This document shows positions 1 to 64,000 of a stretch of DNA of 64,000 bases, piece after piece (position 1 is the first letter of the stretch; every line of letters begins with the position of its first letter). The stretch comes from Candidatus Porifericomitaceae bacterium. Lineage in GTDB: Bacteria > Pseudomonadota > Gammaproteobacteria > Porifericomitales > Porifericomitaceae. A program made the translations under genes and the position numbers. The notes below the pieces were generated by a model. That model was given only the letters and a program-made list of their open reading frames with translations, did no database searches and was not told the DNA's origin. The DNA lies in NCBI GenBank assembly GCA_965212005.1, contig OZ243038.1:2103981-2167980 (forward strand), written 5' to 3'.

Positions 1-1
1 G

Positions 2-214
2 AGGCCGCCATTGGGATGGGAGCAATTTCGTGCCCTGGTGTCCCGTTCTCCGGTACCGGTTTATGCGTTAGGGGGTATGGAGCCGGCGCATCTGCGGAAC
101 GGTTGGTCGGCTGGCGCGCAAGGGCTGGCTATGCTGAGTGCCTTGCGCGATGCCGCTGATCCGGCCGCTATCGTGCGCGCCTGCGAGGAGGCACGCCGGA
201 GCGAATACGCATAG
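2..214 (+). CDS. C-terminal fragment of a thiamine-phosphate-synthase (ThiE)-like domain protein; the 5' end lies outside the window
   Basis: The frame is open from the window edge. ...VPVYALGGMEPAHL...AGAQGLAMLSAL... resembles the C-terminal AxGGI / GAxGvAvisa strands of ThiE-type TIM barrels. Confidence 0.45.
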   Translation, partial: RPPLGWEQFRALVSRSPVPVYALGGMEPAHLRNGWSAGAQGLAMLSALRDAADPAAIVRACEEARRSEYA

Positions 215-294
215 CGCGCCGTCCCATGGCGTGGCCAGTGCGCCTTGAGCGCGTTTTTCGCGGCCCTGGCGCGCCGTTGACTCCGATCTGCGGT

Positions 295-906
295 TCAATC
301 TGCACGTTGAGACAGTTCCAGGTAGTGCTGATGCAGTTGCCTTACCTGTTGTTCCAGGTGCGTCGTGTCACCGTTATTGTCCAATACGTCATTGGCGACC
401 GCCAGCCTGCGTCGCGGCTCTGCCTGGGCGTGAATGATTCCCTCGATCTCCTGGGGCGATACGCCGTCCCGGCGGGCGGCACGTTCGACCTGCAGCGCAC
501 GCCGGCAGTCCAAGGCCAGCACCCGGTCTACCCAGCCGATGGTTTCCGTTTCCACCAGCAATGGGATACAGAGGATGCAGTAAGCTGCCGACAGCTCATC
601 GTAACGCCGCTGCATCTCCTGGAAGGCGGGTCGGTGCAGAATGTGTTCCAGTTGTTTCCTGCTTTTCTCGCTTTGAAATACGATCTTACGCAGTTGTTTT
701 CGATCCACTGCGTCGGGGGCGGCCATCATCGCGGAGCCGAATACTTGCGACACTTGCCGTACCGCCGGCTGACCGGGAGACAGCAGCTGGCGGCAAACGT
801 GGTCCAGATCGATTACTGGTGCTCCGAGCGCACGAAACGCCGCCGCCGCGGTAGATTTGCCGCTGCCAATTCCACCTGTTAGTCCAATGCGCAGCGGCTG
901 GGTCAG
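295..906 (-). CDS. coaE: dephospho-CoA kinase
   Basis: P-loop IGLTGGIGSGKST lies near the N-terminus and the body is about 200 aa. It sits in the canonical position just downstream of pilD. The track ORF (start 1101) would overlap pilD by about 200 bp. Homology begins at ...LTQPLRIGLTGG, where only a CTG (906) is available, so the exact start is unresolved. Confidence 0.8.
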   Translation of the reverse strand: MTQPLRIGLTGGIGSGKSTAAAAFRALGAPVIDLDHVCRQLLSPGQPAVRQVSQVFGSAMMAAPDAVDRKQLRKIVFQSEKSRKQLEHILHRPAFQEMQRRYDELSAAYCILCIPLLVETETIGWVDRVLALDCRRALQVERAARRDGVSPQEIEGIIHAQAEPRRRLAVANDVLDNNGDTTHLEQQVRQLHQHYLELSQRAD

Positions 907-1775
907 AGCATGAGCTCCGTTTGCCAGATTATGGCGTTCAACTGCTCTCCCCAGTGTAAAGAGAACCAACCGGCCAGTGCGAGGCAGGGACCGAAAGGCA
1001 TGGGGCGGCTCCAAGCGTGCGTGCCTCGCACGATCTGGATCAGGCCAGTGACGGATCCGAGCAGGGCAGAAAACAACACTATCAGTGGCAGTTGTTCCCA
1101 TCCCAGCCAGGCACCCATCATGGCGAGCAGCTTCAAGTCCCCGCAGCCCAGTCCGTCGCGTCCAAGCATTAGACGGGATAACTGCAGCACCAGCCAGAAA
1201 ACGAGGTAGCCCAGCATGGCGCCGAGCAAGCTGGAATGAACGTCAGTAAAGCCTCCCCAGAAGCTGACGGCCAGCCCCAGCCAGAGCATGGGCAGGGTGA
1301 TGGCGTCTGGCAGCAACTGGTGCTCCCAGTCGATCACGGCCAAGCATAGAAGCGAGCAGATGAAGGCGATGGCTGGCAGGACTTGCCAGCTGTATCCCAG
1401 GCTCCAAGCCAGGTGAGCGAGGGCGAGGCCCGTGCTCAATTCCAGCAAAGGATAGCGCAACGGGATCAGGACGGCGCACTGGGGGCAGTGTCCTCTCAGC
1501 CACAGGTAACTGAACAGCGGGATATTCTCCCATGCGCGCAGTTTGTGACGGCACTGTGGGCAGTGAGAGCGGGGCCGGGTCAGATTATAGCGCTGCAGTG
1601 GTTCCTCGGCGGGTAACTCCAGCAGTTCCCGGCAGTCAGATTGCCAGCGCCGCTGTATCATCTGCGGCAGACGGTGGCTGACCACGCTCAAAAAGCTGCC
1701 CAAGATCAGTCCGATCCCGCCGCAGAATAGAATCCATGCGGCAGGGGATGACTGCAGAAAAGAGAAGATATACAC
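903..1775 (-). CDS. pilD: prepilin peptidase / N-methyltransferase (A24 family)
   Basis: 290 aa. It has the paired Cys motifs CPQCRHKL...GHCPQCAV of the PilD methyltransferase region, followed by a polytopic A24 peptidase body. It lies between pilC and coaE as in Pseudomonas-type pilBCD clusters. Confidence 0.9.
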   Translation of the reverse strand: MYIFSFLQSSPAAWILFCGGIGLILGSFLSVVSHRLPQMIQRRWQSDCRELLELPAEEPLQRYNLTRPRSHCPQCRHKLRAWENIPLFSYLWLRGHCPQCAVLIPLRYPLLELSTGLALAHLAWSLGYSWQVLPAIAFICSLLCLAVIDWEHQLLPDAITLPMLWLGLAVSFWGGFTDVHSSLLGAMLGYLVFWLVLQLSRLMLGRDGLGCGDLKLLAMMGAWLGWEQLPLIVLFSALLGSVTGLIQIVRGTHAWSRPMPFGPCLALAGWFSLHWGEQLNAIIWQTELML

Positions 1776-1860
1776 AACCGTCAGAACGCAGTGTTCCGAA
1801 AGCAGCGACGGCTTCTAGTGCTGGGGTGTAGGATCTGGGGTAGGTGCCGTGCTGCGGCTC

Positions 1861-3081
1861 TTAAATGGCCTGGCCCAGCTTGAAAATGGGCAGGTACATG
1901 GCCGTCACCATGGTCCCCACGATGCCTCCCAGAAAAACGATGATAATAGGCTCCATCATGGCCTGCAAAGATTCCACCAGGGCATCGACTTCATCTTCGT
2001 AGAAGTCTGCTACTTTGCCCAGCATTTCGTCCAGGGAGCCGGCTTCCTCGCCGATGGACACCATCTGCACCACCATGTTGGGGAACAGCTTGGTGTCGCG
2101 CATTGCCGACTGGAGCTGGGTACCAGTGGAGATCTCGTCGCGCATCTCCATCGTGGCGTCATAGTAAATGGCGTTCCCGCATGCCCCGGCAACTGAAGTC
2201 ATCGCTTCAACCAACGGGGTGCCGGCTGCAAACATCGTGGCCAGAGTCCTGCAGAAGCGGGCAATCGCCGACTTGTTGAGAATGGGGCCCATAATGGGAA
2301 GGCGCAGGGAAAGCTTGTCCAGGAAGCGGGCAAAGTTCTTTGAAGTCTTGCGCAGTCTCATAGGGATCATGATCATGGCCGTAACCGCTATGATGATCAG
2401 TAGGATGTACTTCTGCATAAATTCGGAGGCGGATACTACCAATTTCGTCAAGGCTGGCAGGTCTGCCCCAAAATTGGCGAACAGCTCTTCAAATTGGGGG
2501 ATCACAAATACCAGCAGGATGGTAATCACGAGGCCCGCCACGCCCAGCACCATGGACGGATAAATCATCGCCTTCTTAATCTTCCGTTTCATCTGCTCGG
2601 ACTTCTCTTTGTACACAGCGATTTTGTGTAACAAAGATTCCAAAATTCCGGCCTTCTCTCCCGCTGCTATCAGGCTGATGTAGAGCGAATCGAATTGATG
2701 CGGATGCTTGGCCAGGGCTTCCGCCAAGGTCCCTCCGGCCTCCACGTCTCCCTTGATGGCCATAATCATTTCCTGCATCGAGGGGTTCTCATGTCCCTGT
2801 CCCACGATGTCGAAAGACTGCACCAACGGAACACCGGAAGACATCATGGTCGCCATCTGGCGGCTAAAGATGGCGATGTCGCTGGCAGTGATCTTTTTGC
2901 CGCTTTTGCTGAACAGGGATTTGGTTTTTTTCTGTACTTTGAGTGGGCGGATCCCGCGATTACGCAGCCGGGCCCGGGCCTGCCCCAAGTTGAGGGCATC
3001 CAACTCTCCCTGGACAATTTTGCCCCTCTCATTCTTGCCGGTCCAACTGAAGGTGAGCGTCTGCGATTGTGCGGCTGCCAT
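1861..3081 (-). CDS. pilC: type IV pilus assembly platform protein PilC (GspF family)
   Basis: 406 aa with two T2SSF-type repeats and three hydrophobic segments. An SD-like GGAGAGG lies upstream of the ATG at 3081. The gene lies directly downstream of pilB. Confidence 0.9.
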   Translation of the reverse strand: MAAAQSQTLTFSWTGKNERGKIVQGELDALNLGQARARLRNRGIRPLKVQKKTKSLFSKSGKKITASDIAIFSRQMATMMSSGVPLVQSFDIVGQGHENPSMQEMIMAIKGDVEAGGTLAEALAKHPHQFDSLYISLIAAGEKAGILESLLHKIAVYKEKSEQMKRKIKKAMIYPSMVLGVAGLVITILLVFVIPQFEELFANFGADLPALTKLVVSASEFMQKYILLIIIAVTAMIMIPMRLRKTSKNFARFLDKLSLRLPIMGPILNKSAIARFCRTLATMFAAGTPLVEAMTSVAGACGNAIYYDATMEMRDEISTGTQLQSAMRDTKLFPNMVVQMVSIGEEAGSLDEMLGKVADFYEDEVDALVESLQAMMEPIIIVFLGGIVGTMVTAMYLPIFKLGQAI

Positions 3082-3109
3082 GTTCCGATACCTCTCCTGC
3101 TGCCTGATT

Positions 3110-4834
3110 TTACTCTACGGTAACCCGGTTGATCTCGGAAAGGCTGGTCAGGCCGGCCTTGACTTTCATCAGCCCGGACCGGCGTATATCCCAGCAGCCT
3201 TCCTCTTTAGCCTGAGTCGCCAACTGCACTGCGTTAGCTCCTTCGATGATGAGCCGCTTCATTTCCTCGGAAACCGGCATGACCTGGTAGACGCCAACCC
3301 TTCCCTTGTATCCGCTGGGACAGGCGTCACCGCCGTTACCGGGTTCATACACCTCGAAATCGTCTTTCAAGTCCTCCGGGGTAAAGCCCTCCTTCAGCAG
3401 CGCTTTTTGGGGCATTTCCAATTCCTGCCGGTATTGCGGGTGTAGCCGCCGGGCCAGGCGTTGCGCAGTGATCAGGTTGATACTGGTTGCCACGGCGAAG
3501 GGCGGTATGCCCATGTCCTGCAAGCGGGTCAAGGTTTGCGGACCGTCATTAGTATGCAGCGTGGACATGACCATGTGGCCGGTTTGCGCGGCCTTGACGG
3601 CGATGCTGCCAGTGTCGAAGTCTCGAATCTCGCCGACCAGGATGATGTCTGGGTCCTGCCGCAAAAACGCCTTGAGGGCCTTGGAGAAAGTCATGCCGGT
3701 GCGTTCATCCACCTGCACCTGGTTGACGCCGGGCAGGTTGATTTCCACCGGATCTTCAGCGGTTGATATATTCACCTCTTCCTGGTTCAGGATATTGATT
3801 CCGGTGTACAGCGAGACGGTTTTGCCACTTCCGGTGGGACCGGTCACCAGGAACATTCCGTAAGGTTTTTGCAGGTTCTGGAGAAAAAGTTCCTTTTGGT
3901 GATCCTCGTAGCCCAATTGGTCGATTTGCAGCTTGGCGGCGTCCGAGTCCAGGATACGCATACAGCATTTTTCACCGAACAGCGTTGGACAGGTGCTGAC
4001 GCGAAAATCGATGGCCTTATTTTTGGATAGCTTCAGCTTGATGCGCCCGTCCTGCGGCACCCGCCTCTCGGATACGTCCAGCCGCGACATTACCTTAATG
4101 CGGGCCGATATCTTCTGCGACAGGATCAGCGGCGGCTTGGCAAATTCCTGCAGCATACCGTCGACTCGCAGCCGGACCCGGAAGTATTTTTCATAGGGTT
4201 CAAAGTGCAGGTCGGAGGCACCCAGCTTAATGGCGTCCACCAGCATCTTATTCACGAAGCGGACCACTGGCGCGTCTTCCACTTCTTCGCTGTGCGTGCT
4301 CTCGTCGGCGACTTCTTCGGCGGTGGTGGAAATGTTGTCCATGTCCTCCAAATCATCGCCCATCATGTCGTGCAGCGAAGATTCGGTCTCGTCAGCAATC
4401 TTTTCAAGGGCGCGATCCAGCTTGTGTTCCTCCACCACCACTGCCTCGATCAGGCAGCCCGTGGCAAACTTGATCTCATCCAGTGCCTGCAGGTTCGTCG
4501 GATCTGAAGTGCCGATGAACAGCTTCTTGCCTCGCTTATGCAGTGGAACCAAACGGTGTTTCTTCAGAGTGTCCAGCTTGGACTCCTTGATGACCTGCAT
4601 GTCCAACTCCACCGTGTCCAGATCGAGCAAAGGGATGCTAAAGTCCGCCGACGCGGTGCGGGCAATGTCCGCCGAGGCAACTTTCTTCTCGTTGACCAGG
4701 TAGGTAACCAGGGAAATTTTCCTTTTCTGCGCCTTCCGCGTGGCTTCCTGGGCTTCTTGTTCGCTGATGAGTTTGTGCGCCACAATCTTTCGCGCCAAGC
4801 CTGCGAGTGGGATCTTCTTTGCGGATGCGGCCAT
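3110..4834 (-). CDS. pilB: type IV pilus extension ATPase PilB (GspE family)
   Basis: 574 aa. Walker A is GPTGSGKT, Walker B region is [10 protein letters not shown], and the His box is [13 protein letters not shown]. The N-terminal GSPII-like region is MAASAKKIPLAGLARKIV... Confidence 0.92.
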   Translation of the reverse strand: MAASAKKIPLAGLARKIVAHKLISEQEAQEATRKAQKRKISLVTYLVNEKKVASADIARTASADFSIPLLDLDTVELDMQVIKESKLDTLKKHRLVPLHKRGKKLFIGTSDPTNLQALDEIKFATGCLIEAVVVEEHKLDRALEKIADETESSLHDMMGDDLEDMDNISTTAEEVADESTHSEEVEDAPVVRFVNKMLVDAIKLGASDLHFEPYEKYFRVRLRVDGMLQEFAKPPLILSQKISARIKVMSRLDVSERRVPQDGRIKLKLSKNKAIDFRVSTCPTLFGEKCCMRILDSDAAKLQIDQLGYEDHQKELFLQNLQKPYGMFLVTGPTGSGKTVSLYTGINILNQEEVNISTAEDPVEINLPGVNQVQVDERTGMTFSKALKAFLRQDPDIILVGEIRDFDTGSIAVKAAQTGHMVMSTLHTNDGPQTLTRLQDMGIPPFAVATSINLITAQRLARRLHPQYRQELEMPQKALLKEGFTPEDLKDDFEVYEPGNGGDACPSGYKGRVGVYQVMPVSEEMKRLIIEGANAVQLATQAKEEGCWDIRRSGLMKVKAGLTSLSEINRVTVE

Positions 4835-4869
4835 GGTTCTACCTGCAAATAATACTTAACTGATAGGCA

Positions 4870-4898
4870 AGTATACTAGAGCAGGAAAACGATGTCAC
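4870..4898 (-). promoter_or_regulatory. candidate sigma-70 promoter of pilB (GTGACA-17 nt-TATACT)
   Basis: The minus-strand reading gives GTGACA tcgttttcctgctctag TATACT about 35 nt upstream of the pilB ATG. The same element (GTGGCA-17-TATACT) is kept in the duplicate at 7338..7366. Confidence 0.35.
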
Positions 4899-4968
4899 TA
4901 GCCTGAAGAATTGGCCCCATGTTCGGGACCGGCCAGCATCCCCGCCTGCGTTGATTCGGCTTAAAAAG

Positions 4969-4983
4969 CATTGATTATCAATG
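4969..4983. promoter_or_regulatory. perfect 15-bp palindrome CATTGATtATCAATG upstream of pilB (candidate operator)
   Basis: Seen directly. An identical copy is retained at 7445..7459 in the decayed unit, although the surrounding DNA has diverged. Confidence 0.3.
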
Positions 4984-5069
4984 ATGCCAGGTAGAAAAGT
5001 CCGGTTCAGGCGAGCGGGAGTGCGGGCGCTGCCCGGACGGACTGGGTGGCGGTCGTTGCCCGGGGCCGG

Positions 5070-6188
5070 TCACCTCACCATAATCAACATAATCAACACG
5101 ATGCCTCCCAGAAAAATGATGATGATAGGCTCCATAATGGACTGCAAAGATCCCACCACGGCATCGACTTCCTCTTCGTAGAAGTCTGCTACTTTGTCCA
5201 GCATTTCGTCCAGGGAGCCGGCTTCCTCGCCGATGGACACCATATGCACCACCATGTTGGGGAACAGCTTGGTGTCGCGCATTGCCGACTGGAGCTGGGT
5301 GCCGGTGGCGATCTCGTCGCGCATCTCTATCGTGGCGTCATAGTAAACGGCGTTTCCGCATGTCCCGGCAACTGAAGTCATCGCTTCAACCAACGGGGTG
5401 CCGGCTGCAAACATCGTGGACAGAGTTCTGCAGAAGCGGGCAATCGCCGACTTGTTGAGAATGGGGCCCATAATAGGAAGACGCAGGGAAAGCCTGTCCA
5501 GGAAGCGGGCAAAGTTCTGTGAAGTCCTGCGCAGTCTCAGAGGGATTATGATCATGGCCGCAATCGCCATGAGGATCAGCAGGATGTACGGCTGCATAAA
5601 TGAGGAGGCTCCTACCAGCAGGAGGATGACGTTCACGATGAACGCCACGCCTAGCACAATGGCCGGATAAATCATCGCCTTCTTAATCTTCTGTTTCATC
5701 TGCTCGGACTTCTCTTTGTACAAAGCGATTTTGTGTAACAAAGATTCCAAAACTCCGGCCTTCTCTCCCGCTGCTATCAGGCTGATGTAGAGCGAATCGA
5801 ATTGCTTCGGATGCTTGGCCAGGGCTTCCGCCAAGGTTCCTCCGGCCTCCACGTCTCCCTTGATGGCCATAATTATTTCCTGCATCGAGGGGTTCTCATG
5901 TCCCTGCCCCATGATGTCGAAAGACTGCCCCAATGGAACACCGGAAGACATCATGGTCGCCATCTGGCGGCTAAAGACGGCGATGTCGCTGGCAGTGATC
6001 TTTTTGCCGCTTTTGCTGAACAGGGATTTGGTTTTTTTCTGTACTTTGAGTGGGCGGATCCCGCGATTACGCAGCCGGACCCGGGCCTGCTCCAAGTTGA
6101 GGGCATCCAACTCTCCCTGGACAATTTTGCCCCTCTCATTCTTGCCGGTCCAACTGAAGGTGAGCGTCTGCGATTGTGCGGCTGCCAT
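5070..6188 (-). pseudogene. pilC' - duplicated PilC copy with a 34-aa internal deletion and a replaced C-terminus (the ORF is still open)
   Basis: 372 aa, roughly nine in ten residues identical to PilC by eye. It lacks ...IPQFEELFANFGADLPALTKLVV... The last TM helix is truncated to ...GGIVLIMLIMVR, encoded by junction filler DNA. Confidence 0.6.
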
Positions 6189-6216
6189 GTTTCGATACCT
6201 CTCCTGCTGCCTGATT

Positions 6217-7304
6217 TTACTCTACGGTAACCCGGTTGATCTCGGAAAGGCTGGTCAGGCCGGCCTTGACTTTCATCAGCCCGGACCGGCGTATATCCCA
6301 GCAGCCTTCCTCTTTAGCCTGAATCGCCAACTGCACTGCGTTAGCTCCTTCGATGATGAGCCGCTTCATTTCCTCGGAAATCGGCATGACCTGGTAGACG
6401 CGAACCCTTCCCTTGTATCCGCTGGGACAGGCTGCACCGCCGTTATCGGGTTCATACACCTCGAAATCGTCTTTCAAGTCCTCCGCGGTAAAGCCCTCCT
6501 TCAGCAGCGTTTTTTGGGGCATTTCCAATTCCTGCCGGTATTGCGGGTGTAGCCGCCGGGCCAGGCGTTGCGCAGTGATCAGGTTGATACTGGTTGCCAC
6601 GGCGAAGGGCGGTATGCCCATGTCCTGCAGGCGGGTCAAGGTTTGCGGACCGTCATTAGTATGCAGCGTGGACATGACCATGTGGCCGGTTTGCGCGGCC
6701 TTGACGGCGATGCTGCCAGTGTCGAAGTCTCGAATCTCGCCGACCAGGATGATGTCTGGGTCCTGCCGCAAAAACGCCTTGAGGGCCTTGGAGAAGGTCA
6801 TGCCGATGCCGTCCATCCACCTGCACCTGGTTGACGCCGGGCAGGTTGATTTCCACCGGATCTTCAGCGGTCGATATATTCACCTCTTCCTGGTTCAGGA
6901 TATTGATTCCGGTGTACAGCGAGACGGTTTTGCCACTTCCGGTGGGACCGGTCACCAGGAACATTCCGTAAGGTTTTTGCAGGTTCTGGAGAAAAAGTTC
7001 CTTGCTTATGCAGTGGAACCAAACGGTGTTTCTTCAGGGTGTACAGCTTGGCCTCCTTGATGACCCGCATGTTCAACTCCACCGTGTCCAGATCGAGCAA
7101 AGGGATGCTAAAGTCCGCCGACGCGGTGCGGGCAATGTCCGCCGAGGCAACTTTCTTCTCGTTGACCAGATAGGTCACCAGGGAAAACTTCCTTTTCTGC
7201 GCCTTCCGCGTGGCTTCCTGGGCTTCTTGTTCGCTGATGAGTTTGTGCGCTACGATCTTTCGCGCCAAGCCTGCGAGTGGGATTTTCTTTGCGGATGCGA
7301 CCAT
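6217..7304 (-). pseudogene. pilB' - duplicated PilB copy broken into three frames
   Basis: Track ORFs 6864..7304 (N-terminal ~100 aa), 6656..6964 ([13 protein letters not shown]...) and 6217..6816 (C-terminal 199 aa) all match PilB. A 638-bp (non-multiple-of-3) deletion removes residues ~101-313. A +1 insertion shifts the frame again at ...VQVD|. Confidence 0.85.
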
Positions 7305-7337
7305 GGTTCTACCTGCAAATAAGATCTACCGACAGAA

Positions 7338-7366
7338 AGTATACCAGAGCAGGAAAACGATGCCAC
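7338..7366 (-). promoter_or_regulatory. duplicate copy of the pilB promoter candidate (GTGGCA-17 nt-TATACT)
   Basis: Homologous position to 4870..4898. This is presumably the ancestral promoter and now drives only the decayed copy. Confidence 0.3.
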
Positions 7367-7444
7367 TAGCTTGAGAACGGGTCCCATGTTCGGGACCGGT
7401 GCTTCCGGTGCAACCTCCTCGCCTGCGTTGATCGGATTAAAAGG

Positions 7445-7459
7445 CATTGATTATCAATG
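7445..7459. promoter_or_regulatory. second copy of the palindrome CATTGATtATCAATG
   Basis: Identical to 4969..4983. Confidence 0.3.
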
Positions 7460-7798
7460 ATGCCAGGCAGAAAAGTCCGGTTCAGGTGAGCGGGAGTGCG
7501 GGCGCTGCCCGGACGGACCCTGGCGGCGGTCGTTGCCCGGGGCCGGTCACGCGCATCCATCAGACGAGTTTCAGGACGGGGCGTCGTGCGGCAGGGCCTT
7601 AAAAGACCTCCCGGGCCATTAGAATCATGCGCGGCATTCCAGGCCTCATACCTGCGCACTCTATGCGCGGTTACGCCCACCGTTTTGGCGCCAGGAACAA
7701 AGGCGCGCTTGTCCTTCCCGCTCTAAATCATGAGTCGTTCGTGATGGCTGCCCGCCGGCTGCGTATCCGGATGCCGCCACGGCCAGGGGATCATCCCT

Positions 7799-10384
<2,586 letters not shown>

Positions 10385-10558
10385 ATTCGTTCCCGTTTCC
10401 TGCGGTCTGTTCGTTTTGGCTGATCCGGGGCCGGATCGCATTCTGTCGGATGCTCCGTGCCCAGTGATGCCGCGTGTCATTGGACTCGGGCGGCACAGGG
10501 TGTATTCCAGGCCTGCGCTGAACGGCGAAGTCCTGAAAAACTTCCTGCGCTGTCCGTA

Positions 10559-10586
10559 TAGATGTGGTCAAAAGCGGCAGATTCAA
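10559..10586 (-). promoter_or_regulatory. candidate sigma-32 (RpoH) promoter of clpB
   Basis: Minus strand reads ATTGAAT-13 nt-CCACATCT against the consensus CTTGAAA-N13/14-CCCCATNT. It lies about 175 nt upstream of the clpB ATG. Confidence 0.35.
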
Positions 10587-10696
10587 TGCCCGATCCAGCG
10601 CACGTACACTGCGGCGAATGCGCCCAATCGGCGGGCTAACCGCCCGGCATGCCTGGTGGGGCCTGCTGCTGACAGCCTGGGACCGCTGGGCGCGAT

Positions 10697-12070
10697 TCAG
10701 TAAATGCCAATGTCCAGGTAGGAGCGGGAGATTTTTGAGATGGCGTCCACGTAAGCCGCAGTACGGAGATCATCGACCTTGTCGTTCTCATGCAGGATTT
10801 GGCGGAACTGTTGGTAGGCCAAGCACATGCTGTCGTCCAGACCGGAACGAACCAGGTCTAGTTCTCTTGCTCCCTGAATAATTTGAGCACTGATATGTTC
10901 GGGTGCCTTGTTCCCGCTGAGCACCTCTATCAGGTCGACTATTTGTTGGTTGCGCATCTGATCGTAGCGCCGCTCCATGCGCCCGAAGCGGATATGGTTT
11001 AGATTGCGCACCCACTCGAAATAGGAAACGATGACGCCACCGGCGTTTACGTAAATATCCGGCAGGATGACCACTCCGCGTTTTCGCAATATCGCGTCTG
11101 CTTCAGCGTTGATCGGACCGTTGGCCGCCTCGGCGATCAGGCGCGCCTGAATGCGCTCTGCGTTTTGCTCGGTGATTTGTGCTTCGAGTGCGGCTGGAAT
11201 CAGGATGTCACAATCCAACTCCAGGCCAGCGGCGCCGTTTTCGCTGTACGCCGCGCCGGGGAAATCCCGTACCCCCTGATGCTTATTGATATGCAGGCGC
11301 ACCTGTTCCACCGGCAGTCCCTGTTCCTTGAAGATGTAGCCATCGCATTCAATGATCGCGATGATGCGCGCTTCATCCTCCTCTTCGAGCAGCTTGGCTG
11401 CGTGGTAACCAACGTTGCCGAGTCCCTGGATGACAATACGTGTGCCGCCCAGGCCGCCATCCATGCGGCACATCCGCTTGTCTTCCGGATGGCGGAAGAA
11501 TTCCCGTAGTGCGTATACCACGCCACGCCCGGTCGCCTCGATGCGGCCATGTATTCCCCCATGGTGAACCGGTTTTCCGGTAACGCAAGCTTGTGCGTTG
11601 ATGTCGTCCGGGCGCAGGTGCTTGTAGGTATCGGCGATCCAAGCCATTTCCCGTTGCCCGGTGCCCATGTCCGGTGCCGGTACGTTGGTGGCCGGATTGA
11701 GAAAGCCTTTGCGGGACAACTCGCGCGTAAAACGGCGCGTGATGGATTCCATCTCGTCGCGCCGGTAGCGCCGGGGGTCGATCTGCAGTCCACCCTTGGA
11801 ACCACCGAAGGGCACGTCCACCAATGAGCATTTGTAAGTCATCAGGCTGGCCAAAGCTTCCACCTCGTCCTGCTCCACAACCGGGGCGAAACGGAGCCCA
11901 CCCTTGACCGGCAGCCGGTGGGTACTATGTACCGCACGCCAGCCGTTGAACACCTCGACGCGGTCGTGCAGGCGAACCGGAAAGGAAACCTGCAGCACCT
12001 CGTTGCATGCCTCGATGGCCTCGGCGATGCCCGGATCCAGCTTCAGCAAGCGGAAGGCGCGATTGGCCAT
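10697..12070 (-). CDS. glutamate dehydrogenase (Glu/Leu/Phe/Val dehydrogenase family)
   Basis: 457 aa. It has the catalytic-Lys motif PFGGSKGG, VPAPDMGTG, and the dinucleotide fold GLGNVG. Confidence 0.85.
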   Translation of the reverse strand: MANRAFRLLKLDPGIAEAIEACNEVLQVSFPVRLHDRVEVFNGWRAVHSTHRLPVKGGLRFAPVVEQDEVEALASLMTYKCSLVDVPFGGSKGGLQIDPRRYRRDEMESITRRFTRELSRKGFLNPATNVPAPDMGTGQREMAWIADTYKHLRPDDINAQACVTGKPVHHGGIHGRIEATGRGVVYALREFFRHPEDKRMCRMDGGLGGTRIVIQGLGNVGYHAAKLLEEEDEARIIAIIECDGYIFKEQGLPVEQVRLHINKHQGVRDFPGAAYSENGAAGLELDCDILIPAALEAQITEQNAERIQARLIAEAANGPINAEADAILRKRGVVILPDIYVNAGGVIVSYFEWVRNLNHIRFGRMERRYDQMRNQQIVDLIEVLSGNKAPEHISAQIIQGARELDLVRSGLDDSMCLAYQQFRQILHENDKVDDLRTAAYVDAISKISRSYLDIGIY

Positions 12071-12103
12071 CTGGTTGACGTTTTGCGTGAATTTAATCGG
12101 ACT

Positions 12104-13159
12104 CTACTCCTGTTTTATCACCGTCGGTGAAACGGAACGGCTTGCCGCGCGGCTGCAAGCCCTGGAGGTTGAGTGGGCCTGGCTGGCGCGAACAGGGTTG
12201 CCCATTGCGGCGTCTCGGGTGGACTCTCGGTCCAGAATATCCAGCGCGTACTGCATATCGTCAGGAGTTTTGCTGCCGTAGTGGAACCGTGAACCGTGGG
12301 CAGGATGGGGCAACTCCAGCTGGCAGGCGTGCAGCATTTGACGGCCGATGGCAGCGCTCAGTTCACGATCCGTCCCGGAACCGGCGGTGCGCGCCGCGCC
12401 GTACAGCGAGTCTCCGGCAACAGGGTGGCCCAAGTGCGCCAGGTGTACCCGAATCTGGTGCGTGCGCCCGGTTTCCAGCCGGATTTGCAGCAAGCTGTGC
12501 GTGCGCCAGTGCCGCAGCGTGCGGTAATGGGTCAGAGCCGGTTTTCCGTCCTCGCGCACCGCCATCTTCCGGCGCAGGACTGGATGGCGGCCTACGCCCG
12601 TCCCTATGCTGCCCTGTGCCGCGCTCAAAATGCCTTTGACCAGCGCCAGGTATTCTCGCCGGATCACCCGCTCCTTGAGTCTGGCTACGAGAAAAGCGTA
12701 GGCTTTTATGGTTTTCGCTATTGCCATCAAGCCGGACGTGTCTTTGTCCAGGCGATGCACGATTCCGGCCCGGGGCACGGCGCTGAGCCGTGGATCATGA
12801 TACAGCAGGGCGTTCAGGAGCGTGTGGGTGGGATTGCCGGCACCGGGATGGACGATCAGGCCGGCGGGTTTGTCGATAATCAGCAACTCCTCGTCTTCAT
12901 GCACGACGCACAGCGGGATGTTCTGTGCCATCCACGGCGGTTCTTGCTTGAAACAGGCCCGCAGGCAGACCTGCTCTCCTCCCTGCAAGCGCAGCCGCGT
13001 GGATGCCTTGCCTTGATTGAGGGTTACTTCCCCGGCGCGGATCCAATGCTGGATGCGCGCCCTCGAGTATTGCGGAAAGATGCAGGCCAGCGCCCGGTCC
13101 AGGCGCCAGCCGGCGTATTCTCCGGGGACGTGGGCTCTGAGCGATTCAATCTGACTCAT
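12104..13159 (-). CDS. rluD: 23S rRNA pseudouridine synthase RluD
   Basis: It has an S4-like N-terminus (GWRLDRALA...) and the RluA-family catalytic motif HRLDKDTSGLM. It is divergent from bamD, as in E. coli. The start is placed at MSQIESL...; the track start is 13231. Confidence 0.85.
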   Translation of the reverse strand: MSQIESLRAHVPGEYAGWRLDRALACIFPQYSRARIQHWIRAGEVTLNQGKASTRLRLQGGEQVCLRACFKQEPPWMAQNIPLCVVHEDEELLIIDKPAGLIVHPGAGNPTHTLLNALLYHDPRLSAVPRAGIVHRLDKDTSGLMAIAKTIKAYAFLVARLKERVIRREYLALVKGILSAAQGSIGTGVGRHPVLRRKMAVREDGKPALTHYRTLRHWRTHSLLQIRLETGRTHQIRVHLAHLGHPVAGDSLYGAARTAGSGTDRELSAAIGRQMLHACQLELPHPAHGSRFHYGSKTPDDMQYALDILDRESTRDAAMGNPVRASQAHSTSRACSRAASRSVSPTVIKQE

Positions 13160-13319
13160 GCGGATATTATCCCACGGTACGCTGGTTACTGCCAGTCTGC
13201 CGAGCGCGTCCCAGGCCTGCCTGGGACACATTCAGAACAGTGATCATTGGGCACTGCGGGCGCCGGTATTGCCGGATGCGCGTTGAGGTGTGCATGTTTT
13301 TATGGGATGATCATTATTA

Positions 13320-14087
13320 ATGTATTTGCGCACCGTCTTTCTTTCCAGTTTTTTGCTCCTTGCGGGTTGCGGCACTGGTGCCAAGGGCGGCACCGAGGGC
13401 TGGGACGCCGCGCGCCTGCTGTCGGAAGCCAGGGGGGCGATGAGCAGCGGCAACTACGAACGTGCCAAGGAATACTACCAGGGCCTGGAGAGCCGTTTCC
13501 CGTTCGGCGTATACGGGCAACAGGCCCTGCTGGATTTGGCCTACGTGTATTACAAGAGCGAAGAGCCGGAACGCGCCATTGAAACCTGCAACCGTTTTAT
13601 AGAACTCTACCCGCAGCATCCCCAGATAGATTACGCTTTTTACCTCGGCGGTTTGGCGAGTTTCTACCGGGGCCGGGGGTTGGCACAGCGCTTCCTGCTG
13701 CTGGATCCGTCACAGCGCTCCCCCGTCTCCAGTCTTGATTCCTTCGAGCGCCTGTTCGAGTTGGTGCGCCGCTTTCCAGATAGCAAGTATGCTCCCGATG
13801 CCCGGCAGCGCATGATTTACCTGCGCAACTTGTTGGCTGAGCATGAAATTGAGGTGGCCCATTACTACCTGCGGCGGCACGCGTATTTGGCCGCGGTCAA
13901 CCGGGCTCGGTACGTGGTGGAGAACTACCCGCGCAGCGCTTCCGTGCCGGATGCGTTGGCGCTGATGGCGCGCGCCTACCGGGTGTTGGGACTGGAGGGG
14001 CTGTCCAAGGACGTGCTGCGCGTGCTGCAATTGAACCACCCCGGCCACCCGGCGATCGCCGAGGTGGAAAGCATCCGCGTGCAATAG
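13320..14087 (+). CDS. bamD: outer-membrane protein assembly factor BamD (YfiO/ComL)
   Basis: 255 aa with lipobox LLLAGC and a TPR-like helical body (YERAKEYYQGLESRFPFG..., YYLRRHAYLAAVNRARYVVENYP). It is divergent from rluD. Confidence 0.85.
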   Translation: MYLRTVFLSSFLLLAGCGTGAKGGTEGWDAARLLSEARGAMSSGNYERAKEYYQGLESRFPFGVYGQQALLDLAYVYYKSEEPERAIETCNRFIELYPQHPQIDYAFYLGGLASFYRGRGLAQRFLLLDPSQRSPVSSLDSFERLFELVRRFPDSKYAPDARQRMIYLRNLLAEHEIEVAHYYLRRHAYLAAVNRARYVVENYPRSASVPDALALMARAYRVLGLEGLSKDVLRVLQLNHPGHPAIAEVESIRVQ

Positions 14088-14115
14088 GGCATCAGTCGCG
14101 CCTGGCCGGGCACAG

Positions 14116-15822
14116 TTAGTCCTCGCGGTAAGCCGAGCATATCGGGTAGCGCCGGTCCCGACCGAAACTGTGCGCCGAAATGCGCGCGCCGGGCGCACTT
14201 TGGCGCCGCTTATATTCGTTGCTGCGCACGCGCTCCACGATCCAGCGGACGGTATCGACCGGGAAGCCGGTTTGCCTGGTGATTTGCGCCGGACTTTGAT
14301 CCTGCTCCAGGTGCAGCTTCAGCACCTCGTCCAGGATCTCGTACGGGGGCAGACTGTCCTGGTCGGTTTGGTTCGGCCTGAGTTCCGCACTGGGGGGACG
14401 CTGCAGGATGCGCTCCGGGATATGCCCCCCGTCACGGTTGTACCAGCGCGCCAGCGCATATACAAAGCCCTTGTACACGTCTTTCAAAGGCGCGTAGCCG
14501 CCAACCATGTCCCCGTACAACGTAGCGTAGCCGATCGCTGCCTCACTTTTGTTGCTGGTAGCCAGCACCAGTTTCCCGCCGCGGTTGGAGAGCGCCATCA
14601 ACAGAGTTCCCCGACAGCGTGCCTGCAGGTTTTCTGCTGCAACGTCGGTCCCGCTGGCTGGACACAGTTCCTGCAATGCCTGCAGGAAGTTGCTGTAGAG
14701 CGGCTCTATGGAGGCCAGCCGATGCTTAACGCCCAGGCGCCCCGCCAGCGCCTGGGCGTCCTCTATGCTCATTGGGGCAGTGTGGCGCGAAGGCATCAGC
14801 AGCGCCTCCACGTTTTCAGGGCCGAGTGCATCCGCCGCAAGGCACAGGGTAACAGCGGAGTCGACGCCTCCGGACAGTCCGACCAACGCCTCGCTGAAGC
14901 CGCTTTTGCGCGCGTAGTCGCGGATGCCGACGGTCAGTGCCTGGTAGACGCTGGCTTCAGACGCCGGCAACGGCGCAATGGCTCCTTCTGCCAGGAACAC
15001 TGTGTTGCCCGGCCCGCGACGGCATTCCACCAGGTGGGTGCTTTCCTCGAACTGCGGGGCGCGCATCCTGAGATTTCCCGAACCATCCAGCGCCATGGAG
15101 GCACCATCAAAGATTAAATCGTCCTGGGCACCTGTCATATTGACGTGGATGATGGGCAGCGCGGTCTCGCGGCTGCGTTGCCGCAGCTCCTGTTCCCGTT
15201 CCAGGACTTTACCCAGGTAATAAGGGGACGCGCTCGGATTTAAGATCAGTTCCGCGCCTGCCTGGCGGATGCCGAGGGCGGGTTCTTTGTGACAGAGGTC
15301 TTCACAGATCGTGACGGCGACGCGAAATCCATTGATCTCTGCCATGCAGATGCGTCCTCCGGGCTGAAAATTGCGCGGCTCATCAAATACCTCGTAATTC
15401 GGCAGTTTGCACTTATAGTAGGTGAGGGGTCGCTCGCCGTGCATCAGTAGGCTGCAGGCGTTGTAGATTATCCCGTCCCGGGTTTTTTCTGGATGCCCGA
15501 CCAGCAGGCAGGCTTCCTGCGTCTGCCGCTGTATACGCGCCAGTGCGCGGCACACCTGCCGGCGCAGTGCGGGGCGCTGCAATAAGTCATCCAGCGGGTA
15601 GCCGCACAGGCTGAGTTCGGGAAAGATCACCAAGTCAGCCTGGTGCCGGCGGCAGGCGCTGTGGGTCAGCTGGACAATGCGCTCGGCGTTGCCTTCCAGG
15701 TCTCCGACCACGGCGTTGAACTGCACCAGGGCGATGCGCAGTGTCGGCGTCGATGGTTGCCCGGGAGGACGCTGGTCGCTTTTGCCAAACTGCACCTCAG
15801 TCTGCCGCACCATTTCCACCAT
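14116..15822 (-). CDS. nadE: glutamine-dependent NAD+ synthetase
   Basis: 568 aa. An N-terminal CN-hydrolase domain (FPELSLCGY, VTICEDL) is fused to the NAD synthetase PP-loop GLSGGVDSAV. Confidence 0.9.
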   Translation of the reverse strand: MVEMVRQTEVQFGKSDQRPPGQPSTPTLRIALVQFNAVVGDLEGNAERIVQLTHSACRRHQADLVIFPELSLCGYPLDDLLQRPALRRQVCRALARIQRQTQEACLLVGHPEKTRDGIIYNACSLLMHGERPLTYYKCKLPNYEVFDEPRNFQPGGRICMAEINGFRVAVTICEDLCHKEPALGIRQAGAELILNPSASPYYLGKVLEREQELRQRSRETALPIIHVNMTGAQDDLIFDGASMALDGSGNLRMRAPQFEESTHLVECRRGPGNTVFLAEGAIAPLPASEASVYQALTVGIRDYARKSGFSEALVGLSGGVDSAVTLCLAADALGPENVEALLMPSRHTAPMSIEDAQALAGRLGVKHRLASIEPLYSNFLQALQELCPASGTDVAAENLQARCRGTLLMALSNRGGKLVLATSNKSEAAIGYATLYGDMVGGYAPLKDVYKGFVYALARWYNRDGGHIPERILQRPPSAELRPNQTDQDSLPPYEILDEVLKLHLEQDQSPAQITRQTGFPVDTVRWIVERVRSNEYKRRQSAPGARISAHSFGRDRRYPICSAYRED

Positions 15823-16008
15823 CGGCAGCTCGTCCGATTACCGATCGAAAGTTGATTTCATCTTCTTGGCGCAGTGTGCCAGGCAGGACTGACCGGTTCT
15901 ATTACGGGTTCGCGGTGTGCGCTCGCTCTTCCTGGAGGCGTCGCGACCCCGCTCAGCCGCTGGTGCCCGCAAAAATCCGGGGCACAGTCGTGCGCCGAAG
16001 GACGCAGT

Positions 16009-16887
16009 TTAGCTTTCCCCGAGCAACTCGGCCATGGCTTTCCCCAGTTCGGTTGGGGAGCGCACGGTAACGGCGCCGGCTTTTTCTAACGCACGGTACT
16101 TGCCGTCGGCAGCGCCTTTGCCGGCAGAGATGATTGCTCCGGCATGTCCCATGCGCTTGCCCGGAGGCGCCGTGACGCCGGCAATATAGGCAACGACCGG
16201 TTTACTGACGTCGGATTGGATATACTCCGCAGCCTCTTCTTCGGCACTGCCCCCGATCTCTCCGACCAGGATGACGCCGTGCGTGTCGGGATCTTGTTGA
16301 AACAGTTTCAGGCAGTCGATGAAATTCATGCCGTGAATAGGATCGCCGCCGACCCCGACGCAGCTGCTTTGTCCAAGGTGGTTGCCGCTGGTTTGATGCA
16401 CCGCCTCATAGGTCAGTGTACCGGAACGCGAGACGATACCTACGCTGCCGGGCTGATGAATCTCTGCGGGCATGATGCCGATCTTGCATTGGCCGGGGGT
16501 AATGACGCCGGGACAATTGGGGCCGACCAGGCGGGTTTGCGGTGCGTGCTCAAGCATGGCCCGTACCCGAACCATGTCCAAAATGGGGATGCCCTCGGTA
16601 ATGCATACGATTACGCGCAATTGAGCATCCACCGCTTCCAGAATGGCGTCGGCGGCGGCGGCTGCGGGTACGAAGATCACGCTGGCATCGGCACCGGTCT
16701 GAGCGACGCCTTCCGACACGGTATTAAAGACCGGCAGTCCCAGGTGGGCCTGCCCACCGCGTCCCGGCGTGACGCCGCCGACCAGTTGGGTTCCGTAATC
16801 GAGCGCCTGCTGACAGTGGAAACTAGCCTGCCGACCGGTAAATCCCTGGCACAGCACGCGGGTGTTCCGATCGATCAGGATGCTCAT
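16009..16887 (-). CDS. sucD: succinyl-CoA synthetase alpha subunit
   Basis: 292 aa. It has ...VLCQGFTG...[11 protein letters not shown]... and the phosphohistidine loop MGHAGAIIS. Confidence 0.95.
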
Positions 16888-18050
16888 CAGGTTATTGCCG
16901 CGCGTACGGCTTGGGTCGCCGCGTCGTCCAGGTTCTGCGCGGCGGTAATGCGCAGTCCACTTTGCTCCAGAAGCCGCCTGCCTTCCTGCACTTGGGTGCC
17001 TTCCAGGCGAACCACGATCGGGACCTGGATGCCAATCTGCGATACGGCCTCGATAATGCCCTGCGCAATCAGGTCACAGCGTACAATGCCGCCGAAGATA
17101 TTCACCAGGATTGCCTTGACGCCGGGATCGCCGGTAATGATTTTGCAGGCTTCGGATACGCGCTCGACAGTGGCGCCGCCGCCCACGTCCAGAAAGTTGG
17201 CCGGGTTGCCGCCGTGTAGTTTGATGATGTCCATCGTGGCCATCGCCAGACCGGCGCCGTTGACCATGCAACCGATGTTGCCGTCCATTGCCACGTAGTT
17301 CAGATCAAAGCGCTTCGCCGCTGCCTCGCGTTCGTCTTCCTGGCTCGGATCCTTCCACTCCGCCAGAGTGCTCTGACGGAACAGGGCGTTGTCGTCAATA
17401 CTCAGCTTGGCGTCCAGTGCCTGTAGTTCACCCGCCTTGTTGAGAATCAGCGGATTGATTTCGACCAGGGTGAGGTCTTTTTCCTGGAACATGCGGTACA
17501 TAGCCTGCAGCAGCTGAGAGAGCTGGGAGCGTTGCCGTGCGTCCAAGTCCAATGCAAAGCCGATCTGGCGGCACTGGTGGGGTTGCAGCCCCAGCGCCGG
17601 CTCAATGGCCATTGTGTGGATTTGTTCCGGCGTTTGGGCCGCTACTTCCTCGATGTCCATGCCTCCGGCCGACGAGGCCACGGCAACCACCCGCCGCCGG
17701 CTTCGATCCACCAGCATACCCAGGTACAACTCGCGCGCAATTTCCGCTTTGCCCTGGATCAGCACGCAGTGTACCGGTTGCCCGTCCGGGGCGGACTGCC
17801 GCGTGACCAACCGCGTACCGAGCATGCCGCGTACGCATTCTTCCAATTCCGTCCGCCCTTCGACTAGTTTGACCCCGCCTGCCTTGCCACGACCGCCGGC
17901 GTGAACCTGGGCCTTGACTACCCATTGATTGCCTCCCAATTCATCGGCATTCCTGTTCGCTTCCCGAATACTGAACGCCGGTTTCCCCGGCGGGCAGGGA
18001 ATGCCGTACCCTTCCATCAGTTTTTGGGCTTGATACTCGTGCAGGTTCAT
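16887..18050 (-). CDS. sucC: succinyl-CoA synthetase beta subunit
   Basis: 387 aa. It begins [12 protein letters not shown]... and carries the ATP-grasp motif [12 protein letters not shown]. There is an ATGA stop/start overlap with sucD at 16887. Confidence 0.95.
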
Positions 18051-18761
18051 TAGCCGTCACTGCCGTTTGGGACGGGTACCGCTGCTGCAGTTGCGTGAGG
18101 CGCAAGCGCACGGTTGCAGGGCGGGAGATCAGGGAACATCAGCTTGTCGGGACTCTTCATTCAAGGCGGTTATTGTAGCACGCGGCGCGCCCTGCTCAAG
18201 AATCGTTCCGGCCCGTGTGTGATAACCATGTACGGAAAAGCAAGGATCGCGCCGCCGATCCGCCTCGGCCTGCGCCGGGAAGCGGGGCGCACGGCGGTGG
18301 TACGCAACCGGCAGCGTGTCACCGCAAGCATGGCCATATTGTCCATGCCTGCCCGCTCATGCCTCAGCGGCATCGCCACTGGCATTTTATTGTTTTCCGT
18401 TAGCATGTTAGAATCAGACCTGATTTATAAGCTGGGGAGGTCGCCACGTTCGCAAAGATGCGATGCTCGGCAGAGCAAGCCCTCTGATCCGACCGGCGGC
18501 CTGCTGAGACGCAGACGCTGATGTTCGCGCTTTTCCTGGCAGGATGTTACCCGCCTTTAGCTTTTTCTGAACGAGCACTCCCAACTAACTGTACAGTATG
18601 CCGCTACGGGAATCATTGATCAGCCTGCCCCTGCAAAGCAGGCTGCGCGCAGGCCTGCCGGTACGCGATGGATGCATGCTGTCCCAGGCATGTTCTCGGT
18701 TGCGCCTGCATTGGCGCAGAGCCATTGCCGACACCGGCCCGCGCAGTCCATCCGTTGTTGA

Positions 18762-21700
18762 ATGAGAAGCACGGGAGACGGCGTGGAAATACTCGCAACA
18801 ATGCCCAAGCTGATTTCTTATCGGCAGTTGGTGTACTTTGTCACCGTACTGACCGGTTTCTGCGCTCTTTGTGCGCAGGTGGTATGGCAGCGGTACCTGT
18901 CCGTGCTGGTCGGCAGCGAGGCGCGCTCTCTCACTCTGGTGGTAGCCGTTTTTCTGCTCGGACTCGCTTCCGGCTACTATGTATTCGGTCGCCTTACCGA
19001 GCGCAAGTGGTCCCGTTTCTGGTTGCTGAAGATCTACGGATACACCGAGCTTCTCACGGGCCTGTACATATTTTTCTTTTATCTCTATTTTGACGTATTG
19101 AAGGCACTCAGCTTCCAGGGGCCGAGTCACTTGCTGTTTGATCTGCTGATTTCTTTTTTGGCTCTGCTGTTGCCGACTTTTCTGATGGGAGCTTCTATTC
19201 CCGTGTTGACCACCGTCTTACCGGAGAATTCCCGGGAGATCAGTTTCATTCATTCCCGCGTTTACGGCTGGAACACTTTAGGCGCTTTTGGAGGAGCGTT
19301 GATCTCGGGATTCTTCTTGTTGCCCACTTTCGGCCTGCCGTTAACGTTAATGATCGCGGGGTCGTTAAACGTGCTGGCTTCCCTGGTTTATATAGGCAAT
19401 AAGCTGGATGGAGCGGTGCATCGGCAGGAAGCTCCTCCCGTATTGCCCTCGGAAGCTCCCAACTGGTTCTATCTGCTATTTACCTTCTTTGCCGGCGGGG
19501 TCATCGTTTCTTTTGAGATCCTGCTCGTTCGCGTGCTGAATCTGAGTATAGGCGCCGGGATTTACAATTTCCCAATGATTTTATCCATTTTCGTCGGTGC
19601 CTTGGCCGTGGGCAGCCTGTCATTGAAAGGACGGGAATTTTCCGTCGATTTTTTAATTCGGCAGGTACTGATCACGCTGGGTTTACTGGGGGTGCTTTAC
19701 GTTACCGCACCGTACTGGTCGATATGGCTGAGTCACGTGCGCATAAGCATGGCAACGCTACCCTCCAACTACTACGTCTACAAAGTGTTAGTTTATCTTT
19801 TTCTGCTGCTGTTCCTGGCCCCGGCCATATTCTTCATGGGCCGGCTGCTTCCGTTGGTTTATGCCTTGTTGCGCAAGGACCAGGACAACTACGGACGGGT
19901 GTGCGGTCAACTGTATTTCTTTAACACGCTGGGAACGGTTTTGGGAACCGTTCTGATCGGTTACCTGGCTTTCTACTGGCTGGATTTGGACCAGCTTTTC
20001 ATGACGAACCTGTTTGTATTGCTCGGCTTGTGCCTGGCAGTTTCGCTTTTCGAGAAGAGAAGGCTCTCTGTTGCGCTGTCCGCCGCGTTGGCCGTGACAC
20101 TTATCGCCCTGCCTGGCTGGGACAGGGCCGGGCATTATATCGGGTATTTCCGCAATGTTGCCCAGACTCCGGAATACTTTAAGGACATATTTTATTTGCC
20201 GTCCGATGAGCGCAACGAGGTCTTGTTTTTTGAGGACGGCCCGAACACCACGACCACCATACTGCGCGATACCAGCAACTCCAAGCAGTATGATCAGCGC
20301 GACGCCCGCCTGAGGAAACTGTTTCCAGACTTTCAATACAATTACTCTTTGGTTGTGAATGGAAAATCCGACGGATCCCTGATCGGCGATTTCTCCACCA
20401 TGATGTTGACCGCTTCGCTGCCTTACCTGCACGCGCCTGCCCGGCCGCGGCTGTCCGCGGCCGTGATCGGACTGGGGACGGGAGTGACCGCCGGTGCGCT
20501 GGGACGACTGGATGACGTAGAGCAAGTAGTGGTGTTGGAGATCTCGTCCAAGGTGGCAGATGGGATCCGCCAGGTGAAATCCTCCAATTTTGACCCGCTT
20601 TCGAATCCGAAAGTACAGTTGATTGAGAGCGATGCCTTCAGATATTTCACCAAAAGCAGGCAGCAGTTCGATTTCATTGTCTCTGAACCGAGCAATCCCT
20701 GGGTGACGGGAGTGGAAAATTTATTTTCCCGCGACTTTTACCAGCTTGTGTCCGAATCCCTGTCCGAGGGCGGCGTACTGTGCCAGTGGTTGCAGTTCTA
20801 TGAGTTTAGTGCGGACACGATGAGGATGGTGTTTAATACCTTGAAACAGGAATTTCGCTACGTGGAAGCATACAAAGTCGCCAACGGAGACTTGTTGCTT
20901 TTGTCCAGCCATGAGCCTTTGAATATCCGTGCGGAAAGATTTTCCTCCCCTTTTCTGCGCCCGATACATCGGGCCCTGGGATTGCGCAACGTGCGGGAAC
21001 TGGAACTGCTGCGGGTTTATGATTGGGAAAGGCTCTCGCGGGGGGTGGCGATCGCGGAGCAAGTTGAGCACACCTTGGTTAATCCCAAGCTGACCTACAA
21101 GGCTGACAGGGCCTTTTTCATGCGTCAATCCGTTGATCCCTGGGAAATTTATCCGTCTTACCTGATGGTGTCCCCGGCCCGGCAACGCGAGCGGGCGCAG
21201 ATTGTAGAAGCGTACATGGATTCCTTGAGTGTCGATCCTGGTCTGGATCCATGGGTGGACGCCGATGAATTAGAACCGGCACCGGACTCCGGGCCGGATG
21301 ATGCCACTCGGCAGGCCGGCCTGGCGCCGGAAGAGGAGCCAAAGCAGCAGGATGTTTCTGAATCAGTAAAGAAGATGATCAAGCAGGTCGAAAAAAGATG
21401 TATGCCATTGGCAGGGTACCATTTTTTTTGTGCTCACATGAAGGACATCATTACCGATCTATTTGTCTATAATGACTCCTATCGAGACGTCTATTACCGG
21501 TTTATTTCCTACCATAATTTGAGGAGGCAGGGACTGCTCCCCCACGAAGGAGCTTTTTTGCAGGAAGTAAGGACCGCCATTCTCGATGACGCCGTACTGG
21601 AGCCATTCCGCCTAATCGGCTACTACGCCGATCACCTTCTCTCCCAGGGGCAATTTGATCAGGCACGCCAGGACGTGGAATTGTTCAAGCAGCGGGAACT

Positions 21701-21764
21701 GCTGGAGGATAAAGATTATGCCTGGCTTAAAGCGCGCATCGAAGGGGTTGCCGAGCAAGGTTAG
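18762..21764 (+). CDS. fused polytopic membrane / spermidine-synthase-like (class I methyltransferase-fold) protein with a long C-terminal extension
   Basis: 1000 aa with about 12 or more hydrophobic helices in the first ~470 aa. Then comes VIGLGTGVTAG...VVVLEIS...SDAFRYF...FDFIVSEPSNPW...LFSRDFY (SpeE-like). An acidic linker (DADELEPAPDSGPDD...EEEPKQQD) and a helical tail follow. An alternative start is MPKLISY at 18801. Confidence 0.7.
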   Translation: MRSTGDGVEILATMPKLISYRQLVYFVTVLTGFCALCAQVVWQRYLSVLVGSEARSLTLVVAVFLLGLASGYYVFGRLTERKWSRFWLLKIYGYTELLTGLYIFFFYLYFDVLKALSFQGPSHLLFDLLISFLALLLPTFLMGASIPVLTTVLPENSREISFIHSRVYGWNTLGAFGGALISGFFLLPTFGLPLTLMIAGSLNVLASLVYIGNKLDGAVHRQEAPPVLPSEAPNWFYLLFTFFAGGVIVSFEILLVRVLNLSIGAGIYNFPMILSIFVGALAVGSLSLKGREFSVDFLIRQVLITLGLLGVLYVTAPYWSIWLSHVRISMATLPSNYYVYKVLVYLFLLLFLAPAIFFMGRLLPLVYALLRKDQDNYGRVCGQLYFFNTLGTVLGTVLIGYLAFYWLDLDQLFMTNLFVLLGLCLAVSLFEKRRLSVALSAALAVTLIALPGWDRAGHYIGYFRNVAQTPEYFKDIFYLPSDERNEVLFFEDGPNTTTTILRDTSNSKQYDQRDARLRKLFPDFQYNYSLVVNGKSDGSLIGDFSTMMLTASLPYLHAPARPRLSAAVIGLGTGVTAGALGRLDDVEQVVVLEISSKVADGIRQVKSSNFDPLSNPKVQLIESDAFRYFTKSRQQFDFIVSEPSNPWVTGVENLFSRDFYQLVSESLSEGGVLCQWLQFYEFSADTMRMVFNTLKQEFRYVEAYKVANGDLLLLSSHEPLNIRAERFSSPFLRPIHRALGLRNVRELELLRVYDWERLSRGVAIAEQVEHTLVNPKLTYKADRAFFMRQSVDPWEIYPSYLMVSPARQRERAQIVEAYMDSLSVDPGLDPWVDADELEPAPDSGPDDATRQAGLAPEEEPKQQDVSESVKKMIKQVEKRCMPLAGYHFFCAHMKDIITDLFVYNDSYRDVYYRFISYHNLRRQGLLPHEGAFLQEVRTAILDDAVLEPFRLIGYYADHLLSQGQFDQARQDVELFKQRELLEDKDYAWLKARIEGVAEQG

Positions 21765-22199
21765 GGACCAGGGACGTGTTCCTGGCCTGTCGCTACGCAC
21801 CAGGATGCCTGGTTACGTTATAATTGCTTTACTTGTCCCGCATTTTTACTGGGATGTATGCCGGACCGGCAGGCGGTGCCAGGCGCGCCAGGCATCGTCC
21901 GTGCGCAAGCCCTGATTCATGCGGGACTGGAGCAGGTGTAAATGGGTGCTCCGCCCTGTTCAACGGCTGATTTCAGTGATTGCAAACATGCCATTGCATT
22001 AAGGTAATAAGGTAATAAGGAACACGAGAGCCATGAATATCAGGAGAACCTCGCTCGGAGCATTTATGGACGTCAACGGTTCAGTGGGTTTCTTGAACGG
22101 GAGGGCGCGGGCTTCCTGTGCTGGTCCCTGTATGCAGAAAGAACCGGTTGCCCGGCGTGCGCTGCCCGGCGAACGCGGATTCTGAATAAGATCGAGACA

Positions 22200-23894
22200 A
22201 TGTCAAACCAGCACCAGAACGGGAACGCCGCCAAGGTCTTGCGATCCGATCCAGGAGCGCAGGCGAGCCGAGTCATGAACACTTCCGGCTGGGAACTGGC
22301 GGTCAGCGAGGAAGATTGGCGCTCGTTGCAGATATTTAACTGGTACCGGGTCATGCTGGGGAGCCTGTTTGTCGCGCTGATGCTGGTTGACTGGCTGCCG
22401 CCGCGCATGGGCCTGCTGAACCCGCAATTGTTCCTCGGGGCGGGGATTTCTCTCCTGGTTTTCTCTTTGCTGGGAACCCTGCTTACTCATTACCGTTTTC
22501 TGCCGTACGTGGCGCAGGTCACCCTGTATGCGTTCGCTGATATTGTCTTGCTGACAATGATGATGTACGGCTCCGGCGGCATGGGCAGCGGCTTGGAACT
22601 GCTGCTGTTGGTCAACGTGGCCGGGCACGGTGTTTTGGCCGGCAGGGCGATCGTTTTTCTTTATGCTTCTATGGCGGTATTGGCGGTGACTTTCGAGGAA
22701 GTTTACCTGTCTTACAGCTATGCGCCGGTATTGGCGGACTTCGGCAGCGTGGCTTTATTTTCTCTGGGGCTGTTGACGATCTCCGCTTTATGCGTCCTGC
22801 TGTCCAAACGCTACGCCAGCAGTCAGGCCTTGGCCTGGCTGCGTTCCCAGGAGCTGCGGACAATGTCGCTGTGGAACGAGCAGATCGTCAGGATGATGCG
22901 GACCGGCATCATCGTGCTGGGAGACGATATGCGCATACGATTGGCAAACTATTCGGCCAGAAAGCTGCTCGGGCTGCGCGAAGACAGTCCGAATGATATT
23001 TCCCTGCCGGCTAACGGCAGTCTGCTCACCGAATTGGTGAATACAGGGCAGCGCGAGCAGTTCCAAAGTCCCCAGGTGTTTCAGCGCCGCCTGGGAGGAG
23101 TCGAACTGCAGATCTCGGTGGTGCGCCTTGAAGCCGGTCGAAGCGTGTCCGGGTGGTTGCTGGTGTTGGAGGATTCTGCCGTCGTGCAGCAGCGAGCACT
23201 GCAGTTGAAGCATGCTTCCCTGGGCCGGCTGACTGCCAGCATCTCCCACGAGATCCGCAATCCTTTGGGAGTCATCAGCCACGCCATTCAATTATTGGCT
23301 GAATCCATGACCCAGGCGTCGACCGAGGATCGGAGGCTAATCGAACTGATACAGCGCCACGTGCGGCGTCTGAACGAGATTGTGGAAAACGTAATGCAAC
23401 TCAGCCGTCGCCGTCTGGCCCACCCGAACCAGCTTCAGATGGAGGTCTGGTTGAAGGAATTCGCCGACGAATTTGTTCAAGTGCGCCGCTTGCAGCAGAC
23501 GGACGTACGGGTACGGGTGTCCCCGCCGAATCTGTGTCTGAGTGCGGATGCCAGTCAACTCTACCAGATATTGTGGAACCTGGGAGAGAATGCAATACGT
23601 TATAGTTTTCATTCCCCGCTGTTGGAGTTGTGCTGCGGGATCCAGGAAGAACCATGCTGGCCATACATCGACGTCATCGATCGCGGGCCAGGGATAGCTG
23701 AGGATGCGGTGGACCGTCTTTTTGAGCCGTTTTTTACTACTGAAACAGAAGGCTCCGGCTTGGGCCTGTACCTGGCACATGAGTTGTGTGAAAGCAACCA
23801 GGCGAGCCTGCGCTTGCTGCGCAACACGCCCCAGGGTTGTTGTTTTCGGATCAACTTCGACCAACCCGCGATTTTGAGCCCTGTCCCGGACTGA
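22200..23894 (+). CDS. pilS: sensor histidine kinase PilS
   Basis: 564 aa. It has about six N-terminal TM helices, the H-box SHEIRNPL, and N/G boxes (NLGENAIRY, DRGPGI, GSGLGL). It lies directly upstream of pilR with a TGATG overlap. Confidence 0.8.
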   Translation: MSNQHQNGNAAKVLRSDPGAQASRVMNTSGWELAVSEEDWRSLQIFNWYRVMLGSLFVALMLVDWLPPRMGLLNPQLFLGAGISLLVFSLLGTLLTHYRFLPYVAQVTLYAFADIVLLTMMMYGSGGMGSGLELLLLVNVAGHGVLAGRAIVFLYASMAVLAVTFEEVYLSYSYAPVLADFGSVALFSLGLLTISALCVLLSKRYASSQALAWLRSQELRTMSLWNEQIVRMMRTGIIVLGDDMRIRLANYSARKLLGLREDSPNDISLPANGSLLTELVNTGQREQFQSPQVFQRRLGGVELQISVVRLEAGRSVSGWLLVLEDSAVVQQRALQLKHASLGRLTASISHEIRNPLGVISHAIQLLAESMTQASTEDRRLIELIQRHVRRLNEIVENVMQLSRRRLAHPNQLQMEVWLKEFADEFVQVRRLQQTDVRVRVSPPNLCLSADASQLYQILWNLGENAIRYSFHSPLLELCCGIQEEPCWPYIDVIDRGPGIAEDAVDRLFEPFFTTETEGSGLGLYLAHELCESNQASLRLLRNTPQGCCFRINFDQPAILSPVPD

Positions 23895-25242
23895 TGGAGA
23901 TTGCCATGGACACCGTGTTAGTGGTAGACGATGAACCCGATATTCGTGAACTGCTTGAAGTCACCCTTAAGCGAATGAACCTCAAATGCCGGTGCGCGCA
24001 AAATCTGCAGGAAGCCATGCTCATGCTGGATGGCAATGTCTCTTTCAGTCTGTGCCTGACGGACATGCGCCTGCCGGATGGAGACGGCATCCAGTGCGTG
24101 GAATACGTGCAGCAGCACTGTCCGCGCGTCCCAGTTGCAGTGATTACCGCTTACGGCAATATGGAATCAGCGATCAGGGCACTGAAGGCGGGTGCTTTCG
24201 ATTTTCTCTGCAAACCGGTAAAGCTGCCACAATTGCGCCAGTTGATTCGGGACGCGCAGGCACTGCAGCAGCCTTACGGCAATCCTACGCAGCACGTGCT
24301 GATCGGCAAAAGCGCATCGATCCGGGAACTGAAGGAGAACGCGAAAAAACTGGCGCGCAGCCAGGTGCCGGTTTATTTGAGCGGCGAGTCCGGCGTTGGC
24401 AAGGAGTTGGTGGCCCGCATGATCCATGATCACGGTCCGAGGCGCATGGCACCTTTTGTGCCGGTAAACTGCGGGGCAATCCCGCATGATCTGGTGGAAA
24501 GTGAGCTGTTCGGCTACAAGAAGGGCAGCTTTACCAGTGCCGTGGCGGACCGCGAAGGATTGTTTCGGGCAGCGGAAGGGGAACCCTGTTTTTTGACGAG
24601 CTCGCCGCATTGCCGCTGTCCGTGCAGGTCAAGCTGTTGCGCGCGATCCAGGAGCGCAGCATACGCCCTATCGGTGAGCGTCACGAGTTGCCCATTGACG
24701 TGCGGATACTCAGTGCCACCAACGATCCGCTGGAGAAACTGGTGCGGCAGGGGCGGTTCCGTCAAGATCTCTACTACCGCATCAACGTGGTGAATTTGCG
24801 GGTTCCCTCATTGCGCGAGCACAAGGAGGACGTGCCATTATTGGTGGAGCACCTGCTGCAGAGAGCGGTGGGGAACAATGAACGTCTGGCGGTGGTGCAG
24901 ATCGATGACCAGGCCATGGACGCGCTGCAGGCGTATTCTTACCCGGGCAACGTGCGTGAGTTGGAAAACATTATCAATCGGGCCGTGGCCCTGTGTGAGG
25001 GCAATCGGATCAGGGTGGAGGATCTGCGTTTGGCGCCGGAACTGGAGTTGGAAGCCGGCGTGGAGCCGGCAGAGCCGGCGGAGGGTTCGGAGAAATTGGA
25101 TGACTACCTCGGCAAAGCTGAGAAGAAGCGCATCTTGGAGGCATTGGAACAAACTCGCTGGAATCGGACTCGGGCGGCAAAGTTGCTCGGGCTCAGTCTG
25201 CGTGCGCTGCGCTACCGGCTGGAGAAGCTGAGGCTGGAATAG
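23894..25242 (+). pseudogene. pilR: sigma-54-dependent response regulator PilR, interrupted by a -1 frameshift
   Basis: The receiver domain (VLVVDDEPDIREL...TDMRLPDGDG) and the AAA+ start (SGESGVGKE) are in one frame. The rest (...LSVQVKLLRAIQE...GNVRELEN...Fis-type HTH AAKLLGLSLRALRYRL) is in another. Expected AAEGGTLFFDEL needs five G at 24578-24581, where only four are present. Confidence 0.8.
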
Positions 25243-25679
25243 GACCGGGCGCTGCCGGCGCCCGCTTGGGACCCAGCGAGTCAAACGATTATCGCCGCGT
25301 TGCCATGCCAATCCCAGTGTTGGGGCAACCGCCGCACGCCACCCTGCGGCGCACCCCGGATACCGGTCATGCGAAACGAGGTACCGTCCGATCGGACGGA
25401 GCCGGCGCGGAGTCCGTCCGTGGTCTCCAAGTACCGCTTTTTGTCACAGTTGACCTCTAACCGGTCCATGCCATTGTGGTCGCACCGTGCGTTGTCTGGC
25501 GCATTCGGTAACCGGGGCAGCTCCACCTCAGGCTGCCATAAGGAAACATTATTCCATTAAAAATCAATTACTTATTTACGTTGAATGGAGCAGAGTCAGG
25601 TTTTGCCGCGGACTTGATCGTGCCCGCGGGAGCTGGTTCATGCACAGTTGGACAGACAATCCGTGGTTCGGGCATACTC

Positions 25680-25695
25680 TGGCATGAAATATGCT
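25680..25695 (+). promoter_or_regulatory. sigma-54 (-24/-12) promoter of pilA
   Basis: TGGCAT-gaaat-ATGCT has exact GG-N10-GC spacing. It is intergenic, about 170 nt upstream of pilA. pilA is classically RpoN/PilR dependent. Confidence 0.6.
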
Positions 25696-25867
25696 TATAC
25701 TACTGGTAACCAGAGGACTGGCGGGATTTACCGTAGTTCTTAGGGGGCAGTCGCCGGGTAAAGTCGGCGACGGCCCCCGTTTACTGATGACTCAGCTGTG
25801 CCTTTAGGCTTCACCAGAGCCGGGCATATTTGATCATCATGAAGTGATAAATTGGAGGAACTGTTTC

Positions 25868-26308
25868 ATGAACAGCAAACAACAAGGTTTTACGTTGGTT
25901 GAATTGATGATCGTGGTAGCAATTATTGCCATTTTGGCCGTTATTGCAGTGCCCAACCTCATCCAATACACCATTCGCGCCAAAGTCAGCGAAGCCATTA
26001 CAATGGCCTCGGCGGCAAAGACCAGCGTGTCTGAGTACTATGCTTCGACAGGTAAGATGCCAGCTAATGCAGGGCAGGCAGGTATTGATATCACAGCCAA
26101 GACGGAGATTGTGGCTGGTATCGCTTACAATCAAACCGATGCCAAGACCGCCGAGGTTACCGTCACGTTGGAAGACATTGGTGGAGACACCGGCACCAAG
26201 ACGATCGAGTTTAAGGGCAAGGGTTCTCCTACGGGCGTTACTTGGACATGTGCGGGCGGGGGTACCACTTTAGCGGACAATCTGTTGCCGGCCCAGTGTC
26301 GCGGCTAA
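25868..26308 (+). CDS. pilA: type IVa major pilin
   Basis: The short leader MNSKQQG is followed by FTLVELMIVVAIIAILAVIAVP. A C-terminal Cys pair (WTCAGG...PAQCRG) forms the disulfide loop. GGAGG lies 9 nt upstream of the ATG at 25868. The track start (GTG 25844) is rejected. Confidence 0.9.
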   Translation: MNSKQQGFTLVELMIVVAIIAILAVIAVPNLIQYTIRAKVSEAITMASAAKTSVSEYYASTGKMPANAGQAGIDITAKTEIVAGIAYNQTDAKTAEVTVTLEDIGGDTGTKTIEFKGKGSPTGVTWTCAGGGTTLADNLLPAQCRG

Positions 26309-26399
26309 GTTCAAGCTGACTAGAGGCTCTGGTTCCCCCTTTTCCTCCTTGGGCCTTGCGGGCTCCGGAGGGGGAACCGGACAAGCCTTCTATCTGTAT

Positions 26400-26427
26400 C
26401 CGCCCCGTCCCCCGGGGCGGTTTTTTT
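26400..26427 (+). terminator. rho-independent terminator after pilA
   Basis: CCGCCCCG-tccc-CGGGGCGG is followed by TTTTTTT. Confidence 0.7.
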
Positions 26428-26816
26428 CTATCCATGTTACTGGACGAGTCTGCCCGTAAGCAGTTCGTTTCGTTCTCTGCTCCGGCGGCAATCGATCCCT
26501 GTTGTCTGCGGCAGGCTGCACTGATCACAGACGGCACCGTCGGGAAGCCGCTGTCGGTTCACCACGGGCGATAGGACCAGTGTCATTGCTGTACCGGAAG
26601 AGCTGGCTGCCTTGCTTTGGCAGGAGGGTCCGCGTATCGGCAGCTGCGCCCGGACGCCGGTGGCGCAGTGTGGCCGTAATCCGGCCAGGGCCAGCAGACA
26701 GTGGGGCGGCCTGAACAATAGGACTAACTCGCGGCTTTTGTATCTGGCACCGCCCGGATCCAGGTGCCGCCCTGGGCCTGGTCCGGCAGGCAGCTGTCTC
26801 CAGCCGCGGTGCAAAT

Positions 26817-26892
26817 TGGTGGCCAGGGGAGGAATCGAACCACCGACACGAGGATTTTCAGTCCCCTGCTCTGCCAACTGAGCTACCTGGCC
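26817..26892 (-). tRNA. tRNA-Phe (anticodon GAA), CCA encoded
   Basis: The reverse complement is GGCCAGGTAGCTCAGTTGGCAGAGCAGGGGACTGAAAATCCTCGTGTCGGTGGTTCGATTCCTCCCCTGGCCACCA and folds as a cloverleaf. The T-stem GGTGG/CCTCC contains one U:U mismatch. Confidence 0.9.
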
Positions 26893-27087
26893 ATGAATAT
26901 CAGGCGGTGCACTCATGTCCCCGCTGATCCTTCTGCCGCAGACGCGGCGGGCCTGCTGTACAGGCTGCGCAGATTAAAGCAGGAACGGACTTCAGGTCAA
27001 TCAGAAGGATGCGGCCAAGGTCGGGTACCCGCTGCGGAAATCACTGGACCGGCGCGGTGCCGTATCAGTGCCGTAAGACAGGTTCAG

Positions 27088-27671
27088 CCGGCTCGACGTC
27101 ACCGACGGGGAGGCCATCGGCAAGCTTGCGGCGCAGTTGGGCACCGTGGATATATTGTTTAATTGTGCCGGTTACGTGCACCATGGCACTATATTGGAAT
27201 GCGCCGAGCGGGACTTCGATAGTTTCCTTCGAGTTGAACGTGAAGTCGATGTACCGCGTGATACAGTCGTTTTTGCCCGCCATGCTGGAGGCAGGCGGCG
27301 GTGTTATATTGAACGTGTCCTCGGTGGTTTCCTCGATCAGGGGGGTGCCCAACCGCTTCGTCTACGGCGCTACCAAGGCAGCCGTGATCGGCATGAGCAA
27401 AGCGGTGGCGGCGGATTTTATCGATCGGGGCATTCGCTGCACCAGTATTTGCCCTGCCACTGTGGAATCCCCTTCGCTGGAGCAGCGGATCTCGGACCAG
27501 GTGCAGGGAAATGACGCCGATGCGGTACGCCAGGCTTTTATCGACCGGCAGCCGATCGGACGCTTGGGCAAACCTGAGGAAATAGCCGCCTTGGCCGCCT
27601 ACCTGGCCAGTGACGAAGCCGCCTACACTACCGGCGGCGTGCAGATTATCGATGGCGGCTGGTGCAACTGA
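27088..27671 (+). pseudogene. short-chain dehydrogenase (BDH2/DHRS6-like), 5'-degraded and frameshifted
   Basis: ...LDVTDGEAIGKLAAQLGTVDILFNCAGYVHHGTILECAERDFDS is in one frame. SFELNVKSMYRVIQSFLPAM...YGATKAAVIGMSKAVAADF...IIDGGWCN is in another, with the shift near 27222. No intact GxxxGxG Rossmann N-terminus can be read between tRNA-Phe and 27088. Confidence 0.65.
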
Positions 27672-27794
27672 GCCGGCAGGTATGACCGGCCTCGTTGCCG
27701 GTGCGGGATTGCCGGTCCATGAGAACGCCCCTGGCCTGTGGCCGCCAGCGAGGCCCCCGTTTTATAGATTGCTTGAGAGCAAGGGAGGGAATAT

Positions 27795-28640
27795 ATGAAA
27801 TTGCTGCGCTACGGACCTGCCCACCGCGAGCAGCCCGGTATACTGGATGCGCAGGGGCGCATTCGGGACTTGTCTTCGGTCATTGACGACGTGGGTGGTG
27901 CCACGCTGTCGCCGTCCGGCCTGGCCAAACTGGCGGCGCTGAATATGTCACAGTTGCCCGTTGTGCCGGGCAGTCCACGCTTGGGTCCATGCGTGAGCCC
28001 GCCGGGCAAGTTTATCTGCATTGGCCTGAATTACGCGGATCATGCCGCTGAATCCGGTCAGCCGGTTCCCTCCGAGCCGGTGCTGTTCTTCAAAGCCACC
28101 AGTGCCGTTTGCGGTCCGTTCGACGATGTCCAAATCCCGCCCGGCTCAAAAAAGACCGATTGGGAGGTGGAGTTGGGAGTTGTGATCGGCCGGGACGCGA
28201 AAAACATCGGCGTGGACGAGGCTCTTGAACACGTGGCCGGATATTGCGTGATCAACGACGTATCGGAGCGGGCTTTTCAGCTAGAGCATTGCGGACAGTG
28301 GGTCAAGGGGAAAAGCCACGACACCTTCGGTCCCATCGGCCCGTGGCTGGTCACCCGTGATGAAGTGCCTGATCCGCAGAACCTGCGCCTGTGGTTGGAA
28401 GTAGACGGACACCGTTACCAGGACGGTCATACCAAGACCATGGTCTATCCAATCGATCACCTGGTCAGCTATATCTCCCGCTTTATGAGCCTGCAGCCCG
28501 GAGACGTGATCTCCTCCGGCACTCCGCCGGGAGTGGGCATGGGACAAAAGCCTGAACCGGTTTATCTGCGCGGGGGTCAACAGATCCGCCTGGGCATTGA
28601 CGGCTTGGGCGAACAGTGCCAGCGCACGGTCCAACTCTGA
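27795..28640 (+). CDS. fumarylacetoacetate hydrolase (FAH) family protein
   Basis: 281 aa. Motifs are KFICIGLNYADHAAE, WEVELGVVIG, and GDVISSGTPPGVG. Confidence 0.85.
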   Translation: MKLLRYGPAHREQPGILDAQGRIRDLSSVIDDVGGATLSPSGLAKLAALNMSQLPVVPGSPRLGPCVSPPGKFICIGLNYADHAAESGQPVPSEPVLFFKATSAVCGPFDDVQIPPGSKKTDWEVELGVVIGRDAKNIGVDEALEHVAGYCVINDVSERAFQLEHCGQWVKGKSHDTFGPIGPWLVTRDEVPDPQNLRLWLEVDGHRYQDGHTKTMVYPIDHLVSYISRFMSLQPGDVISSGTPPGVGMGQKPEPVYLRGGQQIRLGIDGLGEQCQRTVQL

Positions 28641-28798
28641 ACAGGCTTGTATCCGGGTGCCGGGGCTGTGGCGCGGAACCCGTTGACGTACGGCAGAATA
28701 CGGTTCAGAGTCCTTGCGCCTGATTCTTCAGGCCTGCCCCTCCCGCCCGCGCCGGGCAGCATTGGTTTGGTTCAAGGCGGGCAGCGGGGCTGTGCCGG

Positions 28799-29083
28799 CT
28801 ATTCCGGCTCTGTAGACGCCGGAGGCATATATTCAGCCGGGCGCTGCGAACCTTCGCCGAAAAAGAATTTCTCCATCTCCTGCTCCAGGAAGCCGCGGTC
28901 TTTCGGTTCAATCGGGGTCAGCCGATATTCATTGATCAGCATGGTTTGATGAGCCAGCCACATTTGCCATGCCTGCCGGGAGACCTGCAAATAGATGCGC
29001 TGCCCGAGTTCTCCCGGATAAGGGGGCTTGCTTAGCCCTGCCGACTCCTTACCCAGCTTGATGCATTGTACCGTTCGGTCCAT
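28799..29083 (-). CDS. yggX: Fe(2+)-trafficking / oxidative-damage protection protein YggX
   Basis: [52 protein letters not shown] matches the YggX pattern. It lies directly downstream of mutY, as in enterobacteria. Confidence 0.85.
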
Positions 29084-29091
29084 TGTTGTCC

Positions 29092-30150
29092 TCACCGGGT
29101 AGTCAGTATAGCAAGCAATCGGCTCACGGGGGCAGCCAGCCCCACGCGCTTGCAGCCCGCGGCGCTCAGCCAGCGCCGCGGGCCCGGTTCCGCGCTGCGC
29201 AGCCTGCTGTCCGTTACCTGCAGCAGGATTGGCTGGATCTCCAGGCGGAAATGACTGAAAGTATGCACAAAGGGCTCAATGCGCCGCAGTGTACCGGACT
29301 GCAGGCCCAGTTCCGTCCAAGCCCAATGTGCCGGGTCGCACTCCGGCGCGCACTCTGGAAAGCACCATAATCCGCCCCAAATCCCGGTTGGTGGTCGCCG
29401 TTCCAGCAAGACCTCCTGCGCCCGGTTGCGGGCGATTAGAAAGCAGGTGCGCCGCCAGCGCAGCGGCTTGGCCGGCCTGGAGATCGGCCACCGTTCCGGG
29501 TGACCGCTGCGGCAGGCGGCGCAATCGCTGCGCAGTGGACAGTCCGGGCACTGCGGCCGGGTCCGCGTGCACAGCGTGGCACCCAGATCCATGATCGCCT
29601 GGGTGTATTCGGCGGCCTGGCGGCGCGGCAGCTTTTGCTCTGCCAGGGCCCACAGCTGCCGCTGCGCCGCCGGGGCGCCAGGCCATTGCTGAACGCAGTG
29701 ATAGCGGCTCAGTACCCGCTTGACGTTACCGTCCAGGATAGGGAAGGGCAGGTTGCTGCCCAGCGCCAGAATGGCTCCCGCGGTGCTGCGACCAATGCCA
29801 GGCAATTGCAGCAGCGCATCGAGTTCCCGCGGCAGTGCGCCCGCATGCCGTTCGCTTACCTGTTGCGCCGCCCGGTGCAGATTGCGGGCGCGGGCATAAT
29901 AACCAAGCCCGCTCCACAGCTGCAGTACCTGGTCCAGTTCTGCCGCGGCCAGCGTGCCGACATCCGGGAAACGCTGTATGAAGCGCGGGTAATAGGCGCA
30001 AACGGTGACCGCCCGAGTTTGCTGCAGCATGATCTCCGATACCCAGACCTGGTAGGCGGTCGGCGCCTGCTGCCAGGGCAGGTCGCGGCGTCCATGCACA
30101 CGTCCCCAGCGCAGCAGCTGCCCTGCGAAGGAATAGCGTCCAGTGCTCAC
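29092..30150 (-). CDS. mutY: A/G-specific adenine DNA glycosylase MutY
   Basis: It has an HhH-GPD core ([12 protein letters not shown]), the 4Fe-4S Cys cluster [20 protein letters not shown], and a NUDIX-like C-terminal domain. The GTG at 30150 gives about 353 aa. The 442-aa track ORF would overlap the upstream fmdB-like gene. Confidence 0.85.
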
Positions 30151-30187
30151 CGATGGCGCCGCTGCCCCCGTTACTGTACCCGGTTGC

Positions 30188-30649
30188 TTAGTCCCTGGAG
30201 CGATCCTTCGATCCGCGTTGGGAGCGATCCTTCGACCCGCGTTGGGAGCTGTCTTTGGTACTGCCCTGGGAGCTGTCTCTGGCGCTGTTCTCGGCATTGT
30301 GCCTGGAATCCGTTCCAGAGGCAGATGTGCTCTTGCCTTCCTCTGCCGGTGCCCGCGCTTTGCCGTTGGTGGCCTCGTCCTTGCCACGCTGCCCATCCCC
30401 GGCTTTTTCCGCTGGCGCATCCTCTTTGGCCTCTTTTTGCTCTTTTCCGTCCGCCTCCGGTTTGGGCTGATTACGAAAGTCGGTCTCGTACCAGCCGCTT
30501 CCCTTGAGACGAAAGGAGGTGGGCGAGATCAGCCGCCGCAGGCTCTCCCGGTTGCAGGATGGACACCGGAGCAACTCCTCCGCGTCCATTTTTTGCAGCG
30601 CTTCCAGCCGATGGCTGCAAGTACTGCACTGATATTCATAGATAGGCAT
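30188..30649 (-). CDS. FmdB-family zinc-ribbon protein with a low-complexity charged tail
   Basis: MPIYEYQCSTCSHRLEALQKM...LRCPSCN (CxxC...CxxC) is followed by a Lys/Glu/Ser/Asp-rich tail ending in repeated SQRGSKDRS units. Confidence 0.75.
   Translation of the reverse strand: MPIYEYQCSTCSHRLEALQKMDAEELLRCPSCNRESLRRLISPTSFRLKGSGWYETDFRNQPKPEADGKEQKEAKEDAPAEKAGDGQRGKDEATNGKARAPAEEGKSTSASGTDSRHNAENSARDSSQGSTKDSSQRGSKDRSQRGSKDRSRD
30197..30292. repeat. 4 x 24-bp tandem repeat inside the fmdB-like tail
   Basis: The four units are ggagcgatccttcgatccgcgttg, ggagcgatccttcgacccgcgttg, ggagctgtctttggtactgccctg and ggagctgtctctggcgctgttctc. Confidence 0.7.
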
Positions 30650-31003
30650 CCGTACATTTCTCCTTGTCGTGTTCGTGTGCCAGCAGTCAGGGATCGGGTT
30701 CTGGCGAGCGCCCGCATATTCCCGATGATCATGTATCAGTAAACCGAAAGCACCGTATTGTCAATAAGCCGGCTGCCGGATCCGGTTCCGTCTGCCCACG
30801 AATTGTGCCCGGCAGCGCGCTCTTTGAGTGGCCGCCGGCGCTCCCCCGCGGCCTTATGGAGCCGTCGGGCAGGCCTGCCGCGCGGGTGCGGACCTCGTGC
30901 CTGACGCGCCGGAGCCTATTGCGCGTTCGCATCGCTCCTGCTGTCCATGGTGGCGGGATGGCCCTCGTTAGATTGCCTGTACTCTAGTATTATCCTTTGC
31001 CTG

Positions 31004-31080
31004 GGGCCGTTAGCTCAGCTAGGTAGAGCAGCTGACTTTTAATCAGAAGGTCACAGGTTCGATCCCTGTACGGCCCACCA
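31004..31080 (+). tRNA. tRNA-Lys (anticodon UUU), CCA encoded
   Basis: GGGCCGTTAGCTCAGCTAGGTAGAGCAGCTGACTTTTAATCAGAAGGTCACAGGTTCGATCCCTGTACGGCCCACCA. The acceptor, D and T stems pair perfectly. The anticodon loop is CTTTTAA. Confidence 0.9.
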
Positions 31081-31537
31081 TTCGCTTTCGGCTACAGCGG
31101 CATCCTCTACCTTGGTGCGGCGCAGGACTCTGACCACAGTTCAGGAGCAGGAGAGAGAGCAGGCGGGCGCTGCGGCGAGTGCGCCGCAGTGCCGTCCAGT
31201 GTCCGGTGGGTCCTTTTTGCGCTCTGCCCCAGTCCGGGTTCCAGCCAGTTTGCGGCAGACCTTGGTTCGAGTCACCTGCCGCCACTGGCCAATGCGGTGC
31301 CACAGACTATGCGCAGTGGCCACCCGCCAGGGCCGATGCCTGTGCCCGCCGCCGGCGCAAGATACAGTAATGGAGCCGCGCCCCGCTCCGCCGACTTGCC
31401 TGTCGCTGTGCCGGAGCCTTGAGCCCGCGGCGGCATGGCAGCGGGCGGCGCGGGAGTTGAGCTTTGCGGCTCTTGACATGCCTGCCGATGGTGCTTTAGG
31501 CTGACAGCATCCTAGCCGCCGGGCAGTGCCTTCTGCC

Positions 31538-31553
31538 TGGCACCGTTTTAGCT
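31538..31553 (+). promoter_or_regulatory. candidate sigma-54 promoter upstream of the traI-like operon
   Basis: TGGCAC-cgttt-TAGCT has exact GG-N10-GC spacing. It is intergenic and co-directional, about 280 nt upstream of ATG 31834. Confidence 0.4.
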
Positions 31554-31833
31554 TCCATATATCTGTGTCGCCTGGGCCGCGCAGATCTTTCCTCCTTCAG
31601 CCGTTGTGTCCGCGCCAGGTCGTCGGTACTTCGACTACGCAAACAGTGCACGGTTGGCACCAGCCTTGTCTGCCATGGTAGACGGGTTGGGACGGCGTTT
31701 GCCGAAACTCCGGCGATACTGGATCGTCGCCCCCGCCGCAGTCTCAGTGGGGGCTGCCCGATATGGCATGGAGCGGGCGGCAAGCGGATCAAGCAATGGA
31801 TAATGAGGGAACATAAGGGACAGTAATCACGCC

Positions 31834-32895
31834 ATGGACGGCAATGAAGCAATCAACAGCTTGGGAGCGGACTTTCTTTTGCAACAGGAGTTGCCGGAAG
31901 TGCTGCGGCCCTGCCGGGAGCCATTACGGCATATTCGTCGGCTGGCGGGTTTGCCCGTGGGCCTCTGGGACAAACTCTACCTGCAACTTTTTGTGCAATT
32001 TGCTGATTGCCTGCCGGAGTTTTCGCTGTTGTCGGAATCCGATTCTGCCGTACTGGACGTGCACGATCCGGCGGAAATGCTGGCGCGAACTCTGACCGAA
32101 GTGCTAGCGGCACTGCGCCGCCGTCAGCACCGCCTGTTGCCTGTAGGCGCGACGGAAGGAGTGGGCTTGAATGCCGATCGCTGGAGTTATGCGCTGGTCA
32201 GCGCGGTATTGCTGCGCGCACTGGCGCTGCAGAGCGGGCGCCGCGCTGGCGTCGCCGATCCTGCTTCGGATCTGCAAGCTGCGGGCCGATGTGCTCCCCG
32301 CGGCCCTGCATACTGGGTACAGCGCCTGTTGCCGCCGTCAGGTGCCGCCTGGTTGGCCGCGGACCGGGCAGTATCGACGGCCTTGGAGCGAGTCATCCGC
32401 GGCCAGACGGAACCAAGCGGACTGGGCGCACTATTAGCAGAGTGCGATCAACGCGGGACCGTGGTCCAGCCTGCCAGACTGGTCCCGGCAGCGCCCGTCG
32501 CGGCGGCCTTTTTGCGCTGGTTGGAGGATGAGGCAGGGAAAGCGGCGCCCGGTCGCGTTGATTCCTGCCTGTACATAGTGCGGGAAGGGTTGCTGTTGCT
32601 CAGTCCGGCCGCTTTTCAGCGCTCCGACGCCGTACATTGGAAAGAGGTGCAGAAACGATTCCAGGGCTTGCGGCTGCATGCCCGGACTCCGCGCGGGGAT
32701 AACATCTGGGGATACCGCCTGCGCAAAAACGAGCGCCGCAGCAGTTTGATCAAGGGCTTTTTGATCCGGCGTTCCCGTTTTGCGCGCCTCGGCCTCCCTG
32801 GCTCATTGGCACCCGATCCACGTCTGACCCCGGTGGAAATACCGCCGCGGCAAGAGGGCGCTGCGGCATTTTCACCGCAAGCCACGGTGCGATGA
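31834..32895 (+). CDS. TraI-like (MOBH relaxase-related) protein, half-length and lacking the His cluster
   Basis: 353 aa. The N-terminal ...LYLQLFVQFADCLPEFSLLSESD... aligns by eye to the ...YAAFVHLLPASESHHH... region of SXT TraI. The C-terminal ...LLLSPAAFQRSDAVHWKEVQKRFQGLRLHARTPRGDNIWGY... resembles the TraI_2 C-terminal domain. There is an ATGA overlap with the next gene. Confidence 0.35.
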   Translation: MDGNEAINSLGADFLLQQELPEVLRPCREPLRHIRRLAGLPVGLWDKLYLQLFVQFADCLPEFSLLSESDSAVLDVHDPAEMLARTLTEVLAALRRRQHRLLPVGATEGVGLNADRWSYALVSAVLLRALALQSGRRAGVADPASDLQAAGRCAPRGPAYWVQRLLPPSGAAWLAADRAVSTALERVIRGQTEPSGLGALLAECDQRGTVVQPARLVPAAPVAAAFLRWLEDEAGKAAPGRVDSCLYIVREGLLLLSPAAFQRSDAVHWKEVQKRFQGLRLHARTPRGDNIWGYRLRKNERRSSLIKGFLIRRSRFARLGLPGSLAPDPRLTPVEIPPRQEGAAAFSPQATVR

Positions 32896-34799
32896 AAGAA
32901 CAAGCGCTCGATAACCGCGTTCGCCCGGCAGTAGAGTTTGCCCCCGGCGTGACCGCATTGGTCAGTGCTGTATTGCTGCTGCTGCAGCCTGCCTGGTTTC
33001 TGCCACTGCTGCCCGGGGCTGCCAGCGTTGCCGGTGTCTGCTGCTTATTGCTGGGAGGGTGGCGTATCGTCCAGGGGATCCGCATCCTGCGCTACCGGCG
33101 CCATCTGCTCCACCTGAGCCCGCATGAATTGCGCGCCGGGCGAATCCCGCTGCGGCCGGACTCGCTGTATTTGGGTATGGGGTTCCGCTGGACCCGGGCG
33201 CATAGTCAGCGCCTGATTGAAAGGCGGGCACCGGGTGCCGGGCGCTGGTTGCGACCGGGACTGGTGGAACGTCTGTGCCGCGGCGAAGACGCTTTACAGA
33301 TGGGTGGCGAGCCGGCTTTGCATGGGGTCGGCGCGCAGGAGGAGGAGGCAGTGTTCCTCCGGGAGGCGGACCGCAGCGGTCATGCACTGGTCATGGGAAC
33401 TACCCGGGTGGGCAAAACTCGCCTGGCCGAGCTGCTGATCACGCAGGATATTCACCGTGGACATTGCGTGATTGTGTTCGATCCGAAAGGAGACGTGGCA
33501 TTGCGCCAGCGCGTCTGTACGGAGGCGGCTCGCGCCCGGCGCACGCAGCAGTTGCATCTGTTTCACTTGGGGTTCCCGGAATTGTCGGAAGGCTACAACC
33601 CGGTCGGTGAATTTCACCGCGTTACCGAGGTAGCCTCCCGGATTGCGGCGCAGTTGCCGGGGGAGGGGGATGGCGCCGCTTTCCGGGAGTTTACCTGGCG
33701 TTTTGTCAACATCATTGCCCAGGCGCTGGCCAAGCTCGGTCGCAAGCCGGACGTACGCGCGCTGCGGCGCTTTCTGTCGCACATAGAGCCGCTACTGATC
33801 CAGTACTGTGAGCATTGGCTGGGTCACAGCGGACCGACAGATTGGAGGCTGCAGGTGGCGCAGATACAAAAAGAGTTGCGCCCCGGCAGTCTGCCGCCGG
33901 CGTTGCGCGGGCGGCAGCCGCGCGCTGTCGCGCTGTTTCATTTTATGCGCCGGCACTCGGTGCAAGACGACGTGATGGAGGGACTATTTAGTATTCTGAC
34001 CTGCGAAAAGAGCCATTTCGATAAGTTGATCGCCAGTTCGTTGCCGCTGTTGGAGAAATTGGGCACCGGCAAGGTAGGCGAGTTATTGGTCTGTCAGGGA
34101 GATCGTCCGATGTTGGATTGGCGGCGCCTGGTTCGGGAGGGTGGCATCGCCTACGTTGGCCTCGATGCGCTGGCTGACGCGGAAGTGGCCGCCGCGGTTG
34201 GCGGCAGCATGTTTGCCGACCTGAGTTCAGTAGCCGGGCAATTATACAAACACGGAACGCATTATGGTCTGCCGTCCGGTGCAGTCCAGACCGGATCGAT
34301 CTGCATCCACGCGGATGAATTCAGCGAAATCGTCGGCAAAGAATTCATTCCGTTGCTAAACAAGGCAGGCGGCGCCGGCGTCAAAGTCACCGCTTATACC
34401 CAGACGCTGTCCGATATTGAGGCGGGGACCGGTGACCGAGCCAGCGCCGGGCAGGTGCTCGGCAATCTGAACACGCTCATCATGCTGCGCGTGCGCAACG
34501 AGGAGACCGCTCGCCTGCTGACCGACCAGCTTCCCTTGGTGCAACTCTATACTCGCGTCATGGAATCGCGCTTTGTGGATAACGATGATCCGGATACAGC
34601 AGTGGACTTCAGCTCTTCCAACGCCGATCGCCTGAATGTGGCGGAAAATCCGATGCTGTCGCCGGCAGACCTGATTTCCCTGCCGAAGGGACAGGCTTTT
34701 GCGCTTTTGGAAGGAGGCCACCTGGTTAAGCTTCGGCTGCCATTGCTGACCGGTGACGACGGCCCGCAGGAAATCCAGTCGGAGTTGCCTGATGGATGA
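32892..34799 (+). CDS. traD: TraD/VirD4-type conjugative coupling ATPase
   Basis: 635 aa with two N-terminal TM helices. Walker A is GTTRVGKT and Walker B is SICIHADEF. The overall architecture matches ICE-type TraD. Confidence 0.75.
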   Translation: MKEQALDNRVRPAVEFAPGVTALVSAVLLLLQPAWFLPLLPGAASVAGVCCLLLGGWRIVQGIRILRYRRHLLHLSPHELRAGRIPLRPDSLYLGMGFRWTRAHSQRLIERRAPGAGRWLRPGLVERLCRGEDALQMGGEPALHGVGAQEEEAVFLREADRSGHALVMGTTRVGKTRLAELLITQDIHRGHCVIVFDPKGDVALRQRVCTEAARARRTQQLHLFHLGFPELSEGYNPVGEFHRVTEVASRIAAQLPGEGDGAAFREFTWRFVNIIAQALAKLGRKPDVRALRRFLSHIEPLLIQYCEHWLGHSGPTDWRLQVAQIQKELRPGSLPPALRGRQPRAVALFHFMRRHSVQDDVMEGLFSILTCEKSHFDKLIASSLPLLEKLGTGKVGELLVCQGDRPMLDWRRLVREGGIAYVGLDALADAEVAAAVGGSMFADLSSVAGQLYKHGTHYGLPSGAVQTGSICIHADEFSEIVGKEFIPLLNKAGGAGVKVTAYTQTLSDIEAGTGDRASAGQVLGNLNTLIMLRVRNEETARLLTDQLPLVQLYTRVMESRFVDNDDPDTAVDFSSSNADRLNVAENPMLSPADLISLPKGQAFALLEGGHLVKLRLPLLTGDDGPQEIQSELPDG

Positions 34800-34920
34800 A
34801 GCCCGGATGATTGCCGCTCTGTGCCGACTAACGGCGGCAGTAGCCGCCGCCGGGCAGTGGTGAACCCGGACCGACTGGCGTCTGCGCCGCCACGGCGGGT
34901 GAGCGCTGCGTTAGTGCCGC

Positions 34921-35595
34921 ATGCCCGGCGCATTTGCCGCGCCGTTCGCTAAACAGATGCGAATCGGATGGATCCTGCTTTGGGCCGCGGCGATCAGCTT
35001 CGGTGCCCTGGTGATCGACCTTTTGTACGTGTGCTGGCCTTACCCTGCGGCGCGGGGGCTGGAGGCCTTTCAGGACAACGTGCAGCGCGAGTGGCACTGG
35101 ATCGGACAGGCAGACCCGCGCATCCCGCGGCTGGGACAGACGATCTTCCACAATTTGTATCAAGCTCTGTTCGTTGCCTCAGGCATCGATGCGCTGCTGC
35201 AGGAAGCAGGACGTCCTCAACAGGGCATCGATCAGTTCGCTGTGCGCTGGGTGCAGGGAAATCAGCATCTGGTCCTCACCGCCTATTACGGTCTGCGCTT
35301 GTATGCACTGCGCCTGAGCGTCCTGCTGCATATGGCGCCGCTGCTGATCTGCGCCTTGGTTGCCTTCGTGGACGGTTGGGCAGCTTGGTGGTTGCGTCGC
35401 CTGTCTGTCGCCAGAGAGAGCAGCTTCCTGTATCACCGGGGCAAGAGGCTGTTTTCCTGCTGCTGTCTGGCGATTGGAATCGGTTACCTGCTGCCGCCCG
35501 TTCCGTTGGATCCGCGCTGGATCGTGCTGCCCCTGCTGGCCTGCGTCGTAGTACTGCTGCGGAATCTGATGGCCGGCTTCAAAAAGTACTTGTAA
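34921..35595 (+). CDS. DUF4400 / TraJ-like integrating-conjugative-element membrane protein
   Basis: 224 aa with four hydrophobic helices. The cytoplasmic motif WWLRRLSVARESSFLYHRGKR is the one I associate with the family found downstream of traD in SXT/PFGI-1-type elements. Confidence 0.55.
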   Translation: MPGAFAAPFAKQMRIGWILLWAAAISFGALVIDLLYVCWPYPAARGLEAFQDNVQREWHWIGQADPRIPRLGQTIFHNLYQALFVASGIDALLQEAGRPQQGIDQFAVRWVQGNQHLVLTAYYGLRLYALRLSVLLHMAPLLICALVAFVDGWAAWWLRRLSVARESSFLYHRGKRLFSCCCLAIGIGYLLPPVPLDPRWIVLPLLACVVVLLRNLMAGFKKYL

Positions 35596-35821
35596 GCGGG
35601 CGGCGTCCGGTTTCGTGCCCCAGCCCTGTCTCCTTCCTCGCCGGTATCGGATCGAGCCTCGGCTGATTTTTCGCCTCACCAGGCGGACATTAGCGTGCGC
35701 CGCCCGCTGCCGTCCCGGTGGTCAACGCGCCTGCATCCGATCCGCCAGTTCCCGCTGCGGATACTCGCAACGGAAATGTCTTCGCTGCGCGGCACCGGGT
35801 GAGTGCCGCAGGCCGGTATAA

Positions 35822-36832
35822 ATGAACGCGGCGACGGCAGCGGCGGAATTGATCGGGGCCAGCCCGGCGATAGACGAGTTGCGCCGCCAGGTCGATCGCT
35901 TTGCCGATGCGCCTCACCCGGTGCTGGTGGAAGGGGAGTCCGGATCGGGCAAGGAACTGGTAGCGCGGTTGTTGCACGGACGCAGCTACCGGGCCGAGCG
36001 CCCGTGCCTGAAGATTAACTGCGCGGCACTGCCGGCGGACTTGCTGGAGGCGCAGCTTTTCGGTCACGCCCGCGGCGCATTCACCGGGGCGATCCATAGC
36101 CGTGAGGGTTTCCTGGGCGTCGCTGCACGCGGCAGCCTGCTGCTGGACGAGATAGCAGAACTGCCGTTGGAGCTCCAGTCCAAGCTGCTGCGTGTACTGG
36201 ATGACGGTGAGTACTATCGATTGGGAGAAACAACGCCTCGCCGGCTGCAGGCTCGCGTTATCGCCGCCACCAATCGCCCCGTGCATGGGTTGGTGCAGGC
36301 GAGCCGCTTTCGCGCCGATCTGTATTATCGCTTAGGCGTATTGCGCATCCGGGTGCCTCCGCTGCGTGAGCGGGGCGAAGACGTGCTGCGTCTGTTCGAG
36401 CATTTTTCCGCTGCCGGTGCAGAGGCTTTCCGGCTCAGCCCAGCGGGCCGGGCGCTGCTGAAGCGGCACTTGTTTCCGGGGAATGTGCGCGAACTGCGCA
36501 ACCTGGTCGTACGCCTGGAGGCCAAGGGTGCGAGCGGGGAAATTTCGGCTGCTGCGCTGGAAGCGGAGTTGGAGCCGGAACTGGCGCCGACGCCAAGCGC
36601 GGCGGCGCCCGCTGCTTGCTGCCGCCAGGCCATGCTGGAAGGAACATTCCGGTTGTCGCAGGCCTTAGGAGAACTGGAACGCCGCTGCCTCCTGGAGGCG
36701 GTGCAGTTGGCCACTGGCAATCTGAGCTTGGCAGCACGCCTGCTCGGACTGCCGCGCACCACGCTGTATGGACGGCTGCGGCATTTTTCCATCCCGCTGT
36801 TTCGCGTTGGTCCCGCAGAGGGTGCCGAATGA
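35822..36832 (+). CDS. sigma-54-dependent transcriptional activator without an N-terminal sensor/receiver domain (PspF-like architecture)
   Basis: 336 aa, and the AAA+ core starts at about residue 10. It has Walker A GESGSGKE, the sigma-54 contact loop GAFTGA, Walker B LLLDEI, and GNVRELRN. The C-terminal Fis-type HTH is LSLAARLLGLPRTTLYGRL. Confidence 0.85.
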   Translation: MNAATAAAELIGASPAIDELRRQVDRFADAPHPVLVEGESGSGKELVARLLHGRSYRAERPCLKINCAALPADLLEAQLFGHARGAFTGAIHSREGFLGVAARGSLLLDEIAELPLELQSKLLRVLDDGEYYRLGETTPRRLQARVIAATNRPVHGLVQASRFRADLYYRLGVLRIRVPPLRERGEDVLRLFEHFSAAGAEAFRLSPAGRALLKRHLFPGNVRELRNLVVRLEAKGASGEISAAALEAELEPELAPTPSAAAPAACCRQAMLEGTFRLSQALGELERRCLLEAVQLATGNLSLAARLLGLPRTTLYGRLRHFSIPLFRVGPAEGAE

Positions 36833-37021
36833 TGTGCTGCCGCTGCAGGCGTTCCCGCCTGCAAGCATAACGGCTGCCGTAGCGGGGCAGGCAAAGGGAG
36901 CGGTCCGGCCTCGGCGGCAGGCAGCCGCTGTGTACCTGCCCATGCGGTGCCGTGTGCAGAACCGGCAATTACTGGTATGATCCGGTGCTGTACTTGCCCG
37001 TTTCCATCTGGAGCCTGATTC

Positions 37022-37621
37022 ATGTCTGACACCGATCTCCGGCCTGATCTATACCGCCGCCGGTTTTTGACCACCGCCGCCACTGTGGTCGGTGGAGCGG
37101 GTGCCGCCGCCGCCGCCGTACCGTTCCTGTCGATGATGACCCCTAGCGCCAAGACTCGTGTCCGAGGCGGACCGGTGGAAGTAGACGTCTCGAAGTTGCC
37201 TCCTCGCGGGCAAATCATAGTGCAGTGGCGGGGCAAGCCGGTATGGGTGCTGAGGCGCGACCCGGAGATTCTGGAAAATCTGCAGCAACTCGGCGAGGCT
37301 GAACTTAGCGACCCGGAATCACAGCGCGACAACCAGCCCGAATATGCCCGCAATATGCACCGTTCCCGCCAGGCCGAATACCTGGTCATTATTGGAAGTT
37401 GCACCCACTTGGGCTGCTCGCCACAGTATCTGAATCCGGAAGAGCCGCACAATTGGGCGCCCTGGCACGGTGGATTTTTTTGCGCCTGTCATGGTTCCCG
37501 CTTTGATTTGTCGGGCCGGGTATACAAGGGTACGCCGGCCCAGCCCAACAACTTGGTTGTGCCTCCCTACATGTTTCTAAGTGACTCCCGAATTCTGATT
37601 GGGAAGGACTCAAGTTCATGA
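37022..37621 (+). CDS. petA: ubiquinol-cytochrome c reductase Rieske iron-sulfur subunit
   Basis: It has a Tat-type signal (YRRRFLTTAA) and the Rieske boxes CTHLGCSP and CACHGSRFD. Confidence 0.92.
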   Translation: MSDTDLRPDLYRRRFLTTAATVVGGAGAAAAAVPFLSMMTPSAKTRVRGGPVEVDVSKLPPRGQIIVQWRGKPVWVLRRDPEILENLQQLGEAELSDPESQRDNQPEYARNMHRSRQAEYLVIIGSCTHLGCSPQYLNPEEPHNWAPWHGGFFCACHGSRFDLSGRVYKGTPAQPNNLVVPPYMFLSDSRILIGKDSSS

Positions 37622-38865
37622 ACGGTAGCACAGGCAACAGCCTGTACAGGCTGCTCGGCGCCGCACTTGGCTGGATCGACCGGCGCTTTCCGCTGAGCAA
37701 GATGTGGAATGAGCACTTGGCGCGCTATTACGCGCCGAAAAATTTTAATTTCTGGTATTTCTTCGGTTCCCTGGCTCTGCTGGTACTGGTGATCCAGTTC
37801 CTTTCCGGGATTTGGCTGGCGATGAATTACAAGCCTTCCGCAGAACTCGCTTTTGCCTCGGTGGAATACATCATGCGCGATATTTCCTGGGGCTGGCTGA
37901 TCCGCTATATGCACTCTACCGGAGCCTCCGCCTTTTTCATTGTGGTCTACCTGCATATGTTTCGGGCCATGCTCTACGGCTCCTACCAGAAGCCACGCGA
38001 ACTATTGTGGGTCCTGGGCATGTTCCTGTACCTGCTGCTGATGGGTGAGGCGTTTTTGGGCTACCTGCTGCCTTGGGGGCAGATGTCTTATTGGGGAGCG
38101 CAGGTGATCACGGCGCTGTACGGCGCCATCCCGGTAGTGGGTGACGAGCTGGCCGTTTGGGTCCGCGGCGACTACGAGATCTCCGATGTTACTTTGAACC
38201 GCTTCTTTTCACTGCACGTGATTGCCGTGCCTTTACTGTTCCTGGTTATAGTATGGCTGCATATCCTGGCCTTGCATGAGACCGGATCCAACAATCCGGA
38301 TGGCATTGAGATTAAAGAACACAAGGACGCCAAGGGAGTGCCGCTGGACGGGATCCCATTCCATCCTTATTACACGGTAAAGGATATTTTCGGTGCCGTG
38401 GTGTTCTTGATCCCGTTTTCTATCGTGGTGTTTTTTGCACCGGACCTTAAGGGCCTGTTTCTGGAGCACGCAAACTTTACCCCGGCCAATCCGCTGCAGA
38501 CCCCCGAACACATCGCGCCCGTCTGGTACTTCACGCCGTTTTACTCCATTTTGCGAGCTGTGCCGGGCAACTTCACGGGTGGCGTTGTGATGACCGTCGC
38601 GGTGTTGCTGCTGTTTCTTCTGCCTTGGCTGGATCGAAGCCCGGTGCGGTCGATTCGTTACCGCGGTTGGATGTTCCGGCTGGCCCTGGTTTGTTTTACC
38701 GTCAGCTTCCTGTGCCTGGGATGGTTGGGTCTGCAACCGGCGGAAGCGTTGTACACGCTCCTGGCTCGGGTATTTTCGGTGATCTACTTTTTATTCTTCC
38801 TGCTGATGCCGTTTTATTCCCGCTGGGATCCAGTGCGACCGGTGCCGGACCGGGTGCGTTCCTGA
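37618..38865 (+). CDS. petB: cytochrome b
   Basis: 415 aa. ...NFNFWYFFGSLALLVLVIQFLSGIWLAMNY... and ...SAFFIVVYLHMFR... are typical of bc1 cytochrome b. It overlaps the petA stop. Confidence 0.95.
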   Translation: MNGSTGNSLYRLLGAALGWIDRRFPLSKMWNEHLARYYAPKNFNFWYFFGSLALLVLVIQFLSGIWLAMNYKPSAELAFASVEYIMRDISWGWLIRYMHSTGASAFFIVVYLHMFRAMLYGSYQKPRELLWVLGMFLYLLLMGEAFLGYLLPWGQMSYWGAQVITALYGAIPVVGDELAVWVRGDYEISDVTLNRFFSLHVIAVPLLFLVIVWLHILALHETGSNNPDGIEIKEHKDAKGVPLDGIPFHPYYTVKDIFGAVVFLIPFSIVVFFAPDLKGLFLEHANFTPANPLQTPEHIAPVWYFTPFYSILRAVPGNFTGGVVMTVAVLLLFLLPWLDRSPVRSIRYRGWMFRLALVCFTVSFLCLGWLGLQPAEALYTLLARVFSVIYFLFFLLMPFYSRWDPVRPVPDRVRS

Positions 38866-39611
38866 TGCGCCCCTACGCACTGCTGCCCATTGTGCTGCTG
38901 CTGACTCCGGGGTTTGCCTGGGCGGCGTCGGAGACGGAGCCGGCGCTGTTGCGAGCCCGACCCGTCCTTTCACAGGTGGACATACTGCAGCGAGGGGCGC
39001 GGCTTTTTGTGAATTACTGCCTGGGCTGTCATGCCGCCGCGTACATGCGTTATGAACGCATGGGAGCCGACTTGGAAATCCCGGTTCCCGTGCTGCGGTC
39101 GAACTTCATGCTGGGCGCGGAGAAGCTGGGGGAGACCATGGCTATCGCGATGAGCCAGCAGGACGGCATCCGGTACTTCAACGTTGCCCCGCCGGACCTG
39201 TCTCTGGTGGCCCGCTCCAGGGGGGCGGATTGGCTCTATACTTACTTAAGGGGCTTTTATGCAGACGCGCAGAGCCCGACTGGAGTCAACAACCTGGTAT
39301 TCAAAGGCACCGCAATGCCCCACGTGTTTTGGGAATTGCAGGGCTTGCAGGAGCCGGTGTACAGAGACTACATTGATGCCGCCGGCAAAGAGCGGCGCGT
39401 CATCGATCACCTGGAGTTGGCTACTCCCGGAACGATGAGCGAAAAGGAGTTCTCCCAGGCGATGCGTGATCTCGTCAGCTTCCTGGTATATCTAGGCGAG
39501 CCGGCGCAGTTGAAGCGCAAGCGGATCGGCATCTTCGTGATTTTTTATCTCTTGATTCTCGCGGGCATCACCTATTGGCTGAAGAAAGAATACTGGAAGG
39601 ATGTGGCGTAG
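38865..39611 (+). CDS. petC: cytochrome c1
   Basis: The start MRPYALLPIVLLL... has a TGATG overlap with petB. The heme motif is CLGCHAAAY and there is a C-terminal membrane anchor (IGIFVIFYLLILAGITYWL). The track start at 38625 lies inside petB and is rejected. Confidence 0.9.
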   Translation: MRPYALLPIVLLLTPGFAWAASETEPALLRARPVLSQVDILQRGARLFVNYCLGCHAAAYMRYERMGADLEIPVPVLRSNFMLGAEKLGETMAIAMSQQDGIRYFNVAPPDLSLVARSRGADWLYTYLRGFYADAQSPTGVNNLVFKGTAMPHVFWELQGLQEPVYRDYIDAAGKERRVIDHLELATPGTMSEKEFSQAMRDLVSFLVYLGEPAQLKRKRIGIFVIFYLLILAGITYWLKKEYWKDVA

Positions 39612-39851
39612 CCTGTTGCCGCAGTGTGCCTCATCCTTTGCCCAGGGTGCCCGGTGCCGTCGTCGGCGGTTGGAAAATCATGAAATCTCCGTGCCTGACG
39701 TTCCTCCCGATGCAGCGATTGTCGTAATGTTTCCCGTCTCCATTGAATTCGTGCTGCCGGCAGCCGCCGGCGCCGTATCGCAGACAGGCAGCCGTGCGTC
39801 GCGGTGCCGGCGTGCGGCACCCGCGGCCTGAAATACCGGGGCTCGGACTGC

Positions 39852-40463
39852 ATGAGCATGATTTTGTATTCCAGCGCCACCGCTTCAGTGGATCATATGG
39901 TCCGCTTTGTGGTCAAGGAGAAGAACATTGAGATCGAACTGCGCTACGTCAAGGAGGACGAATTGAGCGAGCAGTTGATGGAGCATAACCCGTATCATTC
40001 CACGATGACCCTGATCGATCGGCAGCTTTCCCTGTATCAGCCTCAAATCACGATGGAGTACCTGGACGAGCGCTTCCCCTATCCTCCGCTGATGCCGGTT
40101 GATCCGGCAGCTCGGGCACAAAACCGGCAGTTTCGCTACCGCATCATGCGTGATCTTTGCAGCGTGCTGGACGACCTGGGCGGAGACAACGAGATCGCCA
40201 GCGCCAACGCCCGCAGGAGTCTGCGAGATCATCTTTCCGTCATGGTGCCTCTGTTCGTGCATAAGCAGTTTTTTATGTCCGACGAATTTACCTTGGTCGA
40301 TTGCTGTATGGCGCCGCTGTTGTGGCGCCTGCCTCATTTCGGCGTCAAGCTGCCGGTGATAGCGCGCCGGCGGCTGGACGGCTACGCCAAGAAATTATTC
40401 GACCGGGAATCTTTCCAGAACAGCATGACGGACGAGGAGCGGGAATTCCGGGATTTGCTTTGA
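39852..40463 (+). CDS. sspA: stringent starvation protein A (GST-like)
   Basis: MSMILYSSATASVDHMVRFVVKEKNIEIELRYV...IMEYLDERFPYPPLMPVDP matches the SspA pattern. It sits in the classic position after petABC. Confidence 0.9.
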   Translation: MSMILYSSATASVDHMVRFVVKEKNIEIELRYVKEDELSEQLMEHNPYHSTMTLIDRQLSLYQPQITMEYLDERFPYPPLMPVDPAARAQNRQFRYRIMRDLCSVLDDLGGDNEIASANARRSLRDHLSVMVPLFVHKQFFMSDEFTLVDCCMAPLLWRLPHFGVKLPVIARRRLDGYAKKLFDRESFQNSMTDEEREFRDLL

Positions 40464-40515
40464 GGATACCACTGTTCTCTGCCGCCGGTCCGTCCGTTGA
40501 GCGCTTTGACCCTCA

Positions 40516-41049
40516 ATGCGGATCTCCCGCCGCAGTGGGGCATCGCCGATCGCCATTACCATAACCAAGGCCGACATCTGCAGCCTGCAGGTGGACGCGA
40601 TCGTCAATGCGGCCAATCGCTCCTTGCTGGGTGGCGGCGGTGTAGACGGCGCCATTCATCGTGCGGCCGGTCCAAAGTTGCGTGAATACAACCGCAAACT
40701 CGGAGGTTGTAAGACCGGGCAGGCCAGGATTTCCCCTGGATTTCTTCTGCCGGCCCGCTGGATCATTCATACCGTGGGTCCGGTGTGGCGCGGTGGGCTT
40801 GAGGTAGAAGCCGAACTGCTGGCCCAGTGTTACCGAAACTCCTTCGAACTGGCGCTGACGTACAAGGTACAGAGCATCGCCTTCCCATCTATCAGTACCG
40901 GCGTCTACGGCTATCCGAAGTTGGCAGCATCTCAGATCGCCGTTACCGAAATGCGCCGCTACGCAGACCGCATTCCCCGCATCATCGCTTGCTGCTTCAG
41001 CCTCCAGGACCAGCAAATCTACCAACAAACTGCCGGCCTGCAGGACTGA
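40516..41049 (+). CDS. macro-domain protein (O-acetyl-ADP-ribose deacetylase, YmdB-like)
   Basis: Motifs are ITKADICSLQVDAIVNAANRSLLGGGGVDGAIHRAAG and SIAFPSISTGVYGYP. Confidence 0.85.
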   Translation: MRISRRSGASPIAITITKADICSLQVDAIVNAANRSLLGGGGVDGAIHRAAGPKLREYNRKLGGCKTGQARISPGFLLPARWIIHTVGPVWRGGLEVEAELLAQCYRNSFELALTYKVQSIAFPSISTGVYGYPKLAASQIAVTEMRRYADRIPRIIACCFSLQDQQIYQQTAGLQD

Positions 41050-41404
41050 CCCCTGGTTCGGGACCGCGCCGGCCTGCACCTGCTCGCCTGGGCAGCGGCC
41101 CTGGACCGTTCCTTCCTCACCCGTTGCAATGCTCAGCGCAACGCACTTCATCTACTGCGTCATTGTTGCAGTTAAGCCGGTCCGCCTCTTGCCTGGCGAC
41201 CTCTCCCGTTGTTCGGTCTCGCTGGCTCCAGACTGACAAACGCCGCCGTTCAGCGTCAGAGTCGTCGCAGGCAGGGGCTCCGAGCCCAGCCACTGCGGGC
41301 GGATTTGCTCCGGGGGTAGTCGGAGAAACGTCATTCTTGACGGAAACCCGACGCTCTGCATCCGCCTGAGCTTGGTTTTGCCCGTGTTTACGGGCGGGTA
41401 CGGA

Positions 41405-41420
41405 TGGCATATAGCTTGCT
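41405..41420 (+). promoter_or_regulatory. sigma-54 promoter of the orphan pilin-like gene
   Basis: TGGCAT-atagc-TTGCT has exact GG-N10-GC spacing. It lies 49 nt upstream of ATG 41469, which itself has a GGGAGGGG Shine-Dalgarno. Confidence 0.55.
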
Positions 41421-41468
41421 GGTATATCTGTTCGTAAACAGCAAGAGCAGTCCAGGGAGGGGCGCACA

Positions 41469-42314
41469 ATGAGCATCGCACAAGGAGAATCGCAAGGAAG
41501 ATTACAAAGAGGGTTGCCAGGGCAAGCGCAAGAAAGTTCGCGGGCGAGGATCACAAGGGAGACCACCAGGAGCAGCAGACCATACAGCAGGCGGGCCGCG
41601 CAGCGCGGCTTCACATTGGTGGAGATCGCCATCGTACTGGTGATTATCGGTCTCTTGTTGGGCGGAGTCCTGAAGGGGCGAGAGTTGATTACCAGTGCGC
41701 GCGTACACAGCCTGGCCGAGCAGCACGCTTCGATACAGGCTGCTTACTACGCCTTTATCGATCGCTTCCGGAGGATTCCGGGAGACATGAGCAGTACCGC
41801 TGCCCGCGCCGCTATCGGGACCGCGGTACAAGTCGCCGCACGCTACGGCGGCGATGGAGATGGCGGTTTGGATGACGGCAGTTTTCAGGAAGCCTCGGCT
41901 CTATGGCACCACCTGTCCGCCGCCGGGTTTATCCACGGCAGCTATAGTGGCGGGGCCACGGGCGAGTCAGATTACATTGCCGGGGACGCGGCCCCGGTTA
42001 ATGCTTTCAATGGCCGGATTTTGCTGGTGCGTCTGGATGAGTACCTTGACGTTGCCGCGGCGCCGCCACTGCGCCTGGGCTTTGTGTTCGGCGGTCACAT
42101 TCCGGCTGCCGTTTTACGTGAACTGGACTTGAAGCTGGACGATGGACGCCCGGGCACGGGTTCCCTGCGTGCCAGCAGCACGGCCGCGGTAGGCAGTGGC
42201 AATTACGCTGGTGTGGAACTGGGCACGGCTTCCTGTGTCAGCGGAGCCGGAGCCGCTGCCCAATGGAACGTCGAGGCCGGCGCGGCAGACTGCAATGCGG
42301 TGTTCCTCTACTAG
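41469..42314 (+). CDS. prepilin-type N-terminal cleavage/methylation domain protein with an unusually long leader
   Basis: G|FTLVEIAIVLVIIGLLLGG is preceded by about 46 mostly Arg/Ser/Gln residues. No in-frame ATG/GTG lies between the SD-backed ATG at 41469 and the cleavage motif; only one TTG does. The C-terminal ~210 aa carry an LDLKLDDGRPGTG motif and a terminal Cys pair. Confidence 0.7.
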   Translation: MSIAQGESQGRLQRGLPGQAQESSRARITRETTRSSRPYSRRAAQRGFTLVEIAIVLVIIGLLLGGVLKGRELITSARVHSLAEQHASIQAAYYAFIDRFRRIPGDMSSTAARAAIGTAVQVAARYGGDGDGGLDDGSFQEASALWHHLSAAGFIHGSYSGGATGESDYIAGDAAPVNAFNGRILLVRLDEYLDVAAAPPLRLGFVFGGHIPAAVLRELDLKLDDGRPGTGSLRASSTAAVGSGNYAGVELGTASCVSGAGAAAQWNVEAGAADCNAVFLY

Positions 42315-42408
42315 ATGGCCGCAGACCGCATCAGGCGCCGCGAAGCAACTGCGCCCGCGGCGGTGCAATGGGACGGTGGCGGCGGAGTTGCCGCTCGCCT
42401 GGCGGTTT

Positions 42409-42906
42409 TTAATTCCCTGCAGAGCCTGCCTTGCGTGATCGCACGAGCTGCCGATTGAGTTCCAGCAGTTGTTTTAGATAGCGCCGCGCCTGCTGATAAA
42501 TACCGGGACGGCTGCTCTCTCGCGGACCGGCCACGTTGAGCACGCGCAGTTTGTGCCGCCGCAGCCAGCGGGCAGCCTCGACTGGAGCGGCGTCCTGATC
42601 CAGCAGCGCCAGCAGCCAGGGCTTAGCGCGCCGTTCGGCGTATTTGCGGGTTATCAGGGTGCCGCCGGCCAGCCGGCCAACGTTCAAAATCAACGTCCCG
42701 TCGCTGCGTTCCACGTTCAGCCGGGTGCGTACCGCGTATACATCGGAAGCAGTTTCATTCAATTGGTAGAAGGCTGGAATAGGCCCATCTTCCGCTCGGC
42801 GTCCGCGCGGACACCAGCCGCCGTGCTCGATCCCTGCCTGCAGCGCACTGTCCAGCGCGGCGCGGTCCACTCCGGTCTGTCCGCCGGAAATGATCCGCTC
42901 AAGCAA
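42409..42906 (-). CDS. SLOG-superfamily protein (YpsA / putative molybdenum-carrier family)
   Basis: LERIISGGQTGVDRAALDSALQAGIEHGGWCPRGRRAEDGPIP matches the family signature. The TTG start overlaps the antiporter stop by 8 nt. Confidence 0.7.
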   Translation of the reverse strand: MLERIISGGQTGVDRAALDSALQAGIEHGGWCPRGRRAEDGPIPAFYQLNETASDVYAVRTRLNVERSDGTLILNVGRLAGGTLITRKYAERRAKPWLLALLDQDAAPVEAARWLRRHKLRVLNVAGPRESSRPGIYQQARRYLKQLLELNRQLVRSRKAGSAGN

Positions 42907-44137
42907 GCTGCCCCCCCCATTGTTTGGCCAGCCTGCCGATACTGAGTCCCTGCACCAGCAAAGACCAGAGTACTACGCAGTAGGTGATGCTCAAAATCGC
43001 CTCGCGCTCAGCACCTGGCGGCAAGGCTAGTGCTAAGGCAATGGAAATCCCGCCGCGCAGGCCGCCCCAAGTCAGGATCCGGATGATGCCTGGACTGAGA
43101 GGCTGCAGCCGCTGCAACAGCATCACGGCGAAGCTGACGCTGCTAAGGCGCGCCAACAGCACGACTGCGATGGAGACGATGCCGGCCAGCAGGTATGGCA
43201 CTGGCAGGTGAATGAGCAAAAGCTCCAGGCCGAGCAGCAGAAACAGCATTGCATTCAGGATTTCGTCCAGGAGTTCCCAAAAGTGATGCAAATGCTCGCG
43301 GTTGCGCCGGCTCATGCCCAGCAGGCTGCCGTGATTTCCGATCATCAGTCCCGCCGTTACCATGGCCAGCGGACCGGAGACGTGGACCTGCAAGGCCAGT
43401 GCGTAGCCGCCGGAGACCAGCGCCAGCGTAATTAAAATTTCGATGGCATGCTCGTTGGATTGCCGTAGCAGCCAGTAGCCCAAGCCGCCCAGTATCAGTC
43501 CCAGCAGGATCCCTCCCAACGCTTCCTGCGCCAGCAGCAGCCCGGCACTGCTCCCGGAGAACTCGGTACCGGTCGCCAGGCTCAGCAGGACGGTAAACAA
43601 CACTACGGCCAGGCCGTCGTTAAACAGGGATTCTCCGGTGATCTTGGTTTCGATACTCTCGCGCACGCCGGCCTTGCGCAAAATGGCGATCACGGCGATC
43701 GGATCAGTGGGCGAGATCAACGCACCGAACAGCAGGCAGTAACCGAAAGACAGTGACAGCCCGAACAGGGGCAGCAGCCAGTAGCTGAGTGCGCCCACGA
43801 TCAGGGTGGAGAGCGCTACCCCCACGGTTGCCAGCACGCCCACGGCCCACTTCTGTCGGAGCAGGGAGCCGAGATCGATGAACAGTGCGCCGGCAAACAG
43901 CAGGTAGCACAGGATGCCGTGCATCAGGGTCTCGCTGAAGTCGATTCCGCGCACGGCGGCTGCCACCGGCGCCGCCCAGTCCAGACCCAGCTTCCCCAGC
44001 AGCAGCAGAACCAGTGACAGCACCAGGGCGGACAGCATGACGCCGATTGCGGTAGGCAGCCGCAGAAAGCGCTCGTTCAGCAGGCTGAAAAGGGCCGTCA
44101 GGGTGAGCAGGACGGCGACCAAGCTATAGAGGCTCAC
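42899..44137 (-). CDS. cation:proton antiporter (CPA1 / NhaP-type)
   Basis: 412 aa with about 11-12 TM helices and the ...SPTDPIAV... motif typical of Na+/H+ exchangers. The GTG start overlaps the TerB stop (GTGA). Confidence 0.8.
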   Translation of the reverse strand: MSLYSLVAVLLTLTALFSLLNERFLRLPTAIGVMLSALVLSLVLLLLGKLGLDWAAPVAAAVRGIDFSETLMHGILCYLLFAGALFIDLGSLLRQKWAVGVLATVGVALSTLIVGALSYWLLPLFGLSLSFGYCLLFGALISPTDPIAVIAILRKAGVRESIETKITGESLFNDGLAVVLFTVLLSLATGTEFSGSSAGLLLAQEALGGILLGLILGGLGYWLLRQSNEHAIEILITLALVSGGYALALQVHVSGPLAMVTAGLMIGNHGSLLGMSRRNREHLHHFWELLDEILNAMLFLLLGLELLLIHLPVPYLLAGIVSIAVVLLARLSSVSFAVMLLQRLQPLSPGIIRILTWGGLRGGISIALALALPPGAEREAILSITYCVVLWSLLVQGLSIGRLAKQWGGQLA

Positions 44138-44634
44138 GGTTTGACGGTCTCTTTTTTCCCTGTGACCAGCAGTTTGCCCTGAATAAACGCACGATGGGGC
44201 ACATGCAGTAAATCCGCGATCTTGCGGACGAGGAATTCTTCATGCTTGTCGATATGTCCGTCGGCGAAGGCGATGCGCCACAGTGCCGTCACAATCTCGG
44301 CGCGCGACGGTCGGTCCAGGTGTTGGTTGATCAAATGGGTAAACTCGTGCAGGGAGGTACTTGCCTCCACCTTGGCGTCAGCGGTGCTAAGCAGGGTCTG
44401 CAGTTCTACTTCTGAAAAACGGAATTTGTCACGCAGGTGCGCTTCGATGCCGCTGCGTTCGGAATCCGTGATGCGGTGGTCGGCACGGCTGACTTCGATC
44501 AGCAGGGCTGCCGTAGCCAGCTGCGCGGCGCTTGCGGCGACCGGCAGATTGGAGCCCGCTTGCGGGCTTGCATCGGGGGCTCGGCCGATGGCTTTCAGCC
44601 TGGAGAGAAACAGGGCATGCAGGGAAGCTGGCAT
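44134..44634 (-). CDS. TerB-family (tellurite-resistance-like) protein
   Basis: 166 aa with two TerB-type half-repeats (AALLIEVSRADHRITDSERSGIEAHL and ALWRIAFADGHIDKHEEFLVRKIADLL). Confidence 0.6.
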   Translation of the reverse strand: MPASLHALFLSRLKAIGRAPDASPQAGSNLPVAASAAQLATAALLIEVSRADHRITDSERSGIEAHLRDKFRFSEVELQTLLSTADAKVEASTSLHEFTHLINQHLDRPSRAEIVTALWRIAFADGHIDKHEEFLVRKIADLLHVPHRAFIQGKLLVTGKKETVKP

Positions 44635-44843
44635 GGGTGGAAACGGATCCGATCTAAACGCTAGTTAGCGGCGCGCGTAACCAGGTCGGCGGACTCATCG
44701 CCCTGCCGTTGTGTGGCGCAGCGGTGTACAGAGGTCAATTGGTTCATCGCGGCTTGACCCGGTGGCAACGCGGCGCCCGTGCCTTGTTCCGTTCGCCGCG
44801 GGACGTGCCGACATTGCGGATCAGGAGTGGGGACGGTAGCGGA

Positions 44844-45158
44844 TCAGTTCCGCTCGTGCAGCCGGTAGCAGCCGTCCTGGAAACTCTGGAAGAATTTATG
44901 CAACAGGGGATGGTGGATGGGTGCGTCCGAGTCATCATTCTCCAGGTTACGCTCGGCCACGTAGGTCTCTTGCTCACTCTTGTGAACCAGGATCCGGTAC
45001 CAGGGGGCGTCCTTCGGTGGTTGGGTAACTGTCTGCTGCTGATACCATTCCTCAGACCCACGGTAGCTCGGATCCACGTCAGCGATCACGCCGCGGTAAT
45101 TGAATAACTTATGCCGGACGGTTTGCCCGATAGAAAAGCTTGTATTAACAATTTCCAT
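44844..45158 (-). CDS. hspQ: heat-shock protein HspQ (hemimethylated-DNA-binding YccV family)
   Basis: MEIVNTSFSIGQTVRHKLFNYRGVIADVDPSY...APWYRILV parallels E. coli HspQ. Confidence 0.8.
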   Translation of the reverse strand: MEIVNTSFSIGQTVRHKLFNYRGVIADVDPSYRGSEEWYQQQTVTQPPKDAPWYRILVHKSEQETYVAERNLENDDSDAPIHHPLLHKFFQSFQDGCYRLHERN

Positions 45159-45402
45159 ACACCCCTCCCGACCATAAATCATGATAAAAGAGTATCATAG
45201 CAGAATGGAATGGAAGATAAAAAGCCGATTGCTACCAGGTAACTTGCCGTGGTCGGACGGGCAGATCCGCGGTGCGCCTCAGACAGCAGGCAGGAAAGCC
45301 GGCCTATGGTGCCGCTGGGCCGCAGCGCTAATGCAGGTCGCAGGCCTGCCCGGAGCAGCGCGGAGCGAAAACCGTCTGTGGCGAAACGGGTAGCGTGGAT
45401 CG

Positions 45403-46761
45403 ATGAGAAGTCACATGCTGCCGGAGCGGGATTTGAAGGTTTTATGGCACCCGTGCACGCAGATGAAGGACCACGAAGACTGGCCGTTGGTGCCGCTGCG
45501 CCGCGGCAAGGGAGTTTGGCTGGAAGACTACTCGGGTCAGCGTTACCTGGATGCTATCAGTTCCTGGTGGGTGAACCTGTTCGGTCATGGCAACCTGCAA
45601 GTCGGACGCGCCATCCACCGCCAACTGGATCGATTGGAGCACGCCATGCTGGCCGGGTTCACGCACGAACCGGCGGTGGCATTGGCGGAGCGCCTGGTCG
45701 AATGCACTCCGCCGGGGTTGAGCCGCTGCTTCTACGCGGATAATGGCTCCACCGCAGTGGAGGTGGCAATGAAAATGAGCTTTCACTACTGGCGCAACCA
45801 GGGCCGGGACCGCAAGCGCTTGTTTGTCTGCCTGGAGAACGGTTATCACGGCGAGACGCTGGGTGCGCTGTCCGTGGGGCGCGTATCTCTTTACCGGGAT
45901 ACCTATGCCCCGCTGCTGGCGCAAACCCTGGCTGCGCCTTCGCCGGACTGCTACCTGCGCCGGGAACAAGACTCCTGGGAGGAGCACTCGCGCCGGAAGT
46001 TTAAACCAATGGAAGAGCTGCTGCACAAGCACAAGGACGAAATCTGCGCCGTCATCGTCGAACCCCTGGTGCAGTGTGCCGGTTCTATGCGCATGTACCA
46101 CCCGGTGTACCTGCATTTGTTGCGCGAAGCCTGCGATGAACTCGATATTCATCTGATTGCCGATGAGATTGCCGTTGGCTTTGGACGCACTGGCACGTTA
46201 TTCGCCTGCGAACAGGCTTCCATTAGTCCGGACTTCCTGTGTTTGTCCAAGGGGCTGACCGGCGGTTTTCTGCCGCTGGCAGCCGTCCTGTGCCATGAAC
46301 GGATCTACCAGGCTTTTTATGCCGACCATGAACAGGGCCGGGCCTTTCTGCATTCTCACAGCTATACCGGAAATCCGCTGGCCTGCAGCGCAGCTCTGGC
46401 CACTCTGGGCATATTTGCCAATGAGCCGGTGCTGGAAAACAATGATCGGCTGGCTTTGTGCATAGAGGAAGAAGCCCGTATCTTCCAGGATCATCCCCAC
46501 GTGGCCGAAGTGCGTCGCTGCGGCATGATCCTGGCCGTGGAGATGGTGCGCGATCGCAAGGGGCGCAAACCCTTTCCCTGGCAGGAGCGACGCGGCCTGC
46601 GGGTGCATCGGCACGCACTCAAGCGCGGCGTGCTGCTGCGCCCGCTGGGGGACGTGATCTATTTCATGCCTCCCTATGTGATCACGGAGTTACAAATCCG
46701 CCGGATGATCGGGGTCGCTTTCGAAGGGCTGGAACAGGCCGTACAAGATTCCGGTGCGTGA
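45403..46761 (+). CDS. bioA: adenosylmethionine-8-amino-7-oxononanoate aminotransferase
   Basis: 452 aa, a class-III PLP aminotransferase. Motifs are VLWHPCTQMKD, LIADEIAVGFGRTG, and the PLP-Lys region LSKGLTGG. Confidence 0.92.
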   Translation: MRSHMLPERDLKVLWHPCTQMKDHEDWPLVPLRRGKGVWLEDYSGQRYLDAISSWWVNLFGHGNLQVGRAIHRQLDRLEHAMLAGFTHEPAVALAERLVECTPPGLSRCFYADNGSTAVEVAMKMSFHYWRNQGRDRKRLFVCLENGYHGETLGALSVGRVSLYRDTYAPLLAQTLAAPSPDCYLRREQDSWEEHSRRKFKPMEELLHKHKDEICAVIVEPLVQCAGSMRMYHPVYLHLLREACDELDIHLIADEIAVGFGRTGTLFACEQASISPDFLCLSKGLTGGFLPLAAVLCHERIYQAFYADHEQGRAFLHSHSYTGNPLACSAALATLGIFANEPVLENNDRLALCIEEEARIFQDHPHVAEVRRCGMILAVEMVRDRKGRKPFPWQERRGLRVHRHALKRGVLLRPLGDVIYFMPPYVITELQIRRMIGVAFEGLEQAVQDSGA

Positions 46762-47469
46762 GCCCCGGCTGTACGTGGACGCCTCTATGGGCAGCGGCGC
46801 TGCCGCCGGGTCCGGCGCGCTACCTGGTTGCAGTGTTGCGCATGGGTGTCAAGGGGAGTCGCTGCGCCTGTGTAACGGCAGTGGGGTGAGTAACAAAGCC
46901 CGGGTGAGTCTCCGTGCCACGCGGCGCGGTACATTTGGAGGCGGGACCGTACTGGCCCGTGCATGCGAATCCGTGCTGCGCGTCACGCTGCGTCCGCGGT
47001 CGCAGTAGGGACTCCCTCCTGCAGAAAGCGGTTGAACTGGGCGCGCGGTCGCCTGGCAGTGCGCTGCGCAAAGAGCCGCCGGCGTCTACCACCGGCACCT
47101 GGCCGGCCCCATTTTCTTCCCATGCAGCGCGCCTCCAGGTATGGATGACAGCGGATGGTGGCGATCGAGCCGTGGAAGGACGTCAACCCGCCGCAGGGAT
47201 GCAGGCCGGGCGCTGCGATCTATACGCGGCCGGCGTGTGTGCCACACCGCTGCGCCGGCGCTGCGCCGTTTTCACGGGCGCTCACACCGGTTGCCGAGCG
47301 CTGCAACGGGTGCGCTGCTGCGGCCGGCGGGTACCGACGGTTGCGGACCTAAGGGGCGTCGCCGGGTCGGAATAATACGGTGCCGGTTGCTTGCCGCCGG
47401 CGTATCGTGGGCAAAGGATCAGCGGCGGGGCAATGGATGCTCCGGCGTGATCGGTGGGTTAACCGGTGA
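46754..47469 (+). pseudogene. rsmE: 16S rRNA m3U1498 methyltransferase RsmE, broken by multiple frameshifts
   Basis: A GTG start gives MREPRLYVDA (the typical RsmE N-terminus). ARYLVAVLRMG, ESLRLCNGSG and LLQKAVELGA lie in three different frames. The span (~715 bp) equals a full-length rsmE and otherwise has no credible ORF. Confidence 0.5.
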
Positions 47470-48256
47470 GTGCGCGGTAATGGGCCGGGCGTCTGTCCGT
47501 CAGCTTGTAGTTTAGCGGGGTGATTTGCTTGTCGCGGGCCTGGGCCAGGTCAATCTCGTGCAGGTGCAGTTGTCGGGCGCGGCTGGGACCGCGGTGCAGC
47601 AGCGTGCCGTCCGGTGCGGTGATTTGGCTTTTGCCGGTAAAGCACAGTTTACCCCAGGGGCGTTGATCGGCACCGCAGCGGTTGGCGGTGACTGCGTACA
47701 CGCCGTTTTCCAGGGACCGTGCCGGCATGACCTGCTGGCAATGCGAGAGCACCAGGTTGCAGGGATGGCAGAGCACGTCCGCGCCGCCCAGCGCCAATAC
47801 CCGGGCGGTTTCCGGGAACAGCCAGTCGAAACAGATCATGATGCCGATGCGGGCCGTCCCGACCTGGTTTACACAAAGTTCAACGTCACCCGGATCAAAA
47901 TAACGCTTCTCCTCGTTAAACAAGTGCAGCTTGCGGTAAATATGTTCGACTCCCCGGGGGCCGATCAGCAGGGCGCTGTTGAAGCATCGATCGCCGTCGC
48001 GTTCGGCGAAGCCGGTGACCAGGTGGAACTGGTTGCGCACGCATAACCGGTGCAACTCCTCGACCGTGGCGGACGCGCCCGGTTCCTCACAGAGTTCTAG
48101 CAGTTCCGCCCGATCACGAAAGCAATACCCGGTGAAGGCCAGTTCCGGAAGCACGAGCAACTCTGCTCCGCATCCGTCCAATGCGGTGCATACCTGTGCC
48201 AGGTTGCGCTGCACCTTGCCGAACAGAGGGCGGAACTGGTAGTAGCCGATGCGCAT
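47459..48256 (-). CDS. carbon-nitrogen hydrolase (nitrilase superfamily) protein
   Basis: It begins MRIGYYQFRPLFGKV... and has the catalytic Glu (LVLPELAFTGY) and Cys (GIMICFDWLFPE). The start is placed at 48256; the track start is 48325. Confidence 0.8.
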   Translation of the reverse strand: MRIGYYQFRPLFGKVQRNLAQVCTALDGCGAELLVLPELAFTGYCFRDRAELLELCEEPGASATVEELHRLCVRNQFHLVTGFAERDGDRCFNSALLIGPRGVEHIYRKLHLFNEEKRYFDPGDVELCVNQVGTARIGIMICFDWLFPETARVLALGGADVLCHPCNLVLSHCQQVMPARSLENGVYAVTANRCGADQRPWGKLCFTGKSQITAPDGTLLHRGPSRARQLHLHEIDLAQARDKQITPLNYKLTDRRPAHYRALTG

Positions 48257-48485
48257 CGGGAGCAGGGGAACGCGTCCCGGATTCTCAGCTGCCGCGCAGG
48301 CCGGCTCCAGGCCTGTGCTCACCACGTGCGGTCTCAGGCACGGTCTTTACCGGGGTCGCGCCGGCCATCGTGCACGGCCCCAGGCAAGGTCTGCTGGATC
48401 GCACCGGGCAGGCGCTGTATCAAGGAGATAGACATGGATAGATTCAGTGTGCCGGTTCCGGAGCCTTGGTTCAAAGCGCCGCGGC

Positions 48486-48965
48486 TCAGCGGTAACGGGA
48501 TAGTGGCGGCGCCCCGTCCGCGGCCGCCTGGTATTTGACGGAGATCTCCTGAAAAGCGCGCAAGGCCTTTTGCGGGTCTTGATCCGGGCGTAGATGGAAG
48601 GAGTCGATCCCGCAGCGCTGCATAAAAAACAACTGGTCCTGCAACACTTCGCCAACGGCCCGCAATTCACCCCGGTAGCCGTGATGTTCGCGCAGCATGC
48701 GGGCGTGGGAATAGCAACGGCCGTCGGTAAACTGCGGGAAATCCAAGGCGATGAGATCGATGGCGTCCAATTCGGGGATCAATTCTTCCAGCGCATTATC
48801 GCCGCTGACGCAGACACCGAGGGGGGAACGCGCAGCCAACTCGGAGCGGTGTTCGCTCCAGTAGGCGAACGGGAATATCAGGTCGCCGGCCGGCAACGGA
48901 TCAGGCACGTCGCGCAGCAATTGCCACGCGTCCTGCTGCATCTGCAGGTTCTTAATTACCTGCAT
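48486..48965 (-). CDS. DUF934 protein (sulfite-reductase-associated)
   Basis: ...LIALDFPQFTDGRCYSHARMLREHHGYRGELRAVGEVLQDQLFFMQRCGIDSF... It lies immediately downstream of the sulfite reductase and overlaps it. Confidence 0.75.
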   Translation of the reverse strand: MQVIKNLQMQQDAWQLLRDVPDPLPAGDLIFPFAYWSEHRSELAARSPLGVCVSGDNALEELIPELDAIDLIALDFPQFTDGRCYSHARMLREHHGYRGELRAVGEVLQDQLFFMQRCGIDSFHLRPDQDPQKALRAFQEISVKYQAAADGAPPLSRYR

Positions 48966-50643
48966 AGACCTCATTTTTGAAAGGTTCAATGCCAATTCTC
49001 CGGTAGGTTTCGATAAAGATCTCATCTCCTTCGCGGTGCCGCAGGTACACCTCCAGCAGCTGTCCAATCGTTTCGGAAACCCGCGCCTTCTCCACCGCCG
49101 GACCGAGCCGCTTGCCCAGCGTGGCGTTATTGTCTGAGCTTCCTCCCAGTGTCAACTGGTAGTACTCCTTTCCTTTTTTGTCCACGCCGAGGATGCCGAT
49201 GTGACCGACGTGGTGGTGCCCGCATGCATTCATGCAGCCGGACATATTGATGCGGAGTTCGCCCAGGTCGTGCAGGTAGTCCAAGTCGTCGAAGCGTTCG
49301 TTGATTTGTTTCGCGATCGGAATCGATCCGGCGTTGGCGAGGGAGCAAAAGTCCAGTCCGGGGCAGCAGATCATATCGGTGAGCAGTCCGATGTTGGCAG
49401 TGGCCAGTTCGCACTCGCACAGCTTTTCCCACAGCGCGTAGAGATCGCTTTTATGCACGTGTCCCAGGACCAGGTTCTGGCTGTGCGTGACCCGGATCTC
49501 ATTGCTGCTGTAGCGCTCCGCCAGTTCGGCGATGGCGTCCATTTGCTCTGCAGTGGCGTCCCCGGGAGGACTTTGCGGCGCCTTCAGCGAGATCAGCACG
49601 GCACGGTAGCCGGGCACCTTGTGTTCGCTAAGGTTGCGCTGCGCCCAGCGCGCAAAGCCGGCGTTTTCTTCCAGTCGGCGCTGAAAATCCGTGTCCCCGG
49701 TGTCCCCGGCGCTGTTTTTTTCGTAGCACGCGGGCTGGAAGAAGGCGCTGACGCGTTCCAATTCCTTTGGGTCCAGCTCGGGGCAGCTCTGGCGCGCGTA
49801 TTTCCAGTCCTGCTCTACCAGTTCGGTAAAGCGATCGACGCCAACGGCGTTCAGCAGAATCTTGATGCGTGCTTTCTGCCGGTTATCACGCCGACCGAGG
49901 CAGTTATACACTCGCAGGATCGATTCCAGGTAAGAGAACAGGTGGCGTTGCTCCAGGAACTCGCGTATGAAAACGCCGATGTAGGGGGTGCGTCCTTGCC
50001 CTCCGCCGACCAGTACCCGAAAGCCGGTCTCGCCCTGGCCGGTTTTTATCAACTGCAAACCGATGTCATGCACCTGCAAGGCGACCCGATCCCGCTCCGC
50101 GCCGCAGACGGCAATCTTGAACTTGCGCGGCAGGTAGGAAAATTCAGGGTGCAGCGTGGACCATTGCCGCAGCAACTCGCAATAGGGGCGCGGGTCGGCG
50201 ATTTCATCCTTTGCGATCCCGGCCAAATGGTCAGTGGTGATGTTGCGGATGCAGTTGCCGCTGGTTTGAATGGCGTGCATCTGCACTTTGGCAAGGTCCG
50301 CGAGTATGTCTGGTACTCGCTTCAACTCGGGCCAATTGTATTGGATGTTCTGCCGCGTGCTGAAGTGGCCAAAGCCCCGATCATACTCGCGGGCAATGTA
50401 CGCCAGGGTGCGCATCTGCGTGGAGGAAAGAAGGCCGTAGGGGATGGCAACGCGCAGCATCGGAGCATGCAGTTGCAGGTATAAGCCGTTCATCAGGCGC
50501 AATGGCCGGAACTCCTCATCGCTGAGGTTGCCGGCGAGGAAGCGGCGGGTCTGCTCTCGAAATTGCTCTACCCGCTCATCAACGAGTCTCTGATCATATT
50601 GATCGTACTGGTACAAATCTTTGTCTCCACCGGTCTCAGGCAC
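48952..50643 (-). CDS. assimilatory nitrite/sulfite reductase hemoprotein (siroheme-4Fe-4S)
   Basis: 563 aa with two NIR_SIR repeats and the Cys cluster regions CPGLDFC and SGCMNACGHHHVGHIGILG. The pairing with DUF934 is typical. Confidence 0.88.
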   Translation of the reverse strand: MPETGGDKDLYQYDQYDQRLVDERVEQFREQTRRFLAGNLSDEEFRPLRLMNGLYLQLHAPMLRVAIPYGLLSSTQMRTLAYIAREYDRGFGHFSTRQNIQYNWPELKRVPDILADLAKVQMHAIQTSGNCIRNITTDHLAGIAKDEIADPRPYCELLRQWSTLHPEFSYLPRKFKIAVCGAERDRVALQVHDIGLQLIKTGQGETGFRVLVGGGQGRTPYIGVFIREFLEQRHLFSYLESILRVYNCLGRRDNRQKARIKILLNAVGVDRFTELVEQDWKYARQSCPELDPKELERVSAFFQPACYEKNSAGDTGDTDFQRRLEENAGFARWAQRNLSEHKVPGYRAVLISLKAPQSPPGDATAEQMDAIAELAERYSSNEIRVTHSQNLVLGHVHKSDLYALWEKLCECELATANIGLLTDMICCPGLDFCSLANAGSIPIAKQINERFDDLDYLHDLGELRINMSGCMNACGHHHVGHIGILGVDKKGKEYYQLTLGGSSDNNATLGKRLGPAVEKARVSETIGQLLEVYLRHREGDEIFIETYRRIGIEPFKNEVYAGN

Positions 50644-50818
50644 CGGTTAGCGCATCCGTACAAACCTGTCTGAAAGGACGCGAACAGGCTAATTATAAAT
50701 TATTAATACCGGTTACGATCAATATGTGGTCAAATTCCGCCGCCCGGAGGCAGATCAGGATCGTGCTGCGTTGCAGCAGACGCCGCTGCTGCGCTCGCCC
50801 GTGCCTTATTGTGCCGGT

Positions 50819-51055
50819 TCAGCCGAGAGACTGGCTGTCGGCCAGGAATAAACGTCCTTTTCGCGTCAGGTAACCCTCTGCATCTACCAGTCCCCGCTGC
50901 CGAGCCAGGCCTAGCAGGTGCTCCGGCGCATTGCGCGGCAGATAGACTTGCCCGTCGCCATAGTGCAACTCCAGCAGGGTTGCCAGTTCCGGTTCGCCAG
51001 CCTCGTCCGGCAGCTTCGCAGAGAGATTCCCAAGATTGGAATGATTCATATCCAT
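50819..51055 (-). CDS. small hypothetical protein upstream of the sulfite reductase (possibly DUF2849-type)
   Basis: About 78 aa from MDMNHSNL... The position (directly upstream of the sulfite reductase / DUF934 pair) matches where DUF2849 genes are usually found. I cannot verify the sequence family by eye, and no clear SD is present. Confidence 0.35.
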   Translation of the reverse strand: MDMNHSNLGNLSAKLPDEAGEPELATLLELHYGDGQVYLPRNAPEHLLGLARQRGLVDAEGYLTRKGRLFLADSQSLG

Positions 51056-51060
51056 AGGTA

Positions 51061-51100
51061 GTATTGTGCGATATTGTGCGCAGCAAAGCAAGGTATTTCA
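51061..51100. repeat. direct repeat copy 1 (duplicated zapE 3'-end text)
   Basis: gtattgtgcg + ATATTGTGCGcAGCAAaGCAAGGTATTt can be compared with 51171..51199, ATATTGTGCGgGCAAtGCAAGGTATTc. Confidence 0.6.
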
Positions 51101-51166
51101 ATCTAAAATTAGTCTAATATCATTAATGGATTGATAATAATATCGTATATAATTGATAATTAACAA

Positions 51167-52267
51167 TTAAATATTGTGCGGCAATGCAAGGTATTCGCGG
51201 CTGCCCATCTCTTCCAGGCGGCTGGCCGTGCGCCGGAACGAATCCCGGTGTCGGAGGCCCTGGTAGAGTTCGGGCGGGGACGCCGCCGCTGAAACGATGA
51301 GCCGCACATTGCGGTCGTAGAATTCATCCACCAGCGTGATGAAGCGTTTGGCCTGGTTCTCGTCTTCCCGGCCGAATTGCGGCAAACGTGACAGCAATAC
51401 GCTATGGTAGAGCTGGGCCAGTTCTATATAGTCGGCAGGGCCGCGCGGCCCGTCGCATAACTCTTTGAAGTCAAACCAGGCCACCCCCTGATGATGCCGT
51501 ATCGCGCGAATGGAACGCCCCAGCACCTCTACCTTGCCGTTGTACTCGCCGTGGTGGGAACTGAGCTGTTCAAAGTCGGCTGCCAATGCTTGCTCGGCTT
51601 GTTCGTTCAGTGGCGTGTAGTAAACGCCGGCCCGGTCCAGAAAACTCAAGCGGTAGTCATCCTCCCCCGCCAGGCAAAGCACTTCGGTGTGGTGTTCAAT
51701 TTGCTCAATGGCGGGTAGAAAGCGTTCACGCTGCAACCCATTCCAATACAGTTTGCCAGGCGGTTCGTTGGAGGTGGCGACCAGCGTGACCTCGCGCTGA
51801 AACAGTGCTTGCAGCAGTCTGCCTAACAGCATCGCGTCCGTGATGTCGGAGACGTGAAATTCATCAAAGCACAGCACCTGCACGCGTGCGGAAAACTCCG
51901 ACGCCAGGTGGACCAGCGGGTCGCGCCTTTCCCCGATCTGCTTCAGACGCGCATGCACCATGGACATGAAGCGATGAAAATGCAGTCGGCGTTTTTCCGC
52001 AAAGGGCAGGCAGTCAAAAAACAAGTCCATCAGATAGGTCTTGCCGCGTCCTACTGCGCCCCAGATATACAGCCCGGGGACTGGTTCCGGACGTGCGGCA
52101 CCCAGTCGCCGGGCCAGCCGCCGCCCCCAGCGCTGTTCCCGCTCGCGGTGTTGCAGCAGGCCCTGGTACAGGTACTGCATATGCTGAACCACGTGCTGCT
52201 GCTGCGGGTCGGCGCGCATCTGCCCCCGCGCCAAGTGCCGGCGGTAGCGCTCTGCGGGTGTGCTCAA
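51167..52267 (-). CDS. zapE: cell-division ATPase ZapE (AFG1/YhcM family)
   Basis: 366 aa with Walker A GAVGRGKTYLMD and Walker B LCFDEFHV. Confidence 0.88.
   Translation of the reverse strand: MSTPAERYRRHLARGQMRADPQQQHVVQHMQYLYQGLLQHREREQRWGRRLARRLGAARPEPVPGLYIWGAVGRGKTYLMDLFFDCLPFAEKRRLHFHRFMSMVHARLKQIGERRDPLVHLASEFSARVQVLCFDEFHVSDITDAMLLGRLLQALFQREVTLVATSNEPPGKLYWNGLQRERFLPAIEQIEHHTEVLCLAGEDDYRLSFLDRAGVYYTPLNEQAEQALAADFEQLSSHHGEYNGKVEVLGRSIRAIRHHQGVAWFDFKELCDGPRGPADYIELAQLYHSVLLSRLPQFGREDENQAKRFITLVDEFYDRNVRLIVSAAASPPELYQGLRHRDSFRRTASRLEEMGSREYLALPHNI
51171..51199. repeat. direct repeat copy 2 (the true zapE 3' end, encoding ...EYLALPHNI*)
   Basis: See 51061..51100. The two copies bracket about 70 bp of very AT-rich DNA containing TTGATAAT twice (51131, 51153). 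Confidence 0.6.
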
Positions 52268-52286
52268 AAGCGCCTCACGGCGTGAC

Positions 52287-53435
52287 TTATTTCATTGAGA
52301 ACAAGGACAGTTGGGTATCTTCCTGGTGCTTCCCCGGCACAGAAAGCGCGGGCGGTTGAAAGCGGGAACAGTCCAGTTGCTGGCGCTGCTGCTCCGGGCG
52401 GCTTAGCCCCAGGCGTTTGCAGGAGGCGCGAAAACGCTGTCGGATCAAATCGGCAAAGACACCACTGCCGCTCATCCGCGAACCAAAGCGGGGATCATTT
52501 TCACGGCCTTGCCGGATCTCCTGGATCTGCCGCCAGATCCGGTCTGCCGCGAGCGGGCGGTGCAGTTGCAGCCAGGAGCGGAACATGGCCCGCAACTCGT
52601 GCGGCAGACGCAGCATGATATAGCCGGCGCTTTGTGCTTCGTGTGCGGCGGCTGCCTCCAATACGCGCTCCAGCTCCACGTCATTGAGCGCCGGGATGAC
52701 CGGGGCAAACAGAACGCCGTTCGGGACGCCGGCGTGGTGCAGCTGCCGCAGCGTCTGCAAGCGCCGTCGGGGGGCGGTCGCTCTAGGCTCCAGCCGCCGA
52801 GCCAATTCCACGTCCAGCGTTGTTATGGAGATGCACGCCTGCACCAGCCCGCGTGCCGCCATCGGGGCGAGTAGATCCAAATCCCGTTCTATCAGTGAGG
52901 ACTTGGTCGTGATCAACAGCGGATGGTCACAGTCATGCAGCAGTTCGATAATGCGGCGGGTGATTTGCAGGCGGCGCTCAATGGGCTGATAGGGATCGGT
53001 GTTGGTGCCGAGTGCAATTGGCCGGCAGCGGTAGCCGGGGTGTGCCAACTCCTGCCGGAGCAGCCGGTCCGCGTCGGGTTTGGCATACAGGCGGGTCTCA
53101 AAGTCCAGTCCGGGGGAAAGGTCCAGGTAAGCATGGGTGGGTCGGGCATAACAATAAACGCACCCGTGCTCACAGCCGCGGTACGGGTTGATGGACTGAT
53201 CAAAAGGGATGTCCGGTGAGCGGTTGCGGGAAATGATGCTGCGCGGGTGATCCAGCGTGACGGTAGTTTGCCGAGCCGGTTCCTGCTCGATTCCGTCCCA
53301 CCCATCGTCGATAGCCTGGTGCTGCGCGGACAGGTAACGCGGCACCGGGCTGCTCGTTGCGCCCCGGCCTTTGCGCCATTGCTGATTCCCTGGGCTCGGA
53401 TCCTGCATGCCCGCAGTGTAGCGGAAATCAACCAT
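52287..53435 (-). CDS. radical SAM protein (PA0069-like family)
   Basis: It has ...KGRGATSSPVPRY... and the cluster motif CEHGCVYCY (CxxxCxxC). The start is uncertain (53435 or 53408); the track start at 53678 adds residues with no homology. Confidence 0.8.
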   Translation of the reverse strand: MVDFRYTAGMQDPSPGNQQWRKGRGATSSPVPRYLSAQHQAIDDGWDGIEQEPARQTTVTLDHPRSIISRNRSPDIPFDQSINPYRGCEHGCVYCYARPTHAYLDLSPGLDFETRLYAKPDADRLLRQELAHPGYRCRPIALGTNTDPYQPIERRLQITRRIIELLHDCDHPLLITTKSSLIERDLDLLAPMAARGLVQACISITTLDVELARRLEPRATAPRRRLQTLRQLHHAGVPNGVLFAPVIPALNDVELERVLEAAAAHEAQSAGYIMLRLPHELRAMFRSWLQLHRPLAADRIWRQIQEIRQGRENDPRFGSRMSGSGVFADLIRQRFRASCKRLGLSRPEQQRQQLDCSRFQPPALSVPGKHQEDTQLSLFSMK

Positions 53436-53724
53436 CCGAGTCTCTGCCCGCGTCCCGCCGGCGGAAAACGGCAGCGCTTCCTGCCTCGGCCCTGTTTCCG
53501 GATGGCGGTCCAGTCCGCCCAGCCCACCCTGTTGGCAAAAATCGGTTGTATCTGCGTCTCGCGGTGATAAAATTCTGCGTTCCCTGCATTTGCTGCAGTC
53601 GGTGCTGCAGGCAGAGGGTCCGGTGGACCGGTAAAGACCAGGCGTCTTCCGGCCACTTTCAGGGCGTGGCGGACCCACGTGACGAACCCAAAGGGAGCAT
53701 TCATTCTGGTGGAGGCAACTATCC

Positions 53725-54484
53725 TGTGAGCAAACTGAAAGGCCTGATTCTGGACATGGACGGCACGTTGGCGGATACCGAGGAGATCCATCGGCTCGCG
53801 TTTAACCGCTCTTTCCGCGAGCATGGTTTGGACTGGGAATGGGGCGCGGATCAGTATGCCGATCTGCTGAGCACTTCCGGCGGCCGCGAGCGCATTCAGG
53901 CTTATGCCCGCACGCAAAAATCGAACCATCCTCTGTCGGAGGAGCAGTTACGGGAATTTGCCGCACGGGTTCATCAGCGTAAGTCTGTCTGCTACCAGCA
54001 GCAATTCGACGCTGAGCCGATTCATTTGCGCTCCGGGGTGCGCCGCTTGCTGGAAGAAGCGCGCAATTGCGGTCTGCGCCTTGCCGTCGCCACCAATTCA
54101 TCGCGTGCCAACTTCGAGCTGCTGATGCAGCGCTGCGACTGGCCGGAGATCATTGGCATCTGGGACGCAGTGATCAGCCGTGACGAGATCAGGGAAATGA
54201 AGCCTTCCCCTGCCGTATACCTCAAGGCGCTTGAGAGCCTGGAGCTGCCGGCTTCGGTCTGTGTAGCCATTGAAGACACAAGCAACGGCAACGCAGCTGC
54301 CCGGGCGGCCGGATTGGCGGTGGTGATCACCACGCACTGTTTTACTAGTGGGCACCGCTTTCCGGGTGCCGCGTTGGTGGCGGACAGCCTGGGAGACCCG
54401 GGCTGTCCGTGTACGGTAACGCACGGCGACCCCCGCGGACGCACCCAAGTGGACGTCGCCTGGTTGCAGGAACTGCTGGACTAA
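53725..54484 (+). CDS. HAD-IA hydrolase, CbbY-like phosphatase
   Basis: A GTG at 53725 with GGAGG 11 nt upstream gives VSKLKGLILDMDGTLADTEEIHRLAFN... It also carries the late HAD motifs ...AVATNS... and ...AIEDTSNG.... The length of ~253 aa matches CbbY. Confidence 0.75.
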
Positions 54485-54673
54485 ACTGCCGCGTTTAGCA
54501 GGCAACCGATCCCATCATGCCTGGCGGGCTCGCATCCAGTGCGTCAAGCGGCTGTGCGGGCCCCTGGAGCGCTAACGGACTCGCGCCGGCCCAGTTTTGG
54601 GAGAGACGACTGTTCTTCCTTATCTGTCTCGACGGATCACTGGTTCGGCTTCCTTTGTGCCCGGTCCCGGCGG

Positions 54674-55021
54674 TCAGGAGGAGTCCGGCGATCCGGAAGG
54701 TTTCTCCGGAACGGAGTTGGACTGCGCCGGCGTTTTCTCCTGTGGTTCCGGGGGAGGGGCCGGGGCCGGGTTTTCGGTCGGCGTCGGCGGCACTTTATTC
54801 TCTGCGGACAAGGCCGGAATTGGATTCCGATCCGCACCGAACAGATCTTTCTCCTGGTCCAGTTCGGCCCGTACCAGGCGCCGTATGCGCTGGAAGGAGC
54901 GTTGCCAGCGCCCGTACCATCGGCCTGCTTGTATCGCGGTGCGCATCAGCCGCTCCGGCCCCATGATCAGCAGGCCGATCACGGCTAGCAGCACCAGTTC
55001 CCAGAATCCGATGTTGCTCAT
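54674..55021 (-). CDS. tatB: Sec-independent translocase subunit, TatB-type
   Basis: MSNIGFWELVLLAVIGLLIMGPERL... has the GFxEL and GPxRL hallmarks of TatB. It is followed by an amphipathic helix and a Pro-rich tail. There is an ATGA overlap with the upstream flavin reductase gene. Confidence 0.7.
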   Translation of the reverse strand: MSNIGFWELVLLAVIGLLIMGPERLMRTAIQAGRWYGRWQRSFQRIRRLVRAELDQEKDLFGADRNPIPALSAENKVPPTPTENPAPAPPPEPQEKTPAQSNSVPEKPSGSPDSS

Positions 55022-55536
55022 TTTCGGCTCTCCGCCGCCTCTGGTCCCGGGACGGCAGGACCCGGCCGGACTGGGCAATGCCGACCCTGGTAGCAGGGTA
55101 GCGATGGTTGCGCCGGATCGTGCTGGTGGGGCTCTGCCGCGCCAACCCGGATGCAGTGATCCTCTCCTTCACAGGCAGGCTGCACCGGGTTATCGAAAAC
55201 CGTTGGTGGGCTGAAGGGAAGCGGGCAGCCATTGGCGGAACGCTGGGATTGCGTGTTCTTCCACTGATCCGCCGGCCCGTTGCCGACAAAATTCCGGGAG
55301 GCGGAAAATGCATTCAGACAGTAGGCTTTGGGGGCGATGCCCAATAGCGTCAAGGGCGGTTGCAGGGACCTCGGGTGGAAAGAGCAGGCAGTGATCCCCG
55401 GCGGCGCCTGGCGCGTACCGATCGCGGTGACGATGGTGGCTCCGGTGGCGAAGCAGCCCAATGCCGGGCGCAACTCACCAGGATAGAAAATTTGTCCGTC
55501 AGGACGGGCGCAGTGGTCGATCATCCGCTGGATCAT
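55018..55536 (-). CDS. flavin reductase-like domain protein (diverged)
   Basis: ...LRPALGCFATGATIVTAIG...GITACSFHPRSLQPPLTLLGI...EGEDHCIRVG...LPCYQGRH follows the order of PF01613-type motifs. The divergence is high. Confidence 0.5.
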   Translation of the reverse strand: MIQRMIDHCARPDGQIFYPGELRPALGCFATGATIVTAIGTRQAPPGITACSFHPRSLQPPLTLLGIAPKAYCLNAFSASRNFVGNGPADQWKNTQSQRSANGCPLPFSPPTVFDNPVQPACEGEDHCIRVGAAEPHQHDPAQPSLPCYQGRHCPVRPGPAVPGPEAAESRK

Positions 55537-55903
55537 AACTTGACTGTGTACGCGTGCGGGAAGATCGCCCCGATTGGGCGACTGTCGGAGGATGTTTGCG
55601 CCTGCCCGTCGGGCCACTGCGGTGCGCGACCGCCGACCGCGACCGGATCTCCCTGGGCCAGCGGGAAACTCGAGCTTGATCGTTCAGTGGCGGCATGGAA
55701 CCTGCAGCCCTGCCCAGGGCCGCTGCTTGCCTGCGGTCCTTTTCAGGGACCTTGCTGAGCGCGGTCGCGAGCCGGCGGACGAGCGTTCTCGCTTCCTGTC
55801 ACCAGGCCCATCCGTGCCTGACGGTTCCGCGCTTTCGGCGCAGCAGCATCCGCAGCCGGCGGATAGCGCGCTGCGGCGCACCGGTCATTCCCTGCCTCCA
55901 GCC

Positions 55904-57286
55904 TTATTTGAGGAGCAGGAAAAAGGCCGATTCATCACGCAAAATATGCAGCAGCAGAACCTGCTGCTGATCCACGGACGCGAAGAATTGCTGCATCCTG
56001 CGCACGGGTCTGCGATTCACGGCAAGGATGATATCCCCGGCGCGCAACCCGCTGCGCCAGGCGGGACTCCCTCGCTGCACGGAGACCACCTGTATCCGTT
56101 CCTCGCCGGCTGCATCGGTCTCGGCCACGTTCACGCCGGCCAGCAGTTGATTGCGGATTCCTTTCCTGCCTGAAGCACTTTTTTGACTTTCCATAGACTT
56201 CAATTTGGCCGTGACCTGGTGTTTTTCTCCATCGCGCAAAACCTCAAAGGTCGCGGTCTCTCCCGGTTCCAGTGAGCCCCCGATCAGGTTATGCACGTCT
56301 TGCGTGTCCTCTACCTTGTTGCCATTGACCGACAGGATAATGTCCCCCGCCTGCATGCCGGCTTCCTCGGCCGCGGTTCCTTCCAGTACCCGGTTCACGA
56401 TGGCGCCTTGGTCCTGTTTTAGTCCGAAGGCTTCTGCCAGGTCCGGGTTCAGATCCTGCAGTTGCACGCCGAGGAAGCCGCGGCGCACTTCCCCATATTC
56501 CAGGATCTGCCTCATGATCCACAGGGTTTGATTGACTGGGATCGCAAAACCGATACCAATGCTGCCGCCGCGGGACTCACTGGAGAAGATCGCCGTGTTG
56601 ATTCCCACCAGTTCGCCTCGAAGATTAACCAGCGCGCCTCCTGAATTGCCCAGGTTGATGCTGGCGTCGGTTTGTATCAGATTTTCATAATGGAGGATGT
56701 TCAAGCCGCTACGGTGCAGTGCGCTGACGATGCCGTAGGTGACGGTGTGTCCGAGGCCTAAAGGATTTCCGATCGCGGCCACGAAATCTCCCTGGCGCAG
56801 CAGGTTCGAGTCCGCGGTTTGGATCGCAATCAGGTTCTCCGCCGGGATACGCACAACCGCCACGTCGGCATCTGGGTCGGCACCCAGCACTTCTCCCTCC
56901 AGCGTACGCCCGTCGAACAGCGTAGCCGTGATCTGATCGGCGCGCTCAATGACGTGGTTATTGGTCAGTACCAGTCCTCTTTCTGCATCGACAATGACTC
57001 CGGATCCCAGGCTTTGGAATTTCCGATCAATCGGGGCCTGCGGGACATTGAAAAACCATTGCAAGAACGGGTCGGGAGGAACATTCAGCCGGCCTGGTAC
57101 GGTTCCCTCGGTAGAGATGTTGACTATGCTCGGGTTCACTCGCTCCAGCATCGGAGCGAGGCTGAGGATTGGCCTTCCCTGCTCGTCAGTGGGCGGCGGG
57201 GCGGACGCTACCCAAGCCGGGGTTGCCAGCAACATGCAAAAACAGGCGCAGTAGACAATTCGACTCATGGAATTTCTCCTCTTCAA
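55904..57286 (-). CDS. periplasmic serine endoprotease, DegP/DegQ (HtrA) family
   Basis: 460 aa with a signal peptide and a trypsin-like domain carrying GNSGGALVN. Two PDZ domains follow. Confidence 0.9.
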   Translation of the reverse strand: MKRRNSMSRIVYCACFCMLLATPAWVASAPPPTDEQGRPILSLAPMLERVNPSIVNISTEGTVPGRLNVPPDPFLQWFFNVPQAPIDRKFQSLGSGVIVDAERGLVLTNNHVIERADQITATLFDGRTLEGEVLGADPDADVAVVRIPAENLIAIQTADSNLLRQGDFVAAIGNPLGLGHTVTYGIVSALHRSGLNILHYENLIQTDASINLGNSGGALVNLRGELVGINTAIFSSESRGGSIGIGFAIPVNQTLWIMRQILEYGEVRRGFLGVQLQDLNPDLAEAFGLKQDQGAIVNRVLEGTAAEEAGMQAGDIILSVNGNKVEDTQDVHNLIGGSLEPGETATFEVLRDGEKHQVTAKLKSMESQKSASGRKGIRNQLLAGVNVAETDAAGEERIQVVSVQRGSPAWRSGLRAGDIILAVNRRPVRRMQQFFASVDQQQVLLLHILRDESAFFLLLK

Positions 57287-57451
57287 AAGTTTTCAATTTA
57301 CTTTTTTCAGCGGCGCGGCGAAAGGTGGATGGCGCCAGACGCATTCCCGGCACTGTTTCCGAGCCAGCGGAAAATTGAAATTATAAATTAAGAATGACGC
57401 AGAAAGTGGATGAGGTCAATGTGTTCGAAAGCTCCCGTTTCGCGTCACTCC

Positions 57452-57495
57452 ATGAAAAGCAGGCGTGCGCCCCAAGGTGTCCCTTGGGGCGCACG
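57452..57495 (-). terminator. rho-independent terminator after the hsp20 gene
   Basis: The 15-bp stem GCGTGCGCCCCAAGG / CCTTGGGGCGCACGC has a 4-nt loop. It is followed on the minus strand by CTGCTTTTCA. Confidence 0.7.
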
Positions 57496-57528
57496 CCGGT
57501 CGCTTTTCATCCGGACGGACCGGGAGCT

Positions 57529-57972
57529 TCAGCTTTGTACCTCAATACGGCGCGGCTGAACCTTCTCCTGCTTGGGCAGCGAGATCTCCAGCACACCGTG
57601 GTTGCTGCTCGCCTTGATCTGGTCCGGGTTGGCCGAATCCGGCAGACTGAATCTGCGGTAGAAACTGCCCTGGCTGCGCTCCGTGCGGACGTGCCCTGCG
57701 GATTTTTCCTCCTTTTGTTCCGTGCGCACTCCCTTCAGAGTCAGCATGTTCCCCTCCATGGTGATTTGGATATCGCTGGGTTTCACGCCCGGCACGTCTG
57801 CCTGGATGATAAAACGTTCCGGCTCTTCGCGGACGTCCACGGCTGGACTCCAGTGGCTCGGCACGTTCGTGCCGTCGCCAACCTCGCACGCGTCCCGTTC
57901 CGGCCAGAGCCGATCGAGCTCACGCTGAAAATTGCGCAGCACGGCAAGTGGTTCGTAGCTTGTAAATATCAT
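57529..57972 (-). CDS. small heat-shock protein (Hsp20 / alpha-crystallin family)
   Basis: 147 aa with an alpha-crystallin core (...WSPAVDVREEPERFIIQADVPGVKPSDIQITMEGNMLTLKG...FYRRFSLP...GVLEISLPK). A strong SD (AAGGAGGTG) is present. Confidence 0.9.
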   Translation of the reverse strand: MIFTSYEPLAVLRNFQRELDRLWPERDACEVGDGTNVPSHWSPAVDVREEPERFIIQADVPGVKPSDIQITMEGNMLTLKGVRTEQKEEKSAGHVRTERSQGSFYRRFSLPDSANPDQIKASSNHGVLEISLPKQEKVQPRRIEVQS

Positions 57973-58011
57973 GACGTTTCACCTCCTTCTGATGTAGGGT
58001 TCTGCTTATAC

Positions 58012-58039
58012 AGATGGGGCCTGGTCCACTTTTTTCAAG
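58012..58039 (-). promoter_or_regulatory. sigma-32 (RpoH) heat-shock promoter of hsp20
   Basis: Minus strand reads CTTGAAA-13 nt-CCCCATCT, a near-perfect match to the RpoH consensus. It lies about 40 nt upstream of the ATG. Confidence 0.65.
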
Positions 58040-58201
58040 AGAGCGGACGGTTACCCCGCGTGACGGTGTGACGACACGGAAGACGGCTGCCGTCCCTGCC
58101 GCCGGACGGCGCAACGGGAAGCAGGACGCCCATGCCCGCAGACTCTTTCGTTGAGCGGGGCTGGCGTGCGGGTAGCGGAGTGTTCCGTCTGCTCCCGGTG
58201 C

Positions 58202-58900
58202 TCAGAACCGGCAGGCGACAGTGGTCATCACCTTTGAGCAAAGGCGCATGGCTTGCCGCGCCACGAGGGGCAGTTCCCGGGCGCCTGCCTGCTGCGCGTG
58301 CTGGCCATGGCGCAGTTCATCGGCCTGCATCTGTTTCAGCACCACGCGGCTGCGTTCGTCTTGCTCCGACAACTGCTGTATATGATTTTCCAGGTGCCGT
58401 GCCACCTGCCGTTCGGTTTCCGCCAGAAATCCCAGGCTGAGGCGGTCACCAGCCAGTCCGGCGGCAAAGCCGATGGCATAAGAACCCAGGTACCACAGTG
58501 GTCCCAGCCGGCTCGGATCAGTGCCTAGTTCCCGCAGTCGGCGTCTGCACCAGAGCAGGTGGTCCTCTTCTTCGCGGGCGGCCTGGAGCAGTTGCCCGCG
58601 CTGGCGTTCCGTGCGCGCGGCGGCGGCCTGCCCCCGATACAGCGCCTGGGCGCAGACTTCGCCGGCGTGATTGACGCGCATCAACCGCTGGGACCGGCGC
58701 CGCTGTTCGCGGGACAGCCGCCCAGTCGTCATTTCCTCTGCCGGATAGGTTCGTCCGCTGCCTGCGGCGTCCACGCCGTACAGGCACCGAAGTCCCTGCT
58801 CCAGCGTTGCAATGAGCGTATCCGCCGCTGCCCCGGCCCGCGGCGGACCCCGCGGCGGACCCGGCGGATCCTTTGGATGGAAGGCTTTTTGATCGGACAA
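58202..58900 (-). CDS. coq7: demethoxyubiquinone hydroxylase Coq7 (di-iron)
   Basis: It has LMRVNHAGEVCAQALYRGQ and carboxylate/His motifs (EEEDHLLW, DELRHGQHA). Confidence 0.88.
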   Translation of the reverse strand: MSDQKAFHPKDPPGPPRGPPRAGAAADTLIATLEQGLRCLYGVDAAGSGRTYPAEEMTTGRLSREQRRRSQRLMRVNHAGEVCAQALYRGQAAAARTERQRGQLLQAAREEEDHLLWCRRRLRELGTDPSRLGPLWYLGSYAIGFAAGLAGDRLSLGFLAETERQVARHLENHIQQLSEQDERSRVVLKQMQADELRHGQHAQQAGARELPLVARQAMRLCSKVMTTVACRF

Positions 58901-59399
58901 TGCGTTTCTCCCTCTTCTTCATAAACACAGGCTGCTCTGGTTGCCCTTTCCCAACCGCACCGGATCCCCGTGCCCTGAGGCAAATCTGCGGTGCTGCCTG
59001 TGCCGCTGGGCCGAGGCTGATATTGGGCCGATACGGTCGGGAAAGCTCTGGCCGGCGCTGCGCCGGCGAAGCCAGCACAAGCTCCAGTATACTCGGCACA
59101 TTGATACCGGCCACTATGTTTGTCATCGGCGATTGGTAGTCGCAGGGGCGCGGAGCGCGTGAGGTTTCGCCGGTCCAGGGTATATTAGGCATAATGTCAA
59201 TGAGGCATGGATGAATGTGCGAATTCCTAACCTGGTATAGAGCGTCCTGGATGCCGTCTATAGAACAGTCCAGGTCAATAGCCCGTGCCCATCGTGCGAC
59301 CCTGCGGGCGCTGCCTCGTCCCTGTCGTTACGGAAGCTGCGGCGGCCAGGGCAGCTGCGCCTGGCATGTCCTGGCAGGCCGTGCGCCCGGGCGCGATCT

Positions 59400-59789
59400 A
59401 TGAACGAAGTCCCGCTCCCGCGCCGCAAGCCGATGCCGGCCCGGCGGGGGAAATCCCTCTTTCTGGCTTATGCGCTGTGGGGTCTGGGCGGCTTCACCGC
59501 CCTGTGCGGGTTGCACCGCCTGTACCTGGGAAAATGGAAATCGGGACTGGGCATGCTCCTGTTGTGTCCCGGGGGCGTGCTGGTGGCCGCAGCGGTCTTT
59601 ATCACGAATGTTTCTTCTTCCTTCACGGCTGACACGGACCTGTTGGGGGTAGTGTCGGATGCCTTACAGCACGCATCCGTCCGCTTATACATACTGGTCG
59701 GGCTGTTGGCCACCTTGGCGGGTATCATCTGGTTTCTGCTTGATGTAGCGCTGATCAAAGGCATGTATGCCAGCGCCGGGCAGGATTGA
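59400..59789 (+). CDS. TM2-domain membrane protein
   Basis: ...SLFLAYALWGLGGFTALCGLHRLYLGKWKSGLGMLL... is the typical TM2 motif. Additional helices follow. Confidence 0.75.
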   Translation: MNEVPLPRRKPMPARRGKSLFLAYALWGLGGFTALCGLHRLYLGKWKSGLGMLLLCPGGVLVAAAVFITNVSSSFTADTDLLGVVSDALQHASVRLYILVGLLATLAGIIWFLLDVALIKGMYASAGQD

Positions 59790-60371
59790 ACCCGGTCTTG
59801 GACCATGCCTGGCGGAGCCTGTGTCAGCTTTTGAAGGCTCCTAGCCAGGATCTGCCAGGGATGAAAATTGCAACCTGCTCGCACTGGAATGGCCTCGAGA
59901 TCTTGCTCGCTCATACGTTTAACGGAAGACATCAGCAATATCGTATTGGTCGGCCAATGGCGGTGGCGGTACCACCATGCGCCCCGGTATCGTTGGTTGC
60001 CCGGTCGCGCTCAGCGAGGTGCCTGGAGCGGTCAGGGAGGTTCTCACGCCGATGCGCGAGGTCGAGGCAGTCATCGCCGCAGGCCTGGAGGCCGGGCACC
60101 GGGTCGCCTCCCGTCCAGGGTCAGGATGCCTTCCAATGGGAGTTTGAGGCAGGATGGATGGTAACGGGGGAAGGGTCATTTTGTTGTAAAGAGTATCAGC
60201 ACAAAGGTAACGGCTTGTGCTGCGGTTCCTGTGGGATGCAATCGCGGATCCTTACTATGGTATGATCGTTTTTCATGCAGTTTCAGCCGTCATTATCTTT
60301 GCCTGTTATGATCGCGATTGGATTCAACCGCCTGTCACCCATCTGGGGCGCAGTGCTTTTCCTGATGTATC

Positions 60372-61178
60372 TTGGTGTCTTTTATCTTGACCAACACGGA
60401 TCGAGTTGACCGGCGTCTTTTGACGGAGACCTTGTTTGTTGCTGACCTGCACCTGGACGGCTCCCGGCCGGAAAAGCTGACCCTGTTTCAAGAGTTGCTC
60501 GCCGCCGCCGTAGGGCGGGTGCGGGCATTCTATATACTGGGAGATCTGTTTGAGTCCTGGGTAGGGGATGATGATTTGCGTCCTCCGCACCCGCAGATAT
60601 TGACGGCATTGTCCGGTGCCGCCAGCAAGGGATTGCCGATCTATTTCATGCGCGGAAATCGGGATTTTTTAGTCGGGGATGGTTTCCAATCCGTGACCGG
60701 GTGCGTGTTGATCCCGGATCCTTCACTGATTGAACTCAACCGTGTCTGCATGCTGCTCACGCATGGGGACTCTCTTTGCACCGGTGACGTGCGTTATCAT
60801 AGATACCGTCGCCTGATTAACCGTGCGTGGCTGCGTGCGGTTTTCCTGGCTTTGCCGCTGCGCTGGCGCCAGCGGATCGCCGGAACCTGGCGGAGACGGC
60901 GGTCCCGACCGTCGCCCGTTCGGGTGGACGTGGAGCAAAAAACAGTCGAGCGAGTTATGCAGGATTACCGGGTGCAATTGCTGATACACGGCCACACACA
61001 TCGCCTGGATCGGCATGAGTTTGATTTGGCAGGCAAGCCCGCATGCCGTTACGTGCTGGGAGCCTGGTACCAGGCGGACAGTATACTGCTGCACCGTCCG
61101 GACGGCTTTCAGTCCATGAGCGCACAGGAATACGTGAGCTGCGCCGACCTGCCTCGGTCGGCGGACGTGGCCTGCTGA
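60372..61178 (+). CDS. lpxH: UDP-2,3-diacylglucosamine diphosphatase
   Basis: The metallophosphoesterase motifs are FVADLHLD, ILGDLFESWVGDD, RGNRDFL, THGD, and HGHTH. The real start is probably the TTG at 60420 (...LTETLFVADLHL). Confidence 0.88.
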   Translation: MVSFILTNTDRVDRRLLTETLFVADLHLDGSRPEKLTLFQELLAAAVGRVRAFYILGDLFESWVGDDDLRPPHPQILTALSGAASKGLPIYFMRGNRDFLVGDGFQSVTGCVLIPDPSLIELNRVCMLLTHGDSLCTGDVRYHRYRRLINRAWLRAVFLALPLRWRQRIAGTWRRRRSRPSPVRVDVEQKTVERVMQDYRVQLLIHGHTHRLDRHEFDLAGKPACRYVLGAWYQADSILLHRPDGFQSMSAQEYVSCADLPRSADVAC

Positions 61179-61191
61179 TTAGAAGATCGGC

Positions 61192-63720
61192 GTGCATATG
61201 CGGCCAACCAAAATCGCGTCGTTGTCGGGGTTGCTGCTGACTGCCTTCCTGCTTTCCTGCGGCGGGGGCGGCGGGGGTGGCGGTGACGCCCCTGCGCCCC
61301 CGCCCCCGACCATTAGGCCACCGCCTCCGCTGCCGCCCCCGCCGACGACGCCGCCACCTCCACCGACAATGCAACAACAGCAGGAATATAATCGTCAGCA
61401 CGGCTTGGGTCAAATCAACGCGCCGGACCGTAATTGTCCGCCGCGCAATTGTTTCGGTGCGGGAGCCACGGTGGCAGTTCTAGACAACGGCGTTGCCGAT
61501 CATCCGGACTTGACGGGCAATCTGTTGCGTCCTACCGGCCCTATCACCGATCTGATTGATAATGACAATGATGCCCGTCCGGGTACAGACTCGCACGGCA
61601 CTTGGATTGCCGGCATTATTGCCGCCCGGCGGGATGGAGAGGGGATGCGCGGCGTGGCTCCCGAGGCACGCATTTTGTCTGTGCGTATCGCGGGTGACGG
61701 TCGTATTTTTCCTATACCAGAGATGGTTCAGGGCATAGTTCTTGCACTTGGACAGGGCGCCCGGGTATTAAATCTAAGTGCCGGATTATCCGGCAACAGT
61801 GATCCGATCGATAATTTCATGTTCGGGCCTTTTGGAATAATGGGGCAACCCGTTATGGTGGAGCTGCCGATAAACGAATGCTGCCTCAATGCAGGCGGGG
61901 TCTTCGACCCGTCGATCAATGCATTGCGGGCTAGCGACGGCGTGGTAGTCTTCGCCGCCGGTAACGACGGTTGGAATTCTGAAAGCGGGATGGTGAGCAC
62001 GGTCAGTATATTGGGAGTGGGAAGTATTGAGGTTCCTGCGACCGACTTGGTTGCGCGGCATTTTTCGGGCGAGCCGGTTGATCGAACGGATGTATTCGCT
62101 TTATTGCCGCGGGAGGATAGGAACCTTGAAGGGCATTTTCTTGCCGCCGTCGCGCTCGATCCGTTCGGACGCATCGCCTCCTTCAGCAACGGCTGCGGGG
62201 CGGCAATGGACTGGTGCCTGGCCGCGCCGGGAGAGGCCATCTATGCTACCTGCAACCCGGCTGACGGCAGTTGCCCCCCGGATCTCGCTCCCTACCGCAG
62301 CGTTGATGGGACGTCTTTGGCTGCCCCGCACGTGGCGGGCGCCTTGGCGGTTTTGTTTGGTTTTGCACCAACGATGACCGCTGCCCAGGCCGTGAATTTA
62401 GTGCTGGACACCGCGGTTCCGCTTTGTCTCGAAGCGGGCCGGCCCCAGTCCGGCGCTGGCTGCACTGGCGCTAACAGTGTAAACAGTATCTATGGTCACG
62501 GCCGTTTGGACCTGGCAGCCGCCCTGCGGCCTCGTGGTATCATGCGCTTCGCTTCCGCTGTGGATCCGGAAGGCGCGGGCGCGTTCCTGCTGCGCGATTC
62601 CCATATCAGTGCGACGCCGGCCTTCGGCGGAGCTTTTGCTGCCGGACGTTTTTCTCTGGGCGTGCTGGATGATTACCGGCGCGTATATACGCTTTCGTTT
62701 CCAACACGGGTGGCAGAGCCGGGGACGCGCACTACATCGGAACTGCCGGCCGTTGACGCGCTGCACGTCACGGAGGGGATCGATGCCGCGGGCGGCGTTT
62801 CCTTCCGGGCGCTGGCGGATCGGCTCCTTTCCCTGCGTCAGCAGTGGCCTCTGGGTCACCATCATTTTGTTTTCGGCTACGATTTTGGCCGTCCCTGTGC
62901 CTCTGTCTCCAGTGCTTTCTCCGCTCCGGCGTGTCGATACCAACACCGCTACCCGCTTTCGCTTAATGAGGCGTTCAGCGGTTTTGTAGACGCGGCACTT
63001 TTCTCGGGAGACTCCTTTTTGTCCGCCTCCGTTGAACAGGGCATTGTCGAGTACCACCGAAAAATATCGCGCTTTGACGCGGGGCTGCGCTACGCCGCCG
63101 GGCGGGAACATCGCCACGGCGCGCTTCGTTTTACTTACTCGCCGCGGGAGCAAATCGGGCTGGCGCTGGAAGGGGGCTTCCTGCAGGAAGACAGCAGCTT
63201 GCTGGGTACCCGGCTCAGCGGTGGATTCGGTCTGGATGGGGGTGGTAGCACCGCCTACACCAAGGTAGCGGCCCGCTTTGCCTGGCGGCAGACGCAGGCT
63301 TACGCTTCGTACCTGGTAGCGCGCACCGCGGCTCACCCCAGGTCTGGCAGCCTGATCAGTTCCCTGTCCGAGTTGTACTCGCATGCTTTTCACGTCGGAG
63401 TTTCCCGTCGCGGTCTGCTGGCCGATGATTCCTTGCGTTTTGACTTGATCCGTCCGCTGTCGGTGCACGCGGGCGCGCTGGAATTGCAGTTTATTGGCGG
63501 TTACACGCAGGATGAACAGGGTCAGGCGGTCTATCGCCGCGACCGTGCCCGGCTGGACTTGTCAGGCCGGGCACAGACGATTTTCTCCGCGACGTACCGC
63601 CTCGCGCTGAGCCAGGCCCTCGCCTTTTCTGTCAGCGCAGAGCATATTCTGAACGCCCCGTCGCGAGGATTTTCCGCCCCCGACTCGCTGCTGTCCGGTG
63701 CCCTGCGCTTGGAGTTATGA
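61192..63720 (+). CDS. subtilisin-like (S8) serine protease lipoprotein with a C-terminal autotransporter-like beta-domain (NalP/SphB1-like architecture)
   Basis: It has lipobox LLSC followed by a Gly run and a Pro-rich linker. The catalytic residues are in VAVLDNG (Asp), DSHGTWIAG (His) and GTSLAAPHVAG (Ser). About 300 aa of alternating beta-strand-like C-terminal sequence follow. Confidence 0.8.
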   Translation: MHMRPTKIASLSGLLLTAFLLSCGGGGGGGGDAPAPPPPTIRPPPPLPPPPTTPPPPPTMQQQQEYNRQHGLGQINAPDRNCPPRNCFGAGATVAVLDNGVADHPDLTGNLLRPTGPITDLIDNDNDARPGTDSHGTWIAGIIAARRDGEGMRGVAPEARILSVRIAGDGRIFPIPEMVQGIVLALGQGARVLNLSAGLSGNSDPIDNFMFGPFGIMGQPVMVELPINECCLNAGGVFDPSINALRASDGVVVFAAGNDGWNSESGMVSTVSILGVGSIEVPATDLVARHFSGEPVDRTDVFALLPREDRNLEGHFLAAVALDPFGRIASFSNGCGAAMDWCLAAPGEAIYATCNPADGSCPPDLAPYRSVDGTSLAAPHVAGALAVLFGFAPTMTAAQAVNLVLDTAVPLCLEAGRPQSGAGCTGANSVNSIYGHGRLDLAAALRPRGIMRFASAVDPEGAGAFLLRDSHISATPAFGGAFAAGRFSLGVLDDYRRVYTLSFPTRVAEPGTRTTSELPAVDALHVTEGIDAAGGVSFRALADRLLSLRQQWPLGHHHFVFGYDFGRPCASVSSAFSAPACRYQHRYPLSLNEAFSGFVDAALFSGDSFLSASVEQGIVEYHRKISRFDAGLRYAAGREHRHGALRFTYSPREQIGLALEGGFLQEDSSLLGTRLSGGFGLDGGGSTAYTKVAARFAWRQTQAYASYLVARTAAHPRSGSLISSLSELYSHAFHVGVSRRGLLADDSLRFDLIRPLSVHAGALELQFIGGYTQDEQGQAVYRRDRARLDLSGRAQTIFSATYRLALSQALAFSVSAEHILNAPSRGFSAPDSLLSGALRLEL

Positions 63721-63824
63721 GCCCGTGAGCCGTCGCGGCGGCAGGCGCTTCCCCGATGCCGGGCACTTTGTGCCATACGATGCCGCCGCTTGGTTGGATA
63801 TGCATTTACTAGAGAGTTTGCCTG

Positions 63825-64000
63825 GTGTATAAGACTGCCGCGCAATCGTCGCCGGAGATAAAAGCGGTCCCGCATCTGACAACCGCTTTATCCGGTCCTT
63901 TGCACAAAATTGAGCGCAGCCTGCTGGATGCTCAGATCGAAATCGAGTCCTGGTTTCGTCATCAATGGCGGCTGACTCCGGCACCATTTTACGCTTCTGT
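63825..64000 (+). CDS. gshA: glutamate-cysteine ligase (GshA, PF08886-type), N-terminal fragment running off the window
   Basis: This ORF is not in the ORF track. The frame after the TAG at 63810 reads (V)YKTAAQSSPEIKAVPHLTTALSGPLHKIERSLLDAQIEIESWFRHQWRLTPAPFYAS. The ...PHLTTAL.GPL...FY.S(VDLRN) pattern is characteristic. The GTG at 63825 is the likely start. Confidence 0.55.
   Translation, partial: MYKTAAQSSPEIKAVPHLTTALSGPLHKIERSLLDAQIEIESWFRHQWRLTPAPFYAS

Follow-up and report, generated by a model that had tools for sequence, protein, structure and literature searches.

A tRNA-Lys gene in the 64-kb window (the whole stretch of DNA analysed here) is followed by a three-gene conjugation-type module, traI'-traD-dtrJ, which is probably the remnant of a MOBH2/PFGI-1-class element, i.e., an ordinary decayed mobile element. 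On this account, an integrative element carrying a traI-traD-dtrJ module would have inserted in or close to tRNA-Lys (UUU), presumably its target site, and later deletions would have taken everything but this module, also clipping a neighbouring host response-regulator gene. [quoted passage not shown] Such a locus would by itself be unable to excise, nick or transfer, and for TraD-DtrJ to work, another locus would have to supply the mating pore.

A sequence-only reading had described a tRNA-Lys gene, a spacer, the trio and a following gene, and all of these were found as described, with exactly the same ORF coordinates. Its interpretation of a conjugation-type traI-traD-dtrJ module at tRNA-Lys also stands, but its assignment of a TraI-like relaxase, of an activator as control element and of a sigma-54 promoter does not. 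The features are as follows:

31004-31080, + strand: tRNA-Lys (UUU) (ARAGORN, anticodon ttt; Rfam tRNA 69.7 bits)
31081-31833, no strand: non-coding spacer, 753 bp (ORFs without Pfam match; flat GC)
31288-31302, - strand: sigma-54-like -24/-12 motif (consensus match)
31538-31552, + strand: sigma-54-like -24/-12 motif (consensus match)
31655-31669, + strand: sigma-54-like variant without the GC dinucleotide (motif scan)
31688-31702, + strand: sigma-54-like -24/-12 motif (consensus match)
31834-32895, + strand: traI', 353 aa (MOBH-derived; PF07515 42.2 bits)
32892-34799, + strand: traD, 635 aa, type IV coupling protein of the PFGI-1/TOL class (TIGR03754 728 bits)
34921-35595, + strand: dtrJ (DUF4400/TraJ-like), 224 aa, encoding TraD's inner-membrane partner (PF14348 89.1 bits)
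35596-35821, no strand: junction DNA without Pfam match
35822-36832, + strand: 5'-truncated NtrC-family sigma-54 response regulator, 336 aa (Pfam: AAA+, lid and HTH_8; no REC)

The conjugation-type trio

The DNA that follows the tRNA gene, previously described as 0.75 kb of ORF-free sequence, holds short ORFs only, none matching Pfam. Its GC content is 0.64/0.64/0.64 by codon position in all three frames, unlike that of the genes, which show clear periodicity; thus, the spacer is genuinely non-coding. It does not resemble the DNA that precedes traI in related loci, and no trace of an integrase or oriT was found in it; the window also lacks an element whose sequence is conserved upstream of traI in the nearest ICE loci.

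TraD matches the equivalog model TIGR03754 at 728 bits (cut-off 647.6), and its best homologues are 58% identical. Its Walker A (GTTRVGKT) and Walker B (ICIHADEF) motifs are intact in the translation, and the traI/traD translational-coupling overlap, ATGA at 32892-32895, is present, both as previously reported. A segment of ~27-30 aa carried by the 676-aa TraDs of ICEs is missing, a deletion common to the small clade to which this TraD belongs. DtrJ scored 89.1 bits against the DUF4400/DtrJ-like model PF14348 (cut-off 27), shares 41-42% identity with the DtrJ proteins of loci L001 and L002 (introduced below), and keeps 18/22 of the family-conserved positions. Judged by their sequences, TraD and DtrJ look functional, with TraD keeping every hallmark of activity, and both may be active at present.

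[quoted passage not shown] TraI_2_C (PF07515; 42.2 bits against a cut-off of 27.3), covering about residues 223-320, is the sole traI' domain above its cut-off; PF07514 gave no match, MobH NF041494 gave 33 bits (cut-off 200) and TIGR03760 gave 39.9 bits (cut-off 161.4). In motif alignments, the N-terminal domain is degenerate and shortened: the HHH ('alternative 3H') and HD motifs, both essential for MOBH cleavage/nicking (PMC6736028), are missing, and the relaxase domain is shorter by about a third. With these losses traI' is not a credible relaxase, contrary to what had been proposed for the first gene; having neither metal-binding motif and an incomplete HD-type domain, the protein is predicted to be unable to nick DNA. 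Only about 182 positions of the N-terminal domain can be aligned with full-length TraIs, at 22-34% identity, compared with an average of 38% for ICE TraI pairs at a similar TraD distance. The C-terminal domain shows the degree of conservation seen in working elements. The best traI' homologue among 1.8 billion representatives scored only 109 bits. An AF2 model of the protein (pLDDT 81.8) had 2IPQ (TraI_2_C) as its top Foldseek match (E 1.8e-4), and its C-terminal domain superposes on that structure with a TMt of 0.74.

Related loci and known systems

The nearest relatives of the locus (TraD 53-58% identical) all lie in traI-traD-dtrJ trios of the same gene order, which bears out the description of the trio as a conjugation-type module. 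The closest sequences (TraD 58%, DtrJ 41%, TraI C-domain 45-48%) belong to gammaproteobacterial elements of Sedimenticola hydrogenitrophicus (L001), Thiothrix and Solimonas, which share the gene order, the orientation and the traI/traD overlap. They differ in that their TraIs are 560-720 aa long with intact ASEAHHH and LLHDIGKP, whereas the 353-aa protein of the window has neither, and at least one of them lies inside an integrase-bearing island: in L001, AlpA, HipA and an integrase are found just downstream of the trio. In the nearest sister lineage (L088), a DUF2857-AcaB-p107-TraI'-TraD-DtrJ series directly abuts mutM, and its TraI' (408 aa) is likewise without the motifs. The same traI-traD-dtrJ order occurs in SXT/R391 and IncC plasmids, in keeping with the earlier remark that the trio mirrors the MOBH module of SXT/IncC-type elements.

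tRNA-Lys is a known target of the PFGI-1/ICEclc/PAPI-1 family of ICEs. These elements share with the window the TraD equivalog (IceD4, TIGR03754) and a DUF4400 gene (TIGR03747) immediately downstream of it, an arrangement found in 77 of the 87 surveyed loci and described for ICEclc, where orf68987/orf68241 are a coupling protein gene and an adjacent DUF4400 gene (PMC10018362). The type-A loci (all Pseudomonas members included) differ, since their TraD is flanked on both sides by T4SS genes and traI lies elsewhere, whereas the window has no T4SS, integrase or att, and its TraD is only 45-50% identical to theirs and lacks a ~27-aa segment.

MOBH3-clade STY4665 (PDB 2IPQ) and a Coxiella protein (PDB 3KQ5) also combine TraI_2-like and TraI_2_C domains with no 3H or HD motif, which according to the literature 'suggest[s] an alternative function' (PMC6736028). 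traI' has no detectable sequence similarity to these PDB chains, however; its nearest counterparts are MOBH2-type TraIs, so that it appears to have lost the motifs independently. By analogy only, traI' may be likened to CtiC of SGI1-like islands, a non-catalytic protein that retains a relaxase C-terminal domain on a non-autonomous island. This 84-aa decoy imitates the winged-helix domain by which MOBH12 TraI binds MobI (PMC13635750), a domain distinct from TraI_2_C, and traI' has no known MobI-like partner or interference activity. IEVchAut1-like mobilisable islands are likewise chromosomal and carry a T4CP without a mating pore (PMC11493245), but keep a working relaxase, integrase, att sites and oriT, none of which is detectable in the window.

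In NJ trees, which long-branch attraction may affect, the TraD of the window falls in a small, fast-evolving clade with L002, L005 and L038 (bootstrap 99-100). These three loci are TraD-DtrJ pairs with intact ORFs, and no conjugation gene lies in the flanking sequence available for them, which in L005 and L038 is cut short by contig ends. All four members share the deletion and about 8 shifted positions that are otherwise invariant, a pattern suggesting that the clade of stripped pairs is more than random decay. They lie in differing genomic contexts and each forms a one-member cluster in a 5.8-billion-protein database; therefore, no lineage is seen keeping the module. Five clade-related loci all lack a tRNA gene.

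Across 171 near-invariant positions, defined on 78 ICE TraDs, the TraD of the window is changed at 15, compared with a median of 0 and a maximum of 6 among the 78, an excess that would fit relaxed or shifted constraint. On its own branch (about 0.29 substitutions per site), 3/134 invariant columns changed, as did 29/122 of the other columns in which the three sisters agree, i.e., family-invariant residues were kept ~10-fold better than other comparable positions. Between the stripped TraDs, four-fold degenerate sites have come close to saturation at an amino-acid identity of 55-58%; purifying selection has therefore acted on TraD over most of the history.

Missing functions and the truncated regulator

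A blastx comparison of the whole window with 9,873 ORFs from 87 TraD-bearing or control loci matched, among element genes, the trio only, and Pfam scans of the large, real-looking ORFs found housekeeping genes only, in agreement with the earlier statement that the 64 kb hold no other conjugation, integrase, T4SS or partition gene. There is no integrase remnant in the window, and neither a repeat of the tRNA-Lys 3' end nor another att-like repeat was found anywhere in it, again as stated before. The count of at least five other broken genes is likewise correct: second copies of pilB and pilC carry internal deletions, pilR is frameshifted, a short-chain dehydrogenase gene is 5'-truncated, and the fifth is the sigma-54 activator gene. 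With several pseudogenes in the window, the genome therefore appears to be actively losing DNA.

The gene at 35822-36832, taken earlier for a 'sensor-less' activator controlling the trio, is instead, judging by its homologues, a 5'-truncated host-derived response regulator of the NtrC family that lies outside the conjugation module. The homologues are 58-60% identical, about 480 aa long and equipped with a REC domain; among the nearest matches listed, nearly all are 440-500 aa with a PF00072 REC domain and two adjoin pilus/secretin clusters, and the context of the homologous regulators is that of metK-ahcY-metF-RR-AAA22-secretin-MshE-GspF clusters. Homology to the full-length proteins begins at window position 35831, corresponding to residue 162-194 of the homologues. 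The interval 35596-35821 holds both the right-hand limit of the DNA derived from the element and the point where the deletion in the regulator gene ends. In the remnant account, this 'activator' would be collateral damage and no regulator of the trio.

Conversely, the trio could be a sigma-54-controlled operon, driven from the 31538 or 31688 site by a truncated regulator that is constitutively active without REC, an arrangement that we consider very improbable. REC removal does activate some regulators of the NtrC family (DctD/NtrC1 type), and the translation retains GAFTGA, Walker A and B and, by Pfam, HTH_8. Moreover, three sites that keep GG and GC, plus one without GC, fall close together in 415 bp of the spacer, and both strands of the 64 kb hold just 9 GG/GC-preserving sites. 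The motif reported at 31538, TGGCACCGTTTTAGC, is there, with a single mismatch to the sigma-54 consensus, but the promoter claim amounts to no more than a match to the consensus: hits with one mismatch occur often in the window (13 observed vs 7.7 expected by chance), none of 22 related loci has a sigma-54-like site upstream of the trio, and a terminator-like hairpin has the 31538 site as its 3' arm. No activator site could be identified upstream, the sole candidate, a 21-nt inverted pair, being at chance level; the truncated gene has no obvious ribosome-binding site and is a fragment of a host gene whose intact homologues serve pilus/secretin clusters.

Weighing the origin of the locus

Among the three origins proposed from the sequence alone, the last remnant of an ICE fits best. 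Family, trio architecture, relaxase-motif loss, the truncated regulator, genome decay, the missing functions and the shift in TraD constraint all count for it. Counting against it, two separate deletions would have to spare exactly three genes, TraD and DtrJ are intact amid several broken neighbours, invariant TraD columns were kept on the protein's own branch under long-lasting purifying selection, the stripped clade has its shared deletion, and the C-terminal domain of traI' is well conserved. A minimal mobilisable island, in which the trio would bring the coupling protein and perhaps a relaxosome factor while a helper ICE gave the mating pore, relaxase and recombinase, is disfavoured and seems improbable. 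Some mobilisable elements do encode their own T4CP (IEVchAut1, PMC11493245); the genes here form a compact, co-directional, translationally coupled set at a tRNA gene, and the different chromosomal contexts of the clade members could reflect mobility. Yet the relaxase motifs are lost and the enzyme is presumably dead; no integrase, tRNA-end direct repeat, other att-like repeat or recognisable oriT was found in the window; the spacer does not resemble the upstream-of-traI regions of related elements, whose conserved element is absent; the right junction is a truncated host gene and not a clean att site; and five clade-related loci have no tRNA gene.

A retained or domesticated module, with TraD-DtrJ and a catalytically dead TraI' selected for a role other than self-transfer, is possible and draws some support from the clade of similar stripped pairs, but it is not the best fit and we regard it as unlikely. 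The four pairs have intact ORFs, a common deletion and common shifts at otherwise invariant positions; yet they sit in differing contexts as singleton clusters, their trees are open to long-branch attraction, and as L005 and L038 are cut by contig ends, the absence of a T4SS refers to the available flanks. Similarly, the 10-fold better retention of invariant residues on TraD's own branch and the low dN/dS speak for such a module, but this selection may date from the element-borne stage, and relaxed constraint would also suit the surplus of changed invariant sites. No PADLOC defence signature was found. The trio is nevertheless intact among pseudogenes, the DtrJ core is conserved, the C-terminal domain of TraI' was kept while its catalytic domain decayed, and a decoy precedent exists (PMC13635750). 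By analogy with CtiC, the module might, as a candidate role, titrate relaxosome or coupling partners and so interfere with ICEs of its own family, whether incoming or resident; another candidate role would be the handling of other substrates.

The tRNA-Lys locus and its neighbourhood

Four co-directional ORFs follow the spacer that lies 3' of tRNA-Lys(UUU), the first two sharing an ATGA overlap, and their coordinates are identical to those of the sequence-only reading. That observation was borne out as a whole, while its interpretation found only partial support.

Features of the locus and of other damaged genes in the window
903-7520: pilD-pilC-pilB, with a tandem duplication of ~3.1 kb of pilC-pilB (copies 93-99% identical)
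22200-25242: pilS (PilS-type histidine kinase with six transmembrane segments), then a frameshifted pilR
26817-26892: tRNA-Phe
27009-27671: short-chain dehydrogenase ORF just 3' of tRNA-Phe, matching adh_short_C2 profile positions 101-235 only
31004-31080: tRNA-Lys(UUU), called by ARAGORN and Rfam
31081-31833: spacer
31834-32895 (+): traI', 353 aa
32892-34799 (+): traD, 635 aa
34921-35595 (+): dtrJ (DUF4400), 224 aa
35822-36832 (+): truncated regulator, 336 aa

Housekeeping genes flank the locus, with yggX, mutY and a Zn-ribbon gene on the upstream side and petABC and an sspA-like gene on the downstream side. Unlike all the genes neighbouring it, which display coding periodicity in their GC content by codon position, the 753-bp spacer is flat in every frame (0.64/0.64/0.64), and its short ORFs gave no Pfam match. 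Rfam returned nothing besides the tRNA between 30.5 and 37.2 kb. The large, real-looking ORFs of the window were assigned by Pfam to pilD, pilC, pilB, clpB, gdhA, rluD, bamD, nadE, sucCD, pilS, pilR, transporters, reductases and proteases, with no integrase, partition gene or T4SS gene among them, and when the window was compared by blastx with 9,873 ORFs from TraD-bearing loci, the trio (traI', traD and dtrJ) provided the only element-gene matches. Within 29092-30649, the longest mutY ORF (442 aa) carries an Arg/Pro/Ala-rich N-terminal extension of ~100 aa that overlaps the same-strand Zn-ribbon gene (FmdB-type, 30188-30649); translation of mutY probably begins farther 3'.

The genome is visibly losing genes. 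Internal deletions have left the second pilC with 372 aa compared to 406, and the second pilB as a 199-aa C-terminal ORF plus fragments. The short-chain dehydrogenase, judging by its partial profile match, is apparently 5'-truncated. A frameshift splits pilR into two ORFs: 23837-24793 encodes REC and one half of the sigma-54 domain, and the other part of that domain, with the lid and HTH, is in 24610-25242, so that a second sigma-54 activator of the window is broken as well.

The other activator is the regulator downstream of the trio, which had been described as sensor-less. It matches PF00158 (202.7 bits) and HTH_8 (35.5 bits) and retains the lid and GAFTGA, yet the equivalog model of the natively sensor-less PspF scores it at 220 bits against a cut-off of 443. 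Its best 120 homologues (52-60% identical) are, with few exceptions, response regulators of the NtrC type, ~480 aa long and with REC at the N-terminus; two homologue loci were inspected, and both have the gene in metK-ahcY-metF-RR-AAA22-secretin-TPR-MshE-GspF clusters. Since these homologues possess REC, since the window's homology begins at residue 162-194 of the ~480-aa proteins, and since no REC-like sequence was found upstream, the regulator is a beheaded host response regulator and not a gene purpose-built for the trio, the beheading being most simply a deletion scar. A caution follows for similar cases: a 'sensor-less' sigma-54 activator beside an island can be a host regulator beheaded by deletion. 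We also considered whether the AAA gene adjacent to dtrJ in L005, a TraD-bearing locus of another genome, is kin to AAA22, which comes after the intact regulator in relatives; the two are unrelated.

For the proposed sigma-54 promoter at 31538, the match itself stands: this site (TGGCACCGTTTTAGC) and another at 31688 (TGGGACGGCGTTTGC) each deviate from the TGGCAC-N5-TTGC consensus at one position and keep the GG-N10-GC core, and four one-mismatch sites fall within 415 bp of the spacer, a locally unusual clustering that would favour sigma-54 control of the trio as an operon. However, such matches are common in the window (13 observed vs 7.7 ± 3.2 expected), the 31538 site doubles as the 3' arm of a terminator-like hairpin, and in 22 related loci nothing comparable lies 5' of the trio. 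We rate this mode of control as very unlikely.

Preservation of TraI', TraD and DtrJ

The three conjugation-type genes appear to be in unequal health. TraD belongs unambiguously to the PFGI-1/TOL class (TIGR03754, 728.1 bits vs a cut-off of 647.55; TIGR03743, 635 vs 366), and its Walker A (GTTRVGKT) and Walker B (ICIHADEF) motifs, both located in alignment-invariant columns, are intact, confirming its earlier identification as a coupling ATPase. By inspection, two hydrophobic stretches at residues ~20-60 form N-terminal anchors. It keeps 156 of 171 near-invariant columns and is changed at 15; in 78 TraDs of integrative conjugative elements (ICEs), the median number of such changes is 0 and the highest is 6. 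No T4SS gene that could belong to its cognate system was found within the 64-kb window. The gene directly 3' of traD proved to be DUF4400, as proposed (PF14348, 89.1 bits vs a cut-off of 27); DtrJ scores 82 bits with the NCBIfam hypothetical-equivalog model, under the cut-off of 138.5, and retains 18 of 22 family-conserved columns.

The TraI-like assignment held for one end of the 353-aa protein. TraI_2_C (DUF1528) was recovered (PF07515, 42.2 bits vs a cut-off of 27.3), whereas the HMM of the TraI_2 relaxase domain (PF07514) gave no match, and other relaxase models remained far below their cut-offs (NF041494, 33.2 bits vs 200; TIGR03760, 39.9 vs 161.4). When we aligned TraI' with the full-length proteins neighbouring TraD in related loci, unrelated residues were seen to replace both motifs expected of a relaxase: the alternative 3H motif (S-E-x-H-H-H) is absent, with PEFSLLSESDSAVLDVHDPAEML at the position of the relatives' LPASEAHHHA, and so is the HD phosphohydrolase motif (LLHDxGK), with VLLRALALQ aligned to the LLHDIGKP of full-length relatives. 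The variable middle region is also missing, and ~182 of ~275 relaxase-domain positions are still alignable. Identity over this domain is 22-34%, compared to a mean of 38% for ICE TraI pairs at comparable TraD distance, whereas the C-terminal domain, at 27-45%, matches or exceeds the 34% that is normal for ICEs.

An AlphaFold model of TraI' was built from a 62-sequence alignment (mean pLDDT 81.8). In Foldseek searches, its C-terminal domain superposed on the TraI_2_C structure 2IPQ (E 1.8e-4, target-normalised TM-score 0.74), while its helical N-terminal domain retrieved no HD-domain structure; the sequence had no match among PDB chains. Among 1.8 billion representative proteins TraI' had no close homologue, the best match scoring 109 bits.

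Both the 3H and HD motifs are required for cleavage by the prototype MOBH relaxase, and the MOBH3 clade, which lacks them as TraI' does, is thought to serve another function (PMC6736028). On these grounds, we infer that TraI' is catalytically dead. The loss of its catalytic motifs with TraI_2_C retained is apparently independent, and new. TraI homologues of 350-555 aa without HHH, some also without HD, lie directly 5' of traD at a number of other loci (L064, L082, L039, L073, L055, L058, L069, L085, L088 and L003/L004), and several betaproteobacterial loci have an HHH-less TraI although a T4SS-like cluster adjoins. With so many traD-adjacent homologues having lost HHH, and some HD as well, a 'TraI' without motifs next to TraD may represent a condition that recurs, and not a single instance of decay.

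Type-B elements and the stripped TraD-DtrJ pairs

Scanning GTDB species representatives with the TraD alignment yielded 80 loci, whose ORFs we clustered. Two architectures emerged. In type A, found in Pseudomonas and other gammaproteobacteria (TraD 44-50% identical to the window's), TraD-DtrJ lies within T4SS genes and traI is elsewhere, while type B, with the order traI-traD-dtrJ, takes in every close relative of the window TraD (53-58% identical). In the type-B locus of Sedimenticola (L001), the trio is followed 3' by alpA, an HTH gene, hipA and, next to mutS, an integrase, and in several betaproteobacterial type-B loci a T4SS cluster lies immediately 5' on the opposite strand. Since every close relative has this gene order, the window trio is the part of a type-B element that serves DNA processing and coupling.

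The other parts of such an element, namely its integrase, att repeat, regulators and mating pore, are all missing from the window. The tRNA-Lys 3' end, searched as 26 nt and as 18 nt and allowing 3 mismatches at most, occurs there once, and no convincing direct repeat brackets the trio; our searches agree with the earlier statement that the 64 kb hold no integrase, mating-pore gene, partition gene or att repeat. The two non-coding stretches revealed no integrase or element remnant in Pfam scans (E up to 1), in blastx comparisons with the ORFs of ICE loci or in tblastn searches using L088 proteins, and no significant similarity was seen between the spacer and the traI-upstream regions of 29 related loci. 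The closest full-length type-B elements (L001, L006, L008, L009, L011, L013 and L015) share a ~40-nt element 5' of traI, in which ATGGAAGGGG/ATGGAAAGG units are repeated and GGCCTTAYCCGAAAGGGC comes after them (in L013, ~550-592 of the upstream piece that was extracted); this candidate oriT or regulator site was not found in the window. A 21-nt inverted repeat around the trio (31431-31451 and 35697-35717, 19/21 matching) looked significant in a single-pattern test, but we take it as chance because, when the 6.2-kb region was simulated with a Markov-1 model, 25% of the runs gave one at least as good. A role in anti-phage defence was likewise set aside: with PADLOC, TraD gave no more than a weak P-loop hit of a generic kind, and the regulator gave AAA+ hits that were generic too.

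A survey for the cassette without T4SS genes, as the sequence-only reading had advised, did uncover such cases: stripped pairs, i.e., TraD-DtrJ without conjugation genes nearby, occur in at least four unrelated contigs, as judged within the available flanks, two of the stripped loci being cut by contig ends.

Loci of other genomes grouping with the window TraD
L002: 362-kb metagenome contig; TraD-DtrJ without traI, between leuS-lptE-holA-cspA and adhesin genes
L005: TraD-DtrJ at a contig end
L038 (Proteobacteria bacterium UBA6729), 33-5869: TraD-DtrJ ending 6 bp from sspA-petCBA
L088: DUF2857-AcaB-p107-TraI'(408 aa, motif-less)-TraD-DtrJ, adjoining mutM

The window TraD and those of L002, L005 and L038 all lack a segment of ~30 aa (ELRFE...WNPLRPLPP), and they form one clade with 99-100% bootstrap in a neighbour-joining tree of 83 TraDs built on Kimura distances, in which long-branch attraction is possible. 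Their terminal branches measure 0.29-0.35 substitutions per site, compared to 0.01-0.14 in other type-B TraDs, and L088 is their probable sister (57% bootstrap). This stripped TraD-DtrJ clade is new. Across the 171 columns whose conservation in the 78 ICE TraDs reaches 97% or more, each stripped TraD carries 15-25 changes, and ~8 of these columns deviate in at least three of the four. When clade members are compared, their four-fold degenerate sites prove close to saturated (43-50% identical vs 33-37% expected), and despite this the proteins are 55-58% identical. On the window's own TraD branch, 3/134 invariant columns changed, compared to 29/122 of the other columns in which the sister sequences agree. 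Because of these two contrasts, the stripped TraD genes are not long-dead: although constraint has shifted or loosened, purifying selection acted on them for most of their history, and may have done so at an element-borne stage.

In L038, petC-petB-petA follows an sspA-like gene, whose stop lies 6 bp from the pair, on the strand opposite to the pair. The pair thus adjoins the same operon as the trio does in the window, but it is inverted and lies at the opposite end. This arrangement suggested vertical inheritance beside the pet operon. Neither TraD nor DtrJ lies near any of the 80 closest metagenome pet loci, and as the best petB identity anywhere (73%) equals that of L038, this genome is not demonstrably a close relative. 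The adjacency would reflect chance, an insertion region common to both genomes, or old synteny with an inversion.

Origin and possible role of the locus

The tRNA-Lys gene is a well-known target of the PFGI-1-class ICE family. We consider it fairly likely that the locus is the deletion-reduced relic of a type-B MOBH2/PFGI-1-class element; of the three readings proposed earlier, ICE remnant is the best. Such an element would once have occupied tRNA-Lys, and deletions would have pared it to the trio, the gene loss around it (pilB/pilC copies, pilR, dehydrogenase, regulator) reflecting the same decaying genome. What remains would be unable to nick, excise or transfer by itself: none of the hallmarks of an ICE (integrase/recombinase, att repeats, mating-pore genes, functional relaxase) was found in the window, and those of an IME are lacking too, there being no integrase, no att and no similarity to relatives' traI-upstream regions. 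As a degraded ICE, the locus is a variant of an already known object, and an ordinary one, since bacterial chromosomes are full of decayed ICE relics.

Retention of the trio as a domesticated module appears unlikely, although several observations point that way: the TraD-DtrJ pair is recurrent, intact and co-evolving, and the C-terminal domain of TraI' is selectively preserved. A precedent for such a mechanism is the SGI1 decoy CtiC, which mimics the relaxase C-terminal domain and thereby blocks relaxosome assembly (PMC13635750), but with a different domain involved than in TraI', the comparison is an analogy only. Moreover, selection possibly acted while the genes were element-borne, and long-branch attraction could have inflated the stripped clade. 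A more specific proposal, speculative and in our view rather unlikely, is that TraD-DtrJ, in the window with a dead TraI' reduced to its C-terminal domain, represents a small, previously unrecognised coupling-ATPase lineage, off conjugative elements and kept by host chromosomes, which might act in anti-conjugation or fertility inhibition (titrating the partners that related ICEs use for coupling or in their relaxosome) or might have been recruited to move another substrate across the membrane at the expense of ATP. That the trio forms a minimal mobilisable island is quite improbable; elements with their own T4CP are known (PMC11493245), yet the window locus is without a recombinase, att site, oriT signal or working relaxase.

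[quoted passage not shown] Should retention of the pair prove real, this would be a rare example of a coupling protein employed outside conjugation, and would offer a handle on the roles of DtrJ and TraI_2_C. Long-term retention in closer relatives, or interference with ICE transfer, would raise its interest substantially.

Finally, in L061 (Chromatiales bacterium HKST-UBA171, 2582-6151), whose TraD is basal to the stripped clade, a full-length TraD-DtrJ without traI is directly preceded 5' by a lipoprotein that, judging its sequence by eye, we take to resemble the surface-exclusion protein TraT; the flanks hold a GHKL-type ATPase and toxin-antitoxin-like genes.
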